Positions 1-64,000 of a DNA stretch of 64,000 bases are shown here, piece by piece; positions within the stretch are counted from its first letter, which is position 1, and each line of letters starts with the position of its first letter. The notes under the pieces are model-generated. The model did no database searches. It was not told the origin of the DNA and saw nothing but the letters and a program-made list of their open reading frames with translations. The translations under genes and the position numbers were made by a program. The stretch comes from a virus, in IMG/VR virus record IMGVR_UViG_3300031949_000022, positions 8,397 through 72,396 of that record; one strand, written 5' to 3'.

Positions 1-1304
1 TCGGCCAAGTACTCGTCATCCCGAAGGTGAAAGTTCGAGTAAGTGAGTTGGTCGCGGAGAACCCAGGTGTCCGCCATCTCGTCCAGCACGCTGATCCGAT
101 GCGACTCGGTTGCCCGGAAGTCATCGATCGTTCCGGCTGCGTTCTTCGACCGCGTCGTGACGTGCATGGTCAGCGCCGACCGAGCCTGATTCGACTCGAC
201 GCAACAGATCCCGTCCGTGACGGCGTCGTTCTTGTCGTCAGAATCCGGCCAGTCCGCATTGGCGTACGCCGGTCGGATGAACCAGTCGGTTCCGCTATAG
301 CCGTCGAAGTTGTAGTGCGTCTCGACGGCTTCGCGCTTCTGCGTGATGGCCATGAGATTGCCAGCCAGGCCTGCCGGATCGTGGTCGGAGTTCTTCTGCC
401 AGATCAGGTGAAAGCGCTCGCTGTTGAGGGCCAGCACGATCGTCGTCGTGGCGCCGAGCGTCCCGACCGCGCCGCCGAAGCCTCGAGTACGAAGACCCGG
501 GTTCGGCTCGCTCTTGGTCGCGATGTGGGATAGGGCGCTGACTAGGTCGGCCTGAATCGCGCTGGTGAAGCACATGTAGTAGCGACGAGTCGCCGTGAAG
601 GTGGCGAGCGCAGCGACGAGCAGCGAGTTCTCCGTAACCGCTCCGTCAGCCGCCACGATGTTCGAGCCTCCCGCGGCGCCGATTGTCGCAGCCGATACGG
701 TGCATCCGACTCCCATGCCGGGCGTCACGCTGATCACGCGCAGTCGGTAGATTCCGTTTTGTGAAGCTCCAGCAATGGGGGCTGTCCCCGTGACGGTGCC
801 AGTTGCGTTGTTCCACGTCGCCGGTGCATGTGCGATTCCATTGAGCTTTGCTTCCAGAAGCTCGCCGATATCGGTGGCAGCATTCCCCGACACGAAGTTT
901 ACCGACGTGACGGTGTCGTAGAACTGGACGACGATCTGACCGGTCCCCGTGGCAGGACCGGTAACGACGAATGCGCTGGTCGCCGACGTAGCCCCAGCTC
1001 CGGAGCTCGGGGCATGAGCGAGGTAGTACAGATTCCGGCATCCGCCCTTGAGTGCCATCCTGAGCGCCTGATAGGCGGGCCCGCGGATCCCCGCGTAGGT
1101 CTCCGCGTCGGACTCGGTGCGGATGCGGTACTCGGTGTTGGCCACCGTGCCCGCCGATGCGGCTGCTGCCGTGTAGGGACCAACGACCGCAGCGTCGCGG
1201 AACGCGGCCGCCGCACTCGATGCTCCCTGTCCGAGCAGCACCTCGACGGCGCTGAATGGGGCGCGGTAGCTGGAAGGGTACCCGGTGATGTCGAAGCCAG
1301 CCAT
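1..1304 (-). CDS. Tail sheath protein, Mu gpL-like (C-terminal part lies beyond left window edge)
   Basis: Reverse frame open from ATG at 1304 to position 1, so not in the ORF track. Hand translation starts MAGFDITGYPSSYRAPFSAVEV..., resembling Mu-type sheath N-termini. TGATG overlap with upstream ORF; G/C-rich third positions. Confidence 0.6.
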   Translation of the reverse strand, partial: MAGFDITGYPSSYRAPFSAVEVLLGQGASSAAAAFRDAAVVGPYTAAAASAGTVANTEYRIRTESDAETYAGIRGPAYQALRMALKGGCRNLYYLAHAPSSGAGATSATSAFVVTGPATGTGQIVVQFYDTVTSVNFVSGNAATDIGELLEAKLNGIAHAPATWNNATGTVTGTAPIAGASQNGIYRLRVISVTPGMGVGCTVSAATIGAAGGSNIVAADGAVTENSLLVAALATFTATRRYYMCFTSAIQADLVSALSHIATKSEPNPGLRTRGFGGAVGTLGATTTIVLALNSERFHLIWQKNSDHDPAGLAGNLMAITQKREAVETHYNFDGYSGTDWFIRPAYANADWPDSDDKNDAVTDGICCVESNQARSALTMHVTTRSKNAAGTIDDFRATESHRISVLDEMADTWVLRDQLTYSNFHLRDDEYLA

Positions 1305-1621
1305 CAGCTCTGCACCTCACTCTTGGCGCCCTTGGGCGCGACCTTGGTTTGACCGGTGAAGGGCACGCCGCAGGCGCGCGCCGTCTCGGCGTCCGCCGGA
1401 ATCAGCGGTGGGTCCTGGGCGTCCACGAGGAACTTCCTCAGAATCCGCTGCCCCTCTCGCGAGGTAGACTCGATCTCGGTCGGAGTGTCCAAGATCTCAT
1501 TCCTGATCTCCGTGCCGTTGACCTTGAGCTTTCGCCCCACGTACCGCGGCAGATCGCCAGCGACACTCGGCCCCGGCAGCCTGCAGAAATGACCGGGCTT
1601 CGCGTAGAATCTGAGCTTCAT
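1304..1621 (-). CDS. Hypothetical virion-module protein (105 aa)
   Basis: ORF track; balanced composition; translationally coupled to the sheath gene. Confidence 0.5.
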   Translation of the reverse strand: MKLRFYAKPGHFCRLPGPSVAGDLPRYVGRKLKVNGTEIRNEILDTPTEIESTSREGQRILRKFLVDAQDPPLIPADAETARACGVPFTGQTKVAPKGAKSEVQS

Positions 1622-1651
1622 TCGTGCCTCGTTGGTGGGGCAGCGCCCCGG

Positions 1652-2110
1652 CTAGAATCGTGTTGCTAGCTCCGCCATGCGGCGGGCCAGGTAGTCGCCC
1701 TCGACGCGGTACGCGGAGCGCCAAGCGCGGTAGGCGAACTTGTAGGGGCGGTTCCCAGGGTGGTTCACCTTCGCGAAGAACCGCAGCTCGCCGTGCCAGA
1801 TGAATCGAAGGGCTCTGGCTCGCCTCGGGCGAATGATGTGCGGTCGCGACCCCTTGTCGATTGGGTTTGCGTAGGGGACGTCGTTGTAGAGGTTGAGAAG
1901 ACGCCCGCTGCTCAGCCGCTTGACGCCGTACCGCTGTCCGCGCTGCAGCCTACCGGTGCGCGGCTTGAACTTCGGGTATCTCTGGACGTGATCGATGGAG
2001 TGCTTCCCGGCGACTTCTGACGCGGCATCGAGCATCCGCTCGTTCTGCGCGAGGAAGTGATCGTGCCTCTGTCGCACCTCCGTCAGGTTGACGAGGCGCG
2101 CGAGAAACAC
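1652..2110 (-). CDS. Neck/tail-completion protein, HK97 gp10-like (tentative)
   Basis: ORF track. Position between connector genes and sheath; segment ...YANPIDKGSRPHIIRPRRARALRF... recalls the gp10 family. Confidence 0.4.
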   Translation of the reverse strand: MFLARLVNLTEVRQRHDHFLAQNERMLDAASEVAGKHSIDHVQRYPKFKPRTGRLQRGQRYGVKRLSSGRLLNLYNDVPYANPIDKGSRPHIIRPRRARALRFIWHGELRFFAKVNHPGNRPYKFAYRAWRSAYRVEGDYLARRMAELATRF

Positions 2111-2111
2111 C

Positions 2112-3227
2112 TCAGGTCACCAGCACCCACTTGACGCCGTTGTACGTCATCGTGAGGTAGCCAGAATTCGTGGAGATGACCTGCGAAGCGGCGCCGTTGA
2201 TCAGTTTGCCGTTGCCAGCGACCGTGATGTTTCGTGTAGTGGCCTGGGCGTCCCCGTCGATCACACGCACGACCTGCCCCGTCGTTGGCGACGCTGGCAA
2301 CGTGACGGTGACTGCCGTGGTGTTCCCGGTGACGAACACCTGAAGGCTTCGCCCATCGATCGTGGTGCTGGCTGCGACGTTGATGAGCAACTCGAACTCC
2401 TGCAGAACGAACGTGTTCTGAGTGACCAATTCGTCGATCAGCGGATTGGCGCCGTCGGGATCGTCGCCGATGACGGTCCCCGTACCGAGCTCCGCATTGA
2501 CGCCCTCGTAGTCGTTGTCCCGCGTGTCTCCGTCGGTGAACGACTCGATCTCGGCGGCGAGCACGTCAAGGCTCACGGCCCAGTAGAGCGTTTCCTGGTC
2601 GGAGAACTTCGCGGGCCCGCGCCGGATGCTGTTCGGAGCAATCTTGCAGTTCGACCAATTCGCTGTGCCCATGCCTGGCCCCAGGACCAGTTTGGGCTGC
2701 GTGGCGTGCCCCGGGGTCACCGCGTAAGCCATGTGCCCGCCGCGGTCGATCGTCAGCAGCATCACCTTCAAGGCCGCCGCCAGAAAGTCGAGCATCTTTC
2801 GGCGGTCGCCGGACGTCAGTGGTCCGAGGATGTAGTCGACCGCGAAGGTCCGGGTCAGCTGGTTCTGACCGCTGTCGATCTCGTCCCAAGACCCTTCACC
2901 AGTCCAGTACACGGCCAGCAGCGGAAAACTCTGCTCGGTCGTCTGGAGGATGTGCGAGTCGGGCTCGTCGGGCAGCGTGTCGGCGACCGGGGTCGTCCCT
3001 GACAGGCTGCTTCCAACCGATGCGTCTGTCCACCGCGCCGCCAGCTCATCGTTCAGCGCGGCCGCCAGCAGGGCCAGGAGGATGTCGCGGCCCGGCTCGA
3101 GAGAGCCCGCCGTTGTCTCGTTGGTGTCGGCAAGCGGGAACGCTGTGCCGCCGACTCCTCGGTAAATGCTGTTGGCGGTCATGATGGCCAGGACAGCGGA
3201 GTCCAATACGGAGAATCTGCGCCCCAA
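2112..3227 (-). CDS. Virion structural protein with C-terminal knob-like domain
   Basis: ORF track (371 aa). C-terminus ...VTLPASPTTGQVVRVIDGDAQATTRNITVAGNGKLINGA...WVLVT resembles fibre/knob C-termini. Lies in the head-tail module. Confidence 0.5.
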   Translation of the reverse strand: MGRRFSVLDSAVLAIMTANSIYRGVGGTAFPLADTNETTAGSLEPGRDILLALLAAALNDELAARWTDASVGSSLSGTTPVADTLPDEPDSHILQTTEQSFPLLAVYWTGEGSWDEIDSGQNQLTRTFAVDYILGPLTSGDRRKMLDFLAAALKVMLLTIDRGGHMAYAVTPGHATQPKLVLGPGMGTANWSNCKIAPNSIRRGPAKFSDQETLYWAVSLDVLAAEIESFTDGDTRDNDYEGVNAELGTGTVIGDDPDGANPLIDELVTQNTFVLQEFELLINVAASTTIDGRSLQVFVTGNTTAVTVTLPASPTTGQVVRVIDGDAQATTRNITVAGNGKLINGAASQVISTNSGYLTMTYNGVKWVLVT

Positions 3228-3339
3228 GCCGTACCGTCCGGGTCTCGCGGACAGCTTGGCTTCCGTGGTTCCGGGTCCGGCTCCGGCTCTCGGTCGACCT
3301 TCCCGTCACCGATTTCACAGTCCGGACTCGTCCAGGTAC

Positions 3340-3768
3340 TCATTCCAGCGGCGCCGCCCGGACGGTGTAGTGGAGCGCGAAGTCCTTGGAGACGTCCACG
3401 ATCCGGAGCTTCGTCGTCCCGCCGGGGCCAACGACCTTGACCCAGCGCTCCTGGGCGGCTGTGAGCGTCCCCTCGAGCGTCGCGATGGCTACCCCTCCCC
3501 CCGTATGTGCCGGAGTCAGGGGGCCGATTTGGACGGTGTCCGAGGGTAGATTCTCGACCGCGATGGTCTCGCCCGAAAGCGACCTGAACTTCGGTGGCTG
3601 ACCACCTTCGGTGAGCTCAGTCTCAGCGTCCGAGGACGTCCCCTCTCCGACGCTAGCCCCCGTCCATGTCCGGACGACGACGTAGCTGCGGTGTGGGCGG
3701 AGGCCGCGAGCACCAGGGATCGACCGGATTGCGGCGATGGCCGGCAGGAGATCAGATGCGAATGTCAC
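3340..3768 (-). CDS. Hypothetical head-tail module protein (142 aa)
   Basis: ORF track; synteny only. Confidence 0.5.
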   Translation of the reverse strand: MTFASDLLPAIAAIRSIPGARGLRPHRSYVVVRTWTGASVGEGTSSDAETELTEGGQPPKFRSLSGETIAVENLPSDTVQIGPLTPAHTGGGVAIATLEGTLTAAQERWVKVVGPGGTTKLRIVDVSKDFALHYTVRAAPLE

Positions 3769-4384
3769 CGGGAGCCCTTGGCAAGAACACCTGGGCTCCG
3801 AGGTGTTTCAGCACCACGCCCATGTGCATCCAGATCTCTCCGCCAATCGCGGTCCAGCGTCTGCAGAACGCCACATCTTCACCGTCGTAGCTCCCCCCGG
3901 GCTCGTAGAGCGAGGCCCAGAGCGCCGTAACGCGGCCCTGGTACGTCTCATACATCATGCTCGAGTAGTGGTCGGCCATGGCCACGATGGCCTGCCTGGC
4001 AATCAGCAGAAAACCTCCCGGGACATAGACGCAACGGGCCAGGTCTCCGTCTGTTTGCCCCGAGAACTCGGCTGGTATCTCCCGCTCCTCCGTCTTCTTG
4101 CAGTAGACGCCCGAGACGAACCACTTGTCGGCTGCCAGGAGCTTCTGCAGATCCTTCGCCCTCCAGCCAATGTCCGAATCCAAACAGAGCATGTGGGAAC
4201 ATCCAGAATCCAAGAATCGCTTGGTCAGAATGTCGCGGTTTCGTGGGAGAAATGACCCGCGTTCGCCGTCGACTCGGATGCTTCCAGGAAGCTCAATGAG
4301 CGCCTGCATGCACCCGGCAGCACACTCCATGTGGACCTTGCCGTCGATGCTCGGAATGGCGACGAAGATGGTCGGATTAGCCAA
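3752..4384 (-). CDS. GT-A-like glycosyltransferase, paralog 1 (tentative)
   Basis: ORF track (210 aa). Has ...RNRDILTKRFL...HMLCLDSDIGW... (DxD-like DSD) and ...GEDVAFCRR...IWMHMGVVL. Clear paralog of 55444..56052. Confidence 0.55.
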   Translation of the reverse strand: MANPTIFVAIPSIDGKVHMECAAGCMQALIELPGSIRVDGERGSFLPRNRDILTKRFLDSGCSHMLCLDSDIGWRAKDLQKLLAADKWFVSGVYCKKTEEREIPAEFSGQTDGDLARCVYVPGGFLLIARQAIVAMADHYSSMMYETYQGRVTALWASLYEPGGSYDGEDVAFCRRWTAIGGEIWMHMGVVLKHLGAQVFLPRAPGDIRI

Positions 4385-4796
4385 GCGAGATTTCCCCGCC
4401 GCTACCTACCTGGAATCCTTCACGAGACCACGAGTCCCCTCGGTAGCCGCGTGTACCGAACGCATCGCCCTGGAGCGGGAACCCGAAGATGATCGAAAGC
4501 CTGCTGGCCCAGAGCCGTCCGTATGCTCTGGATTCCGAAACCTGCGATGAACCCTCGGATGCCGGGAAGAATTCGATCTCGTCGACCTTCTTAACCCCGG
4601 CCGCCGTCAGAACGCTGTTCACCTTCGCGTCAGCAGTGGCCAAGTTTGCCAGAAGAGTGACCACTTCTGCCTGCGTGTCCGCTCGAGTCCCGATCACATT
4701 GATCGCGCTCTCGAGACGAGCGTCATTCATCTGGAAGACGTCTGGGACCCCGAGAAACAGCCGGATCTTGACCTTTTGAGCCTCGGTGAATGCCAT
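4377..4796 (-). CDS. Hypothetical head-tail connector-region protein (139 aa)
   Basis: ORF track; synteny only. Confidence 0.45.
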   Translation of the reverse strand: MAFTEAQKVKIRLFLGVPDVFQMNDARLESAINVIGTRADTQAEVVTLLANLATADAKVNSVLTAAGVKKVDEIEFFPASEGSSQVSESRAYGRLWASRLSIIFGFPLQGDAFGTRGYRGDSWSREGFQVGSGGEISLG

Positions 4797-4797
4797 G

Positions 4798-5277
4798 TCA
4801 CTTCCGGTTCTGCTGTTGGATCTTCTGCGCCCGATGCTTCTCCAGATCGGCCAACTTCCCAGCCATCTCCTCGAGTTTGAGTTCGATTGCAGCCCTCTCG
4901 TCCGCAGATCGGGTCAGTCTGGTCTCCGCCTCGTTGAGCTTGGCCACCAGGGCATTGGCGCGCTCGGTAGCGGTCGTCAGTTGGCGCTTGGCCTTCTCGG
5001 CCTCCTGCTGTGCCGACACCGCTACCGCTTGGGCCTCTTCGAGCTGGCCTTTCAGGACACGGACCTCGTCCGCACGCGCCGTGTCCTGAGCAGCCCTTGC
5101 ACGCGCAGACGCCTTGCTTTCAGCTGGCACCGGGCTCTGCCCCAGCGGAAGGGTCCGCTTGGCGCACAGCTCGACCCATTCGTCTGGAACATCGACGGTC
5201 CCCCACGGCTCGCAAACGAACTCGCGAGACCCCATCGACCAACTGAGGCGATTCGACGTCTGGTTGTGCAAGATCAT
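4798..5277 (-). CDS. Coiled-coil protein of head module (159 aa)
   Basis: ORF track; long Ala/Glu/Lys/Arg heptad-like C-terminal half. Confidence 0.5.
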   Translation of the reverse strand: MILHNQTSNRLSWSMGSREFVCEPWGTVDVPDEWVELCAKRTLPLGQSPVPAESKASARARAAQDTARADEVRVLKGQLEEAQAVAVSAQQEAEKAKRQLTTATERANALVAKLNEAETRLTRSADERAAIELKLEEMAGKLADLEKHRAQKIQQQNRK

Positions 5278-5804
5278 GGGTTGACCAAGGTGATCATGGA
5301 TCCCAGCGGCGCCGTGGTGATGTGGGCATTTACGTCGCCCTTCACCTCATTCGCCAACGTGATCGCCGTTGCCGAGTCGGTGGCGTTGGCGTTCGTGACG
5401 GTGTTGGTGCTGTCGTTGTTGAAGTGCACGTTCGCGGCAGTGATGTGCGCCGTGTATTTGCCCTTCAGGTCGTTGACCAACGCTACCGCCGTGGTTTCGT
5501 CGGTCGCGTTGGCGACTGTGATAGCCGCGCTGGTAGCAGTGTCGTGCGCCACCGAATCCGCAAAGTGCTTGTCCACCTTCACCTTGATGGCGTTGACTAG
5601 CACGTATAGCGTTGCCGCATTCGTCGCGTTCGCTGCCGAGACCGTATCGGCCACCTTGGTCGGATTCTTGTAGTCCGTCGTCGTTGTCGTCGACGTGATA
5701 TCCACGTGGAAATTGGTCGACACGCTCTCCGTGATCAGCTCATTGAGAGCCAATACGAGTGCCGGGACAATCTCCTCCGGAATGTTCCTGACCGTGTACG
5801 CCAT
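5274..5804 (-). CDS. Repeat-containing head-associated (decoration-like) protein
   Basis: Internal ATG at 5804 (MAYTVRNIPEE...), TAATG overlap with the capsid gene. Three ~33-aa repeats each start ANAT(N/D) and contain ..aH..(6-7)..H. Confidence 0.5.
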   Translation of the reverse strand: MAYTVRNIPEEIVPALVLALNELITESVSTNFHVDITSTTTTTDYKNPTKVADTVSAANATNAATLYVLVNAIKVKVDKHFADSVAHDTATSAAITVANATDETTAVALVNDLKGKYTAHITAANVHFNNDSTNTVTNANATDSATAITLANEVKGDVNAHITTAPLGSMITLVNP

Positions 5805-6838
5805 TACACCACCTGGACGTTCTTGCGGACGCCGCAAGCACAGGGTTTGGTCACCTTCACGTTGCAGTAGACCTTCGCCATGAACTTCTGCGAGTCGCCA
5901 GTCTTGGCCAGCATCTCGTAGGTGACCATGAGCGGGATCTCACCGAACCCATCGTTGGACCGAAGCATCTGGCCCGGGATGAGCCCCATCTGCCTCTGCT
6001 CGGGTTGCACCTGCACCACGATCTGGACGTACCTCGTGTTGAGGTAGTACAGCTGGCCGTTGGTCGCGTCCTTGTCCTTCAAGAACACGACGCCCTCGAC
6101 GCTGATTCCTTCCTCGGGCCCTGTGAACTCCACGACACCGCGCGCGGTACGCATCTGGGTGACGGGCTTCACGAACTGGCTGCGGCTGTCAAACAGCCCG
6201 CGGACAGAGTTGAACACCGACGGATCGCACAGGACCAAGTCCGGGTGCTCCCCGCTTGCTTCGTAGATGGCTCGCAGATCCTCGCGGATCTGACTCTCCG
6301 ACACCGCCGTCGCCGAGCCCGGGTCCACCACGTACGGCTTCCAGTACGCGGACGATCCGCGCACGATGGTTGCGTAGGTGTTGGTGTCGTCGCCAATGGC
6401 CGAGTCCAGCCCAGTAGGCTGTGCGGGGGAGGCCGCACCATTCCCACTGAAGACGTAGCCGTTAAGCAACGTCGCCAGCGCCGCATTGGCGTTGACCACG
6501 TTCCGTCCCCACAGATCCATGCTCCCCTGAGGAGTCATGGACGTTGCGGCCGAGGAACGAGCCAGGCCCGTCACGCGGCTGTTTGCCCGGAGCAGAGTCC
6601 ACGCCAGGACCGCGCTGGCCTGGGCGTCCGATCCGAAGTTCGCGGCGTCGGCGCCGTCGGAGTACGCTTCCGCGACTGCTCCGGACGACTCCGCAACCCA
6701 TGCCACGTTGGACCCCTCGCCAGTGACGATGGGAAGAACACGCAGCGCGGTGGTGGTGCGGTTGACCTGCCGGACGATATCACCGGCGTAGTTTTGGGCG
6801 AGGATGATGAGCGCAAGGGTCTGGGGGACGTCAGCCAT
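5804..6838 (-). CDS. Major capsid protein (HK97-fold type)
   Basis: ORF track (344 aa). Position after scaffold and before connectors; size and composition typical of a major capsid protein. Confidence 0.75.
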   Translation of the reverse strand: MADVPQTLALIILAQNYAGDIVRQVNRTTTALRVLPIVTGEGSNVAWVAESSGAVAEAYSDGADAANFGSDAQASAVLAWTLLRANSRVTGLARSSAATSMTPQGSMDLWGRNVVNANAALATLLNGYVFSGNGAASPAQPTGLDSAIGDDTNTYATIVRGSSAYWKPYVVDPGSATAVSESQIREDLRAIYEASGEHPDLVLCDPSVFNSVRGLFDSRSQFVKPVTQMRTARGVVEFTGPEEGISVEGVVFLKDKDATNGQLYYLNTRYVQIVVQVQPEQRQMGLIPGQMLRSNDGFGEIPLMVTYEMLAKTGDSQKFMAKVYCNVKVTKPCACGVRKNVQVV

Positions 6839-6877
6839 TTCTGTATTCCGTAGCGGGCCTGTGGTGGAGTCGTTGGA

Positions 6878-7678
6878 TCAGCTCAGCACACCGGGGTCGA
6901 TCCCCAACTTCTCGAATGCTGCAAGCGTCGCGGCCGCGGGGTTCCCCTCGCTGTCCTTGCCGCCAACACCATTCTGGAAGCGAATTTGCGACTGGCCTTT
7001 CTTCGATTCCTCCTGGTGCCCGCCTGGTGCCGGGAGGAACGGTTTCACGTCGTCTGTCGCGAGCAGGAGAGGGAGAGCTTCTGCAAGCGGCAAATCTTCA
7101 TTGGCAAGCGGTGCTCCCTTGTACGGAGCTCGCTTCACCGTGAGCATTGGTGAGCCCGCATCGTCGACCTTCAGCACACCTTTCACGTGCGAGTAGTAGT
7201 CGATGAACGGGTCCAGAAGCTCGGGTTTGATCTTGGTTTGCACACCAGCTCGGAACGCGGCCTTGGCGGAATCAAACCGGTTCTTCTGCTCGAGCTCCAG
7301 TCGTTGCTTGTCGAGTTCGGTCGATTTGCGCTCGGACGCATCAAGCCGTTCCTGGAGCGCGGTCAACTGGCGCTGGTATTCCTTCGCCGCGTCGTTCTCT
7401 GAGGACTTGTCATCGGTTTTCTTCTGACCATCGGTCGCCTTTGGCGTTGCCTTCGCTACGATGGCAGCAATCTGCTCATCGAGCTTCAGGCCTCCAAGAA
7501 CTTCCGTGATAGCCGGTCCAATAGACCGCTTCAGTTGTGCCGTCACGGCGCTGTTGACGATGCGCCCAACGTCTTCTTCCGTGATGCCTTTGGGTTGATC
7601 CGGAGGTGGATCGCCTCCGCTTCCTCCCTTGTCGTCGGCCTTCTCGGATAGTGGTCCAAAGTGGAACGATGGCAGCAT
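6878..7678 (-). CDS. Scaffolding protein
   Basis: Internal ATG (MLPSFHFGPLSEK...). Charged coiled-coil central region, directly upstream of the capsid gene. Confidence 0.6.
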   Translation of the reverse strand: MLPSFHFGPLSEKADDKGGSGGDPPPDQPKGITEEDVGRIVNSAVTAQLKRSIGPAITEVLGGLKLDEQIAAIVAKATPKATDGQKKTDDKSSENDAAKEYQRQLTALQERLDASERKSTELDKQRLELEQKNRFDSAKAAFRAGVQTKIKPELLDPFIDYYSHVKGVLKVDDAGSPMLTVKRAPYKGAPLANEDLPLAEALPLLLATDDVKPFLPAPGGHQEESKKGQSQIRFQNGVGGKDSEGNPAAATLAAFEKLGIDPGVLS

Positions 7679-7792
7679 GGTTGCTTCCTCTCCCGGTGCA
7701 GCCCGGGTGCGCCGATAACGCTCGGTGTCAGCGTGCGGAGCAGTTGCAGGCGCTCCGTTCCCTGTGCACGCCATGGCGGCGTGTGAGTCTTG

Positions 7793-8407
7793 TTACGGGC
7801 AGTAGACCGTCAGGGCCACCAGCGTGGGCGCCGTGAGCGCATCGCTGGTCAACACGCGCGTAAACGCGATCGGCTCGATGTCATCTGAGGCTGCGAACGA
7901 ATCCGTCGGAGATCCAACGGCGTCGCCGTACTGCACGTTGACTTGCCCGGCTGTCCCCCGCAGCTTGATCGCCGTGAACGTGTCGCCGGGCTGAGGTGTG
8001 CAGATGTTTCCGCAGCCGATTTCAAAGGCGCCGGCCGTGCTTACCTGCGCTGGAAACACGATGGTCGGAGGGTAGTCGAACGCCTGTACCCCGCGCAGCT
8101 GGTCATTGCCGTCTGCGGTTGCTGGGGTCAGGGACTCCGTGACGGCTATCCCCCCTCGGGTTCCCGTCAGCACGATCGGGTTGGTCGTGTAGGCACCGGC
8201 CGACGATGACCGCGTGATAGTGATGGTGCGCGGGCACTTGAGCCACTTGCTCGCGGATACGGCCGCGCCGTTGTAGTCAGACGGCACCTTGGTCACGATG
8301 CTGGCTGATGTCGCGAACGACGGTTCAACCCCGTTGTCATCGTCCAGATCGGCAGCCGCGAACGTGATAGTACGCCGGGCGCTGTTGATGGGAACTGCAG
8401 AGCTCAT
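7793..8407 (-). CDS. Hypothetical head-module protein (204 aa)
   Basis: ORF track; lies between MuF-like and scaffold genes. Confidence 0.5.
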   Translation of the reverse strand: MSSAVPINSARRTITFAAADLDDDNGVEPSFATSASIVTKVPSDYNGAAVSASKWLKCPRTITITRSSSAGAYTTNPIVLTGTRGGIAVTESLTPATADGNDQLRGVQAFDYPPTIVFPAQVSTAGAFEIGCGNICTPQPGDTFTAIKLRGTAGQVNVQYGDAVGSPTDSFAASDDIEPIAFTRVLTSDALTAPTLVALTVYCP

Positions 8408-9045
8408 AGTTCGTCCATGTGGATGATGGTCTCAGAGCAGCGGCAACTACCGTGCAGCGGAGCCGGCGGGTCAAATCCTTCGGATGCAGGGACTGTGTTA
8501 CCGTCGAGCCTGTCGCAGCGATCACAAACGCGCTTGTCGCCGGCAGTGTCCCAACGCAGGAAGAGCACCGCTTTGACCTTCTCGGGAAGGTTGTCGATGA
8601 CGCCGCGGCGCGCCTCGTTGAATGCTCGGGTAGCTTCCCAGGCAGCTCGACGCTCGATCTCAGGCAGGAACAGTCTTCCGTCTGGCAGCTGTGATTCCAG
8701 ATACCGGCTCGTTACCGCGTGAGCCTCGGCCGCCGCCGCCGTGGCGTTCTGTTTGGCCAGGGCTCGCGTTACTCGAACCCTCGGTACCCGGGGGGCCATA
8801 CCAGTCGCGGCCTCCAGTTGGGCTATCGTGCGACGCAAGGACAGGTCAACGGCCCGCTCGCTAGCCTGCAGCACGCTTACTTGGACCGCGAGGAACAGCA
8901 GGGCTGCTTTTTTGGTAGCCGCCGCGTCCCCTTCGAGCGCTGTCTTGATCCGCTTCCTCATCAGCAGGAGCAGAAGGGCCTCGATCTCCACGATCCGTTT
9001 CAGGTCCTGTTTCCTCTCCTGAGCCAACTCCTCTTGCGATCTCAC
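8404..9045 (-). CDS. Head morphogenesis protein, Mu F / SPP1 gp7 family
   Basis: ORF track, GTG start. C-terminal ...DKRVCDRCDRLDGNTV...PPAPLHGSCRCSE motif typical of MuF. GC3 supports this frame from about 9045. Confidence 0.7.
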   Translation of the reverse strand: MRSQEELAQERKQDLKRIVEIEALLLLLMRKRIKTALEGDAAATKKAALLFLAVQVSVLQASERAVDLSLRRTIAQLEAATGMAPRVPRVRVTRALAKQNATAAAAEAHAVTSRYLESQLPDGRLFLPEIERRAAWEATRAFNEARRGVIDNLPEKVKAVLFLRWDTAGDKRVCDRCDRLDGNTVPASEGFDPPAPLHGSCRCSETIIHMDEL

Positions 9046-10462
9046 GGAGTTCCTCGTCGTTGTCGCGCTGTTCTTGGATCCCGGTCTCGATTTCGCCCCG
9101 GATCTTGCGTCGAGTGTCCTCGTCGAGCCCCGGAACTACCCCAATGGCAGCCCGGTATTTGGCCTCGATCTGGAACGTCTCGCTCGGAATTCCGAACGTC
9201 AACGCTTCCTTGAGTAGTGCCACCAGCGTCTCGGGAGCGAGCGTTTCGAACTTGTCGAGTCCCTCGACAGTCCACTCTGTTTGATCACCGCGTGCTCTGG
9301 ATAGGAGGTTCAGGATGGACTTGAGAAAGTCTCGGACCAGCACCGCGTAGGCCCGAAGCACCACACGGATTGCCTCAGCATCCGCTATTTTGCTCTCTCC
9401 GCTCCGGCCAACAGCCGCCGCGTTGTTGTCAACTCCGAGCGACATCTGGGCGACGAGCCGGAAGATCTCGTCCTTCTGCGACTTGATTTCCTCTGACGTC
9501 AGGCTCAAATGACCCGTCGGCGGGGCCATGAACTCGGCTGAGTCCTCGGATCCAATCGTGATCCAGTATCCTGCCCCCATCTTTCCGGGGACGAAGTTTT
9601 CAGGGTCGGCCACCTTGAACAGAGGCATCGCATAGCAGGTCCGCTTGATGGACCAACTGAGACCGCTGCTCAGGCGGAAGTGTTCGATCTGGGCTGACTC
9701 TAGGCGGCTCGCGATCCAAAGCCCATCACCGACCGTGAGTTCCACCGCTGGAACACGACCAAGCCCGTGCTTGACCTCAACCTCTGGCGCTATGCTCGAG
9801 TTTTCGTTGAGAGTCTTGCCTTCGTCGACATCGACCCGGTATACGCTGACCGATTCACGGTCGGAAACCGTCCATTCATGGCGGGTCTTGTCGCGTGCGA
9901 CTTCCGGAGTTTCTCGAGGCTTTGATTCCTGCTTGTAACAACACCACAGCAGGTTCCCCCTCTGGTCACGTTCCCAATCCAGTATGGATGGTTGCGGGAC
10001 ATGTCGCAGCTTGATGTCGGTAGCTCCCGTGGCGTCCGCCTCATACAGGCTGCTGGCCTTTCCGTAGGTCTCAGGGAAGTCCAGGGCGACGGTAGCTGTC
10101 TTGGTCACAAGAGCCGCAACTAGGCACTCCCGAAGGAACTCGATGAGGTCGGTGCCTTTTCCGTCGCAATCGTTCTCAACCGATTCGAACCACTCCGGTG
10201 GTTGACCCCCGATCGGCTTGTAGATGATCGGAACAGCGAACATCTGAGCAGCGAAGAAGTCAACGACGGTGCCAATGTAGCTCCGGTATACAGCCTCTTT
10301 GCACCGATCCGACCACGTTTCAAACGGTTCAGCCGGGTTCTGAACCAGGAACCGCTTGACGCGATCCCGGAAGCAACGACCACCCTTGTAAAGCGCGTCG
10401 TAGTCGAGCCACATGTCGACAGTGCGCTCGGGGTGATTGGCGTTCAGTTGCTTGACCAGCAT
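8861..10462 (-). CDS. Portal protein
   Basis: ORF track (533 aa), between terminase and MuF. The last ~60 codons overlap the MuF frame and have low GC3. Confidence 0.75.
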   Translation of the reverse strand: MLVKQLNANHPERTVDMWLDYDALYKGGRCFRDRVKRFLVQNPAEPFETWSDRCKEAVYRSYIGTVVDFFAAQMFAVPIIYKPIGGQPPEWFESVENDCDGKGTDLIEFLRECLVAALVTKTATVALDFPETYGKASSLYEADATGATDIKLRHVPQPSILDWERDQRGNLLWCCYKQESKPRETPEVARDKTRHEWTVSDRESVSVYRVDVDEGKTLNENSSIAPEVEVKHGLGRVPAVELTVGDGLWIASRLESAQIEHFRLSSGLSWSIKRTCYAMPLFKVADPENFVPGKMGAGYWITIGSEDSAEFMAPPTGHLSLTSEEIKSQKDEIFRLVAQMSLGVDNNAAAVGRSGESKIADAEAIRVVLRAYAVLVRDFLKSILNLLSRARGDQTEWTVEGLDKFETLAPETLVALLKEALTFGIPSETFQIEAKYRAAIGVVPGLDEDTRRKIRGEIETGIQEQRDNDEELREIARGVGSGEETGPETDRGDRGPSAPADEEADQDSARRGRGGYQKSSPAVPRGPSKRAAG

Positions 10463-10466
10463 CTCG

Positions 10467-11873
10467 TCACATCAGACCGATGTTGGTCTGGCCCATGACC
10501 AGGGTGGACACTGGACTTGAGCAAGCGTGTAGCGCTAGAGCTAGCGCCCAGGCTCGATCAGCGTGCCCCGCGTCCGTATGGGGGGCATCGTACCTGACGT
10601 TGCCAGCACTCGTGACCTCGCGGCGGATCGAGCATAGCTCGTTCCTGAGCGCTTCTGCTGACCCGGGATCCGAGCCAGGAATAGCCTTGTCGGTTCTGGC
10701 GATCCGCACGGTGTTGTCGGTAAAATGGGTGTAAAGCGACGTCGCCAGGTCTTCCTTGACCGACGGCTTGAAAACCACAGGCTCCACTCGGGATACCCCG
10801 TACTGTCGCTGCATCGCCTCGGCCGGGAAGGCTCCTAGGCCGCTCGAGTCGACACAGAGCCTGCGGGCTCCGCATGTGACGAGCGCGTAGGAAACTAGAG
10901 CGTCTAGCGCTGCCTGATCTGTCCGCTTGCACGTCTTGACGATTCGAAGCCGGATGATCTTGTCCGCTCCCCGGCGTACCAGAACCAAAGCTGTCAAGTC
11001 TGCCGTACGTCCGATGTCGAGCCCTCCGTATGTTGGCCCGCCACTTGAGAGGTCGTCTTCCGAACATGCCGCAATGGCCTCGCTCGGGATGTATTGCATC
11101 GCTCCGTCGATGAATTTGCAGTTGAACAGCTGATCGAATATTCGCGGGTCGCCCTTTGCAAGGGTCCAGCACTTGGCCATGTCGACCCGCATACCGTCGT
11201 TGATGGCCCTCTGGATCGGAAGCATGTGTCCGGCCCAACCATCGTTCTGCTCCGGGCGTTCCCAAAGTTCGTGGAAAGCATTCCCGGTACCGTTTGGAGT
11301 CGATGCCACCCGAAGCCGGTATCCGTGCATCGTGACAGCTGCCGCACCGTCCCACACCTTCTCTGGGCGTTCGAGGTAGGCAAACTCATCCAGGAACACG
11401 TTGCCAGAGAATGACCTGCCGGCTGACGTTTGAGGTAGCGCGATGACGCGCCCGCCGCTCTTGAATTTGATCTCCTCGGCGGAGTCTCGTCCGCTGATGC
11501 CCGCCCATCTGGATCCGAAGTCCCTCAGCAGGGCAGCGTGCGTTTTGGACTTCTCGAGGACCTCTTTCGCTTCGCGCTCTCCCACGCTGATGAGGGTCGT
11601 GGTCTCACCAAACGCGACCCCCCACATGGTGGCGAGCCCACCAGTGGTGTGGCTGAAGCCAGTCTGCCGGCTCTTGTTGCAAATCGCTTGGTCGGAAGGC
11701 TCAAGCAGCCACTGCTGCTGGAACGGGTAGAACGTCTTGAACCAGGCGCCGAAAGCCCGCGCCTCACACGGTGGCAGTTTGGACAGCAGGAAGTCCCGAT
11801 ACTCGCGCCATTCCTGGCTCTCAGGACTCCTCAGAATCATCGTCATCCTCGACTTTGCGTGCCACCTTCCCAC
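10467..11873 (-). CDS. terL: Terminase large subunit
   Basis: ORF track (468 aa). Walker-A-like NKSRQTGFS and ...VFLDEFAY... ATPase motifs; nuclease-half acidic residues. Start may be an internal Met. Confidence 0.85.
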   Translation of the reverse strand: MGRWHAKSRMTMILRSPESQEWREYRDFLLSKLPPCEARAFGAWFKTFYPFQQQWLLEPSDQAICNKSRQTGFSHTTGGLATMWGVAFGETTTLISVGEREAKEVLEKSKTHAALLRDFGSRWAGISGRDSAEEIKFKSGGRVIALPQTSAGRSFSGNVFLDEFAYLERPEKVWDGAAAVTMHGYRLRVASTPNGTGNAFHELWERPEQNDGWAGHMLPIQRAINDGMRVDMAKCWTLAKGDPRIFDQLFNCKFIDGAMQYIPSEAIAACSEDDLSSGGPTYGGLDIGRTADLTALVLVRRGADKIIRLRIVKTCKRTDQAALDALVSYALVTCGARRLCVDSSGLGAFPAEAMQRQYGVSRVEPVVFKPSVKEDLATSLYTHFTDNTVRIARTDKAIPGSDPGSAEALRNELCSIRREVTSAGNVRYDAPHTDAGHADRAWALALALHACSSPVSTLVMGQTNIGLM

Positions 11874-12519
11874 CGAAGCGCTCCGCTACTGCGGCCTGTA
11901 TTGCTGCCGGGGTGATGACCATCGAGTGTTCTATCGGTCCGCCTTCCGGTCCAGAGTGCTCGAGCTCCATCCGGGTCAGCCCGAATTCCTTGGGCCAGCC
12001 GTGCTCCAGCGCCCACGATGCCGCTTTCAGCCTGATGCCGGCTTCGGCAGCGCGCTCGGGAATGACGGGCTCCCTACGGACCTTCCCATTGCCGTCACGG
12101 TCGATGAACGTACCGTGGGACAGGGCCGCAATCTCGGCCCTCAGCGAGGTTTGCGCTACGGCTCTCGCCGCTCGAAACTGTACCGCCCAGGCGCGAAGTT
12201 CTTCAGGTGCGCGCGGATCTTCCTCGGCCTGTTGTACCCATCCCCGGACTGTCCTGTCAGAAACTCCGACCTCCAAAGCGGCGCCCGTGATGGTTCCAAA
12301 GGTCTGCTGGATGATCTGAATGATCTTTTGGCCCTTTTCCTGGTCCCACTTCAGCACCCAGGCCGGGTTGCCTCCCAGCGGGAGGACCGCTTTGCCAACG
12401 ACCTTCATGGGCAGCGGGGGCTTCGCTTTCGGCTCTTTCGCCCGGCACGTTCGCAGGTTATGCCCGCGCTTCCCGCACCTTCTGCACTTATGCACGCGAA
12501 CAGGGCCTTGTTTGGGCAT
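11821..12519 (-). CDS. Small terminase-like HTH protein with N-terminal CCHC zinc knuckle
   Basis: ORF track (232 aa). Has CRRCGKRGHNLRTC (C-x2-C-x4-H-x4-C) and HTH-like ...GAALEVGVSDRTVRGWV.... Lies directly upstream of terL. Confidence 0.5.
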   Translation of the reverse strand: MPKQGPVRVHKCRRCGKRGHNLRTCRAKEPKAKPPLPMKVVGKAVLPLGGNPAWVLKWDQEKGQKIIQIIQQTFGTITGAALEVGVSDRTVRGWVQQAEEDPRAPEELRAWAVQFRAARAVAQTSLRAEIAALSHGTFIDRDGNGKVRREPVIPERAAEAGIRLKAASWALEHGWPKEFGLTRMELEHSGPEGGPIEHSMVITPAAIQAAVAERFGGKVARKVEDDDDSEES

Positions 12520-12533
12520 ATTTTCCCTACATA

Positions 12534-13319
12534 TCAGCCCAGTAGCCCATCCCCTATGGGTTTACCCTTCAGGAGATCCATCACCATGTCTCCGCTCTGG
12601 GCGGGGTTGTCGAGGATCTCGTAACCGGTACGCTCGGCGAGCAGGTCCAGAAACTGCATCCGGTGCTCATGGTTTTTGAACACCAAGAACACGAAGAACT
12701 GGTCGTCGTCGCGAGCCTTCAGGGATCCGATGACCTTCGCCATCCTCTCCTTGGACTCCGCGAGTCGCTCGGACAGCTCCTGTAGACCTGCCGCGTTCCC
12801 CTCGGTCGCGGCCTTGTCGCCGAAAAGAGTGTAGATGTCGGCCGGGTCGAACCCTGTTGCGTCTAAGTCCAGACCAGGAGTCTTGTTCAGCAGCTCGTCG
12901 AGTCCATCAACCGTCCAGTCCCCCTGTGCCGTGGGGTTGTTGAGCAGGATGCAAGCCTCCTTCTCCTCAATCTCCGTCAGCGGAGGAACGGCCTTCGCGA
13001 CCGTCAGGCGATAGTCCTTGGTGCCATAGAGTGCATCCAGGATGCCGAGTCGCTGGTTGCCACCGAAGGCATTGCCGGTGGGCTCGTTCCAGTTGCAGGA
13101 GGGCCCCAGCATACCAAGCTTCTTGATGCCCTTCCTGAGCCGCTTCTTGGACTCATCCGAAAGGATGCGCGGGTTGTAGGGCGCGTTGTGGATCTGGCTG
13201 CGATGAATCTCGACAACGACGAAGCGCTCAACAGATTCCGTAGATGTCTCGGCGCCAGACGACCGCTTCGACGAACGGGAAGACCTCACAGACTTTTCGG
13301 TAGTCGCTTGGGTGTTCAT
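12534..13319 (-). CDS. ParB-like nuclease-domain protein (IbrB-like)
   Basis: ORF track; start moved to MNTQATTEK.... Has ...IHNAPYNPR... and ...GGNQRLG... ParB N-terminal-domain motifs. Start overlaps the upstream gene. Confidence 0.7.
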   Translation of the reverse strand: MNTQATTEKSVRSSRSSKRSSGAETSTESVERFVVVEIHRSQIHNAPYNPRILSDESKKRLRKGIKKLGMLGPSCNWNEPTGNAFGGNQRLGILDALYGTKDYRLTVAKAVPPLTEIEEKEACILLNNPTAQGDWTVDGLDELLNKTPGLDLDATGFDPADIYTLFGDKAATEGNAAGLQELSERLAESKERMAKVIGSLKARDDDQFFVFLVFKNHEHRMQFLDLLAERTGYEILDNPAQSGDMVMDLLKGKPIGDGLLG

Positions 13320-13893
13320 CGTGCAACCACAGGACAGTGGGGGGTTCCAGGGAAATTCCCATTGATTCTCCATTGATCGATGGAGGGATCGGAATCGCTC
13401 TGACCGCCATATAGCTCAGAACGTCTAGCCTTCTCCATCCAGCAATGGGGTTGAGCTCGTCTGGCCAGGCTTTGGCCGTGCAAGCCATCGACCTACGGCG
13501 CGCCATCGAGTCCGACTTGCGTTTCCCTGTGATGACGATATCGCACTGGGCATCGTGCTTCGCAGCGTCGTAGACGTCACGAAACGACCAGGACGGGATA
13601 CCATCCATCGACATGTGCGACGGGCGGAAGTAGCCGCTCTTCAGCGCCGCCACCAGCCCTGGATGTGGGTACTGGCGGATCTGGGTGCCCCACCGCTTGG
13701 TGGCTCGTTCCAGTTGGGATTCGATGACGTCGAGCCCCGGGACGAACCACATGTGGAAGGCTTCGACACTCGCAAAGGTTCTGACTGCCATGTCGAGACA
13801 GCAGCAGGAATCCTTGCCCCCGCTGAAGGCCACCAGAGCATGCTGGCTCGCGTGGCCTCTCAGCAGTCCGAGAGCCTCGTCGATGCGTCCCAC
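13228..13893 (-). CDS. PAPS-reductase-family protein (IbrA-like)
   Basis: ORF track (221 aa). P-loop-like ...VAFSGGKDS... motif of the PAPS reductase / ATP-PPase family. Confidence 0.8.
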   Translation of the reverse strand: MGRIDEALGLLRGHASQHALVAFSGGKDSCCCLDMAVRTFASVEAFHMWFVPGLDVIESQLERATKRWGTQIRQYPHPGLVAALKSGYFRPSHMSMDGIPSWSFRDVYDAAKHDAQCDIVITGKRKSDSMARRRSMACTAKAWPDELNPIAGWRRLDVLSYMAVRAIPIPPSINGESMGISLEPPTVLWLHDEHPSDYRKVCEVFPFVEAVVWRRDIYGIC

Positions 13894-14043
13894 CTATCGA
13901 CCCGAGCCAGCTCCCGTCCCAGTCTTGCGATACCCGCCTCTCGCACCGGCACCTACACGACCAGCACTGATGGCACGGCCTCTCGCGGCCCTCGCCCTGG
14001 CAGCAGCAGCTCTCGCCTGTCCTGATAGTCTCGCAGCGGCCAT
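13894..14043 (-). CDS. Small Arg/Ala/Gly-rich basic protein (49 aa)
   Basis: Internal ATG at 14043 preceded by GGAGG. MAAAR... N-terminus and ...TGTGAGSGR C-terminus match 14508..14720. GC3 only moderate. Confidence 0.4.
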   Translation of the reverse strand: MAAARLSGQARAAAARARAARGRAISAGRVGAGARGGYRKTGTGAGSGR

Positions 14044-14074
14044 TGTTCGGCCCTCCGTTCTGTTGTGTACACGC

Positions 14075-14103
14075 TTGACCCCATGGCCGCGGCGTGGTAC
14101 TAT
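14075..14103 (+). promoter_or_regulatory. Sigma70-like promoter for ASCH moron (TTGACC-N17-TACTAT), ATG 6 nt after -10
   Basis: Read directly: TTGACC 14075-14080, 17-nt spacer, TACTAT 14098-14103, ATG 14110. This geometry predicts a leaderless mRNA. Confidence 0.45.
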
Positions 14104-14109
14104 CTGATT

Positions 14110-14511
14110 ATGCGACTTTTGACGTTGAAACCACCGTGGGCCTACATGTTGGCACACTGTGGGAAGAATGTAGAAAACCGATCCTGGTACACTCCGTACC
14201 GCGGGCCGCTCCTGATCCACTCGAGCCAGTCGTGTAGCAGGAGGTACTACACTGAGGCCGTCGAGTGGCTGGCGTCCCGTGGTCTCCCGTCGCTACCGCC
14301 GTACGAGGACCTGGCGTGTGGGGCCGTCGTCGCCACCGCCTACCTGTCCAGTGTCGTGACTCGCCTCGGATCTTCCTGGTACGAGCCGGGGTCCTACGGG
14401 TGGGTTCTGATCGACATCCAGGCGTTGGCTCGTCCGGTGCCGTGCCGAGGAGCCCTGAAGCTCACGCGGCCTGATGCCGACGTGATCTCCGCGGTCGGGA
14501 TGGCGGGCTAG
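14110..14511 (+). CDS. ASCH-domain protein (opposite-strand moron)
   Basis: Internal ATG (MRLLTLKPPWAYMLAHCGKNVENRSW..RGPLLIHSS...) typical of ASCH/PUA-like. Own promoter-like element upstream. Confidence 0.6.
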   Translation: MRLLTLKPPWAYMLAHCGKNVENRSWYTPYRGPLLIHSSQSCSRRYYTEAVEWLASRGLPSLPPYEDLACGAVVATAYLSSVVTRLGSSWYEPGSYGWVLIDIQALARPVPCRGALKLTRPDADVISAVGMAG

Positions 14512-14720
14512 CGGCCGCTTCCAGCGCCGGTTCGTCGTCGTCGTCGTCCGCCGCCCTTCCCCCCGACTTTGCCCTTGCTCATGAGAGCTCGGCTAGTCGT
14601 CAGGTTTTTGAGGTACGTGGAGCGGGCGTTGGGGTTTGGCTTGCGGGATTGTCCGGCGCGGCTGGCCTCATCGGAGTCGATCGCTCGACCGCGGAAGATG
14701 GCCTTACGCGCGGCAGCCAT
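14508..14720 (-). CDS. Small basic Arg/Gly/Lys-rich protein (70 aa)
   Basis: ORF track; high GC3. MAAAR... start and ...GKGGGRRRRRTGAGSGR end. Confidence 0.5.
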   Translation of the reverse strand: MAAARKAIFRGRAIDSDEASRAGQSRKPNPNARSTYLKNLTTSRALMSKGKVGGKGGGRRRRRTGAGSGR

Positions 14721-14996
14721 CTACCGGCCCTTGCCTTTGCCTCGGCCCTTTTTGGTGCCTTTGCCGCCGCATTTGCTGAATTTCATGCAGACGTCAGGGT
14801 GGCTGGTTGGAATCCACTCGGCCGGGATGTCGATGACGAGACGCCGCGGAGATGGGCGGCGCTTCGGCTCAGCCTGTTCGGTCATCTTTTCGGACCTGGG
14901 AGTTGACCAGCCAACGTTGCCACGGTCTCCGCATAGCGTCCTGCCAAAGGATCTGTGTTGCGTTTCCTCCCACCGGACCCCACCCAGCCCCGTCAC
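14721..14996 (-). CDS. Small protein with Lys/Gly-rich tail (91 aa, or 54 aa from ATG 14885)
   Basis: ORF track; GTGA overlap with upstream gene. Ends ...KCGGKGTKKGRGKGKGR. Confidence 0.45.
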   Translation of the reverse strand: MTGLGGVRWEETQHRSFGRTLCGDRGNVGWSTPRSEKMTEQAEPKRRPSPRRLVIDIPAEWIPTSHPDVCMKFSKCGGKGTKKGRGKGKGR

Positions 14997-15241
14997 GCCC
15001 CGTCGTTTGACCTAGCGTCCGGCATCTGTTCGAAGACCCACTGCTCGAGTCGATCCCACACCTCCGGGAAGGTTGAGCGCAGCAGCGCCTCGGTCGTGAC
15101 ATTCCGGCCGCCTCGCTTGACCAGTGCATTTTCCCTCCGCAGCCAATCGGTAGCTTTTTCGGTCGTCCAACCGTGCTCCGACCCTCCCATCAGGTCTCGG
15201 ACGGTCGGCATGTCGATGTAGAGCGGGAGTTTTAGCCTCAT
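14993..15241 (-). CDS. Hypothetical protein (82 aa)
   Basis: Internal ATG (MRLKLPLYIDMPTVRDL...) in ATGA overlap with the upstream ORF. Confidence 0.5.
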   Translation of the reverse strand: MRLKLPLYIDMPTVRDLMGGSEHGWTTEKATDWLRRENALVKRGGRNVTTEALLRSTFPEVWDRLEQWVFEQMPDARSNDGA

Positions 15242-16023
15242 TTCGCCACCGTCCACCACGTCAGGTGTACCCCCAACGGACCCACCGGGTCGTCGTCATC
15301 GGACCCGGCGTAGGAGTCCTGGGCCTCATGCAGGAGCTGTCGGCACTGACCCCGAGCCTGCTCGAATAGCCGCCGCTTCAGGTCTTCTGGACGCTTCTGC
15401 TGCTGGAGTACCTGCCATTCGGCCACCAGCCGCTCTGCGGGCTGTCCTGCCTCGTCGTGCTCGCCGAGGCGCCTGGATCTGGCCTCGAGGAGTTTCTCGC
15501 CGGCGGCCGTCAGCGGCATGATGGCCGCCCAGCGCCCCAGGCTGCCCGTCTCGTAGCGGTTCGCGGCCAGGCCATGGTAGGCGGCCAGGGCGGAGTAGAG
15601 CCGCCCCTGAGAGGCACGCAGGCGTCGGGAAACCCTACCGTAGCGGCAGAGCACATGGTCGTGGGGGCCATCTCCCCAGGCCCCACCGGAGTCGTCCTGC
15701 CCGTCGGCATCCAGGCTGGGGTCGAATTCCTCGACGAAGGGAGCGGCGGCTCGGCGAAGGATGTCACGGAGCGACGCGTCAAACCCTATGGTGGAGTCCC
15801 GGCAGCAGTTGCGCTGACGATATTCCCAGACCTGGACCCGGTGTTCGGGCGGGCTCAGGACGCGTTCGCCAGCGCTCGTCATCGACAGAGCCTCGGCGGC
15901 CTCCAGCATCCTGCCCCATGGGGAGCCCTCGAAGGCGCTCTGCCCGGCGCCGAAAAACCAGCGGAGGTCCGCCTCATCGTACGTCGTGAATCGTCTGCGA
16001 TCCGTTGCCTGTGGTGCGATCAT
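15238..16023 (-). CDS. Hypothetical protein (261 aa)
   Basis: ORF track; protein-like composition; no motif recognised. Confidence 0.55.
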   Translation of the reverse strand: MIAPQATDRRRFTTYDEADLRWFFGAGQSAFEGSPWGRMLEAAEALSMTSAGERVLSPPEHRVQVWEYRQRNCCRDSTIGFDASLRDILRRAAAPFVEEFDPSLDADGQDDSGGAWGDGPHDHVLCRYGRVSRRLRASQGRLYSALAAYHGLAANRYETGSLGRWAAIMPLTAAGEKLLEARSRRLGEHDEAGQPAERLVAEWQVLQQQKRPEDLKRRLFEQARGQCRQLLHEAQDSYAGSDDDDPVGPLGVHLTWWTVAK

Positions 16024-16039
16024 GCGGTAGCCTTTCTGT

Positions 16040-16288
16040 TCAGGCTATCCGGTTCGTATCAGCCCACCACAGCCCCCGAAGGTTGCCGCCTCCGGGGGCT
16101 TCGTTCGTCATGGTTCTTCCTTGTCTCACCATTTGGGCCAGCGTGTTTCCGCAAGCGCACACCCAAACGATGCACGGGTTCGCCGTGGCCGGCCCAGACA
16201 CTGGACGATCCAAGATGGCCATGAACGCGACGTTGGAATCGGCTACCATCGGGAGCCCACAGTTATTGCACATGATGGGCTTTGTCAC
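16040..16288 (-). CDS. Small Cys-rich (zinc-ribbon-like) protein
   Basis: ORF track. Has CNNCG...CACG pairs; ATGA overlap upstream. Confidence 0.5.
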   Translation of the reverse strand: MTKPIMCNNCGLPMVADSNVAFMAILDRPVSGPATANPCIVWVCACGNTLAQMVRQGRTMTNEAPGGGNLRGLWWADTNRIA

Positions 16289-16647
16289 TTTTCCTCGTCT
16301 CCAAGTGACGCCAACAATGCTGAGTAGTTCACCGTCTCGTGACGGTGCAGTTCAGCGTCAACCATCGCGTCGTGTAGTGCCTGCTCTTCCGGGCCCCGCC
16401 CGATCGTCATCATGTCTTGATAGCCTGGGTCAGCGCGATCGTTGGGGTCCAGTCGCTCGGTGAAGCACACGAGCCGGTACTGATGTCCACATCCACCTTC
16501 GATGCGCTCGCACATCATGATCGCTGCACCGATGGCCGCATCCAGCGTTCTACGTTCGACTGTGCCCCGGAGCCATAGGCCCAAGGACAACGGTCCCTCG
16601 ATTGAGCAGCTGACTCCGTTGTCGGTTAGTTCTGCTTTGAGATTCAC
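16285..16647 (-). CDS. Hypothetical protein (120 aa)
   Basis: GTG at 16647 in GTGA overlap, preceded by GGAGG. Confidence 0.5.
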   Translation of the reverse strand: MNLKAELTDNGVSCSIEGPLSLGLWLRGTVERRTLDAAIGAAIMMCERIEGGCGHQYRLVCFTERLDPNDRADPGYQDMMTIGRGPEEQALHDAMVDAELHRHETVNYSALLASLGDEEK

Positions 16648-18005
16648 GGCACGACCTCCGCGCATGCCGGTTCGACCACGCGCCAATGTGCCTTCTCGGC
16701 GTATTCGAGACGGAACTCGAATGGACGACGCTGGTCCACTGGCCCATCGAAGCGGATGACGCCGTCATGGCACAGGCTGACGCTGGTACCGTGCCAGTGG
16801 TACCAGGCCACGCTCTTGCCTGCGCGCATTGCATCAAGCGCCTGATCCCACGTCATCGCCTTCGGTGGCTCGGGGTCGGGCCATCCGCAGGCGGCTCGCT
16901 GCTCTGGAGTGAGGGCCGAGAGACACCTCCCGATTGGGAGCACACCGATAGGCATTCTGGCTCGATAGAATTCTGCCACCGTCCGCATCGCATCCCGCAG
17001 GACGTCGAGCTCAGCCTTCGCCTTTTTGAACTCCTCCGACATCTTTTTCGCAGCGTCCCTCTCTCCTCTGAGCACGGCTCGCAAGTTCTCCACTTTGCTT
17101 TCGGCCACCCCGACCCGGAGATTGAGCCGGTCGCGCTCTTCTCGCAAGATGTCGCGCTCTACAGCCGCTCGTTGATGCGCGACCCGCTCCCTCCTTAGAT
17201 CATCCGCTGTCCGCTGGTGGTCGTCCCGCTCGAGGTCGTACATCCTGCGGCCAGGATCTTTCTGAAGATCTTTCTGAAGCCGCTCACACTCCGCTATCAG
17301 CTTGTCGCGTTCCGCCCGCAGCGCAACGATCTCGAGATTCTGACCATTCACAAGAACCTTGGTGAAGCCATTCACAGCCTTGGCCTGTGTGAACGATTCC
17401 GACATTCCCACTAGAGCGTCCCGCTCCGCCTGCGCCTCGAGTAGTTGTTTCTCGCCGTCCTTGGCGTAGTCCCTCAACTCCCTGACAGCCCAGTCGTACA
17501 GGATGGGAGGGGACAGATACGGATACAGAACTCGCCACCCGCTGGCAAACAACTCGTCGGCTCGACTCATAGACTTCGCGGTCTGCTTGTCGCTATCCTC
17601 AGGTTCGTCCACTCGACTGAGCGCGCGAGTGAGCCGCTCACAGTCAGCACGCAGGGCGTCCCGCTCGGCCTCTACAGACGCCAGCCTTAGGCCAGCATCG
17701 ACCGCACTGGCGGACCCAGTCTCTAACTTCCATTTTGCCACCTCCGCGAACAAATCCTCGCGCTCGGCGGCTAGAGCTTTGTTCTGTCTGAGCCACCCAG
17801 CCTGCTCTAGTCCTTGATTGTGTGTCTGGTGAGCCAGCTGGTCTTTCAGCTCTTCATGTTCCTTTCGCCAAGCGTGCCGCCGGAGCTCGGCCATTGCATC
17901 CTCCCACTTGACGACGCTCCCGGTCTCGGACTCGCGAAGGCGCACTGTCGCGTGAACAACACCGTGCTGACTCGGCCATTCGATTTCTGGATCGTATCGC
18001 TTCAT
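16644..18005 (-). CDS. Long coiled-coil protein with C-terminal DUF2829-like segment (tentative)
   Basis: ORF track (453 aa). GGAGG before ATG. C-terminus MTWDQALDAMRAGKSVA...HWRVVE resembles DUF2829. Confidence 0.6.
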   Translation of the reverse strand: MKRYDPEIEWPSQHGVVHATVRLRESETGSVVKWEDAMAELRRHAWRKEHEELKDQLAHQTHNQGLEQAGWLRQNKALAAEREDLFAEVAKWKLETGSASAVDAGLRLASVEAERDALRADCERLTRALSRVDEPEDSDKQTAKSMSRADELFASGWRVLYPYLSPPILYDWAVRELRDYAKDGEKQLLEAQAERDALVGMSESFTQAKAVNGFTKVLVNGQNLEIVALRAERDKLIAECERLQKDLQKDPGRRMYDLERDDHQRTADDLRRERVAHQRAAVERDILREERDRLNLRVGVAESKVENLRAVLRGERDAAKKMSEEFKKAKAELDVLRDAMRTVAEFYRARMPIGVLPIGRCLSALTPEQRAACGWPDPEPPKAMTWDQALDAMRAGKSVAWYHWHGTSVSLCHDGVIRFDGPVDQRRPFEFRLEYAEKAHWRVVEPACAEVVP

Positions 18006-18035
18006 GGTCTCACCTCCGGTGGTTCGTGTCGTCGG

Positions 18036-18215
18036 TCATGGTTCAGGCTGTTTTCTTGTCAGCGTGACGGTGGCCCTAAGCACTTCGGTCATGTCTGGCG
18101 TTCCGGTGAACTCGACTTGCACGTGCCAGAACCCCTTGTTGTTGCGCTTCCTCTTCTGCAGCACGTAGTACGCGAGGGCTTCCTGGATCTGGCTCTTCGT
18201 CAGCTTGACCTTCAT
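18036..18215 (-). CDS. Small hypothetical protein (59 aa, below ORF-track cutoff)
   Basis: Hand translation MKVKLTKSQIQEALAYYVLQKRKRNNKGFWHVQVEF.... GGAGG 5 nt upstream of ATG 18215. Confidence 0.45.
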   Translation of the reverse strand: MKVKLTKSQIQEALAYYVLQKRKRNNKGFWHVQVEFTGTPDMTEVLRATVTLTRKQPEP

Positions 18216-18234
18216 GGATACCTCCGGTCGAAGT

Positions 18235-18501
18235 CTATGCCCTGCGTCTCGAATTCAACCTGACTGTGCCGTAGCCGTAGCCGTCGCCGTCGCCGTAGCC
18301 GTCGCCGCAGCCGTAGCCGTCGCCGCAGCCGGAGCCGTCGCCGCAGCCGGAGCCGTAGCCGCAGCCGGAGCCGTCGCCGCAGCCGTAGCCGTAGCCGTCG
18401 CCGCAGCCGGAGCCGTAGCCGGAGCCGTAGCCGTCGCCGTAGCCGGAGCCGGAGCCGTCGCCGCAGCCGGAGCCGTAGCCGGAGCCTACGGGGAGCATCA
18501 T
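18235..18501 (-). CDS. (Gly-X)36 repeat protein, X = Ser/Tyr/Cys/Asp (88 aa)
   Basis: ATGATG at 18501 in ATGA overlap with the upstream gene. Every repeat codon ends in C (GGC/TCC/TAC/TGC/GAC). The antisense Ala/Val ORF was rejected. Confidence 0.55.
   Translation of the reverse strand: MMLPVGSGYGSGCGDGSGSGYGDGYGSGYGSGCGDGYGYGCGDGSGCGYGSGCGDGSGCGDGYGCGDGYGDGDGYGYGTVRLNSRRRA
18268..18486 (-). repeat. Hexanucleotide-type coding repeat (GGC-NNC)36
   Basis: Read directly; encodes the Gly-X array. Confidence 0.8.
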
Positions 18502-18809
18502 TTCAGCCCCCACTGTTCCGGGACAGGAATCGTGAAGATCTCTGCCCCGTCGGGAATGTCCACGTCTGAGATAGGCCTGATATCCGCTTGCGATGGATCT
18601 TCGATGACCGTCGAAAAACCGACTGACTTCCATCCGAAGATCCACACTGCGCGAGACAGATAGATGCGCCCATCCTTGCGAATGACGTCGCCAGCGAAGA
18701 GCCATCCTCGGTCCACGACCACTACAGCCCTGTTTCCGTTGAGCTTGCTGCGGGTGTACTCAATGCCGTCAACTGTGATGTTTTCTTTCATGGTGTTTTC
18801 TCCTGTCAT
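18498..18809 (-). CDS. Hypothetical protein (103 aa)
   Basis: Internal ATG (MTGENTMKENITVDG...) with GGAGG upstream and ATGA overlap with the upstream ORF. Confidence 0.55.
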   Translation of the reverse strand: MTGENTMKENITVDGIEYTRSKLNGNRAVVVVDRGWLFAGDVIRKDGRIYLSRAVWIFGWKSVGFSTVIEDPSQADIRPISDVDIPDGAEIFTIPVPEQWGLK

Positions 18810-19033
18810 GGATACCTCCCGTCGATCGCATCGTTGTCCACGTCCTGGTAGTTCGGCGGGGCGTCGATGCTTTGGCCAGACTCTCCCATCGGCCTCCGGA
18901 GCCTCTCCCGCTCCCGAACGTTTCGCGTGATCTTCACAGCAGCCGGCCTCAAGATCGGATCGAGCCTCAGGATCGCCAAGCGGTCCGGTCCCTGGATGTC
19001 GTCCGGGATCTCGTAGTCGCTGCCACCAGCCAT
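18806..19033 (-). CDS. Hypothetical protein (75 aa)
   Basis: Internal ATG (MAGGSDYEIPDD...) overlapping the stop of the DnaC-like gene. Confidence 0.5.
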   Translation of the reverse strand: MAGGSDYEIPDDIQGPDRLAILRLDPILRPAAVKITRNVRERERLRRPMGESGQSIDAPPNYQDVDNDAIDGRYP

Positions 19034-20109
19034 CAACGCACCTCCACCACTGGCCCACGCTTCCCTCGGCACTCAACGAACCGGCGCACGGTGGCGTCGC
19101 CGTATTCCGCGTCGATCGCTTCGAGCGTCCACCCCGTCGTGATCATCGTCGGCATTCCGTAGTTGTAGCGGTGACGAATCAGAGCACGCAGTGCGGGTCT
19201 GCCGACGGCTGGTTCCCAGCCCAGGTCATCGAGCGCAACCCAACGTGCGCGCTTCGCGCGGTAGAGTGCGTTGCCGGTCTCGCTTACCCAGTCTCCGTGG
19301 CGTTCCGGTCGCGTCCCCTCGTCGGCCAGGCCATAGGCGATGCAGCCGGCAATGTCCTCCGCTGACACGAAGAGCAACCCCTTGAGCCGCGGGCGCGACA
19401 CACAGTGTTGTGAGCGCGCCTGCTTGTCCGCCTGCTCAAGGGCCTCACGTTGGAACGACTGGTACATGATCTCGACGATCGCAAGCGATTTTCCCGTGCC
19501 GGTATTGCCAGCGAGCACTCCGCCAATCGACACGTCTGCTGACTCGGCCACCGCGCGCAGTCGCGGGTCCATGAGACGCAACCGTTCTTCGCTCGACAGG
19601 TCCGCTGCCGGAGGCAGCGCCTCGCACGCCGAGCGCGTCGCGCGAACGACGGCTTCGTGGAGCTGCACATCCACCAGTGCTCGACGCTCAGCGACCAGTG
19701 CTCGCCAGTTCGTTGAGCGGAGGGCTTCAACCGTCTCACCGCAGAACTGCATATACGACCGCGTGCGATCGGGGCCCCAGTAGACATCGTCACTCGGGCT
19801 ACCCGCGACCCAGTCTCTGACTTTGGCCCAGACATTCGACCGGCCGAGCTCGTAGAGCAGGTCCTGCTCAGGCCAGCCGGAGTCAGCTTGCAGACGCCCG
19901 AGGATCTCCTGGGCCTGCTGGCTTCGATCGGCGGCTTCCATGCGCGCCGCATCCGCTGCGACCGATGCCTCACGCGCTCTCTGCTCGATATCGTCTGCGC
20001 GCTGTGCGCGTTCGCTGGCCACTGTTTCGCGGCGCTCGCGTTGTTCGAGCGTGAGGAGTTTGTCGAGCTCGAGAATTTCTTGTTCCAGGTTGGGCAACTG
20101 GTGACTCAT
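19033..20109 (-). CDS. DnaC/IstB-like AAA+ helicase-loader protein
   Basis: ORF track (358 aa). Walker A GNTGTGKS, Walker B ...WVALDDLGWE, ...PTMITTGW. Directly downstream of the initiator gene. Confidence 0.65.
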   Translation of the reverse strand: MSHQLPNLEQEILELDKLLTLEQRERRETVASERAQRADDIEQRAREASVAADAARMEAADRSQQAQEILGRLQADSGWPEQDLLYELGRSNVWAKVRDWVAGSPSDDVYWGPDRTRSYMQFCGETVEALRSTNWRALVAERRALVDVQLHEAVVRATRSACEALPPAADLSSEERLRLMDPRLRAVAESADVSIGGVLAGNTGTGKSLAIVEIMYQSFQREALEQADKQARSQHCVSRPRLKGLLFVSAEDIAGCIAYGLADEGTRPERHGDWVSETGNALYRAKRARWVALDDLGWEPAVGRPALRALIRHRYNYGMPTMITTGWTLEAIDAEYGDATVRRFVECRGKRGPVVEVR

Positions 20110-21131
20110 TTCGTCTCTGTGCCTGTCGGTGGTGGGGGTTGTTGTTTCTTCATCTCGGCGAGCAGACGGGCGGTGTAGCCGCTGCTAGGCTGGGCCGGAC
20201 CTCGACCGCTGCCAGGGCGGGCGTTCGGGCTCGAAGCCGGCGAGGTACACTTCTGCGGGTCGGTCGCGATGGTGCGTATCGTGGCTTTGTCGCGCCACCA
20301 GCTCCCGGGTGCGTAGACCTTCCGGATGATGCCGACGGCTCGTGTCGCGTCGCCGGCGCACTTGTCGATCAACCGGTGGATCGCTCGCCCGTCGGCGGAG
20401 TCAAACAGGGGCTTCTCGCCACGGGCTGACTCGAACGCTTCGAAGTATGCGTTGCGGACTGCCAAGAACCCGGTCGTCTCCTCGGTTGGCGACTTGGGTG
20501 TCTTCTGGGTCTTCGGCTTCCCACCACTCTTGGGGGTCGGCGTTTTGGTCTTCGGTCCGGTTTTCGACTTCGAAGCTTCTGGTGACTCGAGTCGAAAATC
20601 ATCGCCCCCTGGACTCGCGTCGCTCGTCGACGCGCTAATGCCTACTTCAATGCCTACTTCATGCCTACTTCCGAGCGTTTTTGGCAGCAACTCGGCTGGA
20701 TTTCTGATCGCCGTGTCACCGGTCCCTGTCGTAGATGTCACCGGTCCCTGGACACCATGGCACCGGTCACGTGGTGGAACCGGTGACATGGTGGCACCGG
20801 TCACGTGGTGGAACCGGTGACATGGTGGCACCGGTAACCCGTGACACGATGTCACCAGTGCCGAGACATCGAATTGCCAAGCTAGGCCGTTCTTGGTCGC
20901 CGGGTCGGGGAGAACGCCCGTCTCGACCAACGCCGACACCACGCGTTTCACGGTGCGAGTGCTGAGACCAGTCAACGTCGCCAGTCTCGAGGCCCCGGGC
21001 TTGGGCTTCGGGTAGCGGGTCGACCAGTGGTCGAGAATCGCCAGCAGCACCAGCTTTTCACTGGGCTGAAGAGAGGCCTCAAGTACGGCGCGGCGCGCCG
21101 CTCGTGGAGAGAATTCGGTCACAGACCGCAC
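20106..21131 (-). CDS. Replication initiator / replisome organiser with N-terminal winged-helix
   Basis: ORF track (341 aa). wHTH-like ...LVLLAILDHW...LATLTGLSTRTVKRVVSALVETGVL. Iteron array inside the gene; followed by the loader gene. Confidence 0.55.
   Translation of the reverse strand: MRSVTEFSPRAARRAVLEASLQPSEKLVLLAILDHWSTRYPKPKPGASRLATLTGLSTRTVKRVVSALVETGVLPDPATKNGLAWQFDVSALVTSCHGLPVPPCHRFHHVTGATMSPVPPRDRCHGVQGPVTSTTGTGDTAIRNPAELLPKTLGSRHEVGIEVGISASTSDASPGGDDFRLESPEASKSKTGPKTKTPTPKSGGKPKTQKTPKSPTEETTGFLAVRNAYFEAFESARGEKPLFDSADGRAIHRLIDKCAGDATRAVGIIRKVYAPGSWWRDKATIRTIATDPQKCTSPASSPNARPGSGRGPAQPSSGYTARLLAEMKKQQPPPPTGTETK
20638..20672. repeat. Three tandem 11-12-mers ATGCCTACTTC(A) next to the iterons (possible unwinding element)
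   Basis: Read directly; locally AT-richer than the surroundings. Confidence 0.45.
20714..20862. repeat. Iteron array (about 8 copies of the CACCGGT / ACCGGTG core in both orientations) inside initiator gene; candidate ori
   Basis: TGTCACCGGTCCCTG occurs twice, 22 bp apart. A 34-bp unit CACCGGTCACGTGGTGGAACCGGTGACATGGTGG occurs twice in tandem (20761, 20795), with a degenerate third copy. Confidence 0.6.
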
Positions 21132-21622
21132 ACCTCCACGTCGCGCAACAACTCAGCCTCTGCCGCCTCGCCACCCGGCCACTCAGGCGAACATGGATCC
21201 GGCGCCGAGCTCGAATTGCTACGACTCTCGAGTAGTAGCTCTCGGCATGCCCCATCCCACTTTCGGTGAAAGGCATGCAGCACGGTCGTGTGGTCCAGCC
21301 CAAAGGCCCTGCCGGTCTCGTTCGAGCTCCAGCCGTACTTCGCTCGGCAGATGGCAATGGCCAGGGCCCGAGCGCGCGCCACGGAACGGTGCTTGTCCCT
21401 GCTGAGCACAGACTCGGGCGGGACTCCGAAAATCTCGCTTGCAGCCAGAATGGCTGGCAGGATGGCGCTCAGCATTCTCGGGTCGCGCGGGGCTGGACGC
21501 TTCGCAGCCTGGAGCTTAGTCGCCCCCCGACGCCGAGCCCCAAGCCTGCCTGGAGGAACGTACAGCGGCAGGCTCTCGACCCTCGGAAGTCCCTGCCACG
21601 CGTTGACAGCTCTAGCGACCAT
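21119..21622 (-). CDS. DnaA domain IV-like HTH protein
   Basis: ORF track. ...SRDKHRSVARARALAIAICRAKYGWSSNETGRAFGLDHTTVLHA... matches the DnaA C-terminal DNA-binding domain pattern. Confidence 0.6.
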   Translation of the reverse strand: MVARAVNAWQGLPRVESLPLYVPPGRLGARRRGATKLQAAKRPAPRDPRMLSAILPAILAASEIFGVPPESVLSRDKHRSVARARALAIAICRAKYGWSSNETGRAFGLDHTTVLHAFHRKWDGACRELLLESRSNSSSAPDPCSPEWPGGEAAEAELLRDVEVCGL

Positions 21623-22001
21623 CAGAACACCAAGCCTTCACGACTACCAGAGCCTCTCGAATCGACCTCACTGTGCGCACACGAATCCCTTTCTCAGCGG
21701 CCTTGCAGTGCCAGACCCACTGCGCCGGGCTCAGCTTCCCGCGATCGGTTTTCACCTCGAGAAAACCGTAGGGAACTAGTACCAGGATATCGGGCGTCCC
21801 GGCGGGAGCCATCTTGATGACTCGCTTCGATGGACCCTCGCCGAGCACCGTGGTTCCGCTGTTGAGCCTCATCGCCCAGAACCCTGAGGCCGTGAGAGCC
21901 TCGAGGATCCCGCGCTGGAGAGCAGCTTCGCTCACGGCTTCCTTCGCATCTCTCTCCGGATCACACGGAGCTTTGCGACAGCGCCTTCGGTCGTCAGGCA
22001 A
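21612..22001 (-). CDS. VRR-NUC domain nuclease
   Basis: ORF track. ...GTPDILVLVPYGFLEVKTDRGKLSPAQ... (PD..ExK signature). Confidence 0.65.
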   Translation of the reverse strand: MPDDRRRCRKAPCDPERDAKEAVSEAALQRGILEALTASGFWAMRLNSGTTVLGEGPSKRVIKMAPAGTPDILVLVPYGFLEVKTDRGKLSPAQWVWHCKAAEKGIRVRTVRSIREALVVVKAWCSDGR

Positions 22002-22219
22002 TCACCGAGGAGGAAATCCATCGTGTCCGCGAGCTCAGCCAGATAGAAGCGCTGCGTTTGCGTGGGCTCCCCGTACCGCGCCGCGTGCGCGGCTTCGGAC
22101 CACTTCTCGTCGTTCAGGTCAGGGAATTGCCAGCGCGTCTCGCCTTCGCCGAAAATCAGATGTCCATGCTCTCTGCGGTTGAGTTCGTCTTCACGAAGTG
22201 TCTTCACTTCCACCTCCAC
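21932..22219 (-). CDS. Hypothetical protein (95 aa)
   Basis: ORF track; overlaps the start of the VRR-NUC ORF. Confidence 0.45.
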   Translation of the reverse strand: MEVEVKTLREDELNRREHGHLIFGEGETRWQFPDLNDEKWSEAAHAARYGEPTQTQRFYLAELADTMDFLLGDCLTTEGAVAKLRVIRREMRRKP

Positions 22220-22247
22220 GTCCCGAGCCCGACCATGCCGAATCGGA

Positions 22248-23726
22248 TCATCCGAACAGGCTCCTCTGCTTGGGCTCGGACTTCTTGTCCGTGGTCTCTG
22301 GTGGCTTCCACGACGCGGCGTGGTGGATGCGGGCTCGTGCGATCGTCACATACGGTGCGTAGTCGTCGGACTCCACGTCCGTCATGTCGTGCATCTCGAT
22401 CCCGATGAAGCGGAAGTTTTCGAGAATACACGCGACACCCGTCGTGCCGCTGCCACAGAAAGGGTCGAGGCAGAGGCCAGACGGTGGGGTAACGAGTCTG
22501 GCAAGCCATCGCATCAACTCGACTGGCTTGACGGTGCTGTGGACATTGCGAGCGCCACCGCTTCGCCCCGCTCCGGAGCGCGGGCAGGCCAGTGCAGCAG
22601 AGCCATCCTTCCGCTTCGTGGCCTTTCCGCGACTCACCTTTGGCAGGTGTGAGCAGCCCAGTTCGCGCTCGCGGCGTGACGGCTTGGCCTGGTACAAGAA
22701 GGGAGGGAAGTCGTCGAGCGGGTGGGGGCGAAACTGGTTGAAGAAGCGGGAAGCAAAACCAGCGTCCGTGTGACCACCACGTGGCCTGTCCGCGTTGGCT
22801 TCGCCCCAGGACATTGGATTCCCATTGCATCCGGAAAAGCCACCAGAACTACTGGACGAGTGCCCACCCTGCCCATCGACCTCCCGGCACGGACACCCAG
22901 CCACGCACCGATCACCGCACTCAGCGTCGTGGCTCAAAACCAGGTTCGCCGGCCACCTCCCAGCAGGGTGGCACTGGATTCCGATTCCCGGCGGCGCCGC
23001 GATCTTGTCGGCCTCTGGCTTGGCGCTGTGCCCGCTTGCATGCCACGACGGTGGACGCTCGGTCCAGTCGGTGGAGACCCGGCAGGAGTCCACATTGAGA
23101 CATCCGCAGCCGTGAGTCAGCACGTTGTCGACCAGAGTACCCTTGAACGGTTTGCGTGCGAGCCACCAGAACTCAGCGCTCGGTTTCAGCCCCGTACCGA
23201 ATCCGTCCCACCGCTTCGCCTCTTCGCATCCACCGGACCCCACCGAGTATGTCCCGCCCTTCTCTGCCGTCGGAGTACCCGCATTGCCGCCGGCCGTGTA
23301 CGTGTGCAGGACTACACGCTGGTCCGTCGTACCGTTCCTCTGGTCAATCCCCTTGGAAACATTGAAACTTTTTGGCATCCCGCTTCCAAAAAGGTGAGCC
23401 ACGACGTCGCGAATATCGAACCCCGCACGCTCGAGTGCTGTTCCTGTCCAATGCGACGTTCTTGGAAGAGACCAGACCAAGGCGTGGCCACCCGGCTTGA
23501 GTACGCGCAGACACTCCGCCATGATCTGTGTCAACCATGTCACCCAATGCGCACGTCCACCCTTGTCCGAATCCCAAGAACTCTGCATGAAGGAAATTCC
23601 CGCAGGTGGATCCGTAACGACCGAGTCCACCGAGCAGTCCGGCATCTCCCGCAGAGCGGCCAGCGCCTCGGAGTGCACCACGCACCACCGCTCCCTGCCC
23701 TCGAGGACGTCGGATAGGTCGGTCAT
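22248..23726 (-). CDS. DNA methyltransferase (N6-A/N4-C type, beta-class motif order)
   Basis: Internal ATG (MTDLSDVLEG...) in ATGA overlap. Has ...VVTDPPAG... early and ...DPFCGSGTTGVA... near the C-terminus. Confidence 0.85.
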   Translation of the reverse strand: MTDLSDVLEGRERWCVVHSEALAALREMPDCSVDSVVTDPPAGISFMQSSWDSDKGGRAHWVTWLTQIMAECLRVLKPGGHALVWSLPRTSHWTGTALERAGFDIRDVVAHLFGSGMPKSFNVSKGIDQRNGTTDQRVVLHTYTAGGNAGTPTAEKGGTYSVGSGGCEEAKRWDGFGTGLKPSAEFWWLARKPFKGTLVDNVLTHGCGCLNVDSCRVSTDWTERPPSWHASGHSAKPEADKIAAPPGIGIQCHPAGRWPANLVLSHDAECGDRCVAGCPCREVDGQGGHSSSSSGGFSGCNGNPMSWGEANADRPRGGHTDAGFASRFFNQFRPHPLDDFPPFLYQAKPSRRERELGCSHLPKVSRGKATKRKDGSAALACPRSGAGRSGGARNVHSTVKPVELMRWLARLVTPPSGLCLDPFCGSGTTGVACILENFRFIGIEMHDMTDVESDDYAPYVTIARARIHHAASWKPPETTDKKSEPKQRSLFG

Positions 23727-24043
23727 TCCGTCCCCGTCAGCGCCCTGATCGCTGCCTCGAGCTGGTCCGCCGTGTAGTTGGCGCCAGGCTGGCAAAGCGA
23801 TCGGAGCTTTCCAAGCGCGAGGTATTGACGCCGCTCTTCCTGAAGCTTCTCGGTATCGTGTTCAAGGAATTGTCTGCTGTACGATTCTCTAGGGTACGTG
23901 TTCCCGGACAGGGTCCACTTGGTTCCGTCGTCGAGCTCGAGCCAGCGTTTCAGGATGCGCTTCACCTTGCGTGGTGCCCCAGGGCTCCACCCTCCGATCA
24001 CGACGACCACGTCACCGACTGCAAACGGTTTGGATTCGATCAT
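23723..24043 (-). CDS. Hypothetical protein (106 aa)
   Basis: Internal ATG (MIESKPFAVGD...) in ATGA overlap with the upstream ORF. Confidence 0.5.
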   Translation of the reverse strand: MIESKPFAVGDVVVVIGGWSPGAPRKVKRILKRWLELDDGTKWTLSGNTYPRESYSRQFLEHDTEKLQEERRQYLALGKLRSLCQPGANYTADQLEAAIRALTGTE

Positions 24044-24342
24044 ACGTCCTCCGGCCAGAGCCGCGTAGGCTTCCCGTCGCGCCCATGCTCGACCCGAATT
24101 CCGGCCTTCCCGAGTCGGTTCAGCCCGCTTCGGATTTGGTTTTGGATCGTCGCCACCGGGTTGGTCCAGGAGCATCGGCCAGCGAGCAGTGGGGCGAGCT
24201 CCTTCAGCGCGAGGCCCGGGCGCTCGGCCACGACCTGGGCCAGGATCGCGATGTCTACCTGGGCCTTGCGGATGTAGCGTCGGCAGGTCTGGCGCGCTTG
24301 GCGGTTGGATGCCGCGGTGGGGTTGCCTGCGTAGTTGTTCAA
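24040..24342 (-). CDS. Winged-helix-like DNA-binding protein (tentative)
   Basis: ORF track (100 aa). ...ILAQVVAERPGLALKELAPLL... wHTH-like. Confidence 0.5.
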   Translation of the reverse strand: MNNYAGNPTAASNRQARQTCRRYIRKAQVDIAILAQVVAERPGLALKELAPLLAGRCSWTNPVATIQNQIRSGLNRLGKAGIRVEHGRDGKPTRLWPEDV

Positions 24343-24662
24343 CGCTTCGCCTCCGGGTCGATGCCGCAGGCTCGTAGAATCTCTGGCGTCAGCGCATCGA
24401 TGGTGGAATGGAGGTGATACAGGTTGTCAGTCGAGTCCACTTCGCTGAACGCAACCTCGGCTTGAATCACCGCTTTGATCTCGTCCGGGATTCGGGGCCC
24501 GTGGAGCTTGTCCCATGCGGCCCATGCGGCCTCAACACTGGTACGTATCGGTCCCGTGACGCACCCGCCGTGGGCGCACGATACACGGCAAACTCCACTG
24601 GGCCAGCTGAGGAGTTCCGAGCCGCTGCCGCACACCGAACACTTGGCGTGGTCAGGCATCAT
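24339..24662 (-). CDS. Lar-family-like zinc-ribbon protein, copy A
   Basis: Internal ATG (MMPDHAKCSVCGSG...C..C...EAAWAAWDKL). C-terminal ...IDALTPEIL... shared with copy B. Confidence 0.55.
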   Translation of the reverse strand: MMPDHAKCSVCGSGSELLSWPSGVCRVSCAHGGCVTGPIRTSVEAAWAAWDKLHGPRIPDEIKAVIQAEVAFSEVDSTDNLYHLHSTIDALTPEILRACGIDPEAKR

Positions 24663-25147
24663 ATCCGTCCTCCGATCCTCTCCATGAGCGCGACCCTGCG
24701 CCGCGCCCATGCGGCGGTGCACCTTGGAATGCCACCTGCCTGACTGGCGAATCCCCCAGCGTCTGTCTTGCAGCGAGCCACTCCGTAGCGCCAATTGCGG
24801 AGCGCGCATTGAGCCCCGGCATCGAGACGAGCACCTAGCGTCGTGGCATCCCATGCGTCACGGCAGTGCCCGTGCACCTGCCAGGGGCCCCGGGCGCGGC
24901 CCTCGTCGCACTGAACCCCCTCGGGCATGTCCTGACACCTCTCCTCGAGGACGGCCCGGGCGAGCTTCGTCTCCGCGTACGCCTGGGCCGCCAGGAACCG
25001 ACGCTCGCGTGGGTCCTTCGTTGCCCTGCAGATGGCCTGGGCCACCGGCAGGCGGAGCGCGTCACGGGACTCCGGGGTCTCTTCGCGGTCCTGGTACCAG
25101 GTCGGCAGGAGAGCCCAGGCTGCGAGGATGAGGAGGGGGCAGGTCAT
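24659..25147 (-). CDS. Secreted Cys-rich protein (signal-peptide-like N-terminus)
   Basis: ORF track (162 aa). MTCPLLILAAWALLP... hydrophobic N-terminus. Confidence 0.5.
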   Translation of the reverse strand: MTCPLLILAAWALLPTWYQDREETPESRDALRLPVAQAICRATKDPRERRFLAAQAYAETKLARAVLEERCQDMPEGVQCDEGRARGPWQVHGHCRDAWDATTLGARLDAGAQCALRNWRYGVARCKTDAGGFASQAGGIPRCTAAWARRRVALMERIGGRI

Positions 25148-25473
25148 GAAAAAGTGATCTGCCCGTATGGCGGGCTTGGCAGGTGTCGACGCTCACATTG
25201 GGTGTTCGCCCAGACGGCGGCGCCGAGCACGCGATCGAACTCACCGAACGTGGCGGCGTCGGCGGCGTCGGACATGTTCCAGTGGCCCCATTCGTCGCAG
25301 GCCAATGGCTCCCCGATCATCCTGCCGATCATCCACCCGAACCGCGTCGAGACGATTCGCTCGGCCGCGAGCCAGTCGGTCTCGGCACGGGGTTTGGCGC
25401 TGCACTCCACCGTGTCGTAGATGATCTGCGCGACCTTGCGGGTCAGGTAGTAGGTTGCTGTCTCTCGGGTCAT
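25144..25473 (-). CDS. Hypothetical protein, paralog pair member 1
   Basis: Internal ATG (MTRETATYYLTRKVAQ...). Aligns with 26356..26706 (AERIV..W..RM.G.PL ... LP.PPYG). Confidence 0.5.
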   Translation of the reverse strand: MTRETATYYLTRKVAQIIYDTVECSAKPRAETDWLAAERIVSTRFGWMIGRMIGEPLACDEWGHWNMSDAADAATFGEFDRVLGAAVWANTQCERRHLPSPPYGQITFS

Positions 25474-25613
25474 CGTTTCCTCCAGTACTTCCCCCGCTCG
25501 CACCAAGGTGTCCGCGGGTCAGGCCTTCGCGCCGGCAACAGCCATCCGATCAGCACGAGGTAGAGCGCGACGGCGCACGCGATCGACAGGGTGTCGAGGT
25601 CCAGGTCAGGCAC
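25470..25613 (-). CDS. Possible small membrane protein (47 aa)
   Basis: Hand translation from GTG 25613: VPDLDLDTLSIACAVALYLVLIGWLLPARR.... Fills an otherwise empty gap and ends in ATGA overlap with the next gene. Confidence 0.3.
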   Translation of the reverse strand: MPDLDLDTLSIACAVALYLVLIGWLLPARRPDPRTPWCERGKYWRKR

Positions 25614-25827
25614 GCTCTGCCTCCGCTAGCCGCAGTTCGTCCTCGGTGACTCGCCATGGGCTGTTGACCTCGGTGTCCTTGAGCTTCCCCCGGTGCGGGG
25701 CAAGCCGGTGCACGAAGCGCACGCCCTGGCCATCCCATTGAATCTCGATGAAGCGCCGACTCCAGTGCCTGATTCGGCAGCCCACCGAGCGAGTGCCATC
25801 GGTCAGGACGATGTAGTGGTCAGGCAT
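25606..25827 (-). CDS. Hypothetical protein (73 aa)
   Basis: ORF track. Confidence 0.5.
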   Translation of the reverse strand: MPDHYIVLTDGTRSVGCRIRHWSRRFIEIQWDGQGVRFVHRLAPHRGKLKDTEVNSPWRVTEDELRLAEAERA

Positions 25828-26359
25828 TCACGATCCTCCTAAACGTGATGACGGTGACGAGCGGATTGCTTGACCACGGGGCGCGATGGCCGTGGAGCTC
25901 ATTCCACTTGTTGGCGAACGCCATCCATGGCGCCTGAGAGCCGTACCACTCGCAAAAGTGCCCCACGTACTCCTCGGTGATCCCCTCCGCGTAGACGTCG
26001 GCCTTGGGCATGTCGTGCAGATGCTCTGCCCGCACCCCGGTGACCTCGAGCGTGATGCGAGACGCCCAGCGGGGCATGTAGAGCGGGGAGCGCCAGAAGC
26101 AACCATCTGGGTGGGCCCACTCACACCGGTAATCCAGTTCCCAGTTTGGTGGACAACTATCTGCCCCGGAAAGCGATGCCATGTGCCAGTCCGTCAGATC
26201 GAACGGAGCGTGCAATCCCCAGGTTTCCTTCACCCAGACGTGATCCCCGACGGACCACTTGACCGGACGCTTGCCGATGAGCCTCCTGGTCATCGTCTTG
26301 CGCCCGGCGAGGATTGATCGCACGGATTCTCCGGTGAAAATCAGGGGTCTCGTGGTCAT
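25820..26359 (-). CDS. ASCH/PUA-like domain protein
   Basis: Internal ATG (MTTRPLIFTGESVRSILAGRKTMTRR...WVKETW...SPLYMPRWASRITL...). Pattern common in phage ASCH proteins. Confidence 0.6.
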   Translation of the reverse strand: MTTRPLIFTGESVRSILAGRKTMTRRLIGKRPVKWSVGDHVWVKETWGLHAPFDLTDWHMASLSGADSCPPNWELDYRCEWAHPDGCFWRSPLYMPRWASRITLEVTGVRAEHLHDMPKADVYAEGITEEYVGHFCEWYGSQAPWMAFANKWNELHGHRAPWSSNPLVTVITFRRIVNA

Positions 26360-26706
26360 CCTGTCCTCCCTACGATTCCGATTGTCTCGCCATACGGGGG
26401 TCGCGGCAGCCCGGAGAAGCACTCGCTGACGCACTGCCAGAACACGTACCATCCAAGGCGCGCATCGAAGAGGTCAAACGATGCGTCGTCTGAGATCTCC
26501 CAGCAGAGCCACTTCGCGAATCCGTCCTCGGGCAGCGGGTCGCCCATCATACGCCGGAGCATCCACTCAAGCTTCTCGTCTACGATTCGCTCAGCCTCGA
26601 GTTGATCCATCCGTTGGCGCGGCTCGTCGCTGAGCCATTCGACGTGTCCGTCGAGGACCATGGAGACCTTCCGCACCAGGAACTCGCGGGAGTTCTGACG
26701 GGTCAT
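26356..26706 (-). CDS. Hypothetical protein, paralog pair member 2
   Basis: ORF track (116 aa); paralog of 25144..25473. Confidence 0.5.
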   Translation of the reverse strand: MTRQNSREFLVRKVSMVLDGHVEWLSDEPRQRMDQLEAERIVDEKLEWMLRRMMGDPLPEDGFAKWLCWEISDDASFDLFDARLGWYVFWQCVSECFSGLPRPPYGETIGIVGRTG

Positions 26707-27236
26707 TGTCTCTCCTCTGCAAAATCGACCTCGACAAGTCCGTTCTTTCGCTCAGCAACTCGGCGAGAGATCGTGAGCACTCCGCCAATCCGTCGCATCT
26801 CCGCGACCAGCAGCACCTGCTCGTGTCGCTCGTCACGGGCCCAGTTCCACCCAGCTCTGACGACGCGCTTGGCGCGACTACCGGCCCAGATGAGCAGTCC
26901 CCAACCGTCGGGGAGGTCGTCGGCAGTCGCCAGTCCTTCGAGCGTCAGCAGGTACCGATGGCGGCCCAGCGTCTGCGGTGGCTTGCGTCGATTGGCGACG
27001 ACGTCCGCTCGCGACACCTTGGCCTCGACGACGGTGCACACGGTATCGACGACCGTACCGACCCCGGTACCTCTCCAGATGGATCGCCACCCGATCGCGT
27101 CCGGGATCTCAGCGAGGCCGGGGTGGGACGCCTCGCGCATGACGATGCAACACCGTTCCGTGCGGCTGAGCCAGGCGCAGGCGTGGCAGACCAGCTGGTC
27201 GTGGGTCAACGCCGCGTCCCTCGCACTACTCGCCAC
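26703..27236 (-). CDS. PD-(D/E)XK nuclease-like protein (MmcB-like, tentative)
   Basis: ORF track (177 aa). ...EIPDAIGW...VVEAKVSRAD... nuclease-fold signature. Confidence 0.5.
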   Translation of the reverse strand: MASSARDAALTHDQLVCHACAWLSRTERCCIVMREASHPGLAEIPDAIGWRSIWRGTGVGTVVDTVCTVVEAKVSRADVVANRRKPPQTLGRHRYLLTLEGLATADDLPDGWGLLIWAGSRAKRVVRAGWNWARDERHEQVLLVAEMRRIGGVLTISRRVAERKNGLVEVDFAEERQ

Positions 27237-27316
27237 AAGGCCAGCATGATGACAGTGAGCGACACGCCTGACGCACAGCCGAGCAGGTAGATGGCGAGGT
27301 AGGTGGGGTCTGTCAC
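27206..27316 (-). CDS. Possible small membrane protein (36 aa)
   Basis: GTG 27316 in GTGA overlap with the DUF1643 stop. Hand translation VTDPTYLAIYLLGCASGVSLTVIMLALWRVV.... Overlaps the next gene start by about 30 nt. Confidence 0.25.
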   Translation of the reverse strand: MTDPTYLAIYLLGCASGVSLTVIMLALWRVVRGTRR

Positions 27317-27852
27317 GGTCGCACCTCCGGAATCGGCACCGGAGTCAGGCTTGCCGGAAGGTAGAGTAAATGCGTCGGGGAACCGTCAGCGTTCAGCCGC
27401 AACGCGTGCGGGACGACCCCGGACGCGCGGAGCATGTCCAGCACCTCGGCCCCACGTTGCCCCCCGAGCTTCCCCCAGCCGCAGACGACGAGGTCGGAGA
27501 CGTGCGCCGCGTGCATGAGCCACTCGTCGTTTGCGGGACCGATTGCCTCCGGGTCCGGCGGTATCTTCCGAGGGTCGGTCTCGCGCCACGCACGCACGTT
27601 GACCGTCCAGCTCCACCCGTAGCCCCAGTCGGAGCAATACCGGAGCCAGCGGCGCAGTGTTGGATCGAGCTGCTCGGCCGTGGCGGTCGAGGGGTTCGCG
27701 CCGATGAGCAGAGCCCGGCGCTTGTTGGCGAGCCCGGTAGGCCACCGCAGAAGGTATCGATACCGTCTGCACGCCGAGAACTCGGCGCTCGGAGCGTCAA
27801 AGAACCGGTTCACTCCGTCGGCGTCGAAGAATTGGAGCTGACGGCGTGTCAC
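27313..27852 (-). CDS. DUF1643-family protein
   Basis: ORF track (179 aa). ...CRRYRYLLRWP...ALLIGANPSTA...LDPTLRR... matches the DUF1643 pattern. Confidence 0.75.
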   Translation of the reverse strand: MTRRQLQFFDADGVNRFFDAPSAEFSACRRYRYLLRWPTGLANKRRALLIGANPSTATAEQLDPTLRRWLRYCSDWGYGWSWTVNVRAWRETDPRKIPPDPEAIGPANDEWLMHAAHVSDLVVCGWGKLGGQRGAEVLDMLRASGVVPHALRLNADGSPTHLLYLPASLTPVPIPEVRP

Positions 27853-28196
27853 GCCAGCACCTCGTCCGACGCGTCTCCAGAATCTCCGAGGCCAACGGCG
27901 GACAGATCTGATGGCGTCAGCGCGTCAATGCTTCGGAGCAGGTTCGCGTACTGAACGGAGTGCACGCCGCGCGGCAGGGCCACCTGCAGGCCCCGGTTCC
28001 ACGCGAGGGCCGCCCTCAGCAGTGCCAGCACGGGTTCGGGGATTGTTCGCTGGTTCCAATCCTCGAGCCGTCTCCAGCTGCCTCCAGCGCAGCGACGTGG
28101 GGACGAGCACCTCGCAGACGGCACACCAAGTCCGACGGGGTCCTGGCATTCCTCGGCCGGAGCCCCGCAAAACGGACATGGCTTCGCGCGGGTCAT
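27849..28196 (-). CDS. Lar-family-like zinc-ribbon protein, copy B
   Basis: Internal ATG (MTRAKPCPFCGAPAE...C..C...LEDWNQR). C-terminal ...IDALTPSDL.... Confidence 0.6.
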   Translation of the reverse strand: MTRAKPCPFCGAPAEECQDPVGLGVPSARCSSPRRCAGGSWRRLEDWNQRTIPEPVLALLRAALAWNRGLQVALPRGVHSVQYANLLRSIDALTPSDLSAVGLGDSGDASDEVLA

Positions 28197-28204
28197 GGAG
28201 CCAG

Positions 28205-28567
28205 TCACGCCAGCACCGCCATCCGGTGTTCGCGCCAGAGAGCTACGGCCCCTCGAATGTTCTCCTTGGTGACCTCCGCATCGTCCCACCCGTCGGCGTC
28301 GAACTCCGTAGACCAGATGGGTTCGGTCGACGAGACATCAGTGCCCGGAGCGTAGACCTCCAGCGAGCCGCCATCCCTCGCTCGGTAGTAGATGGGGTGG
28401 CCGTCGGCCTCCCCGGTCCCTTGCACCGGGCATGGCCCGTAGAAGTCGATCGACAGGCCGGGCTCGTTGATGCCCCCGCAAGTGGCTGCCGCGTTGTGCC
28501 CTATCTCGTCGATTGCCTCGTCTGTCAGGCCGAGCAAGGCCTTCAGCGCATCGCGGACTTCGGTCAT
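28205..28567 (-). CDS. Hypothetical acidic protein (120 aa)
   Basis: ORF track; ATGA overlap with the integrase stop. Confidence 0.5.
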   Translation of the reverse strand: MTEVRDALKALLGLTDEAIDEIGHNAAATCGGINEPGLSIDFYGPCPVQGTGEADGHPIYYRARDGGSLEVYAPGTDVSSTEPIWSTEFDADGWDDAEVTKENIRGAVALWREHRMAVLA

Positions 28568-29826
28568 GGAAGCACCGCCATCTGGTGGGCCGCGGAGGCG
28601 AGGGCCCAGTGCTCGAGCGATAGTCCACCGGCCGCTACCGACTGTCGCGTCCCTGCGCCGAGTCTCCCTCCCGGGCCCCAGGTCTCACCGGGTCCAATCT
28701 GGGATTTTCCCCGGTGACCCAGGGCAAACCCCGCTATCCGAGGGGTAGCGCCACGGCTATGTTGGCCGATCTGGTTGACGGGAGTTGTCGCGAGAAGCGT
28801 GTCGGTTTCGGACACACTGTAGCGTTGGCGTATCGGATTGACCCCTGCCAGCTTGGCCTCGGCCAGGAGCCCGAGCGCCTCGGGTGTCGGCTGCCCGTAG
28901 ACCCGGTCAACCAGCGCCGAGGTCGTGTGGCCGAGGAGCCTGCGGACCACGTCTCTGTCGACGCCGAGCTCGACCAGCAGGGTCGAGTGCGTCCGGCGGA
29001 GGTCGTTCGGCGAGCACCGTTCGATGCCCGCGCGGAGGCACGCGGCCAACAGGGACTCGTGGACGTGCTTCCAGTGGGCGAGAGGGAGGTACCCGACGGC
29101 CCCCTCGAGCAGCGGTCGGTAGACGGAGAGGACCGGGAGCCACCGGCGGGAGCCCTGCGTCTTGGTGCCGCCGACGAACACGCGCCCGGCGGCGAGGTCA
29201 ACGTCGGTCGGGAGCAACCGGAAGGCCTCGCTCAGACGGACCCCGAGGGCCACGCAGATGGCCACCAGGGCGCCCCGGTGCGGAGGAAGCTGCGCCAGGA
29301 GCCTCACGACCTCCTCCCGCGTCAGGGACCGCTTGCGGGGCACGTAGGTGGCATTGAGGTCCGGGGGGCGGATCGTCTCGAGATCTCCAGCCCAGACGCT
29401 CGACCGCTTCGCGAGCCTGAGCAGCATCTTGATGTGGCTCAGCTCCTTGCCGATCGTCTGGTCGGCGACGCCCTCGGTCCTCCGCTGCCGAACATACGCG
29501 TCGACCAAGTCGGGGCCGACTTCAGCGAGCCGGCAGTCGTTCCCCCAGAGGCGAACGAAGTGCCCGAGCTTCATCCGGTAGATGCCCATGGTGGCCTCGG
29601 AGCGCACCGGAGCCTTGACCTCGATCAGTCGTCCGATCCACTCGCCGAGGGTCGCCGCTTCCGCGGCTGCGTGGGACGGATCAACGGCCTCGAGTTCGCG
29701 GCGCCTTCGCCAGGCTCGAGCCGCTGCAAGGCTCGTGCAGTGGGTCGTCCGCGCTTTCCTCGTGACCGGATCCGTCCGGACCCACCAGAATCGCCCGCGC
29801 CTGTAGAACCCGTCGCGCTCAGCCAT
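28564..29826 (-). CDS. int: Tyrosine recombinase / phage integrase
   Basis: Start moved to MAERDGFYRRGRFWW.... Catalytic-domain pattern ...GVRLSEA...(R), ...LRRTHST...(HxxR), ...LLGH..., ...VDRVYGQ (Tyr). The last ~90 codons have weaker coding signal. Confidence 0.85.
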   Translation of the reverse strand: MAERDGFYRRGRFWWVRTDPVTRKARTTHCTSLAAARAWRRRRELEAVDPSHAAAEAATLGEWIGRLIEVKAPVRSEATMGIYRMKLGHFVRLWGNDCRLAEVGPDLVDAYVRQRRTEGVADQTIGKELSHIKMLLRLAKRSSVWAGDLETIRPPDLNATYVPRKRSLTREEVVRLLAQLPPHRGALVAICVALGVRLSEAFRLLPTDVDLAAGRVFVGGTKTQGSRRWLPVLSVYRPLLEGAVGYLPLAHWKHVHESLLAACLRAGIERCSPNDLRRTHSTLLVELGVDRDVVRRLLGHTTSALVDRVYGQPTPEALGLLAEAKLAGVNPIRQRYSVSETDTLLATTPVNQIGQHSRGATPRIAGFALGHRGKSQIGPGETWGPGGRLGAGTRQSVAAGGLSLEHWALASAAHQMAVLP

Positions 29827-29972
29827 CGCTCCAACCTCGCTCTCGGAATCCGCCAGTTGCTCTCGCCTAGTTCGAATGCCCCCGCGTCCCGCATGATGCC
29901 CGCCGCCATCCGCCTCGTGCACTTGAGGACGCGCGCCACGTCGCCGACGTCGTAGACCTCGGGGTCCGTCAT
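29625..29972 (-). CDS. Excisionase-like HTH protein
   Basis: Internal ATG (MTDPEVYDVGDVARVLKCTRRMAAGIMRD...WRIPRARLERWL). The remaining tail is out-of-frame read-through over the int start. Confidence 0.55.
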   Translation of the reverse strand: MTDPEVYDVGDVARVLKCTRRMAAGIMRDAGAFELGESNWRIPRARLERWLSATGSTGAGDSGGSGRIRSRGKRGRPTARALQRLEPGEGAANSRPLIRPTQPRKRRPSASGSDD

Positions 29973-30394
29973 GAGCGCCGCGCCATTGGTCGGACTTCGA
30001 TGCCACACCCGATCAGCGCCAGATCGATCAGTTTCCGATCGATCACGCGCAGTCTGGCGGGTCCGTCTAGTCCCCAACCATATCCAGTGATATCAGCTAC
30101 CCGCTTGGCCCATCCGGCCTCGAGTTGCATGCCAGCCGACAGACCCACCTGCTCCCCGCACGCAATGACCAGTTCGCAGCGCTCGATCGCCGCTCGGTCG
30201 ATCTCGAGCCCGAGCTCCCTCATCGACTCGGGCCATTCCGCGGCCAGGATGATCCACGGCGCCACCGGTTCGATCAGGTAGCGCCCCGCGAGCCACGCGA
30301 CCCACCTCTGCGCCTTGAGTCGGTTGGTCTCTCGATCCGCGCCAGCCCCGAGGCGATGGGCGATGTAGCAGGGGATGAGCGACGTCACGCGCAC
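29969..30394 (-). CDS. DUF4406 / nucleoside 2-deoxyribosyltransferase-like protein (tentative)
   Basis: ORF track (141 aa). ...CYIAHRLGAG...N...ELVIACGEQVGLSAGMQLEAGWA... resembles DUF4406. Confidence 0.45.
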   Translation of the reverse strand: MRVTSLIPCYIAHRLGAGADRETNRLKAQRWVAWLAGRYLIEPVAPWIILAAEWPESMRELGLEIDRAAIERCELVIACGEQVGLSAGMQLEAGWAKRVADITGYGWGLDGPARLRVIDRKLIDLALIGCGIEVRPMARRS

Positions 30395-30600
30395 CTCGCC
30401 CGGAGCACGTGCCTGACCATCATCGCGATCTCGTATCCGGGGGGCTGCTCACCGACCACGAGCCACGTGTGCCGGCAGCCGGGGCGGTGGGTGCACCGGT
30501 GGACCTCGAGCGGGACTTGCCCGGTATGAACCTCCACGATGCGGTAGTGCTCGTGAGAACAGGCCTGCTCGGCTTCTGGGCGGCGGCGGAAGGGGATCAT
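30385..30600 (-). CDS. Hypothetical His/Cys-containing small protein (71 aa)
   Basis: Internal ATG (MIPFRRRPEAEQACSHEHYRIVEVH...). Confidence 0.4.
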   Translation of the reverse strand: MIPFRRRPEAEQACSHEHYRIVEVHTGQVPLEVHRCTHRPGCRHTWLVVGEQPPGYEIAMMVRHVLRARCA

Positions 30601-30602
30601 GC

Positions 30603-31298
30603 TCACGCCTCGGCCACGGTTTCGACAGAGACGTTGACGCGAACATCTTCGTGCGGATCGGACGTCGCATTCCCAGTCGCGGCGCGAGCTTCCCTGCACC
30701 AGATCTTCTGGTGGTGGTTCGTTGGAGCGTCACTCACCCGAGCCTGATCGGCAACGCCCTCGGCGTACATGTAGTCGTCGTACATGAAAGCGAACGACAG
30801 GTTCAGGCTGAACATGACGTCCAGCATGATCCCAGTCGGAACGTACGCTGGGTACGCAAGACGCTTGTCGAAGAATCGCTCGTAGCGCGACTGCTTGCCA
30901 CGGAACCGTCCAATCGCATCATCGACAGCGCTCTGCCCCTTGCCGATGATGGCGCCGATGTTCCGCTTGGCGATCGCATGTGGCAGCCGCACGGTGGGCC
31001 CATCGAGCACCGGGACCCAATGGCTGATTCTCGGAAGCTTGCTCCTGCCCTTGTGGTGCACCGCGTGGCAGAACAACCTCAGAATCAAGACCATCGTGTC
31101 CGTCATCTCGAGTTCGTCGCAGATGGGCACGTCGTCGTCTTCGATCCTGAGAGTTTCGCGCCAGAGCCCGGCAAGCAGGCCCTCGAGCCACTGGCGCCCA
31201 CGCTTTGCGCTCTTGAAGTCAGGGCACGACTTGAGGAGCTCGATGTCAGCTCGGTGCAAAGTTTCCAACGCTTTGAGTTGCTCGGATACGTCGTTCAT
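30603..31298 (-). CDS. Hypothetical protein (231 aa)
   Basis: ORF track; slightly lower GC; no motif recognised. Confidence 0.55.
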   Translation of the reverse strand: MNDVSEQLKALETLHRADIELLKSCPDFKSAKRGRQWLEGLLAGLWRETLRIEDDDVPICDELEMTDTMVLILRLFCHAVHHKGRSKLPRISHWVPVLDGPTVRLPHAIAKRNIGAIIGKGQSAVDDAIGRFRGKQSRYERFFDKRLAYPAYVPTGIMLDVMFSLNLSFAFMYDDYMYAEGVADQARVSDAPTNHHQKIWCREARAATGNATSDPHEDVRVNVSVETVAEA

Positions 31299-32275
31299 GA
31301 CTTCTCGCCCCTGATGACGGTGAGTGCCATCTGTTTCCCAACGGTGGTGTTCCCGTGGACGCTCTCAACTTCACGCCACGCTCGAAGGCTGATGTCGCGG
31401 CAGAGCTGCGCCCACGCTTGGTGCTCCGTCGGTCCGATGATCGACTTGAGCGGCCTCCGGGTGAGGAGGTGATCTAGGTTTCGGTACAGCTCGAACAGCT
31501 CGCGTTCGTCGCGCTGGAGCTTCGCCGATTCTTCTGCCACCCGTTCCTCGTGTGTCGACGGCGTGAGCATCGTCTTCGGCTTCTCGGGCTTGGACGCAAC
31601 GGCCTTCAGGACAGTGGGGTCAGCGATGGATCCGCCCTGACGCTTCTCCTCGGCCTTCACGGCCTTCGCCGCAGGAGTCGGTTTGACAGCCCCGCGGTTG
31701 ACGGCCGTCTTCAGTTCCTCGGGGACGCCAGGCGTGGTGAAGACGGTTTCGAGCGCGCGGGCCTCGTCGACACCGACACCAAGCACGGCCGCTGCATCGT
31801 CCCGGCTCTTGGAAAGTGTGGGTCTAGCCCCACACTTTTCTGCAGGCTCACGCGCCCCCTTCGGGCGTCCCATCTTCCGCTTCGTCCCACCCGCGGAGAC
31901 CGGCAGCTCCTTCAGTCGCTTGAACGCCATGGCGACCTCCGCCTTCGTTAGCTGCCGCCGATCCGTGTTCTGCCGGATCACGAACTCCACCTCGGCGCGG
32001 TAGTCCGGGAAGGGCGGGACTACACGGACGGGCACCAACTTCAGCCCAGCCTTGGCGGCGGCTGCCTTTCGAAGGTGGCCGGCCAGGATCGTGCCGTCCG
32101 CCTTGATCGCCAGAGGCTCTAGGACCCCTAGCTTTCGAATCGACGTCAGCAACACGTCGAAGGCGTCGCACTCTTCGGGGTCGCCGAAGATGAGCGAGTT
32201 TTCCGGGTGGCTCCGAAGGTCCGAGATCAACCGGGTGTCGCTCACGCTGCCTCCCTCGTCGCCACCAGCACCCAC
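31295..32275 (-). CDS. ParB/Srx-family protein
   Basis: ORF track (326 aa). ...LRSHPENSLIFGD...LGVLEPLAI..DGTILAGHLR... ParB N-terminal domain pattern. Confidence 0.7.
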   Translation of the reverse strand: MGAGGDEGGSVSDTRLISDLRSHPENSLIFGDPEECDAFDVLLTSIRKLGVLEPLAIKADGTILAGHLRKAAAAKAGLKLVPVRVVPPFPDYRAEVEFVIRQNTDRRQLTKAEVAMAFKRLKELPVSAGGTKRKMGRPKGAREPAEKCGARPTLSKSRDDAAAVLGVGVDEARALETVFTTPGVPEELKTAVNRGAVKPTPAAKAVKAEEKRQGGSIADPTVLKAVASKPEKPKTMLTPSTHEERVAEESAKLQRDERELFELYRNLDHLLTRRPLKSIIGPTEHQAWAQLCRDISLRAWREVESVHGNTTVGKQMALTVIRGEKS

Positions 32276-32282
32276 GCCTGAG

Positions 32283-32999
32283 TCATGCTGACCGCCCGAT
32301 TTCCGACCAGGCTAGGTCCAGAGCCTCCTCAGGGTAGGTGTGGACGCTTCCGAAGCGAGCGTCCGCCACGCTCCCGATGTGCCACCCGTTCGCCTTGCAG
32401 ACCGCGGTCGCCCGCTTCCCGACCTTCGTCGCCTTGACCGCGTCCAGCTTCAGCGCGCGGCGCTTCGACCATCCGAGCACGCTGTAGTAGCCGAACCCGG
32501 CGTCCTGGATGCCCTGCTGTTCCAGGGCCCGTTCGACCAGCACGAGGCGACTGTCCTGGGCCAGCTGGCGCTGCTCGATGTCCACCAGCGCTTGCGCCAT
32601 GGCGAGGGCCTGCTGGGCTGCTGAGGCCGGCTGCATTGCCAGCGACGGGGCCTCGCCCTTGACAATCGCTGTGGCCCACCGGCGGAAGTCCGCTCCCCGC
32701 TCGGACCTGACCCGGTACCCGACGTGGAGAGCCATGTCCTGATTCACGTGGCGGAGCTTCACCGACCGCGTACCCGACCCGTGGGCCACTTGAGCGAAGT
32801 ATTCCTTCGCGCTTGTCTCAGGCAGCTCGCTCTCAGCCAGGATGTTCTGTACGTGCTGCTCGATGGTCCTGCGGTCGACACCGAACAACTCGGCCAGCTG
32901 GGCGATTGTGACCCATGCCTGCCCGTCCTCAACCCGACACGCCAAGTCGATGCCGTGCTCTTGGTACCGTACGATGTCGCTCACGCCACCCTCCCGCAT
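32283..32999 (-). CDS. RhuM-family / antirepressor-like protein
   Basis: ORF track (238 aa). ...AWVTIAQLAELFGVDRRTIEQHVQNI...ALHVGYRVRSERGADFRRWAT... typical RhuM N-terminal region. Confidence 0.75.
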   Translation of the reverse strand: MREGGVSDIVRYQEHGIDLACRVEDGQAWVTIAQLAELFGVDRRTIEQHVQNILAESELPETSAKEYFAQVAHGSGTRSVKLRHVNQDMALHVGYRVRSERGADFRRWATAIVKGEAPSLAMQPASAAQQALAMAQALVDIEQRQLAQDSRLVLVERALEQQGIQDAGFGYYSVLGWSKRRALKLDAVKATKVGKRATAVCKANGWHIGSVADARFGSVHTYPEEALDLAWSEIGRSA

Positions 33000-33286
33000 G
33001 CCAACTTGAACAGCAACTCCCCCACCTCTTCCCCAACTTCCTCCTCCGCGTCGGCTTCCAGACGCCGGAGGCAGTATTCGACCAGGCTGCGATCGACATA
33101 CCAGCAGCGTTGGAGGACGGGGGCTAGTGCGTCGAGGATCTCTCTGGCGACCATGCCGTTGGCCGACTTTGCGTCCTCGAGATCACATTCGACATCTCGG
33201 AGTTCACCTCTGAGATCCAGAATCTCGGCCCCGAGATTCTGGACTTCGTCTTCGAGATCCCGGACTTCGACTTCCAGGTTTCTCAC
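32981..33286 (-). CDS. Acidic coiled-coil protein (101 aa)
   Basis: GTG 33286 in GTGA overlap. VRNLEVEVRDLEDEVQNLGAEILDLRGEL.... Confidence 0.45.
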   Translation of the reverse strand: MRNLEVEVRDLEDEVQNLGAEILDLRGELRDVECDLEDAKSANGMVAREILDALAPVLQRCWYVDRSLVEYCLRRLEADAEEEVGEEVGELLFKLACGRVA

Positions 33287-33528
33287 GCCGCATCGCTCCT
33301 CTCGACCCGCCGAATCGCCTTGAGCACCCACGCCGGAATCTTCGTCTTCGCGTTCTCCCAGTCGCAGAGCGAGTCCACGCTGGCACCAGCCCCGAGCCAG
33401 GCCGCCGCGACCGGCCTCGACCAGCCAAGCGAACACCTCCACGAGCGGAGCTCCTGGCTCGCCTCACGTTCGCATCGCCGACGATCCTCCGTTGTCAGCG
33501 GAGGGAGATATCGCAGGTTGCCCCTCAT
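33283..33528 (-). CDS. HTH (XRE-like) regulator, tentative
   Basis: ORF track (81 aa). ...LRSWRCSLGWSRPVAAAWLGAGASVDSLCDWENAKTKIP.... Confidence 0.5.
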   Translation of the reverse strand: MRGNLRYLPPLTTEDRRRCEREASQELRSWRCSLGWSRPVAAAWLGAGASVDSLCDWENAKTKIPAWVLKAIRRVERSDAA

Positions 33529-33710
33529 GACTCTCGCCTTTCCAGCTCCTGCAGCTCCTCGATTCCAGCCAGCAACACGTCGAGCTCAACGGCCCGGCGT
33601 GCACGCTCGACATCCTCGCCGGTCCGGGCCGCGCGGGCCTCGGCGAGCTCGGTCAAGAGCGCGTCGTACGTCGAGGGCAGGACGAGAATGGGGAAGGCGA
33701 TGGGATTCAT
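33525..33710 (-). CDS. Hypothetical small protein (61 aa)
   Basis: ORF track; overlapping stop/start on both sides. Confidence 0.45.
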   Translation of the reverse strand: MNPIAFPILVLPSTYDALLTELAEARAARTGEDVERARRAVELDVLLAGIEELQELERRES

Positions 33711-33976
33711 GACCTCACCCTCCTCGCCTCGAACCCCAATGCCCCCAGCGTCTTTCCGAGTAGGTGCTTCACTACCCAGGCCTCGAGTTTGGCGGCCACT
33801 GCCTCGGGGGTCTTCCCGCGGTGGAAGGAATCACCGAACGGGGCGCATCCACCGGTGCATGGCAGTCCACCAGTGCCATCGATCAGGAACAGCAGCTTGC
33901 CAACCCGAAGCTTCCAGTCATCCCCGTCGCGTCGCATCCGGTGGCCGAAGATGGTCGGGACGGCGAGGGGCTTCAC
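33707..33976 (-). CDS. Hypothetical protein (89 aa)
   Basis: GTG 33976 in GTGA overlap with the Cro-like gene. Confidence 0.45.
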   Translation of the reverse strand: MKPLAVPTIFGHRMRRDGDDWKLRVGKLLFLIDGTGGLPCTGGCAPFGDSFHRGKTPEAVAAKLEAWVVKHLLGKTLGALGFEARRVRS

Positions 33977-34221
33977 GCGGCGTCCCCCGCGGGACTCTCC
34001 GATTCGGCGGGCTCGTCGACGGCGGGCTCGTCCCACCAGGTCCACGGGATCCCGAGTTCATCCTCGAGCGACTTCCTGTTCAGCCCATCTGGCTTCTGGT
34101 CACCCCGTCGCCAGCGCAGGACGACCGACGGGGAAGTTCCAAGCTCCGCGGCCAGGTCCTGTTGGGCCCCGCGCTTATCCAACAACCGGGCCAACCGACG
34201 CGACCCACGAGACTCTGCCAT
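33973..34221 (-). CDS. Cro-like HTH regulator (first gene of leftward operon)
   Basis: ORF track (82 aa). ...RLARLLDKRGAQQDLAAELGTSPSVVLRWRRG.... Divergent from the CI-like gene across an operator-containing gap. Confidence 0.65.
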   Translation of the reverse strand: MAESRGSRRLARLLDKRGAQQDLAAELGTSPSVVLRWRRGDQKPDGLNRKSLEDELGIPWTWWDEPAVDEPAESESPAGDAA

Positions 34222-34234
34222 GCGGCTGAGGCTG

Positions 34235-34264
34235 TTACTACTTAGTTACGTTGTCAAGTAGTAA
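34235..34264. promoter_or_regulatory. Operator-like 30-bp inverted repeat O1 (TTACTACTT-N12-AAGTAGTAA)
   Basis: Perfect 9-bp arms between the divergent Cro-like and CI-like genes. Homologous in reverse orientation to the element at 34857. Confidence 0.6.
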
Positions 34265-34278
34265 TCACACATCGGGGG

Positions 34279-34307
34279 TTGAATGCCGCATTACCAGTAG
34301 GGAAGAT
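34279..34307 (+). promoter_or_regulatory. Weak promoter-like element for CI-like gene (TTGAAT-N17-GAAGAT), GTG 6 nt after -10
   Basis: Same spacing as the other promoters here. The spacer contains the half-site-like TTACCAGTAG. Confidence 0.35.
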
Positions 34308-34313
34308 TGAAGG

Positions 34314-34670
34314 GTGCCACGCAAAAACGACCTCCCTCTGCCCGCTCAGTTACACACGTTCCCCGAGCGGCTGCGTCTTGCTCGACGGTGGGCCGGACTC
34401 GGAGTCAACGAACTCGGAACGAAGAGCGGTTCGAGCGGGGCCGTCATTAGCCGGGCCGAATCCGGTGATCGAATCCCGGAGACAGCCGTCATCGTCCGCA
34501 TAGCGGAGAAGCTCGGGGTCCGCGTTGGATGGCTCCTGTCCGGTGAAGAGCCGATGGTCCTGACGATCATCGCCGCTGAGGACAACGCCAGCGCCATCAA
34601 GGAAGCCCAGAAGCGCAACCCGGAGGGCAACGACTCCGAGCGTAGAGGACGGGGCCAGCGCCGCACGTAG
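34314..34670 (+). CDS. CI-like XRE-family repressor (no peptidase domain)
   Basis: ORF track (118 aa, GTG start). ...FPERLRLARRWAGLGVNELGTKSG.SGAVISRAESGDRIPE...IAEKLGVRVGWLL. Confidence 0.7.
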   Translation: MPRKNDLPLPAQLHTFPERLRLARRWAGLGVNELGTKSGSSGAVISRAESGDRIPETAVIVRIAEKLGVRVGWLLSGEEPMVLTIIAAEDNASAIKEAQKRNPEGNDSERRGRGQRRT

Positions 34671-34856
34671 GGAAGCGACGAAGCGCCTCGACCCATAGAC
34701 GGATGCGAGTTGCACCCGAGCCCAGAATAGCCTCGCCTCATACACGTCCCCGACGGCCTTCCTCACCAGCAACACACACCCACCCATGATGTAAGCCCTC
34801 CCGGTCCAGTTTTGGACCAAACGGCGGCCTGCGGAGAAACTTCAGGCTGCGGTCTG

Positions 34857-34886
34857 TTACCACTTGACAACGTTACCTCGTGGTAA
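34857..34886. promoter_or_regulatory. Operator-like 30-bp inverted repeat O2 (TTACCAC-N16-GTGGTAA)
   Basis: Shares the core ACTTGACAACGT.AC with the reverse complement of O1. Overlaps the rightward promoter. Confidence 0.55.
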
Positions 34887-34892
34887 TAGTCT
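34864..34892 (+). promoter_or_regulatory. Rightward early promoter (TTGACA-N17-TAGTCT), ATG 7 nt after -10
   Basis: Consensus -35, 17-nt spacer, TAnnnT -10. Precedes the 34900 ORF chain. Confidence 0.5.
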
Positions 34893-34899
34893 GCAAGAC

Positions 34900-35205
34900 A
34901 TGGCACCCCGCACCCCGCAGAGCTCACCCAGCGCCATCGCCATGCCTGGGGACTCGCCGATACCGGCTGGTTGGCACCAGCGCCAGGACGCGGCGGCTCG
35001 AGAGGAGCGGAGCCACCCCAGCCAGAGGAGACCAGCCGTGTCCGTCACCACGATGACGACCGCCCGCGCAATCCCCGGCGGCGTCGAGATCACCACTGTC
35101 ACTATCACCCGCGTCAGCGAGCCACCGCCCCGCCCCGTCCTCGAGACGACCGGGGAGGAAGTCACTGAGCACTGCCGCGTGATCGCGCTCCGGAGGGCGG
35201 CATGA
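34900..35205 (+). CDS. Hypothetical early protein (101 aa)
   Basis: ATG 34900 lies 7 nt after the predicted -10. High GC3 in this frame. The track ORF begins at TTG, which is the -35 box. Confidence 0.45.
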   Translation: MAPRTPQSSPSAIAMPGDSPIPAGWHQRQDAAAREERSHPSQRRPAVSVTTMTTARAIPGGVEITTVTITRVSEPPPRPVLETTGEEVTEHCRVIALRRAA

Positions 35206-35411
35206 CCTTCTGGCCCATCCTCGTGATGCTCGGTATTTCGCTGGCCATGAACGCGGTCGCTGTGTACCGAGCGCTGACTAGGCAGCACAGAATTGCATCC
35301 GCAAAGGCCGCGGAACGCCGACGGTGGCTCATCCGTAGGGGATGGACACCGATGTGCTTCCACGGAATCGAGACATTGATCCCGCCGCCACCGCCGCCGA
35401 GGGTCCAATGA
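35202..35411 (+). CDS. Small membrane protein (69 aa)
   Basis: ORF track; MTFWPILVMLGISLAMNAVAVY... TM helix; ATGA overlap. Confidence 0.5.
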   Translation: MTFWPILVMLGISLAMNAVAVYRALTRQHRIASAKAAERRRWLIRRGWTPMCFHGIETLIPPPPPPRVQ

Positions 35412-35524
35412 AGCTCACCCCCACCGACAAGCGCGAATCGAAGCGGGCGCGCCGCCAGCGCCGGGCCCGGGAGCGCGCCGAAGGCACCGCTCAGCGAGAC
35501 AGCCAAGGGAGGCACATCCGATGA
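35408..35524 (+). CDS. Very basic small protein (38 aa)
   Basis: ATGA overlaps at both ends. MKLTPTDKRESKRARRQRRARERAEG.... Confidence 0.35.
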   Translation: MKLTPTDKRESKRARRQRRARERAEGTAQRDSQGRHIR

Positions 35525-35808
35525 GCCGCCCCGCACCCGAGCCCGTACCCTGCCGCCCCGCGAAGCGGAGCGCCGTCCGCACCGACGACCTCCGCGCAGC
35601 TTCCGCGCTGGCTGTCGTGTGCGGGGCAGACGCGAATCTCGACCGCTGGACCGAGGACAACCCGGGGCCCGCGCTCAGAATTGCGGCCCTCACGATCGCG
35701 AAGTGGCAGGGCGACGACCTGACTGCCGAGCTGTCGCGACGGCTGCGCGTGGCATCAGCACACGGAGCACTGACCGCCATCGAGGCGTTCGAGCGGGGGG
35801 CAGCGTGA
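35521..35808 (+). CDS. Hypothetical early protein (95 aa)
   Basis: ORF track; ATGA overlap. Confidence 0.5.
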   Translation: MSRPAPEPVPCRPAKRSAVRTDDLRAASALAVVCGADANLDRWTEDNPGPALRIAALTIAKWQGDDLTAELSRRLRVASAHGALTAIEAFERGAA

Positions 35809-35993
35809 CCTCCGCACAGGCCGTTCGCCTCCAGGTGCTGACGGTCGCCGCGCGCCTCGGCGTGCCTCTGGAAACGGTGGAGTCGTGGCCGCAGGAGAGC
35901 CACGGGATGACCACGATCGACGGCGTCCACCACCGATTGGTCGAAGACACCCGCGACACCGACCGGTGCCCGCCACCGTGGGAGGAGTCATGA
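35805..35993 (+). CDS. Hypothetical early protein (62 aa), HTH-like
   Basis: GTGA overlap start. VTSAQAVRLQVLTVAARLGVPLETVESW.... Confidence 0.45.
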   Translation: MTSAQAVRLQVLTVAARLGVPLETVESWPQESHGMTTIDGVHHRLVEDTRDTDRCPPPWEES

Positions 35994-36424
35994 TCCCGCG
36001 ACCCTCAACAACACACCGTCGCCCTACTGGTTTCGAGGTGCACGAGCATTGGTATATCACGGGCCAAAAGGCACGAATCAGCGGTTCCAGATTGAATCAC
36101 TCGCACGCAGGAGGGAATCTCCCGCACGTTCACGAGGACGAGATCCAACGAACTGGTCCGGGAGCCTATACGATCGACAGGGACGCTTGGATGCGCGAAA
36201 CTGGGTTGCGCGGTGGGGGTCGAAAGAGATTCACCAGTAAGCCCACTGGTGAGCAACTTCCGATTGTTGCTGTCAGCCCACCGCAAATCGATGTCGTAAT
36301 CGTGGGGGATGGCGGCGCAGCTATTGCGGGTGCTGCACAGGGTCCTGGAACCGCGCCCATCGTCAGATTGTGCCTGGGCATGCTGGCTGAAGTAGCGAGC
36401 GTCAAACAGGTGGCGGCATGCTGA
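35990..36424 (+). CDS. Hypothetical early protein with His-rich segment (144 aa)
   Basis: ATGA overlap start. ...EVHEHWY...NHSHAGGNLPHVHEDE.... Locally lower GC. Confidence 0.5.
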   Translation: MIPRPSTTHRRPTGFEVHEHWYITGQKARISGSRLNHSHAGGNLPHVHEDEIQRTGPGAYTIDRDAWMRETGLRGGGRKRFTSKPTGEQLPIVAVSPPQIDVVIVGDGGAAIAGAAQGPGTAPIVRLCLGMLAEVASVKQVAAC

Positions 36425-36696
36425 TTGACGGAGGCCTCGTGGTCACGATCGCGCCGGAGCAGGAGCCGCAGGCCTGGGCAGATCCGGTGGATGGTGTCGT
36501 GCTCGATCTCGACGACGACCTGCGGGTCTTCGTGACCATGGCGCAGGCGGGAATTCTTTGGGCCGCTCTGGACGACCTGTTGGCATCCAAGATCCTGTCT
36601 ACACCACCCGCGGACGACCGCGACCCGGACGACGACGACGACCCCGACGACCGCGACCCGACGGTCAACGAGCTGCTGGACCGAGGGGGGGTATGA
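36418..36696 (+). CDS. Acidic hypothetical protein (92 aa)
   Basis: ORF track; Asp/Pro-rich C-terminus. Confidence 0.5.
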   Translation: MLIDGGLVVTIAPEQEPQAWADPVDGVVLDLDDDLRVFVTMAQAGILWAALDDLLASKILSTPPADDRDPDDDDDPDDRDPTVNELLDRGGV

Positions 36697-36950
36697 AAAA
36701 AGACTCGAGGCCGACTTCGGTCGGCGCGCATGCGGGGGACTACAGCCCCAACGCCTGTAGTGCTGATGGCGCGGCGGCGATCCCGCGCTCGGAGAACGTC
36801 GGAAACCGAAACGCTACCCAAACTGCCCGCCGTGCAGACGTGCACACAACGACGGAGGCCGCGGTCTCTGTCGGGGTGGGTGCAAGTAGAAGATGTGACA
36901 GCCGGGAGAGACCGGCAATTCCCCGCGAGCTGGACCGAGGTGGGATGTGA
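36693..36950 (+). CDS. Possible small protein (85 aa)
   Basis: ATGA overlap at start and GTGA overlap at end; GC3 only moderate. Confidence 0.35.
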   Translation: MKKDSRPTSVGAHAGDYSPNACSADGAAAIPRSENVGNRNATQTARRADVHTTTEAAVSVGVGASRRCDSRERPAIPRELDRGGM

Positions 36951-37207
36951 ACACTCAATCAAGATCGATGACAGTATCCTACTTCGTCGACGACAAAGAG
37001 GCGTTGAACGGCGTAGTTCGCCACGACAAGAATGGACCGTACTCCGTGCTCGAAATTGGCGAGGTGACGTTCTTCGGATTCTCGTCCGACCAGCTCGAAG
37101 AACTCGCGGTCCAGTGCCGACAGACAGCTTCGGCTCTGAGGCGTGCACAGCAGGAGATCCATCGGGACCGCGATGACGCCATGGTTGAGGCGCGAGGTGA
37201 GCTGTGA
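36947..37207 (+). CDS. Hypothetical early protein (86 aa)
   Basis: ORF track; alternative ATG at 36968. Confidence 0.55.
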   Translation: MNTQSRSMTVSYFVDDKEALNGVVRHDKNGPYSVLEIGEVTFFGFSSDQLEELAVQCRQTASALRRAQQEIHRDRDDAMVEARGEL

Positions 37208-37815
37208 CCGACCCAATCCTAGCCTGGCATTTCCTCCCTGCCGACCGTCGCCTCGCCAACGGCGACGGACGCCTAGTCACACCAGGATCTCGTCTGACTG
37301 TCTACGGGTCCATCGTGCTGTGTGAACACGAACTGCACGCAAGCGTCCGAGCAATCGACGCTCTAAGCGTCCGAGCAATCGACGCTCTCCAGTATGCGTC
37401 TGGACCCATCATCTGCCGGGTCGTCGTCGACGGCGTTGTATCCGGAGACGACCAGATCGCTGGAACGTCACGTCGTTGCCTGTGGCTCGTTGATGGCACT
37501 CGATTGCTGCGCGAGTTTGCGTGCTGCTGTGCACGCCAAGCGTTGGCGCTAAGCGCCTATCCTGACCCGCGTAGCTTTGCAGCAATCGACGTCGCCGAGC
37601 GGTTCGCTCGCGGCGAAGCTACGAGCGAAGAGCTGTTCGCCGCCAGTGCCGTCGCCAGTGTCGTCGCCAGTGCCGCAGCCTGGGCCGCCACCAGGGCCGA
37701 CGCCTGGGCCGCCGCCGGGGCCGCCGCTTGGGACACCGCCGGGGACGCACAGAATACCGAACTCGAGCGTCGGATCAGAGCCGCGCATCGGGCGCAGTGC
37801 GGAGGTGAGCTGTGA
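37204..37815 (+). CDS. Hypothetical protein with in-frame 8-aa tandem duplication and Ala/Trp-rich C-terminal repeats
   Basis: ORF track (203 aa). ...LHASVRAIDALSVRAIDALQYA... and ...AAAWAATRADAWAAAGAAAWDTAGDA.... Confidence 0.6.
   Translation: MTDPILAWHFLPADRRLANGDGRLVTPGSRLTVYGSIVLCEHELHASVRAIDALSVRAIDALQYASGPIICRVVVDGVVSGDDQIAGTSRRCLWLVDGTRLLREFACCCARQALALSAYPDPRSFAAIDVAERFARGEATSEELFAASAVASVVASAAAWAATRADAWAAAGAAAWDTAGDAQNTELERRIRAAHRAQCGGEL
37342..37389 (+). repeat. Tandem duplication of a 24-bp unit (AGCGTCCGAGCAATCGACGCTCT + A/C), identical except the last base
   Basis: Read directly; duplicates SVRAIDAL in frame. Confidence 0.85.
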
Positions 37816-38285
37816 GCCTATTTCTCTCCGAGGCCGCCCGGCAACTCGAGGCGGAGCGAGATGCGATGATGGCCGAAAATGAAGAGCTCGACGGGCGTCG
37901 ACTGGATGAGGTCGAAAACCGCGCACGGGCTGAAACAGAGCGCGACGCCGCCCGAGAGGACGTTGGCGCCCTACAGGTCATCGTCCGCGGCCTGACCGAG
38001 GAGCGCGATCAGCTGCGGGAGCGGATCGCGTCCCTCGAGGCCGAGGCGGATCGTTACCATGTCGAACGCGACGACGCAGTTGGTCAGCTTCTGAAATTAC
38101 GAGCAGAACGCGACGCGGCCCGCGTCGAGACAGTCCGCTCCGGCCAGCGCCTCACCCGCATCCGGACCGTGGCGAGGATGGCAGAGCAGTTCATCGGAAC
38201 TCGTGTGGACTGTTCACCCGGATGCGACTGTGTAGAGTGCTGCCTGCGGGCGGCCATCTACCAGCTCGAGGAAGGGGACGTCTGA
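37812..38285 (+). CDS. Coiled-coil protein with C-terminal Cys cluster (157 aa)
   Basis: ORF track; ...CSPGCDCVECC.... Confidence 0.55.
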   Translation: MSLFLSEAARQLEAERDAMMAENEELDGRRLDEVENRARAETERDAAREDVGALQVIVRGLTEERDQLRERIASLEAEADRYHVERDDAVGQLLKLRAERDAARVETVRSGQRLTRIRTVARMAEQFIGTRVDCSPGCDCVECCLRAAIYQLEEGDV

Positions 38286-38497
38286 TGGCTGTCGTACTCA
38301 GGGATCCGTGTGAATGGGATCCTCTCAATGACCGGCTCAACGAAGGGATCATGATGAGCGACGGAACCTGGACAGCAATGCAAGGGTGCCGTCACGAGGC
38401 CGACGTGATGGTAGGCAGAGATGGGCTGCGACTTTGCAGATCGTGCGCTCTGCTCCCACGTTTCCGTAGGTTCCGGATCCGGAAGGAGATCCGCTGA
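38285..38497 (+). CDS. Small Cys-containing protein (70 aa)
   Basis: TGATG overlap start. MAVVLRDPCEWDPLNDR.... Confidence 0.5.
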   Translation: MAVVLRDPCEWDPLNDRLNEGIMMSDGTWTAMQGCRHEADVMVGRDGLRLCRSCALLPRFRRFRIRKEIR

Positions 38498-38643
38498 TGT
38501 TCCGCCGCTACCCGACCCACCAGATGGTCAACTATTGCGACTGGGCCAGCTGGTACTTCGCCACCGGATACCCCGGCATGGCCGCACTGCTGGTGCGGTG
38601 CTCCGCACACTTGATCGAGCGCTGCTACAGGGAGGCGTGTTGA
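38497..38643 (+). CDS. Small Cys/Trp/Tyr-rich protein (48 aa)
   Basis: Hand translation MFRRYPTHQMVNYCDWASWYFATGYPGM...; TGATG overlaps at both ends. Confidence 0.4.
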   Translation: MFRRYPTHQMVNYCDWASWYFATGYPGMAALLVRCSAHLIERCYREAC

Positions 38644-38852
38644 TGCCGGCTATAATCGACTACTACGTCACGGTCTGCAAGGAATGCAGGACAGCGTCCT
38701 GCTGGCATGGCGAATTCATGTGCCAGAAGGCACAGCATGCCGACGTTGTCGATGTGCTAGCCAGCGTGCTGTGTGCCGAGAACAGGGAGCACCCCGAGAA
38801 CTACTCACGCGAGAAGCTGCTCGATGTGTGCGGTGTGGTGAGGGACGCCTGA
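38643..38852 (+). CDS. Small Cys-rich protein (69 aa)
   Basis: MPAIIDYYVTVCKECRTASCWHGEFMCQK...; overlap-coupled. Confidence 0.5.
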   Translation: MPAIIDYYVTVCKECRTASCWHGEFMCQKAQHADVVDVLASVLCAENREHPENYSREKLLDVCGVVRDA

Positions 38853-39073
38853 TGCCGACCATCAAGTTGACCTACACGGAACCAGAGCACGCCGAGCTCG
38901 AGACCGAGGCCAAGCGACAGGGCAAGACCCTGTACCAATTCGTCTGGTCGACTCCGCTGTTGGTCGCGCGAGCACAGGCGGAGCTCACCAAGATGGAGTC
39001 GATCAAGCGGTCGAGCATCATTAGCACTCAGTGGCCGCGCAACAGCTCAATCGAGCCGGGTGCGGACAAGTGA
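38852..39073 (+). CDS. Hypothetical protein (73 aa)
   Basis: MPTIKLTYTEPEHAELETEAKRQGKTLYQF...; overlap-coupled. Confidence 0.5.
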   Translation: MPTIKLTYTEPEHAELETEAKRQGKTLYQFVWSTPLLVARAQAELTKMESIKRSSIISTQWPRNSSIEPGADK

Positions 39074-39375
39074 CGACTCAACTCACCTGGGCCCAGCGTG
39101 CACGCAACTGGTCGCTACGATGCAGCGTCACGCTCCCAGGCTGCCCGTGGGCAATGCGGCTCATCGAGCGCAAGACCGACGACGACGTCAAGCGAGACGT
39201 CTTGCTCGTTCAGGCCGGACTGATGGGCGCGATCGCGGAGCTGTGCGGAGTCTGTCCCGTCAACCGGAGCCGGGTTGATGAGCTGCTCGAGCGAACACGC
39301 GAGGCTGAGCTGCTACTGTTTCAGATCGAGCGCCGGCGCGAGAATCGGTATCCGACGAACATGACCCCGGTGTGA
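39070..39375 (+). CDS. Hypothetical protein (101 aa)
   Basis: GTGA overlap start; ORF-track frame. Confidence 0.5.
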   Translation: MTTQLTWAQRARNWSLRCSVTLPGCPWAMRLIERKTDDDVKRDVLLVQAGLMGAIAELCGVCPVNRSRVDELLERTREAELLLFQIERRRENRYPTNMTPV

Positions 39376-39402
39376 GTCGGGAAAAGCAGTAGGACAAGTC
39401 CA

Positions 39403-40479
39403 ATGACCATCCACATCCGCGCCTCATCGACTCCGCAGATCATGCGCTGCGCCGGCAGCCTCTACCCGGAGCCCAGCGAGCTACTGATCGACCAGGACAG
39501 CGACGCGGCCGACATGGGCACCGCGGCGCACGCGGCGGCGGCAGTGCTCGTCCAGAGCGGCAGCATTCCGTGGGACACGCTCCCGGACGACGCCGAGCTT
39601 AGGATGCTGTGCGCTCTGGCGACCAAGCTTTGGCGCCGGGTCGAAGCGTCGTATCCGAACGCGATGACCGAGGTCTCTCTGCGCTACGAGACCGGCGGCA
39701 TCGTCGTCACCGGGCACGCCGACATTCTGTCGATCGGTGGATCGATCGCGAGGCTTGCAGACTGGAAGTACGGCCGAAAAGACTCAGACTACTCCGCTCA
39801 GCTGAAGACCTACGCGGCTCTCGTCCTCTACCAGCACCCCGAACTGACGCAGGCCACGAGTACGATCCTGTGGGTCCGCGACCAGGAGATCGAGAGCTAC
39901 ACGATGGGCCAGCGTGAAGCCCGCGAATGGCTGGAAGAACTAGCCTCGTCGGTCATCGACTGGAACGGCGTCTACACCACCGGATCGCACTGCCAGTGGT
40001 GCCAGCGGACAGCGTCGTGCCCTGCATCTCGCGCGATGGTGCGGCGCTCAGTCGAGGCCTTCGTGCCGGGCAACGCGGCGGACCAGCTCGCGGCCATGAC
40101 GCCCGACCAAGTGATCTCCCTACTCGACACAGCCAAGCTGGTCGAGCGGTACGCGAAGGCTGCGCAGCAGGTGGTCCGAGACCTCGTGGTTGCCACCGGC
40201 GACGTCGTCGGCTCGGGGCATCGGCTCACGCTCGAGGCAACGCATCCCCGGGAACTCGACCCACTGAAGGCGTTCCCTGTGCTAGAATCAATAGGGTTCG
40301 GGGACATGGAGCTCGCCCAGTGCGTGGACGTTAGCCTCAGCAAAGCCGAGGACATCGTGCGGAAGCGGGCCCAGCGAGGGCAGGGCGCTGCGTCCGTACG
40401 TGAGCTCGTTACTGCCCTCGATGATGCGGGGGCAATCACCAGGAAGACAAGCTACCGACTCGTGAGCAAACGAGTCTAG
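39403..40479 (+). CDS. Cas4/RecB-like PD-(D/E)XK exonuclease (DUF2800-type)
   Basis: ORF track (358 aa). ...GHADILS...LADWKYGRKD...QLKTYA.... N-terminal Cys plus C-x2-C-x5-C (HCQWCQRTASC) Fe-S pattern. Confidence 0.75.
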   Translation: MTIHIRASSTPQIMRCAGSLYPEPSELLIDQDSDAADMGTAAHAAAAVLVQSGSIPWDTLPDDAELRMLCALATKLWRRVEASYPNAMTEVSLRYETGGIVVTGHADILSIGGSIARLADWKYGRKDSDYSAQLKTYAALVLYQHPELTQATSTILWVRDQEIESYTMGQREAREWLEELASSVIDWNGVYTTGSHCQWCQRTASCPASRAMVRRSVEAFVPGNAADQLAAMTPDQVISLLDTAKLVERYAKAAQQVVRDLVVATGDVVGSGHRLTLEATHPRELDPLKAFPVLESIGFGDMELAQCVDVSLSKAEDIVRKRAQRGQGAASVRELVTALDDAGAITRKTSYRLVSKRV

Positions 40480-40490
40480 GAGGACAGCGA

Positions 40491-41342
40491 ATGGCAACCG
40501 ACAAGCTATCGACCGTAGACCAAGCGACCAAAGACATCGAGGTCGTGCTCGAGCAGTGCAACGCGGCGGCGCTGCGCGAAATGCCAGTGCTCCGTCAAGC
40601 GGTCATCTTGGCCACCGGCGTCACGCAGATCCGTCGCTGCCTGACCGACGACATCATGCGCTCTGTGTTCATGCCGCTGCAGGGGTCTGCGCTCGGGTTC
40701 GTGACCGACAAGGATCGCGACGGAGGCTATGACCTGCCGACCGTGCGTAACGTCGTCGTCGAAGCGCTGATCCACGGGTTCTATCCGGTCGGAAACGAGA
40801 TCAACATCATCGCTGGTAGGATGTACGGGGCCAAGAACGGGTTCGCGCGGAAGGTGCGAGAGTTCGAGGGGTTGTCCGATCTGATCATCACACCCGGCGT
40901 CCCCGTGATGAAAGACGGCGGAGCGATCGTGCCGATGCGCGCGACGTGGATGGTCTCAGGTAAACCGTACACCATGATCCGTGATGTCACCAAGACCGCC
41001 GACGGGACCGTGCACGACAGCCGGATACCGGTCAAGGTCAACTCCGGGATGGGCGTTGACGCCGTGATCGGGAAGGCAACCCGAAAGATGCTGAAGTCGA
41101 TCTACGACATGCTGAGCGGGTCAGTCCTGACCATCGAGGACGGCGAGATCGGAGAGGTAATCACGGCCGAAGGTGTCTCGGTGAACACGGAAGCGTCCCC
41201 GGCGCCTGCAGATCCCGAGCAGGACGGGCGCCGAATCAAGCTCGGTAAGAAGGCAGAGAAGAGCGGAGTGGAGACGCTATCTGAGTCCATTCCGTACGGC
41301 AACGGCAGCCCCGCGGAGACTCGTCAACCGGGTGAGGACTGA
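40491..41342 (+). CDS. Single-strand annealing protein-like (RecT-like, tentative)
   Basis: ORF track (283 aa). Position next to the exonuclease; no firm motif. Confidence 0.5.
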   Translation: MATDKLSTVDQATKDIEVVLEQCNAAALREMPVLRQAVILATGVTQIRRCLTDDIMRSVFMPLQGSALGFVTDKDRDGGYDLPTVRNVVVEALIHGFYPVGNEINIIAGRMYGAKNGFARKVREFEGLSDLIITPGVPVMKDGGAIVPMRATWMVSGKPYTMIRDVTKTADGTVHDSRIPVKVNSGMGVDAVIGKATRKMLKSIYDMLSGSVLTIEDGEIGEVITAEGVSVNTEASPAPADPEQDGRRIKLGKKAEKSGVETLSESIPYGNGSPAETRQPGED

Positions 41343-41543
41343 CCCCAACCCCCATGCCCCTCCCCCGTGGAACCAGAGCACCTGAGCCTCCAGCCCGCCT
41401 CTCCGGCTGCGCTTGGTGCTCTGGTCTTGCGGGGGAGCGTCATGACCTGCGCGCAGAGCTATCAGCGAGAGCACCGGGCGTCCTCCCCCGCGACCGTGCC
41501 CGTTGATAGCTTTGCTCGTGGTCATGATCACAAGGAGGACAAC

Positions 41544-42491
41544 GTGACGCAAGCAAACACCATCGAACCCCAGGACCCGCAGGGCCCGATCGTCGTCTAC
41601 CAATTCACCGTCGAGGAGCTGCGACATCAGCTCGCACGATACGCCGACGCCGAGTTTGCGACGCCGGCGCAGTACCGCGACGGAACCAAGGCACTCGCGG
41701 TCTGCCGCACGCTACGCGGTGACATCGAGTCAAAGCGTAAGGAGCTGAAAGCTGGAGCCTTGGAGTATGGACGCCGTGTGGACGGCGTGGCGAAGCAGCT
41801 GACGGCCGCCGTCGAGGAGGTCGAGTCCCCGCTGAAGGCCCGCAAGGCAACGGTCGACGAAGAGAAGGATCGTGTCCGTCGCGAGAAAGAGGAGGCGGAA
41901 CGGGCCGCGCGTGAGGAGGAGCTACGTGCGCAGCGAGAGGCAGAAGAGGCCAAACTCCGTGCTGAACGCGAAGCGGAGGAGGCGCGTCTGGCCGAGGAGC
42001 GCGCGGCCCTGGAGGCCGAGCGACGAAAGCTGGCGGAGGAGCAGGCTCGGCAGAGAGCAGAGCGCGCAGCCGAGGAGGCCAGGTTTGCCGCGGAGCGTGA
42101 TGCGGAGGAACAGGCGTTGGCGCACGAACGCCGCAAGCTCGAGGCTGAACGCCGAGCCATCGAAGAGCAGCGGCGACAGGCCGAGCTCGACGAACTCGAG
42201 CGTCGGGCCATTGCTCGCGCCGAGCAGGAAGGCCGGGAACGTGCTTCCCGCGAAGCCATCGAGGCCGAGGAAACTCGCGTGCGTGAAGCGGAGCGCCAGG
42301 CCGCGCTCGCCCTCCGACTCGATGCGCTGAGGCCCGACAAGGAACGGGCGCTGGACTATCTGGACCGGCTGCTGTCAGTCGACGCCCCGTCCGTGAGCGA
42401 TCAGGAGCTTTCCGCGGAACTCGACGTCGTCCGGATCACTCTGACCGAGAGCCGCGAGTCGATTGCTGGTATCGGTGACCCCCATGGATGA
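41544..42491 (+). CDS. DUF1351-like coiled-coil protein (tentative)
   Basis: GTG 41544 preceded by AAGGAGG. Long Glu/Arg/Ala coiled coil; typical neighbour of phage SSAP genes. Confidence 0.5.
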   Translation: MTQANTIEPQDPQGPIVVYQFTVEELRHQLARYADAEFATPAQYRDGTKALAVCRTLRGDIESKRKELKAGALEYGRRVDGVAKQLTAAVEEVESPLKARKATVDEEKDRVRREKEEAERAAREEELRAQREAEEAKLRAEREAEEARLAEERAALEAERRKLAEEQARQRAERAAEEARFAAERDAEEQALAHERRKLEAERRAIEEQRRQAELDELERRAIARAEQEGRERASREAIEAEETRVREAERQAALALRLDALRPDKERALDYLDRLLSVDAPSVSDQELSAELDVVRITLTESRESIAGIGDPHG

Positions 42492-42633
42492 CGCAACGAT
42501 GCTTGACACCGACAACCCGGCCCAATACTTCGCAGCCGTGAAACGCAGCGTCGTGGCGATGATTGCTGAGCTGACGGAGCTGAAGCACAACGCGCCGAAC
42601 CTACTCCGCGCCTGTGGAATCGAGGAGAGATGA
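42484..42633 (+). CDS. Small hypothetical protein (49 aa)
   Basis: Hand translation MDDATMLDTDNPAQYFAAVKRSVVAMIAEL...; overlaps the stop and start of its neighbours. Confidence 0.35.
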   Translation: MDDATMLDTDNPAQYFAAVKRSVVAMIAELTELKHNAPNLLRACGIEER

Positions 42634-43010
42634 AGCCACAATACGAACCGGTGTCCATGGAAAGTAAACTCGGGTACCTCATTGAGGAAGCCGGCGAGGT
42701 TCTGGCGGCAGCCGGCAAAACCATCCGGTGGGGGCTAGACAGCACGAATCCGGAGCTTCCTCCGGAAGAACAGGAGACGAATCGGGACTGGCTATTGCGA
42801 GAACTAGTCGATCTAGATGGCGCGATCAGAAGGGTTCGCGAAGCCGTGGGAGAAGGGCCGAGCGTGACACTGCCCCGCCACGAGGCCCAGCTACTGGCTA
42901 CCTTCGCGTACTGGACGATGGCAGAAGTGGAGCGAGACGTCATCGCGCCACTGCTGGAAAAGCTAGGGTTTCCGATCCCTGAAGGACGTACTTGGCCGGA
43001 GGGACGATGA
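42630..43010 (+). CDS. MazG-like nucleotide pyrophosphohydrolase
   Basis: ORF track (126 aa). ...KLGYLIEEAGEVLAAAGKTIRWG... EExGE-type motif. Confidence 0.55.
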   Translation: MKPQYEPVSMESKLGYLIEEAGEVLAAAGKTIRWGLDSTNPELPPEEQETNRDWLLRELVDLDGAIRRVREAVGEGPSVTLPRHEAQLLATFAYWTMAEVERDVIAPLLEKLGFPIPEGRTWPEGR

Positions 43011-43654
43011 AACCGAGCGAACGATGCATCGAGCCCAACGTGTTCGTACGCGGAGAACTGATCAGATCTGCAACGATCAATGTCACAGCGCTCGGTGGCG
43101 TGCTGGATGAATTCGGCGCGCGTGTCGCTGCACTGGAGTCCAAGGACCAACCCATCGCGGAAAGCCACGGCTTGGACCCCGAGCGTGTTCTCTGGCTGAT
43201 ATCACTGGCCAACGACGTCATTCCGAAGGAATACACGATGCTTCGCGAAGACATCGAGTGCATGCTCCGGACTCTGCGGCAAGCGGACTGGCGCCGAAAG
43301 CTCGAAGAATCAGCGGCGGCGGTCAAGGGTGGACCTTCGTGGCAGCGTGCCGGAATCGACCTGAATCCTGAAAAATACGAGACGTACCCGCCAGAGCCAT
43401 GCCCACACTGCCACGGGATGAAAACCGAGCCTTATAGCGATCCATCTGCCCCAGGAGACGAGAAGCCGTGTCGCGAGTGTGTGAAGCGACGTGAGTTCTG
43501 GGTGATTGTGTCCAACTCCGAGCACGGGATCAGCGAGGCCTACTACAGCCAGCGCCCAGAGTGGCCCGGCATGGCTGCGATGGGCTGGACCGAGCACCAT
43601 CTGGTCGAGCTCCGGGACGGCGAGCAGATCGTCAACCCAGGAGGAAAGCCGTGA
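43007..43654 (+). CDS. Hypothetical protein with zinc-ribbon motif (215 aa)
   Basis: ATGA overlap start; ...CPHCHG...CRECV.... Confidence 0.5.
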   Translation: MKPSERCIEPNVFVRGELIRSATINVTALGGVLDEFGARVAALESKDQPIAESHGLDPERVLWLISLANDVIPKEYTMLREDIECMLRTLRQADWRRKLEESAAAVKGGPSWQRAGIDLNPEKYETYPPEPCPHCHGMKTEPYSDPSAPGDEKPCRECVKRREFWVIVSNSEHGISEAYYSQRPEWPGMAAMGWTEHHLVELRDGEQIVNPGGKP

Positions 43655-43782
43655 GAATCCGCCCGCTTTTCGCTTGGTACGACTGCTGGGTCGGGATGTA
43701 CTGGGACCGCCGACTCCGCAGGCTCTATGTCCTGCCGCTGCCGTGCATCGGTTTTGTGGTCCAGTTCGAGGTGAAGCCGTGA
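43651..43782 (+). CDS. Small conserved-looking protein (43 aa)
   Basis: GTGA overlap. VRIRPLFAWYDCWVGMYWDRRLRRLYVLPLPCIGFVV... resembles a short motif seen in other phages. Confidence 0.45.
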   Translation: MRIRPLFAWYDCWVGMYWDRRLRRLYVLPLPCIGFVVQFEVKP

Positions 43783-44246
43783 GCCGAGCAGCACCGTCAT
43801 ACTGCGTCGACTGCGGTGCCGGATGTTGCACGCACATAGCGCGCGCCCTGGACGCCAAGGACGCTCGCATCGCGGAGCTCACCCGGGAGCGGGACGAAGC
43901 ACGGATGATGGCCATCGAGGAATGTGCAGCACGATTCGGCTCTGTCCGAGCTGCGCTCACCCGGGAGCGAGACCGGGCTCTGGCGGAGCGAGATGCGGCC
44001 GTCACCCGCGAAGAACTCGGGGTCACGGCGAAGGAGCTGCTCTTGGAGCGGGACGAGGCGCGGCGGGAGCGCGACGAGGCGAGACGACAGCTCGTGTCGG
44101 CACTCATGGCAGGAGACTGGCCCGGGACGCTGGGTACAGAGCGTGCCGAGGCTGATCGCCGATGGCCCGGAAGCGGGGAGGCGTTGTTCCCTTGCGCGCA
44201 GGTTGACACAGCAGGAGACTCCGCCGATGCCCCGCCGCCCAGGTGA
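43779..44246 (+). CDS. Coiled-coil protein with N-terminal Cys cluster (155 aa)
   Basis: GTGA overlap; ...YCVDCGAGCCTH... then Arg/Glu/Asp coiled coil. Confidence 0.5.
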   Translation: MSRAAPSYCVDCGAGCCTHIARALDAKDARIAELTRERDEARMMAIEECAARFGSVRAALTRERDRALAERDAAVTREELGVTAKELLLERDEARRERDEARRQLVSALMAGDWPGTLGTERAEADRRWPGSGEALFPCAQVDTAGDSADAPPPR

Positions 44247-44394
44247 CTCACGCGGCCGCGGGCATGACCCGACGCTAGGCGTCACTGGCACGGTAGGTGC
44301 ACCAAAACCAAGCCCATGCGCCGCACCATCGACCAGCACTGGCTGACTCAGCTCTTGTCCCTCCCGGACGACTCGAGCCCGACTGAGCTCGCGT

Positions 44395-44733
44395 TCAGAG
44401 CCCCTTCGGTCTATCGCGAACGTTGAGCAGATCCCCGCCCAACGCCAACATGCGAGCGATTGCCTCACGTTCCGCGCGGTTGGCAGCGTCTACCCCCCAA
44501 GCGTAGCCCAGGACCACGATGGCCGGGCCAGGCGCTGGAACGGTACGGATCCACTCTCGGACCCGCGCCCCTGACCCAATCCCACGATGGCACCTGACCC
44601 TCGCCTGTAGCGGTGAGCAGGTCCGACCAACGTACCGGATCGCGAACGGAAACAGGTCGGCTAGCCCATATATGCAGAATTGCCTACTCTTCAAGTCCCG
44701 TGACATTCTCCGAAGAGACATAGCAACCACCAT
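44395..44733 (-). CDS. Stand-alone GIY-YIG nuclease-domain protein
   Basis: Internal ATG. ...FCIYGL...IRYVGRT...R..H...N.AEREAI... GIY-YIG core order. Opposite strand to its surroundings. Confidence 0.55.
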   Translation of the reverse strand: MVVAMSLRRMSRDLKSRQFCIYGLADLFPFAIRYVGRTCSPLQARVRCHRGIGSGARVREWIRTVPAPGPAIVVLGYAWGVDAANRAEREAIARMLALGGDLLNVRDRPKGL

Positions 44734-44788
44734 GCCACTCGTGACACATGGCCCGGGACCTGCTAGCCTACCTGCAGGAGCCCCCAGC

Positions 44789-45022
44789 ATGCCCGGAGAA
44801 GCCACAGGCCCGATCGCCCGGATCCTCGGATGGCAGGAGCCACTCACCCCACGCCAGCGCAGGATCCAGCGATTTGTTCGCTCGGAGGTCACGGAGTCCT
44901 TATCCGACGAGCACACTCTACAGGCCGTCGCCGAGAGCTTCGGCACGACTTACCGCTCGGTTCGGCGATGGCTAGACCGATGGCCCGACCTTCAGAGCAC
45001 TGAACGCCGACGGGCCGGGTAA
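44789..45022 (+). CDS. HTH protein (77 aa)
   Basis: Internal ATG with AGGAG 8 nt upstream. ...HTLQAVAESFGTTYRSVRRWLDRW.... Confidence 0.5.
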   Translation: MPGEATGPIARILGWQEPLTPRQRRIQRFVRSEVTESLSDEHTLQAVAESFGTTYRSVRRWLDRWPDLQSTERRRAG

Positions 45023-45037
45023 GGGACCGTGACTTGG

Positions 45038-45204
45038 ATGTCATGGCAAAACGCAGCAGAAAACCGTCAGCCACTCGGCCGCCATGACAGACATGACATA
45101 GTCGATCTCTCGCTAAAGCTCGAATTTGCCAGTTCAGTATGTCACGCTTGTCATGTGGGCCACTTGTCTACCTTCGGGAAACCGGCAGATCCGAGCATGT
45201 CATG
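45038..45204. promoter_or_regulatory. Cluster of six ATGTCATG-type motifs in a non-coding, AT-richer stretch
   Basis: Copies at about 45038, 45083 (rc), 45092 (rc), 45139 (variant), 45149 and 45197. The overlapping track ORF has poor GC3. Confidence 0.5.
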
Positions 45205-45581
45205 CTTGGCACAGTCCTCGCATATACCCTAGACGTTCCCGGCAACGGGGGCCGGGCCCGAGGGCACAGCGGGCAGAGGACGACCGGGCTAGACAGGTCG
45301 AGTCGAGGCAGGCCGGACAGGACGCAGGCAGCTACCGAGGCCCGGGGAATCAGGGCCGCCCAGGGCTCGCCGCCGAAAGGTCGCGGGCCTGGGGCGTCAG
45401 CGGGGCGCCAAGGCCACTGGCCGCCGCACCCTCGAGGTGTGGGAGCATCGCGGCGCCAACACCCGCCGACCTCGCCTCGCGGACCGGCTGGGCATCTACC
45501 ACGAGCACACGGCGGACTACGTCCTCGCGCCGCGGGCCTAACCTGGCACGCCGATTGCAACACTGAAAACTCAGAAGCCCA

Positions 45582-45598
45582 CCCGGGGAGGACCCGGG
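45582..45598 (+). other. Conserved leader hairpin CCCGGG-GAGGA-CCCGGG upstream of cassette 1
   Basis: Read directly. A near-identical hairpin lies at 46190-46204 upstream of cassette 3. Confidence 0.4.
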
Positions 45599-45633
45599 CG
45601 GCAACCCGGCGAGGAGCCGGCAGGAGACACACC

Positions 45634-45816
45634 ATGGCACACATCACGATCACCGTCACCGCCGACCCGAACTCCGACGACTGCCTCCAGGCCGCAGTTG
45701 ACTCGTACGTCGCTGAGCATCCCGAGGCCGCCGGGTGGGACCTCAGCCCCCGGTGGGCAGACGACGACGACCGAGAGACCGTCGAGCTGACCGTCCCTGT
45801 GGCAGCTCAGCGCTGA
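45634..45816 (+). CDS. Small acidic protein (60 aa), cassette 1
   Basis: Internal ATG with AGGAGA upstream. MAHITITVTADPNSDD...YVAEHPEAAGWD.... Only this tail of the 225-aa track ORF looks coding. Confidence 0.5.
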   Translation: MAHITITVTADPNSDDCLQAAVDSYVAEHPEAAGWDLSPRWADDDDRETVELTVPVAAQR

Positions 45817-45823
45817 TCCGACC

Positions 45824-45857
45824 CTGAGCCTGGGGCCTCGCGGGGCCCCTCACTCAG
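45824..45857 (+). terminator. GC-rich stem-loop after cassette 1 gene (no U-tract)
   Basis: CTGAG..GGGGCC-loop-GGCCCC..CTCAG, 8 nt after the stop. Confidence 0.35.
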
Positions 45858-45911
45858 CGCCGCATCGGCCCTGACGGGACGCGAGGAGCGAACCGAACTC
45901 GAGGAGAGACG

Positions 45912-46139
45912 ATGCCACAACAATCATGTCCATGGTGCTCGCACTGCGGGCCCAGATACGACGAGGGGACGCCGAGGGTCGAGATCCCCGGAGCTCACTC
46001 CGACGGCACTACATGCGTGTGCCGCCATATTACCTGTCAGTCGCGCCAGGAAGCGCGCGCTGTCGGCGGGAGGTACTTCGACGCGGCGCGCTGTCGGTGG
46101 GTCTGCCTCGGAGGATGCGAGGCGTTATTGATTGTCTGA
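45912..46139 (+). CDS. Small Cys-rich protein (75 aa), cassette 2
   Basis: ORF track; conserved leader ...AACTCGAGGAGAGAC.ATG. Confidence 0.45.
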   Translation: MPQQSCPWCSHCGPRYDEGTPRVEIPGAHSDGTTCVCRHITCQSRQEARAVGGRYFDAARCRWVCLGGCEALLIV

Positions 46140-46150
46140 CGCCCGCCGGC

Positions 46151-46170
46151 CAGCCCCTCACGGGGGGCTG
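46151..46170 (+). terminator. Stem-loop CAGCCCC-loop-GGGGCTG after cassette 2 gene
   Basis: Read directly, 12 nt after the stop. Confidence 0.35.
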
Positions 46171-46189
46171 AGCGCTGGGATTCAGCCGA

Positions 46190-46204
46190 CCCGGGAGGAC
46201 CGGG
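46190..46204 (+). other. Conserved leader hairpin CCCGG-GAGGA-CCGGG upstream of cassette 3
   Basis: Read directly. Confidence 0.4.
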
Positions 46205-46226
46205 CCGCAACTCGAGGAGAGACATC

Positions 46227-46442
46227 ATGAAATTCACAGCCGCATCCCAGGTCCAGCGCTATCTCACCGAGCACCCCGAAGCCTGCGCAGAGTACGCGCA
46301 GCGCGACACCACCGGAGAGTGGTTCGACCACCACGCCGTGTGGCTCGACGAGTCCGGTGAGCTCGTCCAGAATCACCCGACAGACAGCCACCGCGGTCCG
46401 ATTGCCGCGCCGGCTGAGGCCAATTATCGGGTGGACCGCTGA
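46227..46442 (+). CDS. Small protein (71 aa), cassette 3, distant paralog of cassette 1
   Basis: ORF track; ...YLTEHPEACAEY...; same leader as cassettes 1 and 2. Confidence 0.5.
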   Translation: MKFTAASQVQRYLTEHPEACAEYAQRDTTGEWFDHHAVWLDESGELVQNHPTDSHRGPIAAPAEANYRVDR

Positions 46443-46453
46443 ATAGGAGATCG

Positions 46454-46615
46454 ATGATGCGCCACGAAATCACACACCAACCCGACCCCGACGACGGCCA
46501 CCTGATCCAGATCGTCACCCCGGAACGGCTCCGGGAAGTCCTGGATGCCGACGGCGAGACCTACGATCGGCCGGCGGACTTCGGGCCTGAGGATCAATGG
46601 GAGGTCGAGCCATGA
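46454..46615 (+). CDS. Small acidic protein (53 aa)
   Basis: Hand translation MMRHEITHQPDPDDGHLIQIV.... AGGAGA upstream; ATGA overlap downstream. Confidence 0.4.
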   Translation: MMRHEITHQPDPDDGHLIQIVTPERLREVLDADGETYDRPADFGPEDQWEVEP

Positions 46616-46839
46616 AGTGCCAAGAGTGCGCTCCCGATGAGTGGCCCGGCGAGGCCGTGGACCATCGATGCGCAGCGACCGATGAGGACGGTACATATGG
46701 CACCATCGCTCTGAGCCATCCTCGCCACGACGGACTTTTGCATGACCGATATTGGTCCTACTCGTGGCCCGACTGTGATGTGTGCGGAGAATCCTACTGC
46801 ACGCACTGTGGACTCCACGCTTGGGATCAGTGCAACTGA
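46612..46839 (+). CDS. Small Cys-rich zinc-ribbon-like protein (75 aa)
   Basis: MKCQECAPDEW...CDVCGESYCTHCG.... Confidence 0.5.
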   Translation: MKCQECAPDEWPGEAVDHRCAATDEDGTYGTIALSHPRHDGLLHDRYWSYSWPDCDVCGESYCTHCGLHAWDQCN

Positions 46840-46909
46840 CGACACCGTTCCGTCCCGCCCCCGCGCTCGCGAATGAGCGCGGGGGCTCGGGGAGTTGAAG
46901 GAGACCACC

Positions 46910-47104
46910 ATGGGACAGTATTTCGTAGTCGCGAACAGTCAGTCGAGCACCGAGGTCCTGGAGGCGCTGGCGGACACGGTGGAGGCCACTGTGTGGCTCG
47001 GGAGGGTCCCTCGGACCCTGTCCCTCTCCGAGGTCCTGGCCGGGGCAGAGCGGGCGGAACAACGCATGGCGGCCTGGCCCGAGTGGAAGCGGCGGGTCGC
47101 GTGA
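46910..47104 (+). CDS. Hypothetical protein (64 aa)
   Basis: ATG 46910 after GAAGGAGA; MGQYFVVANSQ.... Confidence 0.5.
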   Translation: MGQYFVVANSQSSTEVLEALADTVEATVWLGRVPRTLSLSEVLAGAERAEQRMAAWPEWKRRVA

Positions 47105-47385
47105 CAAATCCAGTGCATTGCTGGCACTCCGTCCGCTACGACAGCCACGATAGCCTGACCACCGCGCCTCTCGACCCCACCATTTACCGGTGCCCGGTGT
47201 GCGAATTTCTGATGGACCTTCGAACTTCCGCCGAATCGACGCTCATCGTCCCTCCCGAGCCTGCTCCACTGGCTGAAACCAAGGCCGCTCGCCAGCGCAG
47301 AATCAACCTGGAGCGTCTCAGAGAGACCGCGGCGGAGCGAAGGCGGGAGCAGAGGGCACTGGCGCGGTCCGGGAGAGTCGCATGA
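47101..47385 (+). CDS. Hypothetical protein (94 aa)
   Basis: GTGA overlap; ...YRCPVCEFLMD.... Confidence 0.5.
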   Translation: MTNPVHCWHSVRYDSHDSLTTAPLDPTIYRCPVCEFLMDLRTSAESTLIVPPEPAPLAETKAARQRRINLERLRETAAERRREQRALARSGRVA

Positions 47386-47576
47386 CCGACTGGATGGACC
47401 CGCTCGCTGTCATGCTCATCCGGCCGCCCACCGACCGCCTGAGGGTTCCGACCGACGACATCGTTCTCCACTACCGGGAGCTGCTGCTGACCGAGCACGT
47501 GGATATCGACGGCGCTGCGGAGCGCAGGTGGTGGACGTGGGAGATCACAAACGCAGAAACGCCCCGCCACCCGTGA
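47382..47576 (+). CDS. Hypothetical protein (64 aa), last gene of rightward block
   Basis: ORF track; ATGA overlap; followed by a hairpin. Confidence 0.5.
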   Translation: MTDWMDPLAVMLIRPPTDRLRVPTDDIVLHYRELLLTEHVDIDGAAERRWWTWEITNAETPRHP

Positions 47577-47588
47577 GGGCAGCGGGGC
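47561..47588. terminator. Stem-loop between convergent blocks (GCCCCGC ... GCGGGGC)
   Basis: 7-bp GC stem spanning the stop of 47382..47576 and facing the end of 47613..47996. Confidence 0.45.
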
Positions 47589-47612
47589 ATCGTGGTACCG
47601 GCGGGCTGGTGA

Positions 47613-47996
47613 TCAGTCGGGCTTGACGCGGGACAGTGCCGCAATGGCCGTCCCGAGGTTTCCGATGCGCTCGGACCTGCGCTGGACCGCTGAAGCGTCC
47701 AGATCGCCGAAGTTCATCGCTTGCTCGCGGGAGTTGACTTCTCGTCGAAGGTCGGTCGCCAGCAGAAACATGGCGCGCTGGACCGAATCGGACTTGACCT
47801 CTGCTTCCGGGCAGTCCGGCAGCAGATCTCTGTCGTAGGCCAGTTGAGCCACGAACTGGATCAGGCCAGCTACGGCATCCTCCTGCGTTGTCCCCGTAGA
47901 TCCCTCGTCTGGCCTGGACAACAGCGACGCGATGAACCCCTGGCTACCGTCGTCGAACGTGTAGGGCTTGACCGTGTATGAAAATTGATTGGACAT
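47613..47996 (-). CDS. HicB-like (UPF0150-type) protein
   Basis: Internal ATG after GGAGGAAACAAA. MSNQFSYTVKPYTFDDGSQGFIASLLSRPDEGSTGTTQEDAVAGL... HicB N-domain pattern. No HicA seen nearby. Confidence 0.55.
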   Translation of the reverse strand: MSNQFSYTVKPYTFDDGSQGFIASLLSRPDEGSTGTTQEDAVAGLIQFVAQLAYDRDLLPDCPEAEVKSDSVQRAMFLLATDLRREVNSREQAMNFGDLDASAVQRRSERIGNLGTAIAALSRVKPD

Positions 47997-48113
47997 TTTG
48001 TTTCCTCCAGATCGGGAAACCCAGTGGGCCCCGGGTGGATGGTTGAGCGTCGAGTGTAGCACGAGAACCCGTAGTCGTCTGGCCTTTCCGGACGGCGCCG
48101 CCGAATGTGGCGA

Positions 48114-48132
48114 CTGAACTACTGGCGTTCAG
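48114..48132 (-). terminator. Stem-loop CTGAAC-N7-GTTCAG just after the 48137 gene end
   Basis: Read directly; no U-tract; separates the lysis genes from the HicB-like gene. Confidence 0.3.
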
Positions 48133-48136
48133 TGGT

Positions 48137-48799
48137 TCAGAAGCCTGAGGTTCTAGGGTCGCTATACGGGTTTCCCGTATCGCCGGGCGCTCGGACCACA
48201 TCGGTCTCGCGAGGGATGGGGCGCGCCGCCATAGCGTCGGACACCATGCGCCTGATGTCCTGCTCTTGGACACGCTGCGATGCATCCAGTGCCATCCTGG
48301 AGCTTTTGGTGGCGATTTTCTCAACCATCTCATCGGAGACAGTCTGGATCGTCACCTCGCGGGTCTGGTCGCGGACCTCCTTCCGACTCTGTGATAGCTG
48401 ACCCCAAACCGTCAGGATTCCCACAAGCACTGCGGCAATCGGCGCGGCAACAGCCGCAATGATGGTGCGTCGTCCAGACCTTCTGCGGGCCTTCTCGATG
48501 GTCTCGATCCTGGCAGACTGCGCGAGGATGGCCTCTCCCTGCGCCTTCGCCGACCTCTGGATCGATTGGACGCTCTCGTAGATCCTGCGGATCAGGGCCT
48601 CGTAGCCACCGTCCACAGGCGTGAGTTCGCTGGGTGCCATTGGTGGTAGCGACGGCGGCACGAGCGGAGGAAGCGGGTGCACGCGCGAGACTGCCTGCTG
48701 GGTGAGGGCTCCGAGCGGCGGAGTCGGGGCGCGTCTCGGGTGGACCGGGCTCGGCGGAGGCAGTGGCACCCCTGGCAGACCAGGGGCCCACTTGGTCAT
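48137..48799 (-). CDS. Membrane-anchored coiled-coil protein (spanin-like, tentative)
   Basis: ATGA-overlap start. Pro-rich N-terminus, TM ...TIIAAVAAPIAAVLVGILTVW.... Lies in the lysis region. Confidence 0.5.
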   Translation of the reverse strand: MTKWAPGLPGVPLPPPSPVHPRRAPTPPLGALTQQAVSRVHPLPPLVPPSLPPMAPSELTPVDGGYEALIRRIYESVQSIQRSAKAQGEAILAQSARIETIEKARRRSGRRTIIAAVAAPIAAVLVGILTVWGQLSQSRKEVRDQTREVTIQTVSDEMVEKIATKSSRMALDASQRVQEQDIRRMVSDAMAARPIPRETDVVRAPGDTGNPYSDPRTSGF

Positions 48800-49167
48800 G
48801 GGCCCGGCTCCCGACCGTCCACAACAGCGAGTGCCGGCCGGCGCCCGTGGGTCGCCACGCACTGCCCTTCGATCCGGTCGAGCCGATCGGTGTACGTCCG
48901 GAGCAGGGTCAAGATCTCAGCCTGCGATTCCCCGATGCGAAGCACTGCCCGGTGCAGCTCCTCTTGCCGGCGTCCCATCCGGCAGACCTCGTCTCGGTAT
49001 TCCCGGATCTCTCGCCGCATCTCGGCCACCGACTGGACCAGATCACGGATCGCGTCAGGGCCTGCCGGAATGGTATCGTCAACATGGGCGATGGGAGGAG
49101 CCCGGGGGATCTGCCCGATTGGATCGGGCACGGAACTCTCGTTGGGCGGTGGTCGGTCGGCGTTCAT
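48796..49167 (-). CDS. Coiled-coil protein of lysis region (123 aa)
   Basis: ORF track. Confidence 0.5.
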   Translation of the reverse strand: MNADRPPPNESSVPDPIGQIPRAPPIAHVDDTIPAGPDAIRDLVQSVAEMRREIREYRDEVCRMGRRQEELHRAVLRIGESQAEILTLLRTYTDRLDRIEGQCVATHGRRPALAVVDGREPGP

Positions 49168-49967
49168 GCTGCGTCCTTCGGTGGGGGTTCGCTCGGGCTA
49201 CCATCGTCTGCGTCCCCCAGGGTCTGATCGCGCTCCGCTCTCATGTGCTCCCAATCGTCATCATCGAGGCCTATCCATGGGATGGCAGGTGGTCGCACCG
49301 TGTCCGGGACCGGCTCTCCTGGGGCCACAATGAGCGGAAGCTGAGAGCCAGAGCAGAAATCGTGGTCGATGGCTCTCGGGTGCGCATGCTCTCCGCGGTG
49401 CAGCGCCCCGCGTTCCCACGGTCCTACCCGGTACTGGACCAGCGTCGGAGGGATCCCTCCGGGGCTCGCATAGACTCCGGGAGTGGAGCGCCAGTGCGCT
49501 ACCCAGAGCGGGAGCTCGAGCATCCACTCGGGCTTGCCCAGCAGCGCCCAGTCCCGCTGCGTAATGTAGATCCCGGCCTGTCCGAACATCTCCTGCAGTG
49601 ACAGCACGACGTCGTGTAGCTGCTCACACCACTCGGGGCGCGGAGGTATCGAGCCGTCGCCCTTCGGAGACTCGACGTCTACCCATGGGATCAGATCACC
49701 CTCAACGATACCGCAGGCGTCGGCCGCGTCCTCGAATGCACCCATCTGCTCAGACGTGCTCTGCCCCGGGACGTAGAAGTGAAAGAGCCCGACAACGCAC
49801 GCAGTGCGCTTGCGCAATGCCTCAACGTGCTCCACCGTGCGCTTGTCGCGCTTGACGCCGAACGTGGCTCGCACGATCGCGAAGTCGATCATCTGAGGGA
49901 CGAGCCACGTTGGCTGGAACGACGAGATGTCCACGCCGTGCAGTGGGTAGTCGCGGGGAGCAATCAC
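49164..49967 (-). CDS. GH25-family muramidase (endolysin)
   Basis: ORF track (267 aa). ...HGVDISSFQ...FAIVRAT...GLFHFY...WVDVE... GH25 pattern. Confidence 0.8.
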   Translation of the reverse strand: MIAPRDYPLHGVDISSFQPTWLVPQMIDFAIVRATFGVKRDKRTVEHVEALRKRTACVVGLFHFYVPGQSTSEQMGAFEDAADACGIVEGDLIPWVDVESPKGDGSIPPRPEWCEQLHDVVLSLQEMFGQAGIYITQRDWALLGKPEWMLELPLWVAHWRSTPGVYASPGGIPPTLVQYRVGPWERGALHRGEHAHPRAIDHDFCSGSQLPLIVAPGEPVPDTVRPPAIPWIGLDDDDWEHMRAERDQTLGDADDGSPSEPPPKDAA

Positions 49968-50698
49968 GCCGTCACCTTCGACAGGTCTTCGGCTAGCCGC
50001 TCCAGCTCAAAACCTGGGGGACTCTGGCCATTGGCCAACATGTCCTCGGAGAGTAGCGCGTACGCCTCGTCCGGGCACGTGTACCACCAGTCCCACGTCA
50101 CGCGCTGGTGACGACCCCAGGTGATGACCGATAGACCATCCCGGTCAACGTCCGTGACGAACATGGCGTGGCCGCCGGCTTCGGACTCTCCGATCGGTGG
50201 TGCGTCCCAAACAGCTGACGTCCAGATGTCGTCGTACAGAGTGGCCCCGAAGTAGAGACCACCGAACAGCCAACACGCGGCCCGTACCATGCCGACGTGC
50301 CTTGGATTGACGGCGACGTACGCTCTGACGGTGTGCCCCTCGAGCCCCGTCGCCCGGAGGTACCGGCATCCGTCGAGCATGTAGGCCCCGCGATCCGAAC
50401 TTGGGTCCGCGGGGTCGTACCCTGAAATCGCACTGTACATGGAGACGACAGAGGCGTCCGTCACGGTAACTGCCTGTGCTGCACCGAGCGCATTGCCGGT
50501 CCACGACTGGATGGCATGCCCCGCCGCTGCCGCTACGCAGTCGCCGAGGGCATCATTGCGCATCATGCCGAGTTCTCGGGGGCACCACTTCGACCACGCG
50601 AACCCTCCGGGGACGACCGGAAGACGTGCGGTGACGAGGTAGTTCTCGAGCTTCAGCGTTCGAGGGTCCAGTTTCGGGGGTAGCTTGCCAAGTTTCAC
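49964..50698 (-). CDS. Papain-like cysteine peptidase (tentative second lysin)
   Basis: ORF track (244 aa). ...NDALGDCVAAAAGH... (Cys) and ...AGGHAMFV... (His). Confidence 0.55.
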   Translation of the reverse strand: MKLGKLPPKLDPRTLKLENYLVTARLPVVPGGFAWSKWCPRELGMMRNDALGDCVAAAAGHAIQSWTGNALGAAQAVTVTDASVVSMYSAISGYDPADPSSDRGAYMLDGCRYLRATGLEGHTVRAYVAVNPRHVGMVRAACWLFGGLYFGATLYDDIWTSAVWDAPPIGESEAGGHAMFVTDVDRDGLSVITWGRHQRVTWDWWYTCPDEAYALLSEDMLANGQSPPGFELERLAEDLSKVTA

Positions 50699-50701
50699 GG
50701 G

Positions 50702-51091
50702 TCAGAGCCCTCCGCAAATGACCGAGCCGCACGATCTGGCAGACTCCTGGTCTCTCGAGTTGATGACGCACGACAAGTCGAGCGACGCCCGCGGACCGAG
50801 CGCCAAAACGGCGTTGGTCTCCGTGACGCACTGGTCGACCGAAATGCCCTCTGGGCACCCGATGTCGTGCAGGCGCCAGCAGAACGAGACCACCGGGTCA
50901 GCGGGCACACCCCCGGTCCCCGGGACCCCCCCGGTGGGAGGAAGCGCCCCGCCCGTGCCTGATGTCCCGCCGGTGGCGTCAGGCTGCCCTCCAGTCGCGG
51001 GCGGCGGCTCGGGGGGGACAGGGTCGGGGCGCTCGCAGCTCGGGGCTGGAAGGAGCGCCACGAGGGCGAGGATGGCCAGGTAGCGGGTCAT
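50702..51091 (-). CDS. Secreted/lipoprotein-like Pro/Gly/Thr-rich protein
   Basis: ORF track (129 aa). MTRYLAILALVALLPAPSC... signal-like N-terminus; lipobox imperfect. Confidence 0.5.
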   Translation of the reverse strand: MTRYLAILALVALLPAPSCERPDPVPPEPPPATGGQPDATGGTSGTGGALPPTGGVPGTGGVPADPVVSFCWRLHDIGCPEGISVDQCVTETNAVLALGPRASLDLSCVINSRDQESARSCGSVICGGL

Positions 51092-51279
51092 AGCATAGCC
51101 CTCACAGCGGCATCCTTCCCCTCGAGCAACTTCCGCAATGCGGCCGTGCGCTCCTCGGATGCTGGCGCGGTAAATACTACGTGGTCAGCGAGCTCGCAGA
51201 AGTGGCGACTCATCTCACGAAGATCGCCTTCTGGCAGGTGGTCATAGGCAAAAAATCTGATGATCGGTTCATCGTTCAT
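51088..51279 (-). CDS. Small conserved-looking phage protein (63 aa)
   Basis: ATGA-overlap ATG. MNDEPIIRFFAYDHLPEGDLREMS...LRKLLEGKDAAVRA. Confidence 0.5.
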   Translation of the reverse strand: MNDEPIIRFFAYDHLPEGDLREMSRHFCELADHVVFTAPASEERTAALRKLLEGKDAAVRAML

Positions 51280-51950
51280 GGATTGCACTCCCGCACCCAC
51301 GCCGACTCGGCCTCGCTCGACAGGTACTCAGCCGTCACCGCGGTGGCGCCCATGACGCCCGCGCCGATGGCCAGACCGAGCTCGGCGCGCTCGTTGTCGA
51401 CCGGCCAGGTAGCGATGCCGGAAGCGCCCGCTAGGAAAGCGGACCCCTTCGCGACGCCGCCCAGCCACCGGTGCTGATCGTCGAGCGACCGGCACCGCTC
51501 CGTCTGGGGTGGCGCGGAGGCTCGAGCTTGCGGGTTGAGACCGGCAAGACGACTTTCCTCGAACGAACCAGCGCAGCCGCTCACGAGCAGAAGCAGCGTG
51601 GCAGCCACGACAGTGCCAGCAACCTTCGATGCCGGGACCGCTTTCTTGACCAGATGGTAGACGCCCGTCGCTTCCACGCCAGCCCAGAATGCCGCGGCAA
51701 GCTCCGACGCATCGATGCCGTCAGACGCGAACCCCGCCACTACGATCGGGCCTCCGGCGAGGACGAACGGAACGATGGGCTGTGCGAGTCGCGGCCACGT
51801 CGTGATGTCGCACCATGCCGGCAGGAGAGCCCACAGTGTTGGGGCCTCGGACTTCGAGAGCACGCGGGCCGCGAACAAGAGAGCGACGGTTGCCAGCACA
51901 ACGTAGTGCTGGACGCCTGGGGAGTTGAGAAATTCGAGCACTTGGTTCAT
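51276..51950 (-). CDS. Multi-TM membrane protein (holin-like N-half) with internal lipobox-like signal
   Basis: ORF track (224 aa). TM segments in the N-half; mid-protein ...KKAVPASKVAGTVVAATLLLLVSGCAGS.... Confidence 0.5.
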   Translation of the reverse strand: MNQVLEFLNSPGVQHYVVLATVALLFAARVLSKSEAPTLWALLPAWCDITTWPRLAQPIVPFVLAGGPIVVAGFASDGIDASELAAAFWAGVEATGVYHLVKKAVPASKVAGTVVAATLLLLVSGCAGSFEESRLAGLNPQARASAPPQTERCRSLDDQHRWLGGVAKGSAFLAGASGIATWPVDNERAELGLAIGAGVMGATAVTAEYLSSEAESAWVRECNP

Positions 51951-51953
51951 CGG

Positions 51954-52199
51954 TCAATCTTCCTGGCGGTCACCCGCCTCGAGTTGTGAGTGCAGCACGA
52001 CCCCGCCACCGATCGCGACGGTCCCGCCCACGATCATGCAGGCGCCGAGCTCGAATTGGCGGTGCTTGGTCTGGCCGTTGGCGATTCCGCACGCGACCGA
52101 AGCGGTAGCGCCTGCGACGACCATGGCTAGTGCGGCGTCACGCTGCGCGGAGGGGCCGCAAGAAGCGAGGAGAAGAGCGAGTGCAACGAGGCGGGTCAT
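51954..52199 (-). CDS. Small lipoprotein (81 aa)
   Basis: ORF track; MTRLVALALLLASCGPS... lipobox LASC. Confidence 0.5.
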   Translation of the reverse strand: MTRLVALALLLASCGPSAQRDAALAMVVAGATASVACGIANGQTKHRQFELGACMIVGGTVAIGGGVVLHSQLEAGDRQED

Positions 52200-52208
52200 G
52201 TGTCCAGC

Positions 52209-53780
52209 TTATGGCCCGAGGCCATACAATACCACATCCAGCTTAGCGACAACGCGCGCAGTGTGGGCACCAGGGTTCGTCACCGTGAGTAACGCTCCGT
52301 CCTCCGATACAGTCCACACCGCCGTCGGGGCTCCAAAGCCCGTATCCGCGACCTGTGGGTCACCGTCCGCAAACGCTTCCGTGTCGGAATTGACGGGGTT
52401 GACGGAATTGATATGCGGAACGAACGCCGCTCCTTCGCCCTCCGGATTCTCTACCACGCACCTTGCAGCGAGACGTCCAACGGTCTCAAGATGTGGCGCA
52501 CCGCTTACTTGCGACAAGAACACTTCAGCGCTAAGACGCGCTGCCTGGTCAATGGGTATCGGCACGGTCACTACGAACAACCCGCCGCTGCTCGCTGCGG
52601 ACCCTGCCGACACTTGTCCTGGTAGCTCCGTGATGCCGGCCTTGCTGAAGATGTTTGCGGGGAGTAGTGTGGGCGAGTTCTCAATGAGAATCCTGCCGAC
52701 AGTCGAATCAGCGCTGATGTAGTTCGACCTGGCCGGTGGCGTCGGCGGCAGTACAAGGTAGCGGATGTGCACGAAGTCAATGCCGGACATGAGCAACGTC
52801 GGTGCCGCCGACGAGCCAAGGTTGGCAGATCCTCCCGAAAGGGATTCTATGTTGACGGAATTGATGTACTGTAAGTTCATGCCCGCAATCTGCGGCGGCT
52901 GAACCGGAGCGTTACACATGACATTCCGCACTACAAGAGATCGCAACGGATACTCCTCCTGCCCCATCACGCTGACGGGCACGTGTGCACCCTCGTCGAA
53001 CCAACTGTCTACGATCGTCACCATCACATCGCCGCCATTTAGATGATCCCCGACCACCTTGAGCCACCCACTATTCCCCGCGTACTGCACGCCGCTGCTC
53101 ACCCCGTTCAGGAATCCGACATCATACGAGACGCATGAGCCATAATGTACGTGCAGACACCCCTGAATTGTCACCACTGCCCAGCTGTCCGTCTGCGACG
53201 AGCAACAGATCGTAGCACAGTCGTTCACGTGTACGTTCGTACAATAGACGCAATAGAGTACGGAGTGCTGGGACTGCACGTTAAAGATCCGCACGCGCTC
53301 AATCACAGCTAGCTGCGCGATATAGGCAAGCTCAAAGCCGTAGTTACAGCTGTTACCTGCCGAAATTCCCTGTACCGTGAAGTCGGCAAGCCGTACGCAT
53401 TGCAGGTTACCCATCACCGGGGGGTCGAAGCCGTCCAACTGCAGGATAGTCGCGTCGCGTCCAGCTCCGATGAGCTCACACGTAGTTGTGAGGCCGGCAA
53501 AGTTCCAGGTCGTGTTGACGGGCGCCGAGTTCTGCACGTAGAGGCCGGGCGGGATAAAGAGCCGCGTAGCGCTCTTGGTCCCAGGGGACGCCTCTGCAAG
53601 CGCGGACATGAGAGCGTAGGCCTTGTCCCAAGCTGGAGCAATGTCCGTTGATCCCGTAGGATCGGCGCCGCAATCGGCCACGAAGTCGAGATATCCAGTC
53701 GATGCCCACAACACGACAGTTGGCGTTATGGCTGGCACTGATCGGAGGGTGGTGAGCTGTGCGCCAGGTGTCAGTGTCAT
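52209..53780 (-). CDS. Tailspike / fibre with beta-helix (pectate-lyase-like) features
   Basis: ATG 53780 after AAGGAG. ...DFVADCGADPTGSTDIAPAWDKAYA... typical tailspike N-cap. Repetitive Asn/Gly/Val-rich turns. Confidence 0.6.
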   Translation of the reverse strand: MTLTPGAQLTTLRSVPAITPTVVLWASTGYLDFVADCGADPTGSTDIAPAWDKAYALMSALAEASPGTKSATRLFIPPGLYVQNSAPVNTTWNFAGLTTTCELIGAGRDATILQLDGFDPPVMGNLQCVRLADFTVQGISAGNSCNYGFELAYIAQLAVIERVRIFNVQSQHSVLYCVYCTNVHVNDCATICCSSQTDSWAVVTIQGCLHVHYGSCVSYDVGFLNGVSSGVQYAGNSGWLKVVGDHLNGGDVMVTIVDSWFDEGAHVPVSVMGQEEYPLRSLVVRNVMCNAPVQPPQIAGMNLQYINSVNIESLSGGSANLGSSAAPTLLMSGIDFVHIRYLVLPPTPPARSNYISADSTVGRILIENSPTLLPANIFSKAGITELPGQVSAGSAASSGGLFVVTVPIPIDQAARLSAEVFLSQVSGAPHLETVGRLAARCVVENPEGEGAAFVPHINSVNPVNSDTEAFADGDPQVADTGFGAPTAVWTVSEDGALLTVTNPGAHTARVVAKLDVVLYGLGP

Positions 53781-53859
53781 ATCAAACTCCTTATGCTGAT
53801 ATTGTGGTGTACCAATGCCGATTCCGATTCCGATTCGCACCTGTCGTCTTGCTTTCCGA

Positions 53860-55434
53860 CTATGCTGTTAAGCCCCATCGTGCGGCCATGGTCTGGAGGG
53901 CGAGGCGGAGAACTTCATACCTATCAGCAGCCGTAACCCCCGGTACCTGTCCCGCCATAACCACAAGCGCAGACTGTATTTGATTGGGTGTAGTTTGAGA
54001 ATCGTACCCCCACGTGAATGCTGTCATAGCTGCGGACCCTAGATTCGCCAATATTACGGTGGAAACGAGTGACATAACACCGGCGACAGGCAACCACAGT
54101 TCACGAGATCTGTCCGTATTGCAGATTAGAGCGAAGGGGACTGGCGTCGCTATAGATGCTGCCAATGCGCCATAGTTTCCAGTAGAAAACCCCCCCCCAT
54201 CGTGCCGCGTATATGACAATTGGGCGCCGTTGATAACCAGCGGCTGGTCGTATCCTCCCGTTGCGTCATTCCTCCAACGACAGGGGGCTAGATAATCTCC
54301 ACTACCGCCTGTAATACCAAAAAGTGCGAAAGCCGGGTCATCTCCGCTAGCTACTGCTAATACATCGGCGTTTAACGATGTGAGGTAAGACACTCGCCCC
54401 GTTTCACGCAAAGGCACCGGCAAACCATTGAGCGTTTCAAGCGTGTCCTGAAACAGCGGCTGTTGCGTGATGTCGGCTTTCGTCAGATGCGCGTTACGCA
54501 ACGCCCCCCCACCGCCCACGCGACTAAGGTCGGCGATAGCGGAGAGGCGCTCTTGGCGGAACGTGCAGGACGCGACAGTGATACCGTCGGCCACGTTGCC
54601 AACATACACGGCGGGCGTTGCGGTCGCATCGTCACCAAGCGCGGGCTCGAGCAACTCCACTCGACAATCCCGAGCAACAACTCGACGAAAGTACACCACG
54701 GCGCTGCCCACCGCAACCGATGCTGTGACGGTCGCTCCAGATTTGTTGCCAAGCGCGCCAGTCACCAGATTGACGTTTGCCCAGTCGGCGCCAGCCCAAA
54801 CGCGCACCCACGCTTGAGCGCCTGTCATGGTTCCGGCTAGAGAGACGTCGCACCACGTGCCGACGTCATTGGTGGGGTTACTTTGGTAGCAGTAGTGACG
54901 GCTGTTTGAAACCGTCGCTTTGACTGCGTTGCCCGCAACGGTGACGGCCGCATTGCTATCCCACGTATTCAGATCTGCCGGAACGCTCGCGTCGCTCGGC
55001 GTCCACGAGCCCACATACGTTTCCCACCAACCTGAGACGCCGCCAGATATGCTGTTCGGAGTGCAGACCACCGTGCACGCGAGCGTGGCCCGGGCCGTCG
55101 TGCCGCCGACTTCGCGGACGTAGAGGGAGAGCGAGCCGGCGTCGCCGCCTGCGGCCGTGACGTTTCCAGTACCGACTCCACCCGTGACCGTGATGGTTCC
55201 TCGGATGTTCGCGAAGTCTGAGTCGAAGCTGCACTCGTACGTCTGGTCCATCGGGACGTAGAGCGACACCGCCGTAGCGACCCCGACAACGAATTCCGCT
55301 CCAGGAGCTGGAGACGTGATTGTGACGTTGTAGTTGCCGGTGCTCGTGATGACGCCAACGCCAATTCCTACCATGACCCGCATGAACGGAGCCCTCCAAC
55401 TGATGCTGTCGTAACGACGTGGATCGAAAGTCAT
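53860..55434 (-). CDS. Tail fibre protein with lower-GC C-terminal module
   Basis: ORF track (524 aa); fibre-module position. The C-terminal third (about 53900-54450) is visibly AT-richer. Contains a G9 tract. Confidence 0.6.
   Translation of the reverse strand: MTFDPRRYDSISWRAPFMRVMVGIGVGVITSTGNYNVTITSPAPGAEFVVGVATAVSLYVPMDQTYECSFDSDFANIRGTITVTGGVGTGNVTAAGGDAGSLSLYVREVGGTTARATLACTVVCTPNSISGGVSGWWETYVGSWTPSDASVPADLNTWDSNAAVTVAGNAVKATVSNSRHYCYQSNPTNDVGTWCDVSLAGTMTGAQAWVRVWAGADWANVNLVTGALGNKSGATVTASVAVGSAVVYFRRVVARDCRVELLEPALGDDATATPAVYVGNVADGITVASCTFRQERLSAIADLSRVGGGGALRNAHLTKADITQQPLFQDTLETLNGLPVPLRETGRVSYLTSLNADVLAVASGDDPAFALFGITGGSGDYLAPCRWRNDATGGYDQPLVINGAQLSYTRHDGGGFSTGNYGALAASIATPVPFALICNTDRSRELWLPVAGVMSLVSTVILANLGSAAMTAFTWGYDSQTTPNQIQSALVVMAGQVPGVTAADRYEVLRLALQTMAARWGLTA
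54190..54198 (-). repeat. Homopolymeric G9 tract (C9 on plus strand) inside tail fibre gene
   Basis: Counted directly; encodes GGG in ...RHDGGGFSTG.... Confidence 0.85.
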
Positions 55435-55443
55435 ATGTTTTGT

Positions 55444-56052
55444 TCAGCCAGCCGCTAGCGGCTGTGAGAGCACGACTCCCGTGTGCATCCAGATGGTGAG
55501 GCCAGCTGCCCTGCATCGCGCTGAGAAGGCCTGCTCATCCCGCTGTCCCATCACAGTGCTAGTCCAGAGAGCGTGGACCCTGCCGACGTCTGGCACCACG
55601 TAGTGCGCGTTCGGCGACTCCCACATGAGCTGTAGGATTGCCTTCCGCGTGACAAGCAGGAATTCAGCAGGAATGACCGAGCATCGAACGATCTGCCCCT
55701 GACTGTGCGGCTCCGGATCCTCAATGCAAGCAACTACGCGGCCGTCTGATGGGTGATACGTCCCGGACACGACGTCCTTTTCTGCCTCGAGCAGCTGCCT
55801 GACGTGTGTTGCTCTCCACCCGATCTCCGGTGAGACGAGCAGCATGTGGGAGCTGTCAGAGCTCAGAAACTGGGCCGCCAGCACATCCCGACTTTCTTCG
55901 ATGTGCTGACCACGGCGGATGTTGGGCGCTACACCAAACTCCCTGAAGCAGTCGATGCCGCCGAACATGCATTCGAAGTGCACGATACCATTGATCCCTG
56001 TCGGAATCGCAAGATAGGGCTTGAACCCAAATGTCTGCTCGATGCTCATCAT
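55444..56052 (-). CDS. GT-A-like glycosyltransferase, paralog 2 (DxD position reads SPE)
   Basis: ORF track (202 aa). Aligns with 3752..4384 (AIP.., SHML, .IGWRA, VSG.Y, IWMH.GVVL). ATGA overlap with the HxH fibre gene. Confidence 0.5.
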   Translation of the reverse strand: MMSIEQTFGFKPYLAIPTGINGIVHFECMFGGIDCFREFGVAPNIRRGQHIEESRDVLAAQFLSSDSSHMLLVSPEIGWRATHVRQLLEAEKDVVSGTYHPSDGRVVACIEDPEPHSQGQIVRCSVIPAEFLLVTRKAILQLMWESPNAHYVVPDVGRVHALWTSTVMGQRDEQAFSARCRAAGLTIWMHTGVVLSQPLAAG

Positions 56053-57941
56053 GCCACCCGCTTCCAGAATACCACGGCGTAGAACGGCATCACGTTCGAC
56101 GCCTCGTCGGTGTTCTCTCCGCCGCCCTCGTCGGTCGAAGCTTCCGACGACGCGCCGCTCGCGACCTCGGTGCTGTTGCCAGTGCTACCAGAACCTGCGC
56201 CAGTGTCGAACGCGGTGCTGTCGCCGGTGTTGGGGGCGAGGTATGGCTGGCTGGTGTAGAGTGGACTGACGGACGGCTCGGACGTTTGGTTGGCTCCGCC
56301 GTAGCCCGTGTAGTCAGCGTCAGGGCCCGCGCTCGCCAGGTAGCCACCGTTGCCAGTCGTGTCCTGGTCGGGCCCCTGCGAGGCCAGCACGCCACCGTTG
56401 CCAGTTGTGTCCGTGCTCGGTGCGCTGGATGCAACAGTGCCACCGCCGCCCGACAAGTCCGAACTCGGGCCACTGGTCGCTCCAGTTCCTCCGGCGGTAG
56501 TGCTCGCCACGCTAGGCCCGCTTGTCGCTCCATCGCCAGCATTCCCGGTGTCGGCCGCGCTGGACGCTCCCGTGTTGCCGGTTCCGCTCAGTCCCGTGCT
56601 GGCAGCGCTTGACGCGCCCGTCGAACCCGTTCCGTCAGCTCCAGTGTTTCCGGAGGCAGTTCCTGTGTTCCCGCTCCCCTCGTCGCCAGTGGTGGCGTTC
56701 GTGGGAACAGGCTGGCTCGTGTAGGTGGCTCCTTCCAGTTTGCCGCTCGTTGCACTAGCGCCGCCGTACCCAGAGTAGTCAGCGCTTGGACCTCCGCTTG
56801 CCAAGTACCCGCCGTTGCCGGTCGTGTCTGTGTTGGGTCCATCTGACGCCACCGCGCCACCAGCGCCGGTCGTGGCCGCATCTAAGTCCGTCGCCCCAGA
56901 TCCGCTGGCGCAGTCTCCCGTGTTAAGCGTATGGGAATGGCTCGCGCCAAGATGCGTGTGAGCGCTCAGTGTGTGCGCGTGGCTCGCCCCCAGGTGAGTG
57001 TGAGCCGACAGCGTGTGCGTGTGCGAAGGACCCGCATGCGTGTGATCGGATTCCCCATGTGTGTGGTACATGCTGTGCGCATGCAACGGTCCCGTGTGCG
57101 TGTGATTACCGACTGTGTGCGTGTGGCTTGGTCCCGCATGCGTATGGGTGATCGTGTGGTCGTGACTCGGGCCCGCATGCGTATGGGTAATTGTGTGCGC
57201 GTGACTCGGGCCGTTGTGCGTGTGGGTGTTCAGCCCATGCGTGTGAGACCCTCCGTCGTGGGTGTGCGCGCCCAACGAATGGGTGTGCATCGACCCCGTG
57301 TGAGTGTGCGCGCTCAGTGTGTGCGCGTGGCTTGCCCCCAGGTGAGTGTGAGCCGACAGCGTGTGGGCGTGGCTCGCGCCCAGGTGAGTGTGGGCCGACA
57401 GCGTGTGCGTGTGCGAAGGACCCGCATGCGTATGCTCCGGAGTCGCGTGCACATGCGCCATCGGATGGTTGTGCGCTCCCACCGAGTGCACGTGCGTTCC
57501 GATCGGGTGCGCGTGCGCGGTTATTCCGTGCGTGTGCGCCATCCCATGATCGTGGGCCTCGACGTAGTGCGTGTGCGTCTTCGACCCGCCGGTCTCTCCG
57601 AGCACATCCCAGTCCGGGTCGGTGATGTCCTGACCAACCAGCACGCGACCAGCCGCAACCTTTTCCCATGTGCCGTAGCCGAATAATGTTGCAGCGTCAG
57701 TGCCTACTCCGAGATGGATGATTGTTCCGATCGGTAGCTGGGAAGCCGTCGCGGCAGCGTTGCATAGGTCGCACAGAATCGTCGCCAGATTGATCGAGAA
57801 CGTCTCCGTCGACGGGGCCTGAACGCGCCGCGCCTGCGCCGAGACCGTCGACATGAACTGTTGGAAAATGACGTAGCTCAGTCCAGTCCCGGTCGCCCTC
57901 CCGTCCTGTGCGAGGTCGATGCTTCCAACTTCGCAAGCCAT
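56049..57941 (-). CDS. Tail-collar-domain fibre protein with 32 HxH motifs and Ser/Thr/Gly-rich repeat region
   Basis: ORF track (630 aa). ...LPIGTIIHLG...GETGGSKTHTH... and C-terminal ...NVMPFYAVVFWKRVA resemble tail-collar/MdpB-type domains. Confidence 0.7.
   Translation of the reverse strand: MACEVGSIDLAQDGRATGTGLSYVIFQQFMSTVSAQARRVQAPSTETFSINLATILCDLCNAAATASQLPIGTIIHLGVGTDAATLFGYGTWEKVAAGRVLVGQDITDPDWDVLGETGGSKTHTHYVEAHDHGMAHTHGITAHAHPIGTHVHSVGAHNHPMAHVHATPEHTHAGPSHTHTLSAHTHLGASHAHTLSAHTHLGASHAHTLSAHTHTGSMHTHSLGAHTHDGGSHTHGLNTHTHNGPSHAHTITHTHAGPSHDHTITHTHAGPSHTHTVGNHTHTGPLHAHSMYHTHGESDHTHAGPSHTHTLSAHTHLGASHAHTLSAHTHLGASHSHTLNTGDCASGSGATDLDAATTGAGGAVASDGPNTDTTGNGGYLASGGPSADYSGYGGASATSGKLEGATYTSQPVPTNATTGDEGSGNTGTASGNTGADGTGSTGASSAASTGLSGTGNTGASSAADTGNAGDGATSGPSVASTTAGGTGATSGPSSDLSGGGGTVASSAPSTDTTGNGGVLASQGPDQDTTGNGGYLASAGPDADYTGYGGANQTSEPSVSPLYTSQPYLAPNTGDSTAFDTGAGSGSTGNSTEVASGASSEASTDEGGGENTDEASNVMPFYAVVFWKRVA
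56931..57575 (-). repeat. Coding repeat array encoding 32 HxH motifs, including long near-identical DNA blocks
   Basis: CAC/CAT-rich periodic sequence. Blocks around 56950-57045 and 57300-57435 are near-identical. Confidence 0.8.
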
Positions 57942-59044
57942 CAGGATACCGTCAGCCCGCCAGAATGCGCCAGGAACACGACGCCTGAATTCGTGGTGGC
58001 TGGAACCGTCGGTGACGCCGCAGCCAACGCCTCGAGGAACCGGAAATACACCTGCAGAAGCTCAGGCAGCACTGCCGCGCCGTTGGTGGTGTCGGCAGCA
58101 TCATGATAGGTCGTGTCGATTCGGTGTGCCTCGTACGCCCGCCAGATGTCTGCAATCATCAGGCATTGGCTGAGCGGCTCCTGTTCGTTGGCCCCGGCGA
58201 CGATGAGTGCATGGGCCTGGTCCGCCCTCGCCGCCGCTCCGGGTGCGTGAATGTCGATGGTGCCGAAGCCTGCTCCGTCCTCGTCGTTGGTCATGTGCCG
58301 AGTGAGCTTCGTCCTAAGCTCGTTGGCGGACTTCGCTACTCCAGCGGGGCTGCCCGGGACCCGGAAGCTAGCCGCCACCCAGTTGAGCACGTCGGCGTCG
58401 GCGTGGAACGTGCCGCTTGCACGATGCGCTTCGTACTTGACGATCAGGTCATCAATGATGCTCGATGGTGTCCCAAGAGCAGTTGATGCGGCTACTCCGC
58501 TGAGCGCTGCCAGCGCGGCTACGACAGTCGCGCTAGCCACCGCGGTCTTCGCCTTGTCTGTAGTCGGATTGGTCAGTGTAGGAGTAGCTTCTCCGTGGAC
58601 TCCGACCAGCGTCGGCCTGATTGTCGTGCCGTGGACGTAGAGTTCCAGCGTCGCCGTGTCCGGAGGCACGCCAATGTCGGCTGTTACCTTGTTCGCGACG
58701 GTGATGCTCGTCGCAGTCGTGCTGAGCAGCGTCTCCGATGGATAACTATCCGGGTCATCCTTGTATCCGCCCCCGTGTGTCGTCTCGCCGACCGTGTACT
58801 CCTCGGCGGAGAGGACGTAGACCCCACCAACGTCTGGGCGGAAGATCCACGTGTCCTCGATCTCTCCGGACCACAGCCGAATCCTGGTGTCGTCCGTCGC
58901 GTCGAGCTGTGCTTGGATCGATGACCCGGTGGGCCCTGCAGTCGCGTAAACCCGGACCATGTTGCCGGACGTTGCTGTGAACGTCACCAGGCACGGCCTT
59001 CCAGGGATCGGATAGGTGGGGGAAATTGAGAGAGTTACCGACAT
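57941..59044 (-). CDS. Fibre-module structural protein (367 aa)
   Basis: ORF track. Two ...YEAHR....(F/Y)H.(D/A)AD... motifs related to the repeats in 5274..5804. Confidence 0.55.
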   Translation of the reverse strand: MSVTLSISPTYPIPGRPCLVTFTATSGNMVRVYATAGPTGSSIQAQLDATDDTRIRLWSGEIEDTWIFRPDVGGVYVLSAEEYTVGETTHGGGYKDDPDSYPSETLLSTTATSITVANKVTADIGVPPDTATLELYVHGTTIRPTLVGVHGEATPTLTNPTTDKAKTAVASATVVAALAALSGVAASTALGTPSSIIDDLIVKYEAHRASGTFHADADVLNWVAASFRVPGSPAGVAKSANELRTKLTRHMTNDEDGAGFGTIDIHAPGAAARADQAHALIVAGANEQEPLSQCLMIADIWRAYEAHRIDTTYHDAADTTNGAAVLPELLQVYFRFLEALAAASPTVPATTNSGVVFLAHSGGLTVS

Positions 59045-59068
59045 ATCGCCCTGAACGCCTGACCAGCC

Positions 59069-59097
59069 TTACATTTGACCGTCAGGCGCCGTACATT
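59069..59097 (+). promoter_or_regulatory. Promoter-like element for metzincin moron (TTACAT-N17-TACATT), ATG 6 nt after -10
   Basis: Read directly; same geometry as the ASCH promoter. Confidence 0.4.
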
Positions 59098-59103
59098 TGG
59101 AAC

Positions 59104-59628
59104 ATGACTCGAATGGCAGTCCTCTTGGCGCTGGTGGCCCTGGGATGTGCCTACGGGGGTCCCCCGAGCCCTCAGGCTGTAAGCCAGCAGGGAGCCAAGG
59201 AAGTCGTCACCTCGTGGCAGACGGCGGGAGTGTGGAGGGTCACGCTTCACGGGAACGACGAATGGTTGGCTCCGGTTGCTGAGGCTTTCTCTCAGTGGCA
59301 GATGGCGACCAATGGTCAGTTCGGTTCGGATGGCTATCGGATGGCCACGTCCTGTGATGACGGACCCTGCATCGAGGTCGTCGACTTGCTCGATGACTGC
59401 ATCAGGGCAGACGCCGTCGGGTGTGCCGACGCTGTCACCCTGCACATCCGGCTCCTGGACGGCGAGATCTTCTACGCCAAAGCGCTTCACATCGCGCTCC
59501 ACGAGCTGGGGCACACAGTCGGGCTCGAACACTCCGAATCCGGCGTCATGCGCCCCACGTTCTCCATTCCGACCGTGTGCCTCAGCGACGCTGATGTGCT
59601 GTCCATTGGGGGACAGCCAACGTGCTAG
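59104..59628 (+). CDS. Lipoprotein zinc metalloprotease (metzincin motif), opposite-strand moron
   Basis: Internal ATG. MTRMAVLLALVALGC (lipobox), HELGHTVGLEH (HExxHxxGxxH), then ..GVMRP Met-turn-like. Confidence 0.7.
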   Translation: MTRMAVLLALVALGCAYGGPPSPQAVSQQGAKEVVTSWQTAGVWRVTLHGNDEWLAPVAEAFSQWQMATNGQFGSDGYRMATSCDDGPCIEVVDLLDDCIRADAVGCADAVTLHIRLLDGEIFYAKALHIALHELGHTVGLEHSESGVMRPTFSIPTVCLSDADVLSIGGQPTC

Positions 59629-60404
59629 CCGCACTCGATTGCGGTGAAGTCAGCTGTCACCTTGAAGCAATGGACTTCCAATCCAGCAAGCGCGTTGGTC
59701 CCTGACTCTCCCTTGAATGAGATGACGTATCCGTTGTCCGTGTAGAGCGCGGTCGCGAGACCCGTGAGTTGGAAGTTCCATGCGGCTTCGTAGGTTGCTA
59801 CATCAACCCACGGGCACGTCGTCGACGCTATGCTTGTAATGAGCCCAGTGGTCGGCGCCAACCTTCCGAACTGCATTGCTGGTAGTGTTGTCGGCTGGCC
59901 AGCGTGGTTAGCCCCCGTGCCATAGCCCTTCCCGTAGACCGTGACGGTCTGTATGACTGCCCTGCGGCTGATGTTTTCTAGGTTGATCTGGAAGTGGTCG
60001 CCCGCCCCTGGACCAGCACCCTGTTCCCAGTACAGGGCAGCGCCGTAGCTGCTTGTGACATCGAAGTTGTATTTCCCATCTGCAGCACCACCGTACGACG
60101 GCACCAAAAAGAATGACCGCGTGTATGTCGCGGCTCCGAGATTGATGATGTCTCCCAGCAGAATGGTGCATCCGGATGCACCACTCAGTACGGCTCCGTT
60201 TTCAATCGTGACGGTTCGACCCGTTTTCACGTTCCCGTAGAATCCGCCTGTCCCCTGCAGTCCAATCGCCGCAGAAGGCGTGAAGACCCCTCCGGCGTAC
60301 CCGTCCACCGCCCGAGAATGGTCCAGGTCCAGCGCGTTGATCTGCGCGGGGGTCAGCTGATTGCCTGTGCTCCAGCCGCTTGGATTTGCTCGTGAGAATG
60401 TCAT
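59625..60404 (-). CDS. Tail fibre/baseplate-distal protein (259 aa)
   Basis: ATGA-overlap ATG (MTFSRANPSGW...); Gly/Thr/Ala-rich beta-like sequence. Confidence 0.55.
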   Translation of the reverse strand: MTFSRANPSGWSTGNQLTPAQINALDLDHSRAVDGYAGGVFTPSAAIGLQGTGGFYGNVKTGRTVTIENGAVLSGASGCTILLGDIINLGAATYTRSFFLVPSYGGAADGKYNFDVTSSYGAALYWEQGAGPGAGDHFQINLENISRRAVIQTVTVYGKGYGTGANHAGQPTTLPAMQFGRLAPTTGLITSIASTTCPWVDVATYEAAWNFQLTGLATALYTDNGYVISFKGESGTNALAGLEVHCFKVTADFTAIECG

Positions 60405-61564
60405 AGCGCGTCGATCCCGAGTCTCGAAATTCCAATCAGGAACCCTGCGCTGGTGTCGACGTCCCACGCGAAGGTGGCGTGCGCCGGCAGGGCGAGATCC
60501 ATGAGACGGAAGTATTTGACCTCCATCAGCTGAAGAAACTGCGTAGTGTCTAGACTAGGCGGCCACGATACCTCCGCCCAAACGTGACACCTTCCGCTCG
60601 ACCACTGGTAGCCACAGAGGCCATACGTCGGATCGCCTGGGTCTCCGTTGGGCCAGAACGTGTTCTCTGGTGGAGAATCGAGGGCTCCGGTGTTGTTGCG
60701 GTGAACGGCCACTAGGTTGTCCCCGAAGAGCTCAGCGAGCGCTGCGTTGATGTTGGCAGGGGTGCACCCCGTGAGCAGCTTCATCCGCACCGAGCAGTCC
60801 CGGCGCACCTCCCAGTCGGGGGTTGATGAGCCCGTCTGAACCCGGAAGCACTGGGCCCATGTGGGCAGCAGGTCCGTAGCGGTCGCCGGCACGCAATTGT
60901 TGGTGAAGCGCTCGATCGCCCGTTGGATTCCTGACCCGTAGAGCCTAGCTAGCGCGAGCTTCTGGCAGTGTACGAGCCCGGTTCGGTTCTTGGTGAACGC
61001 GCTGCCCAGCATGTCCTCGAATTCGAGGTACCAGCTCCAAGCGTAGGGCGTGGACTCGTCCTCGGTCTGTGACTTGTCCAGGTCGCCGCCATAGTCCTCG
61101 ATCTGGTAGTCGTCGCCGACGGTCCCGTAGACCCGCAGCGTCATCTTGATGTTGGTGGCCGCTCCCGCGATGCTGGTACTCGTCACCGTGATGACGTTGT
61201 TTCCAGAGAACTCCGACATCACTACATAGGGCGTCGCCCCGTCTACCGTCGCGCGGGCTCCTGTGATCGAGACGCGCCGGGCTACCCCGTGCGGATCCTC
61301 GAAGGATGCCGGGAACGTGATGGTACTGATCCCCGTCCCGCCATCGGCCACCGTCGGAGCGTCCGCCGTGTCGCAGCTGTTCCATCCATGGTAGGCGTGG
61401 ATAGTCGGTGATGCCCCCTGGGTGAACGTGATGTTGGCGATCGGCACCGTGCGTCGGGCCGCGATCAGATCAGCCACGAGCCGCAGGTACTGGGCAGCCG
61501 ACACCCCGATCTCGGAGGCGTTCCCGGTGAGCCGGAGCGGGATGGGAGCCAGGGCGCCGAACAC
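60401..61564 (-). CDS. Baseplate protein, Mu gp48 / DUF2313-like C-terminal region (tentative)
   Basis: ORF track (387 aa), one small ORF (61566..62105) downstream of the J-like gene. N-terminal ~170 aa are paralogous to 61566..62105. Confidence 0.55.
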   Translation of the reverse strand: MFGALAPIPLRLTGNASEIGVSAAQYLRLVADLIAARRTVPIANITFTQGASPTIHAYHGWNSCDTADAPTVADGGTGISTITFPASFEDPHGVARRVSITGARATVDGATPYVVMSEFSGNNVITVTSTSIAGAATNIKMTLRVYGTVGDDYQIEDYGGDLDKSQTEDESTPYAWSWYLEFEDMLGSAFTKNRTGLVHCQKLALARLYGSGIQRAIERFTNNCVPATATDLLPTWAQCFRVQTGSSTPDWEVRRDCSVRMKLLTGCTPANINAALAELFGDNLVAVHRNNTGALDSPPENTFWPNGDPGDPTYGLCGYQWSSGRCHVWAEVSWPPSLDTTQFLQLMEVKYFRLMDLALPAHATFAWDVDTSAGFLIGISRLGIDAL

Positions 61565-61565
61565 G

Positions 61566-62105
61566 TCAGGACACCTCGACCGTGAACTCTGCGTCGGCCA
61601 CTGCCGCCCCAGCGTCGTCGAATGCCGCGAGCGTCACGACGCTCCCCGCCACCACCTTGGTCACGTACGCCACGCTGGTGTCGGCTCCGTCGGCTGACAC
61701 ATGGGCGATCGATAGCGCCTGAGATACGCCGTAGGCGTCCGTGTAGCTTGCGCTGAACGTTAGGGTGATGGATCCATTGCCTACCCGAGCACCAGCCGGG
61801 AACCCGGTCGGAGCCGCATTTCCCGCGTAGCTTGTCGACCGTACCCCGCTCATCATGCGACACCATTGGATGGTAGGGGCCGCCGGACTCGAGTCGTTGC
61901 AGATGACGTAGAGCTTCGCGAAGTCCGCCACCCGCACGACGCCGGTCAGGTCCTCGACGAGCCGCGAGAACTGCTCAGCGGTCACATCCGTCCGAGGGTT
62001 CACCGCTCCCTGACTCTGGTAGTTGGTCTTGTTGACGTCGCCGCCGTAGTCAGCGAACGAAACCGTGCGGGCCCATGCGGGACTGCCTGCCGGGGTGACT
62101 GCCAT
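61566..62105 (-). CDS. Baseplate-module protein (179 aa), paralogous to N-half of downstream gene
   Basis: ORF track. ...TAEQFSRLVEDL... and ...LTFSASYTDAYGVSQALSI... align with 60401..61564. Confidence 0.5.
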   Translation of the reverse strand: MAVTPAGSPAWARTVSFADYGGDVNKTNYQSQGAVNPRTDVTAEQFSRLVEDLTGVVRVADFAKLYVICNDSSPAAPTIQWCRMMSGVRSTSYAGNAAPTGFPAGARVGNGSITLTFSASYTDAYGVSQALSIAHVSADGADTSVAYVTKVVAGSVVTLAAFDDAGAAVADAEFTVEVS

Positions 62106-62107
62106 GG

Positions 62108-63622
62108 CTAAATCTCGTAGATCCCGAAGCGTCGCGGGACGAAGATGTTGGGGGCCGTGTTGATGCTCGCCGGAACGGTCGGTGACGTTGCGCTCCGGTA
62201 TGAGTACTGGCTATCCGTGATCTCGACGTTCTTCCCCTGGAAGGCGAGCAGCTCACTAGAGGTCAATCCGGATCGTGGGCCATCGGAGATGAACGGGCGC
62301 CGGTTGTCACGTGGTGCAATGCCGGAGGCACTGATGTTCTCTCCGGCCCCGAGCGTCTCCATGATGTCGGTCCAGGCTTTCGCGTAGCCCTCGGAGTTCT
62401 CCATCCCAGGGCTGACGTAGTCCCCGATCGCGGGCTCGTTTCCCGCTGCGTCAACGAGCGGAGCCTCGAGCGTCAGCACCCATGCAGTGGTCGCACCGCT
62501 GTGGGCCGTGACCAGCTGTCGCACGAACGAACATGTCGCCGGAGACCACCATTCGATGTGTGTCTGCCCGTCGAGCGGGGCTGTGCTCGTCGTTGCGTTG
62601 ACAGTGATGCTCGGGGTAGAACTCGAAACGGCCGTGATTGCCACCCGCGTGTCCCCGCCGTCGAGCGGCGGCCATGAAGCGACGTCGATCCAGCCGTTGC
62701 CGTTGCCTCCCGCGAGCTTCGATGCCGGGATCGTGACCTGGATCGCGACGTCGAGGCTTTCGTCTGCTGCCGCCTGCACCACGTACTGCGCCGCGTCGTT
62801 CGAGTAGGACTGGATGGCCGTGCGGACGATGGTGACGGCCGCGCTGCTCATCGACCGGCTGAAGCTGTTCAGGTCGCGGTAGAACCCGCGGACCGGTACA
62901 ATCTTCGTGCTGCCTGGCCCACCGAGCGCGGGGTAAACGAAACACATCTGGACGCTGGCCAGGGCATCGAGCGCCAGCTTGACCAGCCCTCCCCAGTTGC
63001 CCGAGGTGTCGGCCGCGTTGGCCATGCGGTTCAGGATCCGTTCCAGCTTCCGCGCTGGTGTCTCCGCGTCCTCACCTCCGACCAGGGGCCGCTCGTAGCT
63101 GACGATCGCCTCGGGGTCGATGTTCGTTGGCGCGCTCGCAAACCGGACCTTCGTCCCGCCAATTGCGTTGACGTCCTCGCCCTTGTCGAGCGAGACGACC
63201 GGGATCTCGGCCCCGTCTGCAACTCCCAGCGAGTCCCCGTCTGCCTCGATTCGCCGCCCGTTGGGGAGGACCATAACGGTCCCGTCGGTGACGTCCCCGG
63301 TTCCGGTCACGGTCAGGCGAAGAGCCCCCGTCGAAACACTCGGATCGACCTCTGGGAGCCCCAGTGCGATCCGCCAGCGTTCTAGGTCGTCTCCGCTCGA
63401 ATGGAGCGGGGTGATGCTGGCGGACGCAGCAGCAATCTGCGAGTACTGGACCATTGCCGCGTTCGCGACGGCCGTCATCCAAATGTGCGTGTCGGTACCG
63501 GGCGTGATCGCCAACGTGGTCCCGAGCTGGTACATGGACAGCCTGATGTCGGTCAGCAGGTCGTTGAGGACCACGGCGGCCGAGTCGGGGACCCAAAGCT
63601 TGCCGATCTCTGGCTCGGTCAT
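62108..63622 (-). CDS. Baseplate J-like protein (Mu gp47-like)
   Basis: ORF track (504 aa); size and position after the gp25/W-like gene. Confidence 0.7.
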   Translation of the reverse strand: MTEPEIGKLWVPDSAAVVLNDLLTDIRLSMYQLGTTLAITPGTDTHIWMTAVANAAMVQYSQIAAASASITPLHSSGDDLERWRIALGLPEVDPSVSTGALRLTVTGTGDVTDGTVMVLPNGRRIEADGDSLGVADGAEIPVVSLDKGEDVNAIGGTKVRFASAPTNIDPEAIVSYERPLVGGEDAETPARKLERILNRMANAADTSGNWGGLVKLALDALASVQMCFVYPALGGPGSTKIVPVRGFYRDLNSFSRSMSSAAVTIVRTAIQSYSNDAAQYVVQAAADESLDVAIQVTIPASKLAGGNGNGWIDVASWPPLDGGDTRVAITAVSSSTPSITVNATTSTAPLDGQTHIEWWSPATCSFVRQLVTAHSGATTAWVLTLEAPLVDAAGNEPAIGDYVSPGMENSEGYAKAWTDIMETLGAGENISASGIAPRDNRRPFISDGPRSGLTSSELLAFQGKNVEITDSQYSYRSATSPTVPASINTAPNIFVPRRFGIYEI

Positions 63623-64000
63623 ACGTTCACCTTGTCGTTTTCTTTCGTCGCCGTGTCGGTGTAATCGACAGTAATCGTGCTTCGCCCGATGGGCGTACCG
63701 TGTTCGACGATGATCTCATTCAAGACGAGCGACCCGTCAGCTATCAGCGCAGCAAGAGCCGTGCGAACCTCGTTCTTCACCTCTGACTCGTACGATCGCC
63801 CGATCGTGCCAGGCAGCTTGACGCCGAGCTTCGGCAGAACCGTCGAGGACCCGCGAAGAGTCCCAAGCGCCAACCACACACGCTGGCGCGTCGTCGGCAT
63901 GCGAGCGATTTCACCGTCATCTCCCACGACGTAGTCCCCGGTCAGATAGTCGAGAAACCTGGCGTCCTCCGGGGCGTCCGGGGCGTCATTGACGTCGACC
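63619..64000 (-). CDS. Baseplate wedge protein, gp25/W-like (5' end probably beyond right edge)
   Basis: Track ORF starts at GTG 63927, but the frame stays open to 64000. ...RQRVWLALGTLRGSS... gp25-like pattern. Confidence 0.55.
   Translation of the reverse strand, partial: VDVNDAPDAPEDARFLDYLTGDYVVGDDGEIARMPTTRQRVWLALGTLRGSSTVLPKLGVKLPGTIGRSYESEVKNEVRTALAALIADGSLVLNEIIVEHGTPIGRSTITVDYTDTATKENDKVNV

Follow-up and report, generated by a model that had tools for sequence, protein, structure and literature searches.

The 64,000-nucleotide stretch of viral DNA analyzed here (hereafter the window) carries a short ORF whose product consists largely of Gly-X dipeptides. This locus raises the question of whether the ORF is a genuine gene and, if so, what a protein of such simple composition could do for a virus.

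A Gly-X repeat protein encoded on the minus strand

The original prediction identified the correct ORF, although its strand needs correcting because the gene lies on the minus strand. An identical 88-aa ORF is present in the public gene call for the source contig (ENA ERZ27256953 k141_5950653, 72 kb). The parts of the gene are as follows.

18235..18501, minus strand: Gly-X repeat protein gene, 88 aa (87 aa via the second ATG), from translation and the public gene call
18487..18501, minus strand: leader MMLPV, which together with the first Gly approximates the family motif [FM]-R-P-[VI]-G (72 relatives)
18268..18486, minus strand: (Gly-X)36-Gly core, a hexanucleotide array of GGC-NNC, from Tandem Repeats Finder and from codon and residue counts
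18238..18267, minus strand: C-terminal tail TVRLNSRRRA, rich in basic residues; the consensus for the family is T-[VCIP]-S-[PN]-x-R-x-R-R

Translation of the minus strand from 18235 to 18501 yields MMLPVGSGYGSGCGDGSGSGYGDGYGSGYGSGCGDGYGYGCGDGSGCGYGSGCGDGSGCGDGYGCGDGYGDGDGYGYGTVRLNSRRRA followed by a stop, and the 88-aa product has the layout MMLPV-(Gly-X)36-G-TVRLNSRRRA. Our recount agrees with the strict alternation and the composition that had been described: Gly occupies 37 of 37 alternate positions from residue 6 through residue 78, and the X positions hold 11 Tyr, 9 Ser, 9 Asp, and 7 Cys residues. Six of the seven Cys residues sit in the context G-C-G-D, the core contains neither Lys nor Arg, and the protein has a pI of 4.05 and a net charge of -5.6. 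Tandem Repeats Finder reports one array (18268-18486, period 6, 36.5 copies, score 263), and there is no second copy of this array within the window. All 73 core codons indeed end in C (37 GGC, 11 TAC, 9 TCC, 9 GAC, and 7 TGC). This pattern had been attributed to the GC3 bias of the genome, but it exceeds that bias, with a GC3 value of 0.94 for the repeat gene versus 0.65-0.78 for neighboring genes.

Across the repeat, four of the remaining five frames are also open. Therefore, an open frame alone is no proof of coding, and comparative data are what settle the frame. Conserved synteny, the retention of leader and tail in frame, insertions and deletions of whole repeat units, and the preservation of Gly and Ser through different codons all support protein coding on the minus strand. 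On these comparative grounds, which are drawn from sequences, the ORF at 18235-18501 (minus strand) is shown to be a translated gene of a widespread phage family.

The surrounding genes are arranged as follows.

18498..18501, minus strand: ATGA, in which the stop of the upstream gene overlaps the start of the Gly-X gene, read from the sequence; the second ATG gives TGATG
18498..18791, minus strand: partner gene (family 'A1', no Pfam model), encoding a 97-aa all-beta protein with a predicted Sm/LSm-like fold
18221..18225, minus strand: GGAGG ribosome-binding site of the next gene, read from the sequence
18036..18215, minus strand: downstream gene of 59 aa, listed for context; neighbor clustering gives no conserved neighbor here
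19033..20109, minus strand: DnaC-like helicase loader (PHROG phrog_50, E 1.4e-7)
20106..21131, minus strand: HTH_36/replication initiator ORF (Pfam HTH_36, E 6e-7, and PHROG replication initiation families)

The last of these ORFs is represented by two genes in the public call. The upstream gene had been given as 103 aa, but 97 aa (18498-18791) is more likely, judging from the starts of its homologs and the public call. Both the ATGA overlap and the GGAGG ahead of the 59-aa gene are present as described, and the overlapping stop and start codons support translational coupling of the Gly-X gene to the gene upstream. The proposed location in an early or replication operon is also supported by conserved synteny, and a helicase loader and a replication initiator ORF lie nearby. 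Neither an RNA element nor a separate transcription unit was indicated by Rfam, RNA folding, or promoter and terminator scans. Rfam returned no match for the repeat region, and the mRNA of the repeat gene is not unusually structured (z = +3.1, which is less structured than shuffled controls).

A two-gene cassette with the repeat gene in second place

In 91 of the 92 related loci, meaning those loci of the window partner family that have enough downstream sequence, a (Gly-X)n ORF lies on the same strand downstream of the partner gene. It begins 6-138 nt past the upstream stop, and at most 66 nt past it except in loci L045 and L048. Start and stop codons overlap by 1 or 4 nt in 62 of these 91 loci (TGATG or TAATG in 46, ATGA or GTGA in 16). 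For loci carrying a gene of the Pfam family DUF6948, a Gly-X run is found shortly downstream in 58 of 61. The reverse route, beginning with Gly-X proteins, revealed a same-strand Sm-like gene upstream in seven of seven contexts. In five of these contexts it is the immediate upstream neighbor, for P0013 it lies two genes away, and for P0031 it precedes a tandem of four Gly-X genes. A single partner gene can thus be followed by several tandem Gly-X paralogs, for example four in L192. A six-frame scan revealed that Gly-X runs are almost absent elsewhere in about 1 Mb of loci. Flanking genes are not conserved (the largest neighbor cluster is present in 12 of 91 loci), and neighbor clustering over the 91 loci found no conserved gene that hints at function.

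These gene orders show a two-gene cassette in which the predicted LSm-like partner is encoded first and the Gly-X protein second. Comparison of the loci likewise shows the cassette moving as a unit among early, replication, and nucleotide-metabolism regions in phages of many bacterial phyla, with hosts that range from Proteobacteria through Actinobacteria and include Gram-positives. The large family and the obligatory partner gene, with its predicted LSm-like fold, had been missed by the original prediction. In DUF6948-linked genes, the Gly-X tract is also fused in frame to several unrelated domains, which fits a generic physical module.

The partner protein has a predicted Sm/LSm-like fold

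Partner homologs form more than 1090 clusters at 55-82% identity and 258 representative clusters at 50% identity. The conservation of the partner is unusual among phage proteins and points to a target that may be universal. An IMG/VR scan with a single partner protein found nothing, and an alignment-based scan was successful. IMG/VR alone contains 341 relatives of one partner family and 272 of the other.

AF2 models reached a pLDDT of 80 for the window partner family and 91 for DUF6948. When compared with the PDB by Foldseek, both models had Sm/LSm proteins as their top matches (E about 0.01, TM up to 0.75, rmsd 1.8-2.8 Å), with modest E-values of which none is 0.001 or lower. For the window partner, Sm/LSm-fold chains account for 48 of the 50 listed matches (E 0.008-0.09, TM about 0.5), and the two exceptions among these 50 are TIP60, an engineered LSm-fusion cage. 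The Pfam LSM and Hfq models do not match the window partner, and a PDB sequence search with both partner profiles yielded no relative. The structural models thus predict that the partner is a beta-barrel protein of about 95 aa with an Sm/LSm-like fold.

A relationship between the two partner families is not visible by direct comparison. Pfam DUF6948 (PF22253) gives no match to the window partner even at E <= 10, and neither direct hhalign of the families (P = 0.09) nor BLASTP gives a significant result. In BFVD, the window partner matches four DUF6948 proteins (E 0.003-0.009), and bridging sequences match both HMMs, with hhalign values of 99.7% to the window family and 72.8% to DUF6948. RcapNL_00047 is one such case: the window-family HMM matches it, and it scores against DUF6948 with an E of 1.3e-4, which is below the cut-off. 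A link between the window partner family and DUF6948 needs intermediate sequences. Through this pairing with Gly-X genes, DUF6948 gains a genomic context.

Synteny recovers the family, and cultured phages carry the pair

A direct protein search with the repeat protein returned only 35 weak matches (E >= 3.5e-8), and compositional bias kept the true syntenic family from being found. The productive route to the family was synteny rather than similarity of the repeat protein. Searching GenBank phages by megablast with 8 kb around the repeat gene yielded nothing, as did tblastn with the window partner protein and one DUF6948 protein. Cultured examples surfaced only when divergent family members were used as queries, and the pair is present in four cultured phage lineages (Rhodobacter RcapNL, Rheinheimera Barba, Eggerthella PMBT5, and ctOK67). 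Partner and repeat protein correspond, in that order, to RcapNL_00047 and RcapNL_00046 in RcapNL, to gp018 and gp017 in Barba, and to gp37 and gp38 in PMBT5. One copy in a GenBank phage record is labeled 'lamprin', which is an annotation artifact.

The statement that no described phage protein of this design was known agrees with our searches: the searchable literature yielded no publication, and Pfam, PHROGs, NCBIfam, and PADLOC hold nothing meaningful for the repeat protein, the partner, or the domains fused to related repeats. Matches to TrAA12, keratin head, KRTAP, and the unknown-function PHROGs 18306 and 10432 are low-complexity noise only. For KRTAP (PF11759), the window protein has no match and relatives score 13.8 bits versus a cut-off of 21.1.

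Conserved ends enclose a rapidly changing core

Among 72 relatives, Val or Ile precedes the first Gly in 61 and Pro lies one position earlier in 55; the window leader (M-L-P-V-G) fits this motif at P-V-G and has Leu in place of Arg. Adjacent basic residues are found in the tails of 56 of the 72 relatives, and 58 tails have at least three Arg or Lys residues. The window tail, GTVRLNSRRRA, is closest to GTVRSSKRRRS (L078) and GTVRRSIRRRRS (L097), and P0002 and P0011 carry the same type of basic tail. The Tyr share of X lies between 0.23 and 0.74 for all members (11/36 or 0.31 in the window copy), and the family-wide order of X residues is Tyr, then Asp, then Asn or Ser. The Asp share of X ranges from 0 to 0.49, and net charge among the 72 relatives ranges from -16 to +5 with a median of -4. 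The alignments thus show that the Gly periodicity, a high and evenly spread Tyr content, and both ends are kept, and that acidity is not conserved. Cys makes up about 1% of X family-wide, and Cys-rich variants occur in the window and in PMBT5. From these compositions, the richness in Cys and Ser is particular to the window copy, a point overlooked earlier.

Loci whose upstream genes are 97-100% identical have Gly-X proteins that differ by 2-70 residues, and all length changes between near-identical phages are whole codon pairs (Gly-X units). The majority of repeat lengths derive from metagenomes assembled from short reads and could be inaccurate, although isolate genomes vary in the same way: individually sequenced Rheinheimera Barba isolates have Gly-X genes of 210, 216, or 252 nt. 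Comparison of close relatives thus shows that core length and X sequence change fast through gain and loss of 6-nt units. The possibility that the gene is a target of a diversity-generating retroelement was considered and rejected. The NNC pattern resembles adenine mutagenesis, but codon position 2 stays A (about 85%), the contig Pfam tables contain no RT domain, there is no template repeat, and the neighbors are variable.

Codon usage adds a further regularity. The Gly codon is GGC in most arrays and GGG or GGT throughout others. Within the window's family, GGC constitutes about 95% of Gly codons whatever the GC content, and relatives of the repeat gene use it in loci spanning 43-70% GC. TCC and AGC are both in use for Ser; Tyr, Asp, and Asn are encoded by C- and T-ending codons; and arrays are internally homogeneous at synonymous sites. 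The dominance of GGC and the restriction of X to NAY codons hint at a nucleotide-level or translational constraint that lies outside the model proposed below.

A proposed function for the pair and its rivals

Our best inference for function, to which we assign a probability of roughly 0.4, is that the Gly-X protein is a self-associating, Tyr-rich polymer that works with an LSm-like ring. The core would be a flexible, multivalent 'sticker and spacer' polymer, in which Tyr residues act as stickers, Gly residues act as spacers, and Asp, Asn, and Ser tune solubility. Such a polymer may self-associate in a cross-beta or condensate-like manner, and synthetic GYGYGYG heptapeptides are known to form amyloid-type fibrils by self-assembly (PMC8163036, PMC10510724). 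The conserved ends would dock the Gly-X protein to the LSm-like partner, to nucleic acid, or to both. The partner is probably ring-forming and would be made in amounts that match the Gly-X protein. In the early phase of infection, the two together may draw RNA or single-stranded DNA into a higher-order assembly, in parallel with eukaryotic Sm/LSm proteins that use low-complexity tails. The seven Cys residues of the window copy could be a local peculiarity, perhaps serving metal binding or disulfide cross-links. Of the physical ideas offered previously, silk-like beta stacking and phase-separating low-complexity behavior remain the best candidates. Polyglycine-II bundles were rejected on geometric grounds, as a two-residue period should not be able to hold Gly on one face of a three-fold helix.

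We consider a more specific form of this proposal only tentatively. The cassette might be a minimal and self-contained 'granule kit', in which an LSm-like ring and a (Gly-Tyr/Asp/Asn/Ser)n polymer, encoded separately and rapidly tunable in length, build an RNP or ssDNA-protein compartment, either condensate or fibril, during early infection. If so, bacterial viruses would have their own counterpart to the assembly of Sm/LSm granules in eukaryotes, and repeat slippage would be an evolutionary dial for material properties.

An unlikely alternative is that the Gly-X protein is the sole effector, a sticky, amyloid-prone, or metal-binding protein that sequesters or coats a host component, and that the beta-barrel protein is its chaperone, which would be produced in proportion and would maintain its solubility up to the time of use. 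Curli offers an analogy, as CsgC or CsgE serve CsgA. Translational coupling and strict co-occurrence would be expected of such an escort and its cargo, and the presence of several tandem Gly-X paralogs per partner gene (four in L192), the Cys-rich variants of the window and PMBT5, and the amyloid propensity of GY repeats (PMC8163036) fit as well. However, the partner seems too conserved (55-82% identity in loci of 43-70% GC) to escort a hypervariable client, and its best matches among predicted structural relatives are nucleic-acid-binding Sm rings.

We regard as improbable the reading in which an acidic, Tyr-rich early protein mimics nucleic acid or another trigger to block restriction or immunity, with repeat turnover reflecting an arms race. 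The early location beside replication genes, the acidity of the window copy (pI 4.05, net charge -5.6), and the hypervariable cores of near-identical phages are compatible with such a decoy, as is the precedent of acidic Hfq tails that mimic nucleic acid on Sm rings (PMC5606850). Acidity is not conserved, however, and the earlier suggestion of a DNA mimic (Ocr/ArdA type) does not hold at the family level, where charge spans -16 to +5, Asp spans 0 to 0.49 of X, and some members have no Asp. The spread over hosts of many phyla is also unlike that of typical narrow anti-defense genes, and there are no PADLOC matches, although the PADLOC library lists defense rather than anti-defense proteins.

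A RiPP precursor, microcin B17-like or other, in which the core is modified posttranslationally and the conserved ends are recognition sequences, is very improbable. RiPP families typically show a hypervariable core between conserved ends, and the core of the window copy includes Ser and Cys besides Gly, with G-C-G-D as the context of six of its seven Cys residues. However, Cys is about 1% of X family-wide, the Gly-X tract is fused to folded domains in relatives, and the leader is 5 aa versus about 20-30 aa for a microcin B17-like precursor. The earlier remark that no cyclodehydratase lies nearby is borne out: Pfam tables covering most of the contig list no YcaO/cyclodehydratase, radical SAM, dehydrogenase, protease, or exporter, and no enzyme gene of any kind is a conserved neighbor.

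Finally, the idea that the array is a nucleic-acid feature (binding sites, an origin element, or a G-rich RNA) with an open frame that is incidental or a neutral by-product of replication slippage draws on the near-constant GGC, the synonymous-site homogeneity of arrays, the location within a replication module, and the four other open frames, but it is hardly credible given that leader and tail are kept in frame as amino acids in 72 distinct genes, the stop/start overlap is conserved, length changes only by whole codon pairs, Gly persists in GGG and GGT arrays and Ser persists through TCC and AGC, folded domains are joined to the tract in frame, and the RNA shows less structure than its shuffled controls and lacks a match in Rfam.

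Implications

Viral contigs with the cassette number in the hundreds, at least four lineages of cultured phages carry it as well, and its repeat protein has had no family model, name, or literature. The data define a new repeat-protein family whose length varies by slippage. If the pair forms a nucleic-acid assembly, it would represent a new principle for early phage infection and a natural, very small sticker-and-spacer system for the study of condensates or functional amyloids in bacteria. Because cultured phages carry the pair, its function is now open to testing, and tractable models include RcapNL in Rhodobacter capsulatus, Barba in Rheinheimera, and PMBT5 in Eggerthella lenta.

Comparison with known systems

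High glycine-tyrosine keratin-associated proteins and lamprin share with the phage protein only a composition rich in Gly, Tyr, Cys, and Ser. The microcin B17 precursor McbA is likewise a small ORF rich in Gly, Ser, and Cys, but the phage gene lacks both a long leader and accompanying genes of the McbBCD type, and Cys does not characterize the family. As in silk fibroin (GAGAGS)n, Gly occupies every second residue and all X side chains would lie on one face of a beta-strand; the phage X residues, however, are large and polar (Tyr, Asp, and Asn) rather than Ala or Ser, and the protein is about 90 aa, intracellular, and viral. FUS-type prion-like domains and GYGYGYG peptides have the same dense, evenly spaced [G/S]-Y-[G/S] motifs. 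Unlike FUS-type domains, the phage protein has a strict two-residue period, many Asp residues, and no Gln, and it occurs in a bacterial virus with conserved terminal motifs and a dedicated partner gene.

[quoted passage not shown] The partner resembles them as a small early phage protein of predicted LSm-like fold, but no sequence relation was found and they are not reported to be paired with a Gly-X gene.

Further parallels are Sm/LSm proteins with low-complexity tails, such as SmD1 with (Gly-Arg)9, SmD3 and SmB with RG, yeast Lsm4 with Q/N, and LSm14 with RGG. The Hfq C-terminal domains provide an example of such a tail on an Sm-fold protein (PMC5606850), and Borg Sm proteins have disordered tails of tandem repeats (PMC9879509). 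The phage pair would share with these systems a small Sm-fold barrel, predicted here, and a repetitive segment, glycine-rich or of low complexity in another way, for which we propose multivalent contacts, and shares with the Borg proteins a segment that arises from fast-evolving in-frame tandem repeats on a mobile element (PMC9879509). Unlike these tails, the phage repeat is a separate, translationally coupled polypeptide, and its chemistry is that of Gly-Tyr/Asp/Asn/Ser rather than Gly-Arg or Q/N.

The Gly-X gene of the window and its source contig

The text below refers to these features of the window.

18235–18501 (−): Gly-X gene, 88 aa (MMLPV, Gly at alternate positions over 73 residues, TVRLNSRRRA, stop)
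18498–18791 (−): upstream partner gene, 97 aa
16644–18005 (−): 453-aa ORF, two genes downstream of the Gly-X gene
22248–23795 (−): N6/N4 DNA methyltransferase (Pfam E 6e-25)
~13228–13893: PAPS-reductase-like gene, near the terminase gene

A recount of the X positions in the window copy agreed with the original prediction (11 Tyr, 9 Ser, 9 Asp, and 7 Cys), and C indeed occupies the third position of all core codons (GGC × 37, TAC, TCC, GAC, TGC). The repeat was recovered as a single tandem array at 18268–18486 with a period of 6 and 36.5 copies (Tandem Repeats Finder). Also borne out were the proposed overlap with the upstream gene, where ATGATG at the Gly-X start covers the upstream TGA, and the GGAGG that precedes the ATG of the downstream 59-aa gene. 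A sequence scan found no promoter-like or minus-strand terminator-like sites within the gene run. The public gene call on the source contig (ENA ERZ27256953) is the identical 88-aa ORF, whose product has a pI of 4.05. Because the repeat region is also open in four of the remaining five frames, an open frame by itself is no proof of coding.

This 72-kb metagenome contig is a temperate phage, with genes for an integrase, PD-(D/E)XK recombinase, terminase, GH25 lysin, HTH replication initiator, and DnaC-like loader. The 453-aa ORF appeared rich in coiled coils on inspection by eye and gave zero matches in Pfam, PHROGs, PADLOC, and NCBIfam. An Rfam match to the Streptococcus sRNA SpF66 at 16058–16187 (−) reached 23 bits (E 0.024), where the gathering score is 42, and is probably due to chance. 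Another short Gly-alternating run in one reading frame at 37663–37722 (−), GPGGGPGVGPGGGPGCGTGD, is probably an incidental GC-rich frame.

Gly-X genes are paired with a small upstream gene

A protein search with the Gly-X repeat as query returned just 35 weak matches, all of which were (Gly-[Tyr/Ser/Asp...])n tracts attached to differing flanking domains, and at their loci a gene of the Pfam family DUF6948 (PF22253) lies immediately upstream. The window's partner has no Pfam match. Its family comprises more than 1090 clusters at 55 to 82% identity, 258 representative clusters at 50% identity (1.84 billion proteins), and 341 relatives in IMG/VR.

We fetched 96 partner-family loci (80 of the 341 IMG/VR relatives, 15 from MAGs or genomes, and the window) and scanned them in six frames for (Gly-X)n ORFs. 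Of the 92 loci with sufficient downstream sequence, 91 have such an ORF downstream of the partner on the same strand; the sole exception is a weak partial match. The distance from the partner stop to the (Gly-X)n tract is 6 to 138 nt and exceeds 66 nt in two loci; stop and start overlap as TGATG or TAATG in 46 loci and as ATGA or GTGA in 16. From 272 IMG/VR relatives of DUF6948 we retained 80 loci, 61 of them with at least 600 nt downstream, and a same-strand Gly-X run lies just downstream in 58 of these 61. The reverse approach, starting from Gly-X proteins, located a same-strand, predicted Sm-like gene upstream in all seven contexts. It is the immediate upstream neighbor in five; for the database protein P0013 it lies two genes upstream, and for P0031 it precedes a tandem series of four Gly-X genes. 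At locus L192 (1616–3372), one Sm-like gene precedes four Gly-X paralogues in tandem whose ends are identical (MIIINIHG...GDPLLTAIALAHHHDCMN), and tandem paralogues also occur in L166 (four) and L006 (two).

No conserved flanking genes were found at the 91 loci, the biggest neighbor cluster being present in 12, so the two genes form a self-contained cassette inside early or DNA-metabolism regions. Neighbors include ThyX, ribonucleotide reductase, MazG, and DNA polymerase. Hosts represented by MAGs include Proteobacteria, Chloroflexota, Planctomycetota, Verrucomicrobiota, and Actinomycetota, among others.

Cultured phages carry the pair

With divergent family members as queries, cultured or deposited carriers surfaced in four lineages.

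Rhodobacter phage RcapNL: RcapNL_00047 and RcapNL_00046
Rheinheimera Barba: gp018 and gp017, in all 115 isolates
Eggerthella phage PMBT5: gp37 and gp38, between SSB and DnaD/DnaI
Caudoviricetes ctOK67: pair present, repeat protein labeled 'lamprin' (L186:2746–3060; GenBank MW202613, UOF79295.1)

We regard the 'lamprin' identity of UOF79295.1 as an annotation artifact of low-complexity similarity. RcapNL carries the validated anti-CRISPR AcrIC9, which is described as belonging to a separate three-gene directon (PMC7391736), and the PMBT5 paper does not mention the gp37/gp38 pair. According to the original prediction, no phage protein of this design is known to have been described. Since we found no paper on such phage Gly-X proteins or on DUF6948, Pfam, PHROGs, NCBIfam, and PADLOC lack a repeat-protein model, and database entries read 'hypothetical protein', that claim is supported. 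The cassette is therefore real and widespread, with no published description found, and tractable model phages exist.

The partner is predicted to be an Sm-like barrel

For the window's partner family, AlphaFold predicts an all-beta structure (pLDDT 80). Among the 50 PDB matches listed, 48 are Sm/LSm-fold chains (E 0.008–0.09, TM ~0.5), and TIP60, an engineered LSm-fusion cage, accounts for the other two. The model of DUF6948 (pLDDT 91) likewise matches Sm/LSm structures, reaching a TM of up to 0.75 and an rmsd of 1.8 Å with archaeal SmAP. Against predicted viral structures, the top match of the window-family model is a member of its own family, followed by Barba and PMBT5 proteins (E 3e-5) and then four DUF6948 proteins (E 0.003–0.009).

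Direct profile–profile comparison of the two families was not significant (P = 0.09). The partner proteins of cultured phages match both HMMs; RcapNL_00047 matches Pfam DUF6948 at a sub-threshold E of 1.3e-4, and hhalign of a bridge alignment gave a probability of 99.7% against the window family and of 72.8% against DUF6948. On the basis of predicted structures and sub-threshold sequence links, the two families probably constitute one superfamily of small Sm-like barrels. In some partner-family proteins (P0276, P0277, and P0399), the barrel is tandemly duplicated in one polypeptide.

Selection acts on the Gly-X protein

Among 72 distinct complete Gly-X proteins, a common leader ends in [FM]-R-P-[VI]-G, the core spans 13 to 143 residues (median 71), and the common tail is T-[VCIP]-S-[PN]-x-R-x-R-R; the window copy conforms, with P-V-G in its leader and GTVRLNSRRRA as its tail. 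In DUF6948-linked relatives the tract is joined in frame to folded domains. Recurrent, unannotated domains fused to it (L104–L183) include an N-terminal '...GAC...LxWAE...' and a C-terminal one of ~110 aa, 'AFWRS..NGG..LHAT..KWKGERxWxVAL..LKREIL', both lacking models in Pfam and PHROGs.

Family-wide, Tyr occupies 47% of the X positions, Asp 21%, Asn 15%, Ser 7%, and Cys ~1%, and the Cys fraction of the window copy (0.19) is the family maximum. PMBT5 gp38 (L193:1716–2042) also has 7 Cys, the same number as window 18268–18486. In both, Cys falls mainly within G-C-G-D or G-C-G-Y, and both genes adjoin helicase-loader and replication-initiator genes.

Leader and tail are conserved at the amino acid level and in frame, and we conclude from these comparisons that the Gly-X protein is what selection acts on. 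Partner genes can be 97 to 100% identical, yet their Gly-X proteins differ by 2 to 70 residues; example lengths are 88 (L065), 110 (L072), and 158 aa (L066), the majority of repeat lengths being taken from short-read assemblies. In individually sequenced Barba isolates the gene measures 210, 216, or 252 nt, and these length changes are real and consist of whole Gly-X units.

The Gly codon is essentially uniform within an array (L009–L183). GGC accounts for ~95% of Gly codon usage in the window's family at any GC content (43–70%), and about a third of DUF6948-linked arrays use GGG or GGT. The third base of X codons is C or T, and it is T throughout in some arrays (L064, L085, L051); both TCC and AGC encode Ser. 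This homogeneity of synonymous sites within arrays looks like concerted evolution by slippage. X codons are nearly all NAY (Tyr TAC, Asp GAC, Asn AAC, His CAC) in L009–L183 and window 18268–18486, and the remainder (Ser, Cys, Phe) are each a single mutational step from TAC. Queuosine-modified tRNAs decode precisely these four amino acids (Tyr, Asp, Asn, and His), which also make up the set targeted by colicin E5. Compared with shuffled controls the mRNA has less structure (z = +3.1), and Rfam gave no matching family.

Possible function of the pair

Gly periodicity, plentiful evenly spaced Tyr, both terminal motifs, and partner coupling are kept across the family, with length, X order, and net charge (−16 to +5) free to vary, a profile that fits a polymer acting through bulk properties. 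Tyr residues would be the stickers and Gly residues the spacers, and solubility would be set by Asp, Asn, or Ser. A strict two-residue period places all X side chains on one strand face. Synthetic GYGYGYG peptides form amyloid-type fibrils (PMC8163036, PMC10510724). Together with the Sm-fold precedents described below, this profile leads us to propose, at a probability of about 0.4, that the repeat protein self-associates while its ends tether it to the predicted LSm-like ring and/or nucleic acid. The outcome would be a higher-order assembly in early infection.

An escort arrangement, in which the partner would be the chaperone of a sticky effector as its cargo, seems unlikely to us. An anti-defense decoy or DNA mimic is quite improbable, being weakened by acidity that is not conserved in the family and by a very broad host range. 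We consider a RiPP precursor very unlikely because Pfam annotation of most of the contig shows no RiPP-type enzyme gene, the leader is only 5 aa, and Cys is no family trait. That the array acts purely as nucleic acid, or is a neutral product of slippage, is contradicted by the protein-level conservation and is barely credible.

Tethered self-association would have parallels, by analogy, in Sm-fold proteins, which often work with low-complexity tails. SmD1 bears a (Gly-Arg)9 tail, and the Q/N tail of Lsm4 functions in P-body assembly. In Borg Sm proteins the tails are disordered and built of tandem repeats (PMC9879509), and the C-terminal domains of Hfq regulate its Sm ring (PMC5606850). An LSm-like fold is also predicted for early proteins of phage T4 (PMC12152347).

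Follow-up and report, generated by a model that had tools for sequence, protein, structure and literature searches.

A viral tail-fibre gene encoding 32 consecutive HxH motifs and its interpretation as an extended gp37-type needle

The fibre gene and its surroundings

The window, by which is meant the entire 64,000 nt stretch of viral DNA that was analysed, carries on its minus strand a complete gene for a fibre-type protein, with a smaller gene directly 3' of it. The features of this locus, in window coordinates, are as follows.

56049..57941, minus strand: complete fibre gene, 630 aa, an ATG-to-stop ORF
57747..57941, minus strand: putative N-terminal attachment domain, aa 1-65, two short beta-hairpin strands and a long helix in the AF2 monomer
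57576..57746, minus strand: first part of a collar/Gp10_C-type domain, aa 66-122 (LPIGTIIHLG...GETGGSKT), from Pfam PF21939
56931..57575, minus strand: needle strand predicted to run outward, aa 123-337, with 32 HxH heptads, from motif count and His conservation
57300..57437, minus strand: first copy (A) of a duplication within the HxH strand, aa 169-214, 87-93% identical to A' in nucleotides
56937..57047, minus strand: second copy (A') of the duplication within the HxH strand, aa 299-335, lying 19 motifs downstream from the first
56859..56930, minus strand: presumed tip loop, aa 338-361, TLNTGDCASGSGATDLDAATTGAG, between the two strands, with presumptive boundaries
56097..56858, minus strand: putative return strand, aa 362-615, rich in G/S/T/A/D/N with an 8/16-residue period, from autocorrelation and length covariation
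56559..56918, minus strand: first copy (B) of a duplication within the return strand, aa 342-461, from local alignment to B'
56097..56441, minus strand: second copy (B') of the duplication within the return strand, aa 501-615, lying 159 aa (approximately 20 octads) downstream from the first
56049..56096, minus strand: C-terminal collar strand NVMPFYAVVFWKRVA and stop codon, aa 616-630, from profile searches and the AF2 monomer
55444..56052, minus strand: translationally coupled partner gene, 202 aa, its ATG overlapping the fibre stop codon

The gene call in the source contig (ENA ERZ27256953 k141_5950653) is likewise of 630 aa. No near-identical phage record for the window was found, and a tblastn search against cultured phages returned two matches only, both at the level of the collar. 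An orthologue in an IMG/VR contig (L017) encodes 633 aa and is 77% identical; the nucleotide differences between the two genes number 26, 25 and 97 at the first, second and third codon positions of the 630-aa frame. This frame is translated and under selection; the first-pass annotation had named a lack of translation among the findings that would refute its reading. Two other ORFs overlapping the repeat, one antisense (56931..57686, plus strand) and one out of frame (57106..57669, minus strand), are by-products of it; a reading of the locus as an untranslated repeat or an antisense ORF is excluded by the conservation of the His residues, the excess of synonymous changes and the third-position bias.

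Upstream of the fibre gene, on the same strand, lie a Baseplate_J gene (62108-63622) and a weak, sub-threshold match to a Mu gp48-like protein (60401-61564), while portal, terminase and capsid genes are found elsewhere in the window. The fibre gene sits in a myovirus-type baseplate/tail-fibre module, a context that supports its original assignment as a phage fibre-type protein; its PHROG matches are to tail fibre proteins.

The HxH array and its distribution

A regular-expression count gives exactly 32 non-overlapping HxH motifs between aa 123 and 337 (nt 56931-57575), with 64 His in 215 aa, in agreement with the first-pass count. The start-to-start spacing is seven residues in 26 cases and six in the other five, and the middle residue is T in 20 motifs, A in six, D and V in two each, and N and S in one each. 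In 100,000 shuffles of the array's 215 residues no more than eight successive 6/7 spacings were obtained, against the 31 observed. The orthologue keeps all 32 motifs without a change at any of the 64 His: all 25 replacements within the array fall on other residues (hypergeometric P = 7e-5), and 85 codons show synonymous change only. Purifying selection is strong, with a bias of the differences towards the third codon position.

Only fibres with 6-7 HxH motifs were found to be described in a search of the literature on long HxH arrays in tail fibres, so the earlier estimate that the array is several-fold longer than characterised cases is borne out, at approximately four to five times. The accompanying remark that a described fibre with this many copies is not known agrees with that literature. 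A homology search gave 3,061 hits. Among 223 retrieved relatives, 45 have at least 10 motifs, seven have at least 20 and one (P0084) has 41, which rules out 32 motifs as a record. The array is of uncommon length, yet it has counterparts with 20-41 motifs among uncharacterised metagenomic relatives. As to whether arrays of this length are both common and described, long ones are not rare among uncharacterised homologues, but no paper was found reporting more than about seven motifs. When Pfam was applied to the long-array homologues, the arrays themselves were covered by no curated family. A protein search with the HxH array alone as the query yielded just eight hits, probably because of composition filtering. 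A scan of GTDB with a DNA pattern for 12 period-7 HxH motifs gave poly-His tracts, 21-nt tandem repeats and unrelated metal-binding proteins among the matches listed; a single locus (L071) among the 120 matches listed is fibre-like, a figure that is no measure of prevalence.

The collar and the sequence beyond the array

The N-terminal domain (aa 1-65) is predicted with high confidence in the AF2 monomer (pLDDT 86-95), with strands at 6-9 and 15-18 and helices at 19-29 and 34-65, and is conserved in three relatives (P0001, P0081 and L017); it may serve to attach the fibre to the baseplate. The next domain matches Pfam PF21939 (Gp10_C) over aa 70-182 (29.8 bits against a gathering cut-off of 27, E = 1.3e-6), and the C-terminal domain of T4 gp10 (2FKK) aligns with aa 69-124. 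The profiles built from the family match 2FKK with E values of 1.2e-14 and 1.7e-17; for one of them (A2) the match takes in the N-terminal part of the gp10 domain and its last strand as well, and in these searches the C-terminal NVMPFYAVVFWKRVA aligns with that last strand (NIQPYITVYRWIRIA). The AF2 monomer is confident only at aa 1-110 and at a strand at 619-627 (pLDDT approximately 90), the HxH and G/S/T regions falling below 50, as the needle of a short homologue (P0081) is likewise of low confidence; the best Foldseek matches to the AF2 models are to gp10, and weak. In terms of sequence, the collar is split, its first part preceding the needle and its final strand following it. The flanks had been described as of tail-collar/MdpB type, and profile analysis places the array inside a collar/Gp10_C-type domain. 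The collar assignment is upheld by a Gp10_C match above the cut-off and by the C-terminal gp10 strand, but PF07484 (Collar, the phage tail collar/MdpB family) has no match at E <= 1 on the window protein. Some homologues do carry PF07484, and many carry either PF21939 or PF07484. The gp10 C-terminal domain, and the related PF07484 domain of gp12/MdpB-type proteins, provide the collar-type frame around the insertion: gp10 itself is a 602-aa baseplate wedge protein without a long HxH array, and its C-terminal domain has a short insert where the window protein has approximately 490 residues.

The C-terminal half, previously treated as a mere flank, contains a G/S/T-rich region of 280 aa and is better read as the obligatory return strand of a hairpin needle, given the coupling of its length to that of the array, its periodicity and its duplications. 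In its autocorrelation, lag 16 is strongest, and lags of 8, 16 and 24 predominate in most, though not all, of ten family members tested. The span of the array correlates with the length of all sequence after it (r = 0.86, slope 1.24, n = 68), with that of the small-residue region where this follows the array (r = 0.81, slope 1.17, n = 46) and with that of the small-residue region where this precedes it (r = 0.66, slope 1.10, n = 22); kinship is ignored in all three, and the correlations rest on our own definitions of motif and low complexity. These slopes of approximately 1.1-1.2 are close to 8/7 (1.14), the ratio of the periods of the return and HxH strands. Furthermore, the two copies of the duplication in the return strand align with a score of 271, against 97.5 +/- 10.6 for shuffled sequences, and their offset of approximately 20 octads agrees with that of 19 heptads in the HxH strand. 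The scaling of lengths, the 7:8 ratio of units, the matching duplication offsets and the return of the C-terminus to the collar in the AF2 monomer indicate, albeit indirectly, that the chain doubles back and that the outward and return strands are paired.

Only about 24 small residues separate these two strands, with no globular head domain; in shorter homologues the corresponding position is occupied by an aromatic-rich segment of 50-70 aa. The sequence of the window protein lacks a globular distal head with a receptor-binding site of the gp37 type, and any receptor-binding role of the tip is uncertain because there is no such domain.

A probable needle-type fibre and its alternatives

The closest architectural parallel is the tip of T4 gp37 (2XGF), which according to the literature is a trimer forming a six-stranded needle, in which the chain doubles back and each Fe ion is held by six His of the HxH motifs. 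When read from AF158101, this tip comprises a YPIG collar, HxH and S/T/G-rich strands, and a C-terminal NIAFNYIVRLA. The two proteins share the succession of collar, needle, doubling back and collar strand at the C-terminus, as well as HxH motifs on one strand with S/T/G-rich sequence on its partner. They differ in that gp37 has a globular head and seven HxH motifs, which lie on both strands and 9-32 residues apart, whereas the window protein has 32, all on the outward strand and with a strict period of seven (or six), opposite an octad partner strand, and is headless. The T4 needle has a 9/10-type spacing in place of periods of seven and eight, so that the two may not agree in the details of their geometry. 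Neither the window protein nor the family profiles gave a direct sequence match to 2XGF. Homology to a solved gp37-like structure is nevertheless detectable by sequence in the arm of the long tail fibre protein gp34 of the Anabaena myophage A-1(L) (8KEC), which is 180 Å long and binds the host. Profile A2 matches 8KEC over the HxH region, the return strand and the C-terminal strand (E = 1.1e-9), and the profile containing the window protein (A1) matches it with E = 1.8e-4; it is the only solved fibre that the family profiles reach across the HxH, S/T/N/G-rich return and C-terminal strands. The order of strands is the same, with HxH outward, but the A-1(L) arm has approximately 5-6 motifs in 224 residues, as against 32 in approximately 565, and its N-terminus is a 155-aa shoulder domain. 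More distant are the apex of P2 gpV, the Bas63 spike tip, R-pyocin fibres and the phi11 RBP, in which HxH motifs from three chains hold one axial ion; these have unrelated folds and a single site per trimer, without a repeat array.

The interpretation that we consider probable is that, as a homotrimer, the protein forms a tail fibre of a phage with a contractile tail, and that this fibre consists almost wholly of a hugely extended needle of the T4 gp37 type. The short N-terminal attachment domain would be followed by the first part of the collar and by 32 HxH heptads running outward; a small loop without a globular head would turn the chain at the tip, and approximately 32-35 G/S/T-rich octads would run back to the last 15 residues, which would complete the collar. 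From homology we infer a trimeric geometry with metal binding, in which the two His of each heptad (i and i+2, on the same face of the strand) would face the axis and meet the equivalent pairs of the other two chains. With six ligands per site, this would give up to approximately 32 octahedral sites in one column, occupied, by analogy, by Fe2+ or Zn2+, and stapling the six-stranded rod together. Scaling from the A-1(L) arm would make the rod approximately 45-50 nm long, and receptor binding may take place at its tip. This length was probably reached by duplications adding equal numbers of heptads and octads.

A more far-reaching proposal concerns a set of siphovirus Tal-like proteins with a Prophage_tail domain (PF06605; P0084, P0004, P0005, P0059 and P0190), which have period-7 arrays of 22-41 motifs and, like the window protein, a paired G/S/T/N-rich region, approximately 1.1-1.3 times the length of the array. 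In these uncharacterised and unnamed proteins the order is reversed, with the small-residue region ahead of the HxH array; the collar is missing, the N-terminal domain is a different one, and there is a further domain at the C-terminus. It is conceivable, though we are doubtful, that the heptad (HxH) and octad (G/S/T) pair represents a distinct and undescribed modular repeat fold, a length-adjustable, metal-stapled rod occurring in two opposite topologies, with a column of approximately 32 ions and possibly a coat of glycans. Such a fold would be extended by equal units on both strands, with a geometry unlike that of the irregular T4 needle, and would hold its approximately 32 metal ions per fibre at close and regular spacing; six fibres per virion would imply on the order of 190 ions, several times the load of T4, and the coupled transferase-like gene might be responsible for any glycan coat.

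That gene is also central to an account in which the HxH rod stands but the G/S/T half is a loose, possibly O-glycosylated, mucin-like coat spanning the rod back to the collar, with the downstream product as its glycosyltransferase. Such a coat would fit a region in which S and T are extremely abundant and for which the AF2 monomer predicts no structure, and the downstream ORF accompanies the fibre gene in each of three contigs. In the window, L017 and L139 alike it lies 3' of the HxH fibre gene with a 4-nt overlap, the partner proteins being 42% (L017) and 71% (P0233 of L139, adjoining the 11-motif fibre P0002) identical to the window copy. Phage homologues of the partner are annotated as Mnn9/A197-like transferases, and one member of the family matches a PHROG family named 'glycosyltransferase'. 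Searches of Pfam, NCBIfam and PDB profiles with the 202-aa ORF were, however, all empty, and in alignment the window copy has SPE, as opposed to an Asp in four of the five aligned homologues and D-x-D in three; judged on these similarities, the protein is a candidate GT-A-like glycosyltransferase or fibre assembly factor. The regular 8/16 period in most of the family members tested, a near 1:1 coupling of octads to heptads that better suits an ordered register than a loose tether, and the ordered S/T/G-rich strands of the solved gp37 and 8KEC structures also argue against a mucin-like coat, which we regard as unlikely.

Slightly harder still to sustain is the suggestion that the protein is a gp10-like structural component or strut of the baseplate, with the needle as spacer, as trigger or as an element that responds to pH or metal, while variable neighbours recognise the host. 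The best match in the PDB by sequence is indeed gp10, a baseplate protein and not a fibre, the head domain is absent, and the 77% conserved fibre gene lies between large ORFs (57941-59044 and 52209-53840) with no detectable similarity between the window phage and L017, as host-range genes often behave. Yet only the C-terminal part of gp10 (from residue 400 or so onward) is matched, and a protein with just 65 residues ahead of its collar has no counterpart of the gp10 N-terminal and middle domains. In T4, gp12 and gp37 share the gp10-type collar fold. The A-1(L) fibre, with the same layout of collar and needle, has an arm that binds host cells, and the PHROG assignments to tail fibre proteins likewise tell against a strut. 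Lastly, period-7 His patterns also turn up in the GTDB scan in numerous unrelated proteins of cellular organisms and in tandem repeats that are non-coding. The idea that there is no structural role, the array belonging to a His-rich protein that stores or buffers metal or being a repeat that arose by chance or is not translated, is nevertheless effectively refuted by the strong purifying selection and codon-position bias, and is also opposed by the collar domain and fibre-gene context, by middle and linker residues too diverse for a simple tandem DNA repeat, and by the embedding of the array in a family of phage fibre proteins.

If the extended gp37-type needle is correct, its axial metal sites, approximately 32 per trimer at a fixed seven-residue pitch, would rank among the longest regular series of protein-bound metal known. 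The fibre would offer a clean repeat system in which to relate HxH-metal stapling to the stiffness, length and assembly of fibres, and nanorods of metal-loaded protein are a further use for which it is a candidate scaffold. It would also show how a hairpin rod lengthens in evolution, given that each gain of heptads has to be matched by a gain of octads. An HxH array accompanied, on either side in the gene, by a small-residue strand of approximately 8/7 its length is easily recognised from sequence and could help to annotate phage fibre and Tal-like proteins, thousands of which are unassigned. Phage tails have been proposed as an iron pool, and on the same model the estimated amount of metal per virion would rise.

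The reading frame of the HxH array

Exactly 32 HxH motifs are found by a regular-expression count of the translated fibre gene, lying between aa 123 and 337 (nt 56931-57575) of a product whose array comprises 215 aa, including 64 His. This confirms the coordinates, counts and list of motifs in the first-pass annotation, which was made from the sequence alone. Successive motifs start seven residues apart in 26 cases and six apart in five; shuffling the same residues 100,000 times gives at most eight such successive spacings, compared with the 31 observed. The middle residue is most commonly T (20 motifs), followed by A (6), D (2), V (2), N (1) and S (1). Three long open frames overlap the array:

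56049..57941, minus strand: fibre gene, ATG start, 630 aa
56931-57686, plus strand: antisense frame, 251 aa
57106-57669, minus strand: out-of-frame ORF, 187 aa

The two shorter frames, R/V/M-rich or R/A/H-rich in composition, are open because the repeat contains no stop codons in them, and could be miscalled by gene finders. Comparison with the fibre's orthologue, a 633 aa protein of 77% identity that also has 32 motifs (IMG/VR contig IMGVR_UViG_3300025146_000015; loci L002 and L017), distinguishes between them. Of the 214 array codons that could be aligned, 25 encode a different amino acid and 85 differ only synonymously. All 64 His are retained (hypergeometric P = 7e-5 if the replacements were placed randomly), and the nucleotide differences are distributed 26/25/97 across codon positions 1/2/3. 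The fibre frame is real and under selection; the antisense and other-frame ORFs are therefore rejected as genes and regarded as artefacts of the repeat. Gene calling on the source contig (ENA ERZ27256953, 72,376 bp) yields the same 630 aa gene.

A probable needle inserted within a collar

The suggestion that the flanks of the array are collar-like is borne out by searches against Pfam and known structures. A small domain and long helix, confidently predicted in the AF2 monomer (aa 1-65), precede the first part of a collar/Gp10_C-type domain (aa 66-122). Pfam PF21939 covers aa 70-182 (29.8 bits; cut-off 27), the T4 gp10 structure 2FKK matches aa 69-124 and the two family profiles match the gp10 C-domain with E = 1.7e-17 and 1.2e-14. 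With one of these, A2, the alignment takes in the final strand (gp10 NIQPYITVYRWIRIA against fibre NVMPFYAVVFWKRVA) as well as the N-terminal part. The monomer models are confident only at aa 1-110 and in the C-terminal strand 619-627 (pLDDT about 90), with the needle region unstructured. As the collar is matched at both ends and both termini are confidently modelled, the collar holds an insertion of approximately 490 residues, hence the chain must exit the collar and then return. The regions relevant to this return are:

directly after the array: loop of small residues, roughly 24 aa
after the loop: G/S/T/A/D/N-rich return strand of ~255 residues
aa 169-214 and 299-335, minus strand: duplicates A and A' of the HxH strand, 87-93% nucleotide identity, 19 motifs apart
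aa 342-461 and 501-615, minus strand: duplicates B and B' of the return strand, 159 aa (about 20 octads) apart

The strongest autocorrelation of the return region is at lag 16, and lags of 8, 16 and 24 are dominant in most, not all, of ten homologues tested. Ignoring kinship, the length following the array correlates with array span in 68 collar-type relatives (r = 0.86, slope 1.24, intercept 68 aa), as does the length of the small-residue region, whether it follows the array (n = 46, r = 0.81, slope 1.17) or precedes it, as in siphovirus Tal-like proteins (n = 22, r = 0.66, slope 1.10). The latter two slopes are close to 8/7 = 1.14, equivalent to one octad per heptad.

The internal duplicates, which like these length correlations link the return region to the HxH array, are nested, in the order A...A', tip, B...B' (window 56097-57437, minus strand), B and B' aligning with a score of 271 relative to 97.5 +/- 10.6 for shuffles. 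Their offsets on the two strands correspond (19 heptads, about 20 octads). Judged from the order of the repeats, this should be the pattern of a hairpin lengthened equally on both strands, and suggests either that a copy of the hairpin was inserted at the tip or that two matched duplications occurred. Since the close relatives P0002 and P0001 carry 11-15 motifs, the needle has probably been about doubled in length. Both duplications are also present in the L017 orthologue, and are therefore older than the split of the two phages.

The T4 gp37 tip (read from AF158101) follows the same order as the fibre, with a YPIG-type collar start, HxH motifs, S/T/G-rich partner sequence and a C-terminal NIAFNYIVRLA; the tip's seven motifs are divided into three outward and four returning. 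Published work describes it as a collar leading into a needle of six strands, formed as the chain turns back on itself at a head domain, with Fe ions bound by HxH motifs of three chains. The family profiles also match gp34, the long tail fibre of Anabaena phage A-1(L) (PDB 8KEC, E = 1.1e-9; E = 1.8e-4 with the profile containing the window protein) across the HxH region, the S/T/N/G-rich return and the C-terminal strand. Its arm of 224 residues is reported to be gp37-like, 180 Å long and to bind host cells; scaling by residues, the 565-residue collar and needle would be ~45-50 nm long. Unlike either protein, the fibre keeps a strict seven-residue pitch, carries all its motifs on the outward strand, has a partner strand built of octads and lacks a head domain.

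By homology and simple strand geometry, the two His of each motif (i, i+2) would share one face of the strand and point to the trimer axis, such that three chains could supply six ligands to each predicted metal site. The metal may be Fe, as in T4 gp37, or Zn, the ion bound by T4 gp12. The original proposal of a metal-ion-stacked needle is largely right in kind, the fibre resembling a collar-framed, gp37-like needle, putatively metal-stapled, but it was incomplete in overlooking the return strand.

Partner gene and mosaic neighbourhood

The window is a phage genome, with no close relative found among 50,697 deposited phage genomes and no tRNA genes found in the window. Alongside a DNA methyltransferase, an exonuclease and a ParB-like gene, it contains:

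about 5.8-11.9 kb: major head protein, portal and large terminase
55444-56052, minus strand: partner ORF, 202 aa, translationally coupled to the fibre gene through a 4-nt overlap with its stop codon
59026-59628, plus strand: 200 aa ORF with matrixin-type zinc-protease motif HELGHTVGLEH (Pfam Peptidase_M10, E = 1e-6)
60401-61564, same strand as the fibre gene and upstream of it: weak, sub-threshold Mu gp48-like match
62108-63622, same strand as the fibre gene and upstream of it: Baseplate_J

Counterparts of the partner likewise follow the fibre gene in L017 (11899-12528, 42% identity) and in L139, where the fibre is the 11-motif P0002 (P0233, 8001-8579, 71% identity). The pair is thus kept together in three contigs despite differing surrounding genes, the large flanking ORFs being unrelated between the window and L017. 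Sequence searches of Pfam, NCBIfam and PDB gave no match to the partner itself. Its few homologues in phages, all distant, carry the annotation Mnn9/A197-like transferase (glycosyltransferase), and one family member matches the PHROG family 'glycosyltransferase'. At the D-x-D position the window partner reads S-P-E; of the five family members aligned, four show an Asp there and three the D-x-D. Two candidate roles for the partner are glycosylation of the S/T-rich strand and assistance, as factor or chaperone, in assembly of the fibre.

The window and L017 share the cassette of fibre (77% amino-acid, 78% nucleotide identity) and partner, as well as blocks 47657-49168 and 51447-52181 (86-91% nucleotide identity). 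No similarity could be detected between ORFs 57941-59044 and 52209-53840 and the sequences in the corresponding positions of L017. By this comparison the module around the fibre (52209-55434 and 57941-59044) is mosaic, and the variable ORFs may be host-range determinants. The protease-like ORF, opposite in strand to the tail module within which it lies, has a hydrophobic N-terminus that by eye resembles a lipoprotein signal (MTRMAVLLALVALGCAYG); it is overlapped by a 199 aa ORF without matches (59035-59634, minus strand).

Array length among relatives

An exhaustive search gave 3,061 representatives at E ≤ 1e-3, from which 223 sequences were inspected for motif runs. Runs of at least 10 motifs are present in 45 and of at least 20 in seven (41, 28, 25, 25, 22, 22 and 20), the 41-motif P0084 being a Prophage_tail-type siphovirus protein. 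Among 68 collar-type proteins passing motif filters the maximum is 32, then 17; the longest collar-type relatives missed by those filters are P0088 (25) and P0056 (20). Scanning 2.9 million IMG/VR contigs for 12 consecutive period-7 motifs identified 15 loci, ~11 of them real fibre genes of 12-32 motifs, the longest being the orthologue of the window fibre. The claim of uniqueness was therefore overstated: the literature searched describes fibres with 6-7 HxH motifs at most, but long arrays are present in uncharacterised relatives. A Pfam search of the long-array homologues found no family covering such arrays.

Period-7 HGHxHDD proteins encoded by GTDB genomes, several of them Rhodobacteraceae, were among the DNA-pattern matches listed (L023, L025, L061, L079, L101, L113, L137). 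Several end ...LMRNxAQAIADCV; they look metal-binding by composition and are unrelated to phage fibres.

In siphovirus Prophage_tail/Tal-like proteins (P0084, P0004, P0005, P0059, P0190; loci L007, L010, L015) the module is reversed, a G/S/T/N-rich region preceding 14-41 HxH heptads and a C-terminal domain of roughly 100 aa ending ...TIDAQLSVRNTIQAIAY. This implies use of the heptad/octad rod in two gene architectures. The 32-motif array lies at the extreme of a widespread, undescribed continuum, rather than being unique; that the heptad/octad module constitutes a distinct, length-tunable repeat fold, here holding ~32 metal ions per fibre, is a tentative and somewhat doubtful extension.
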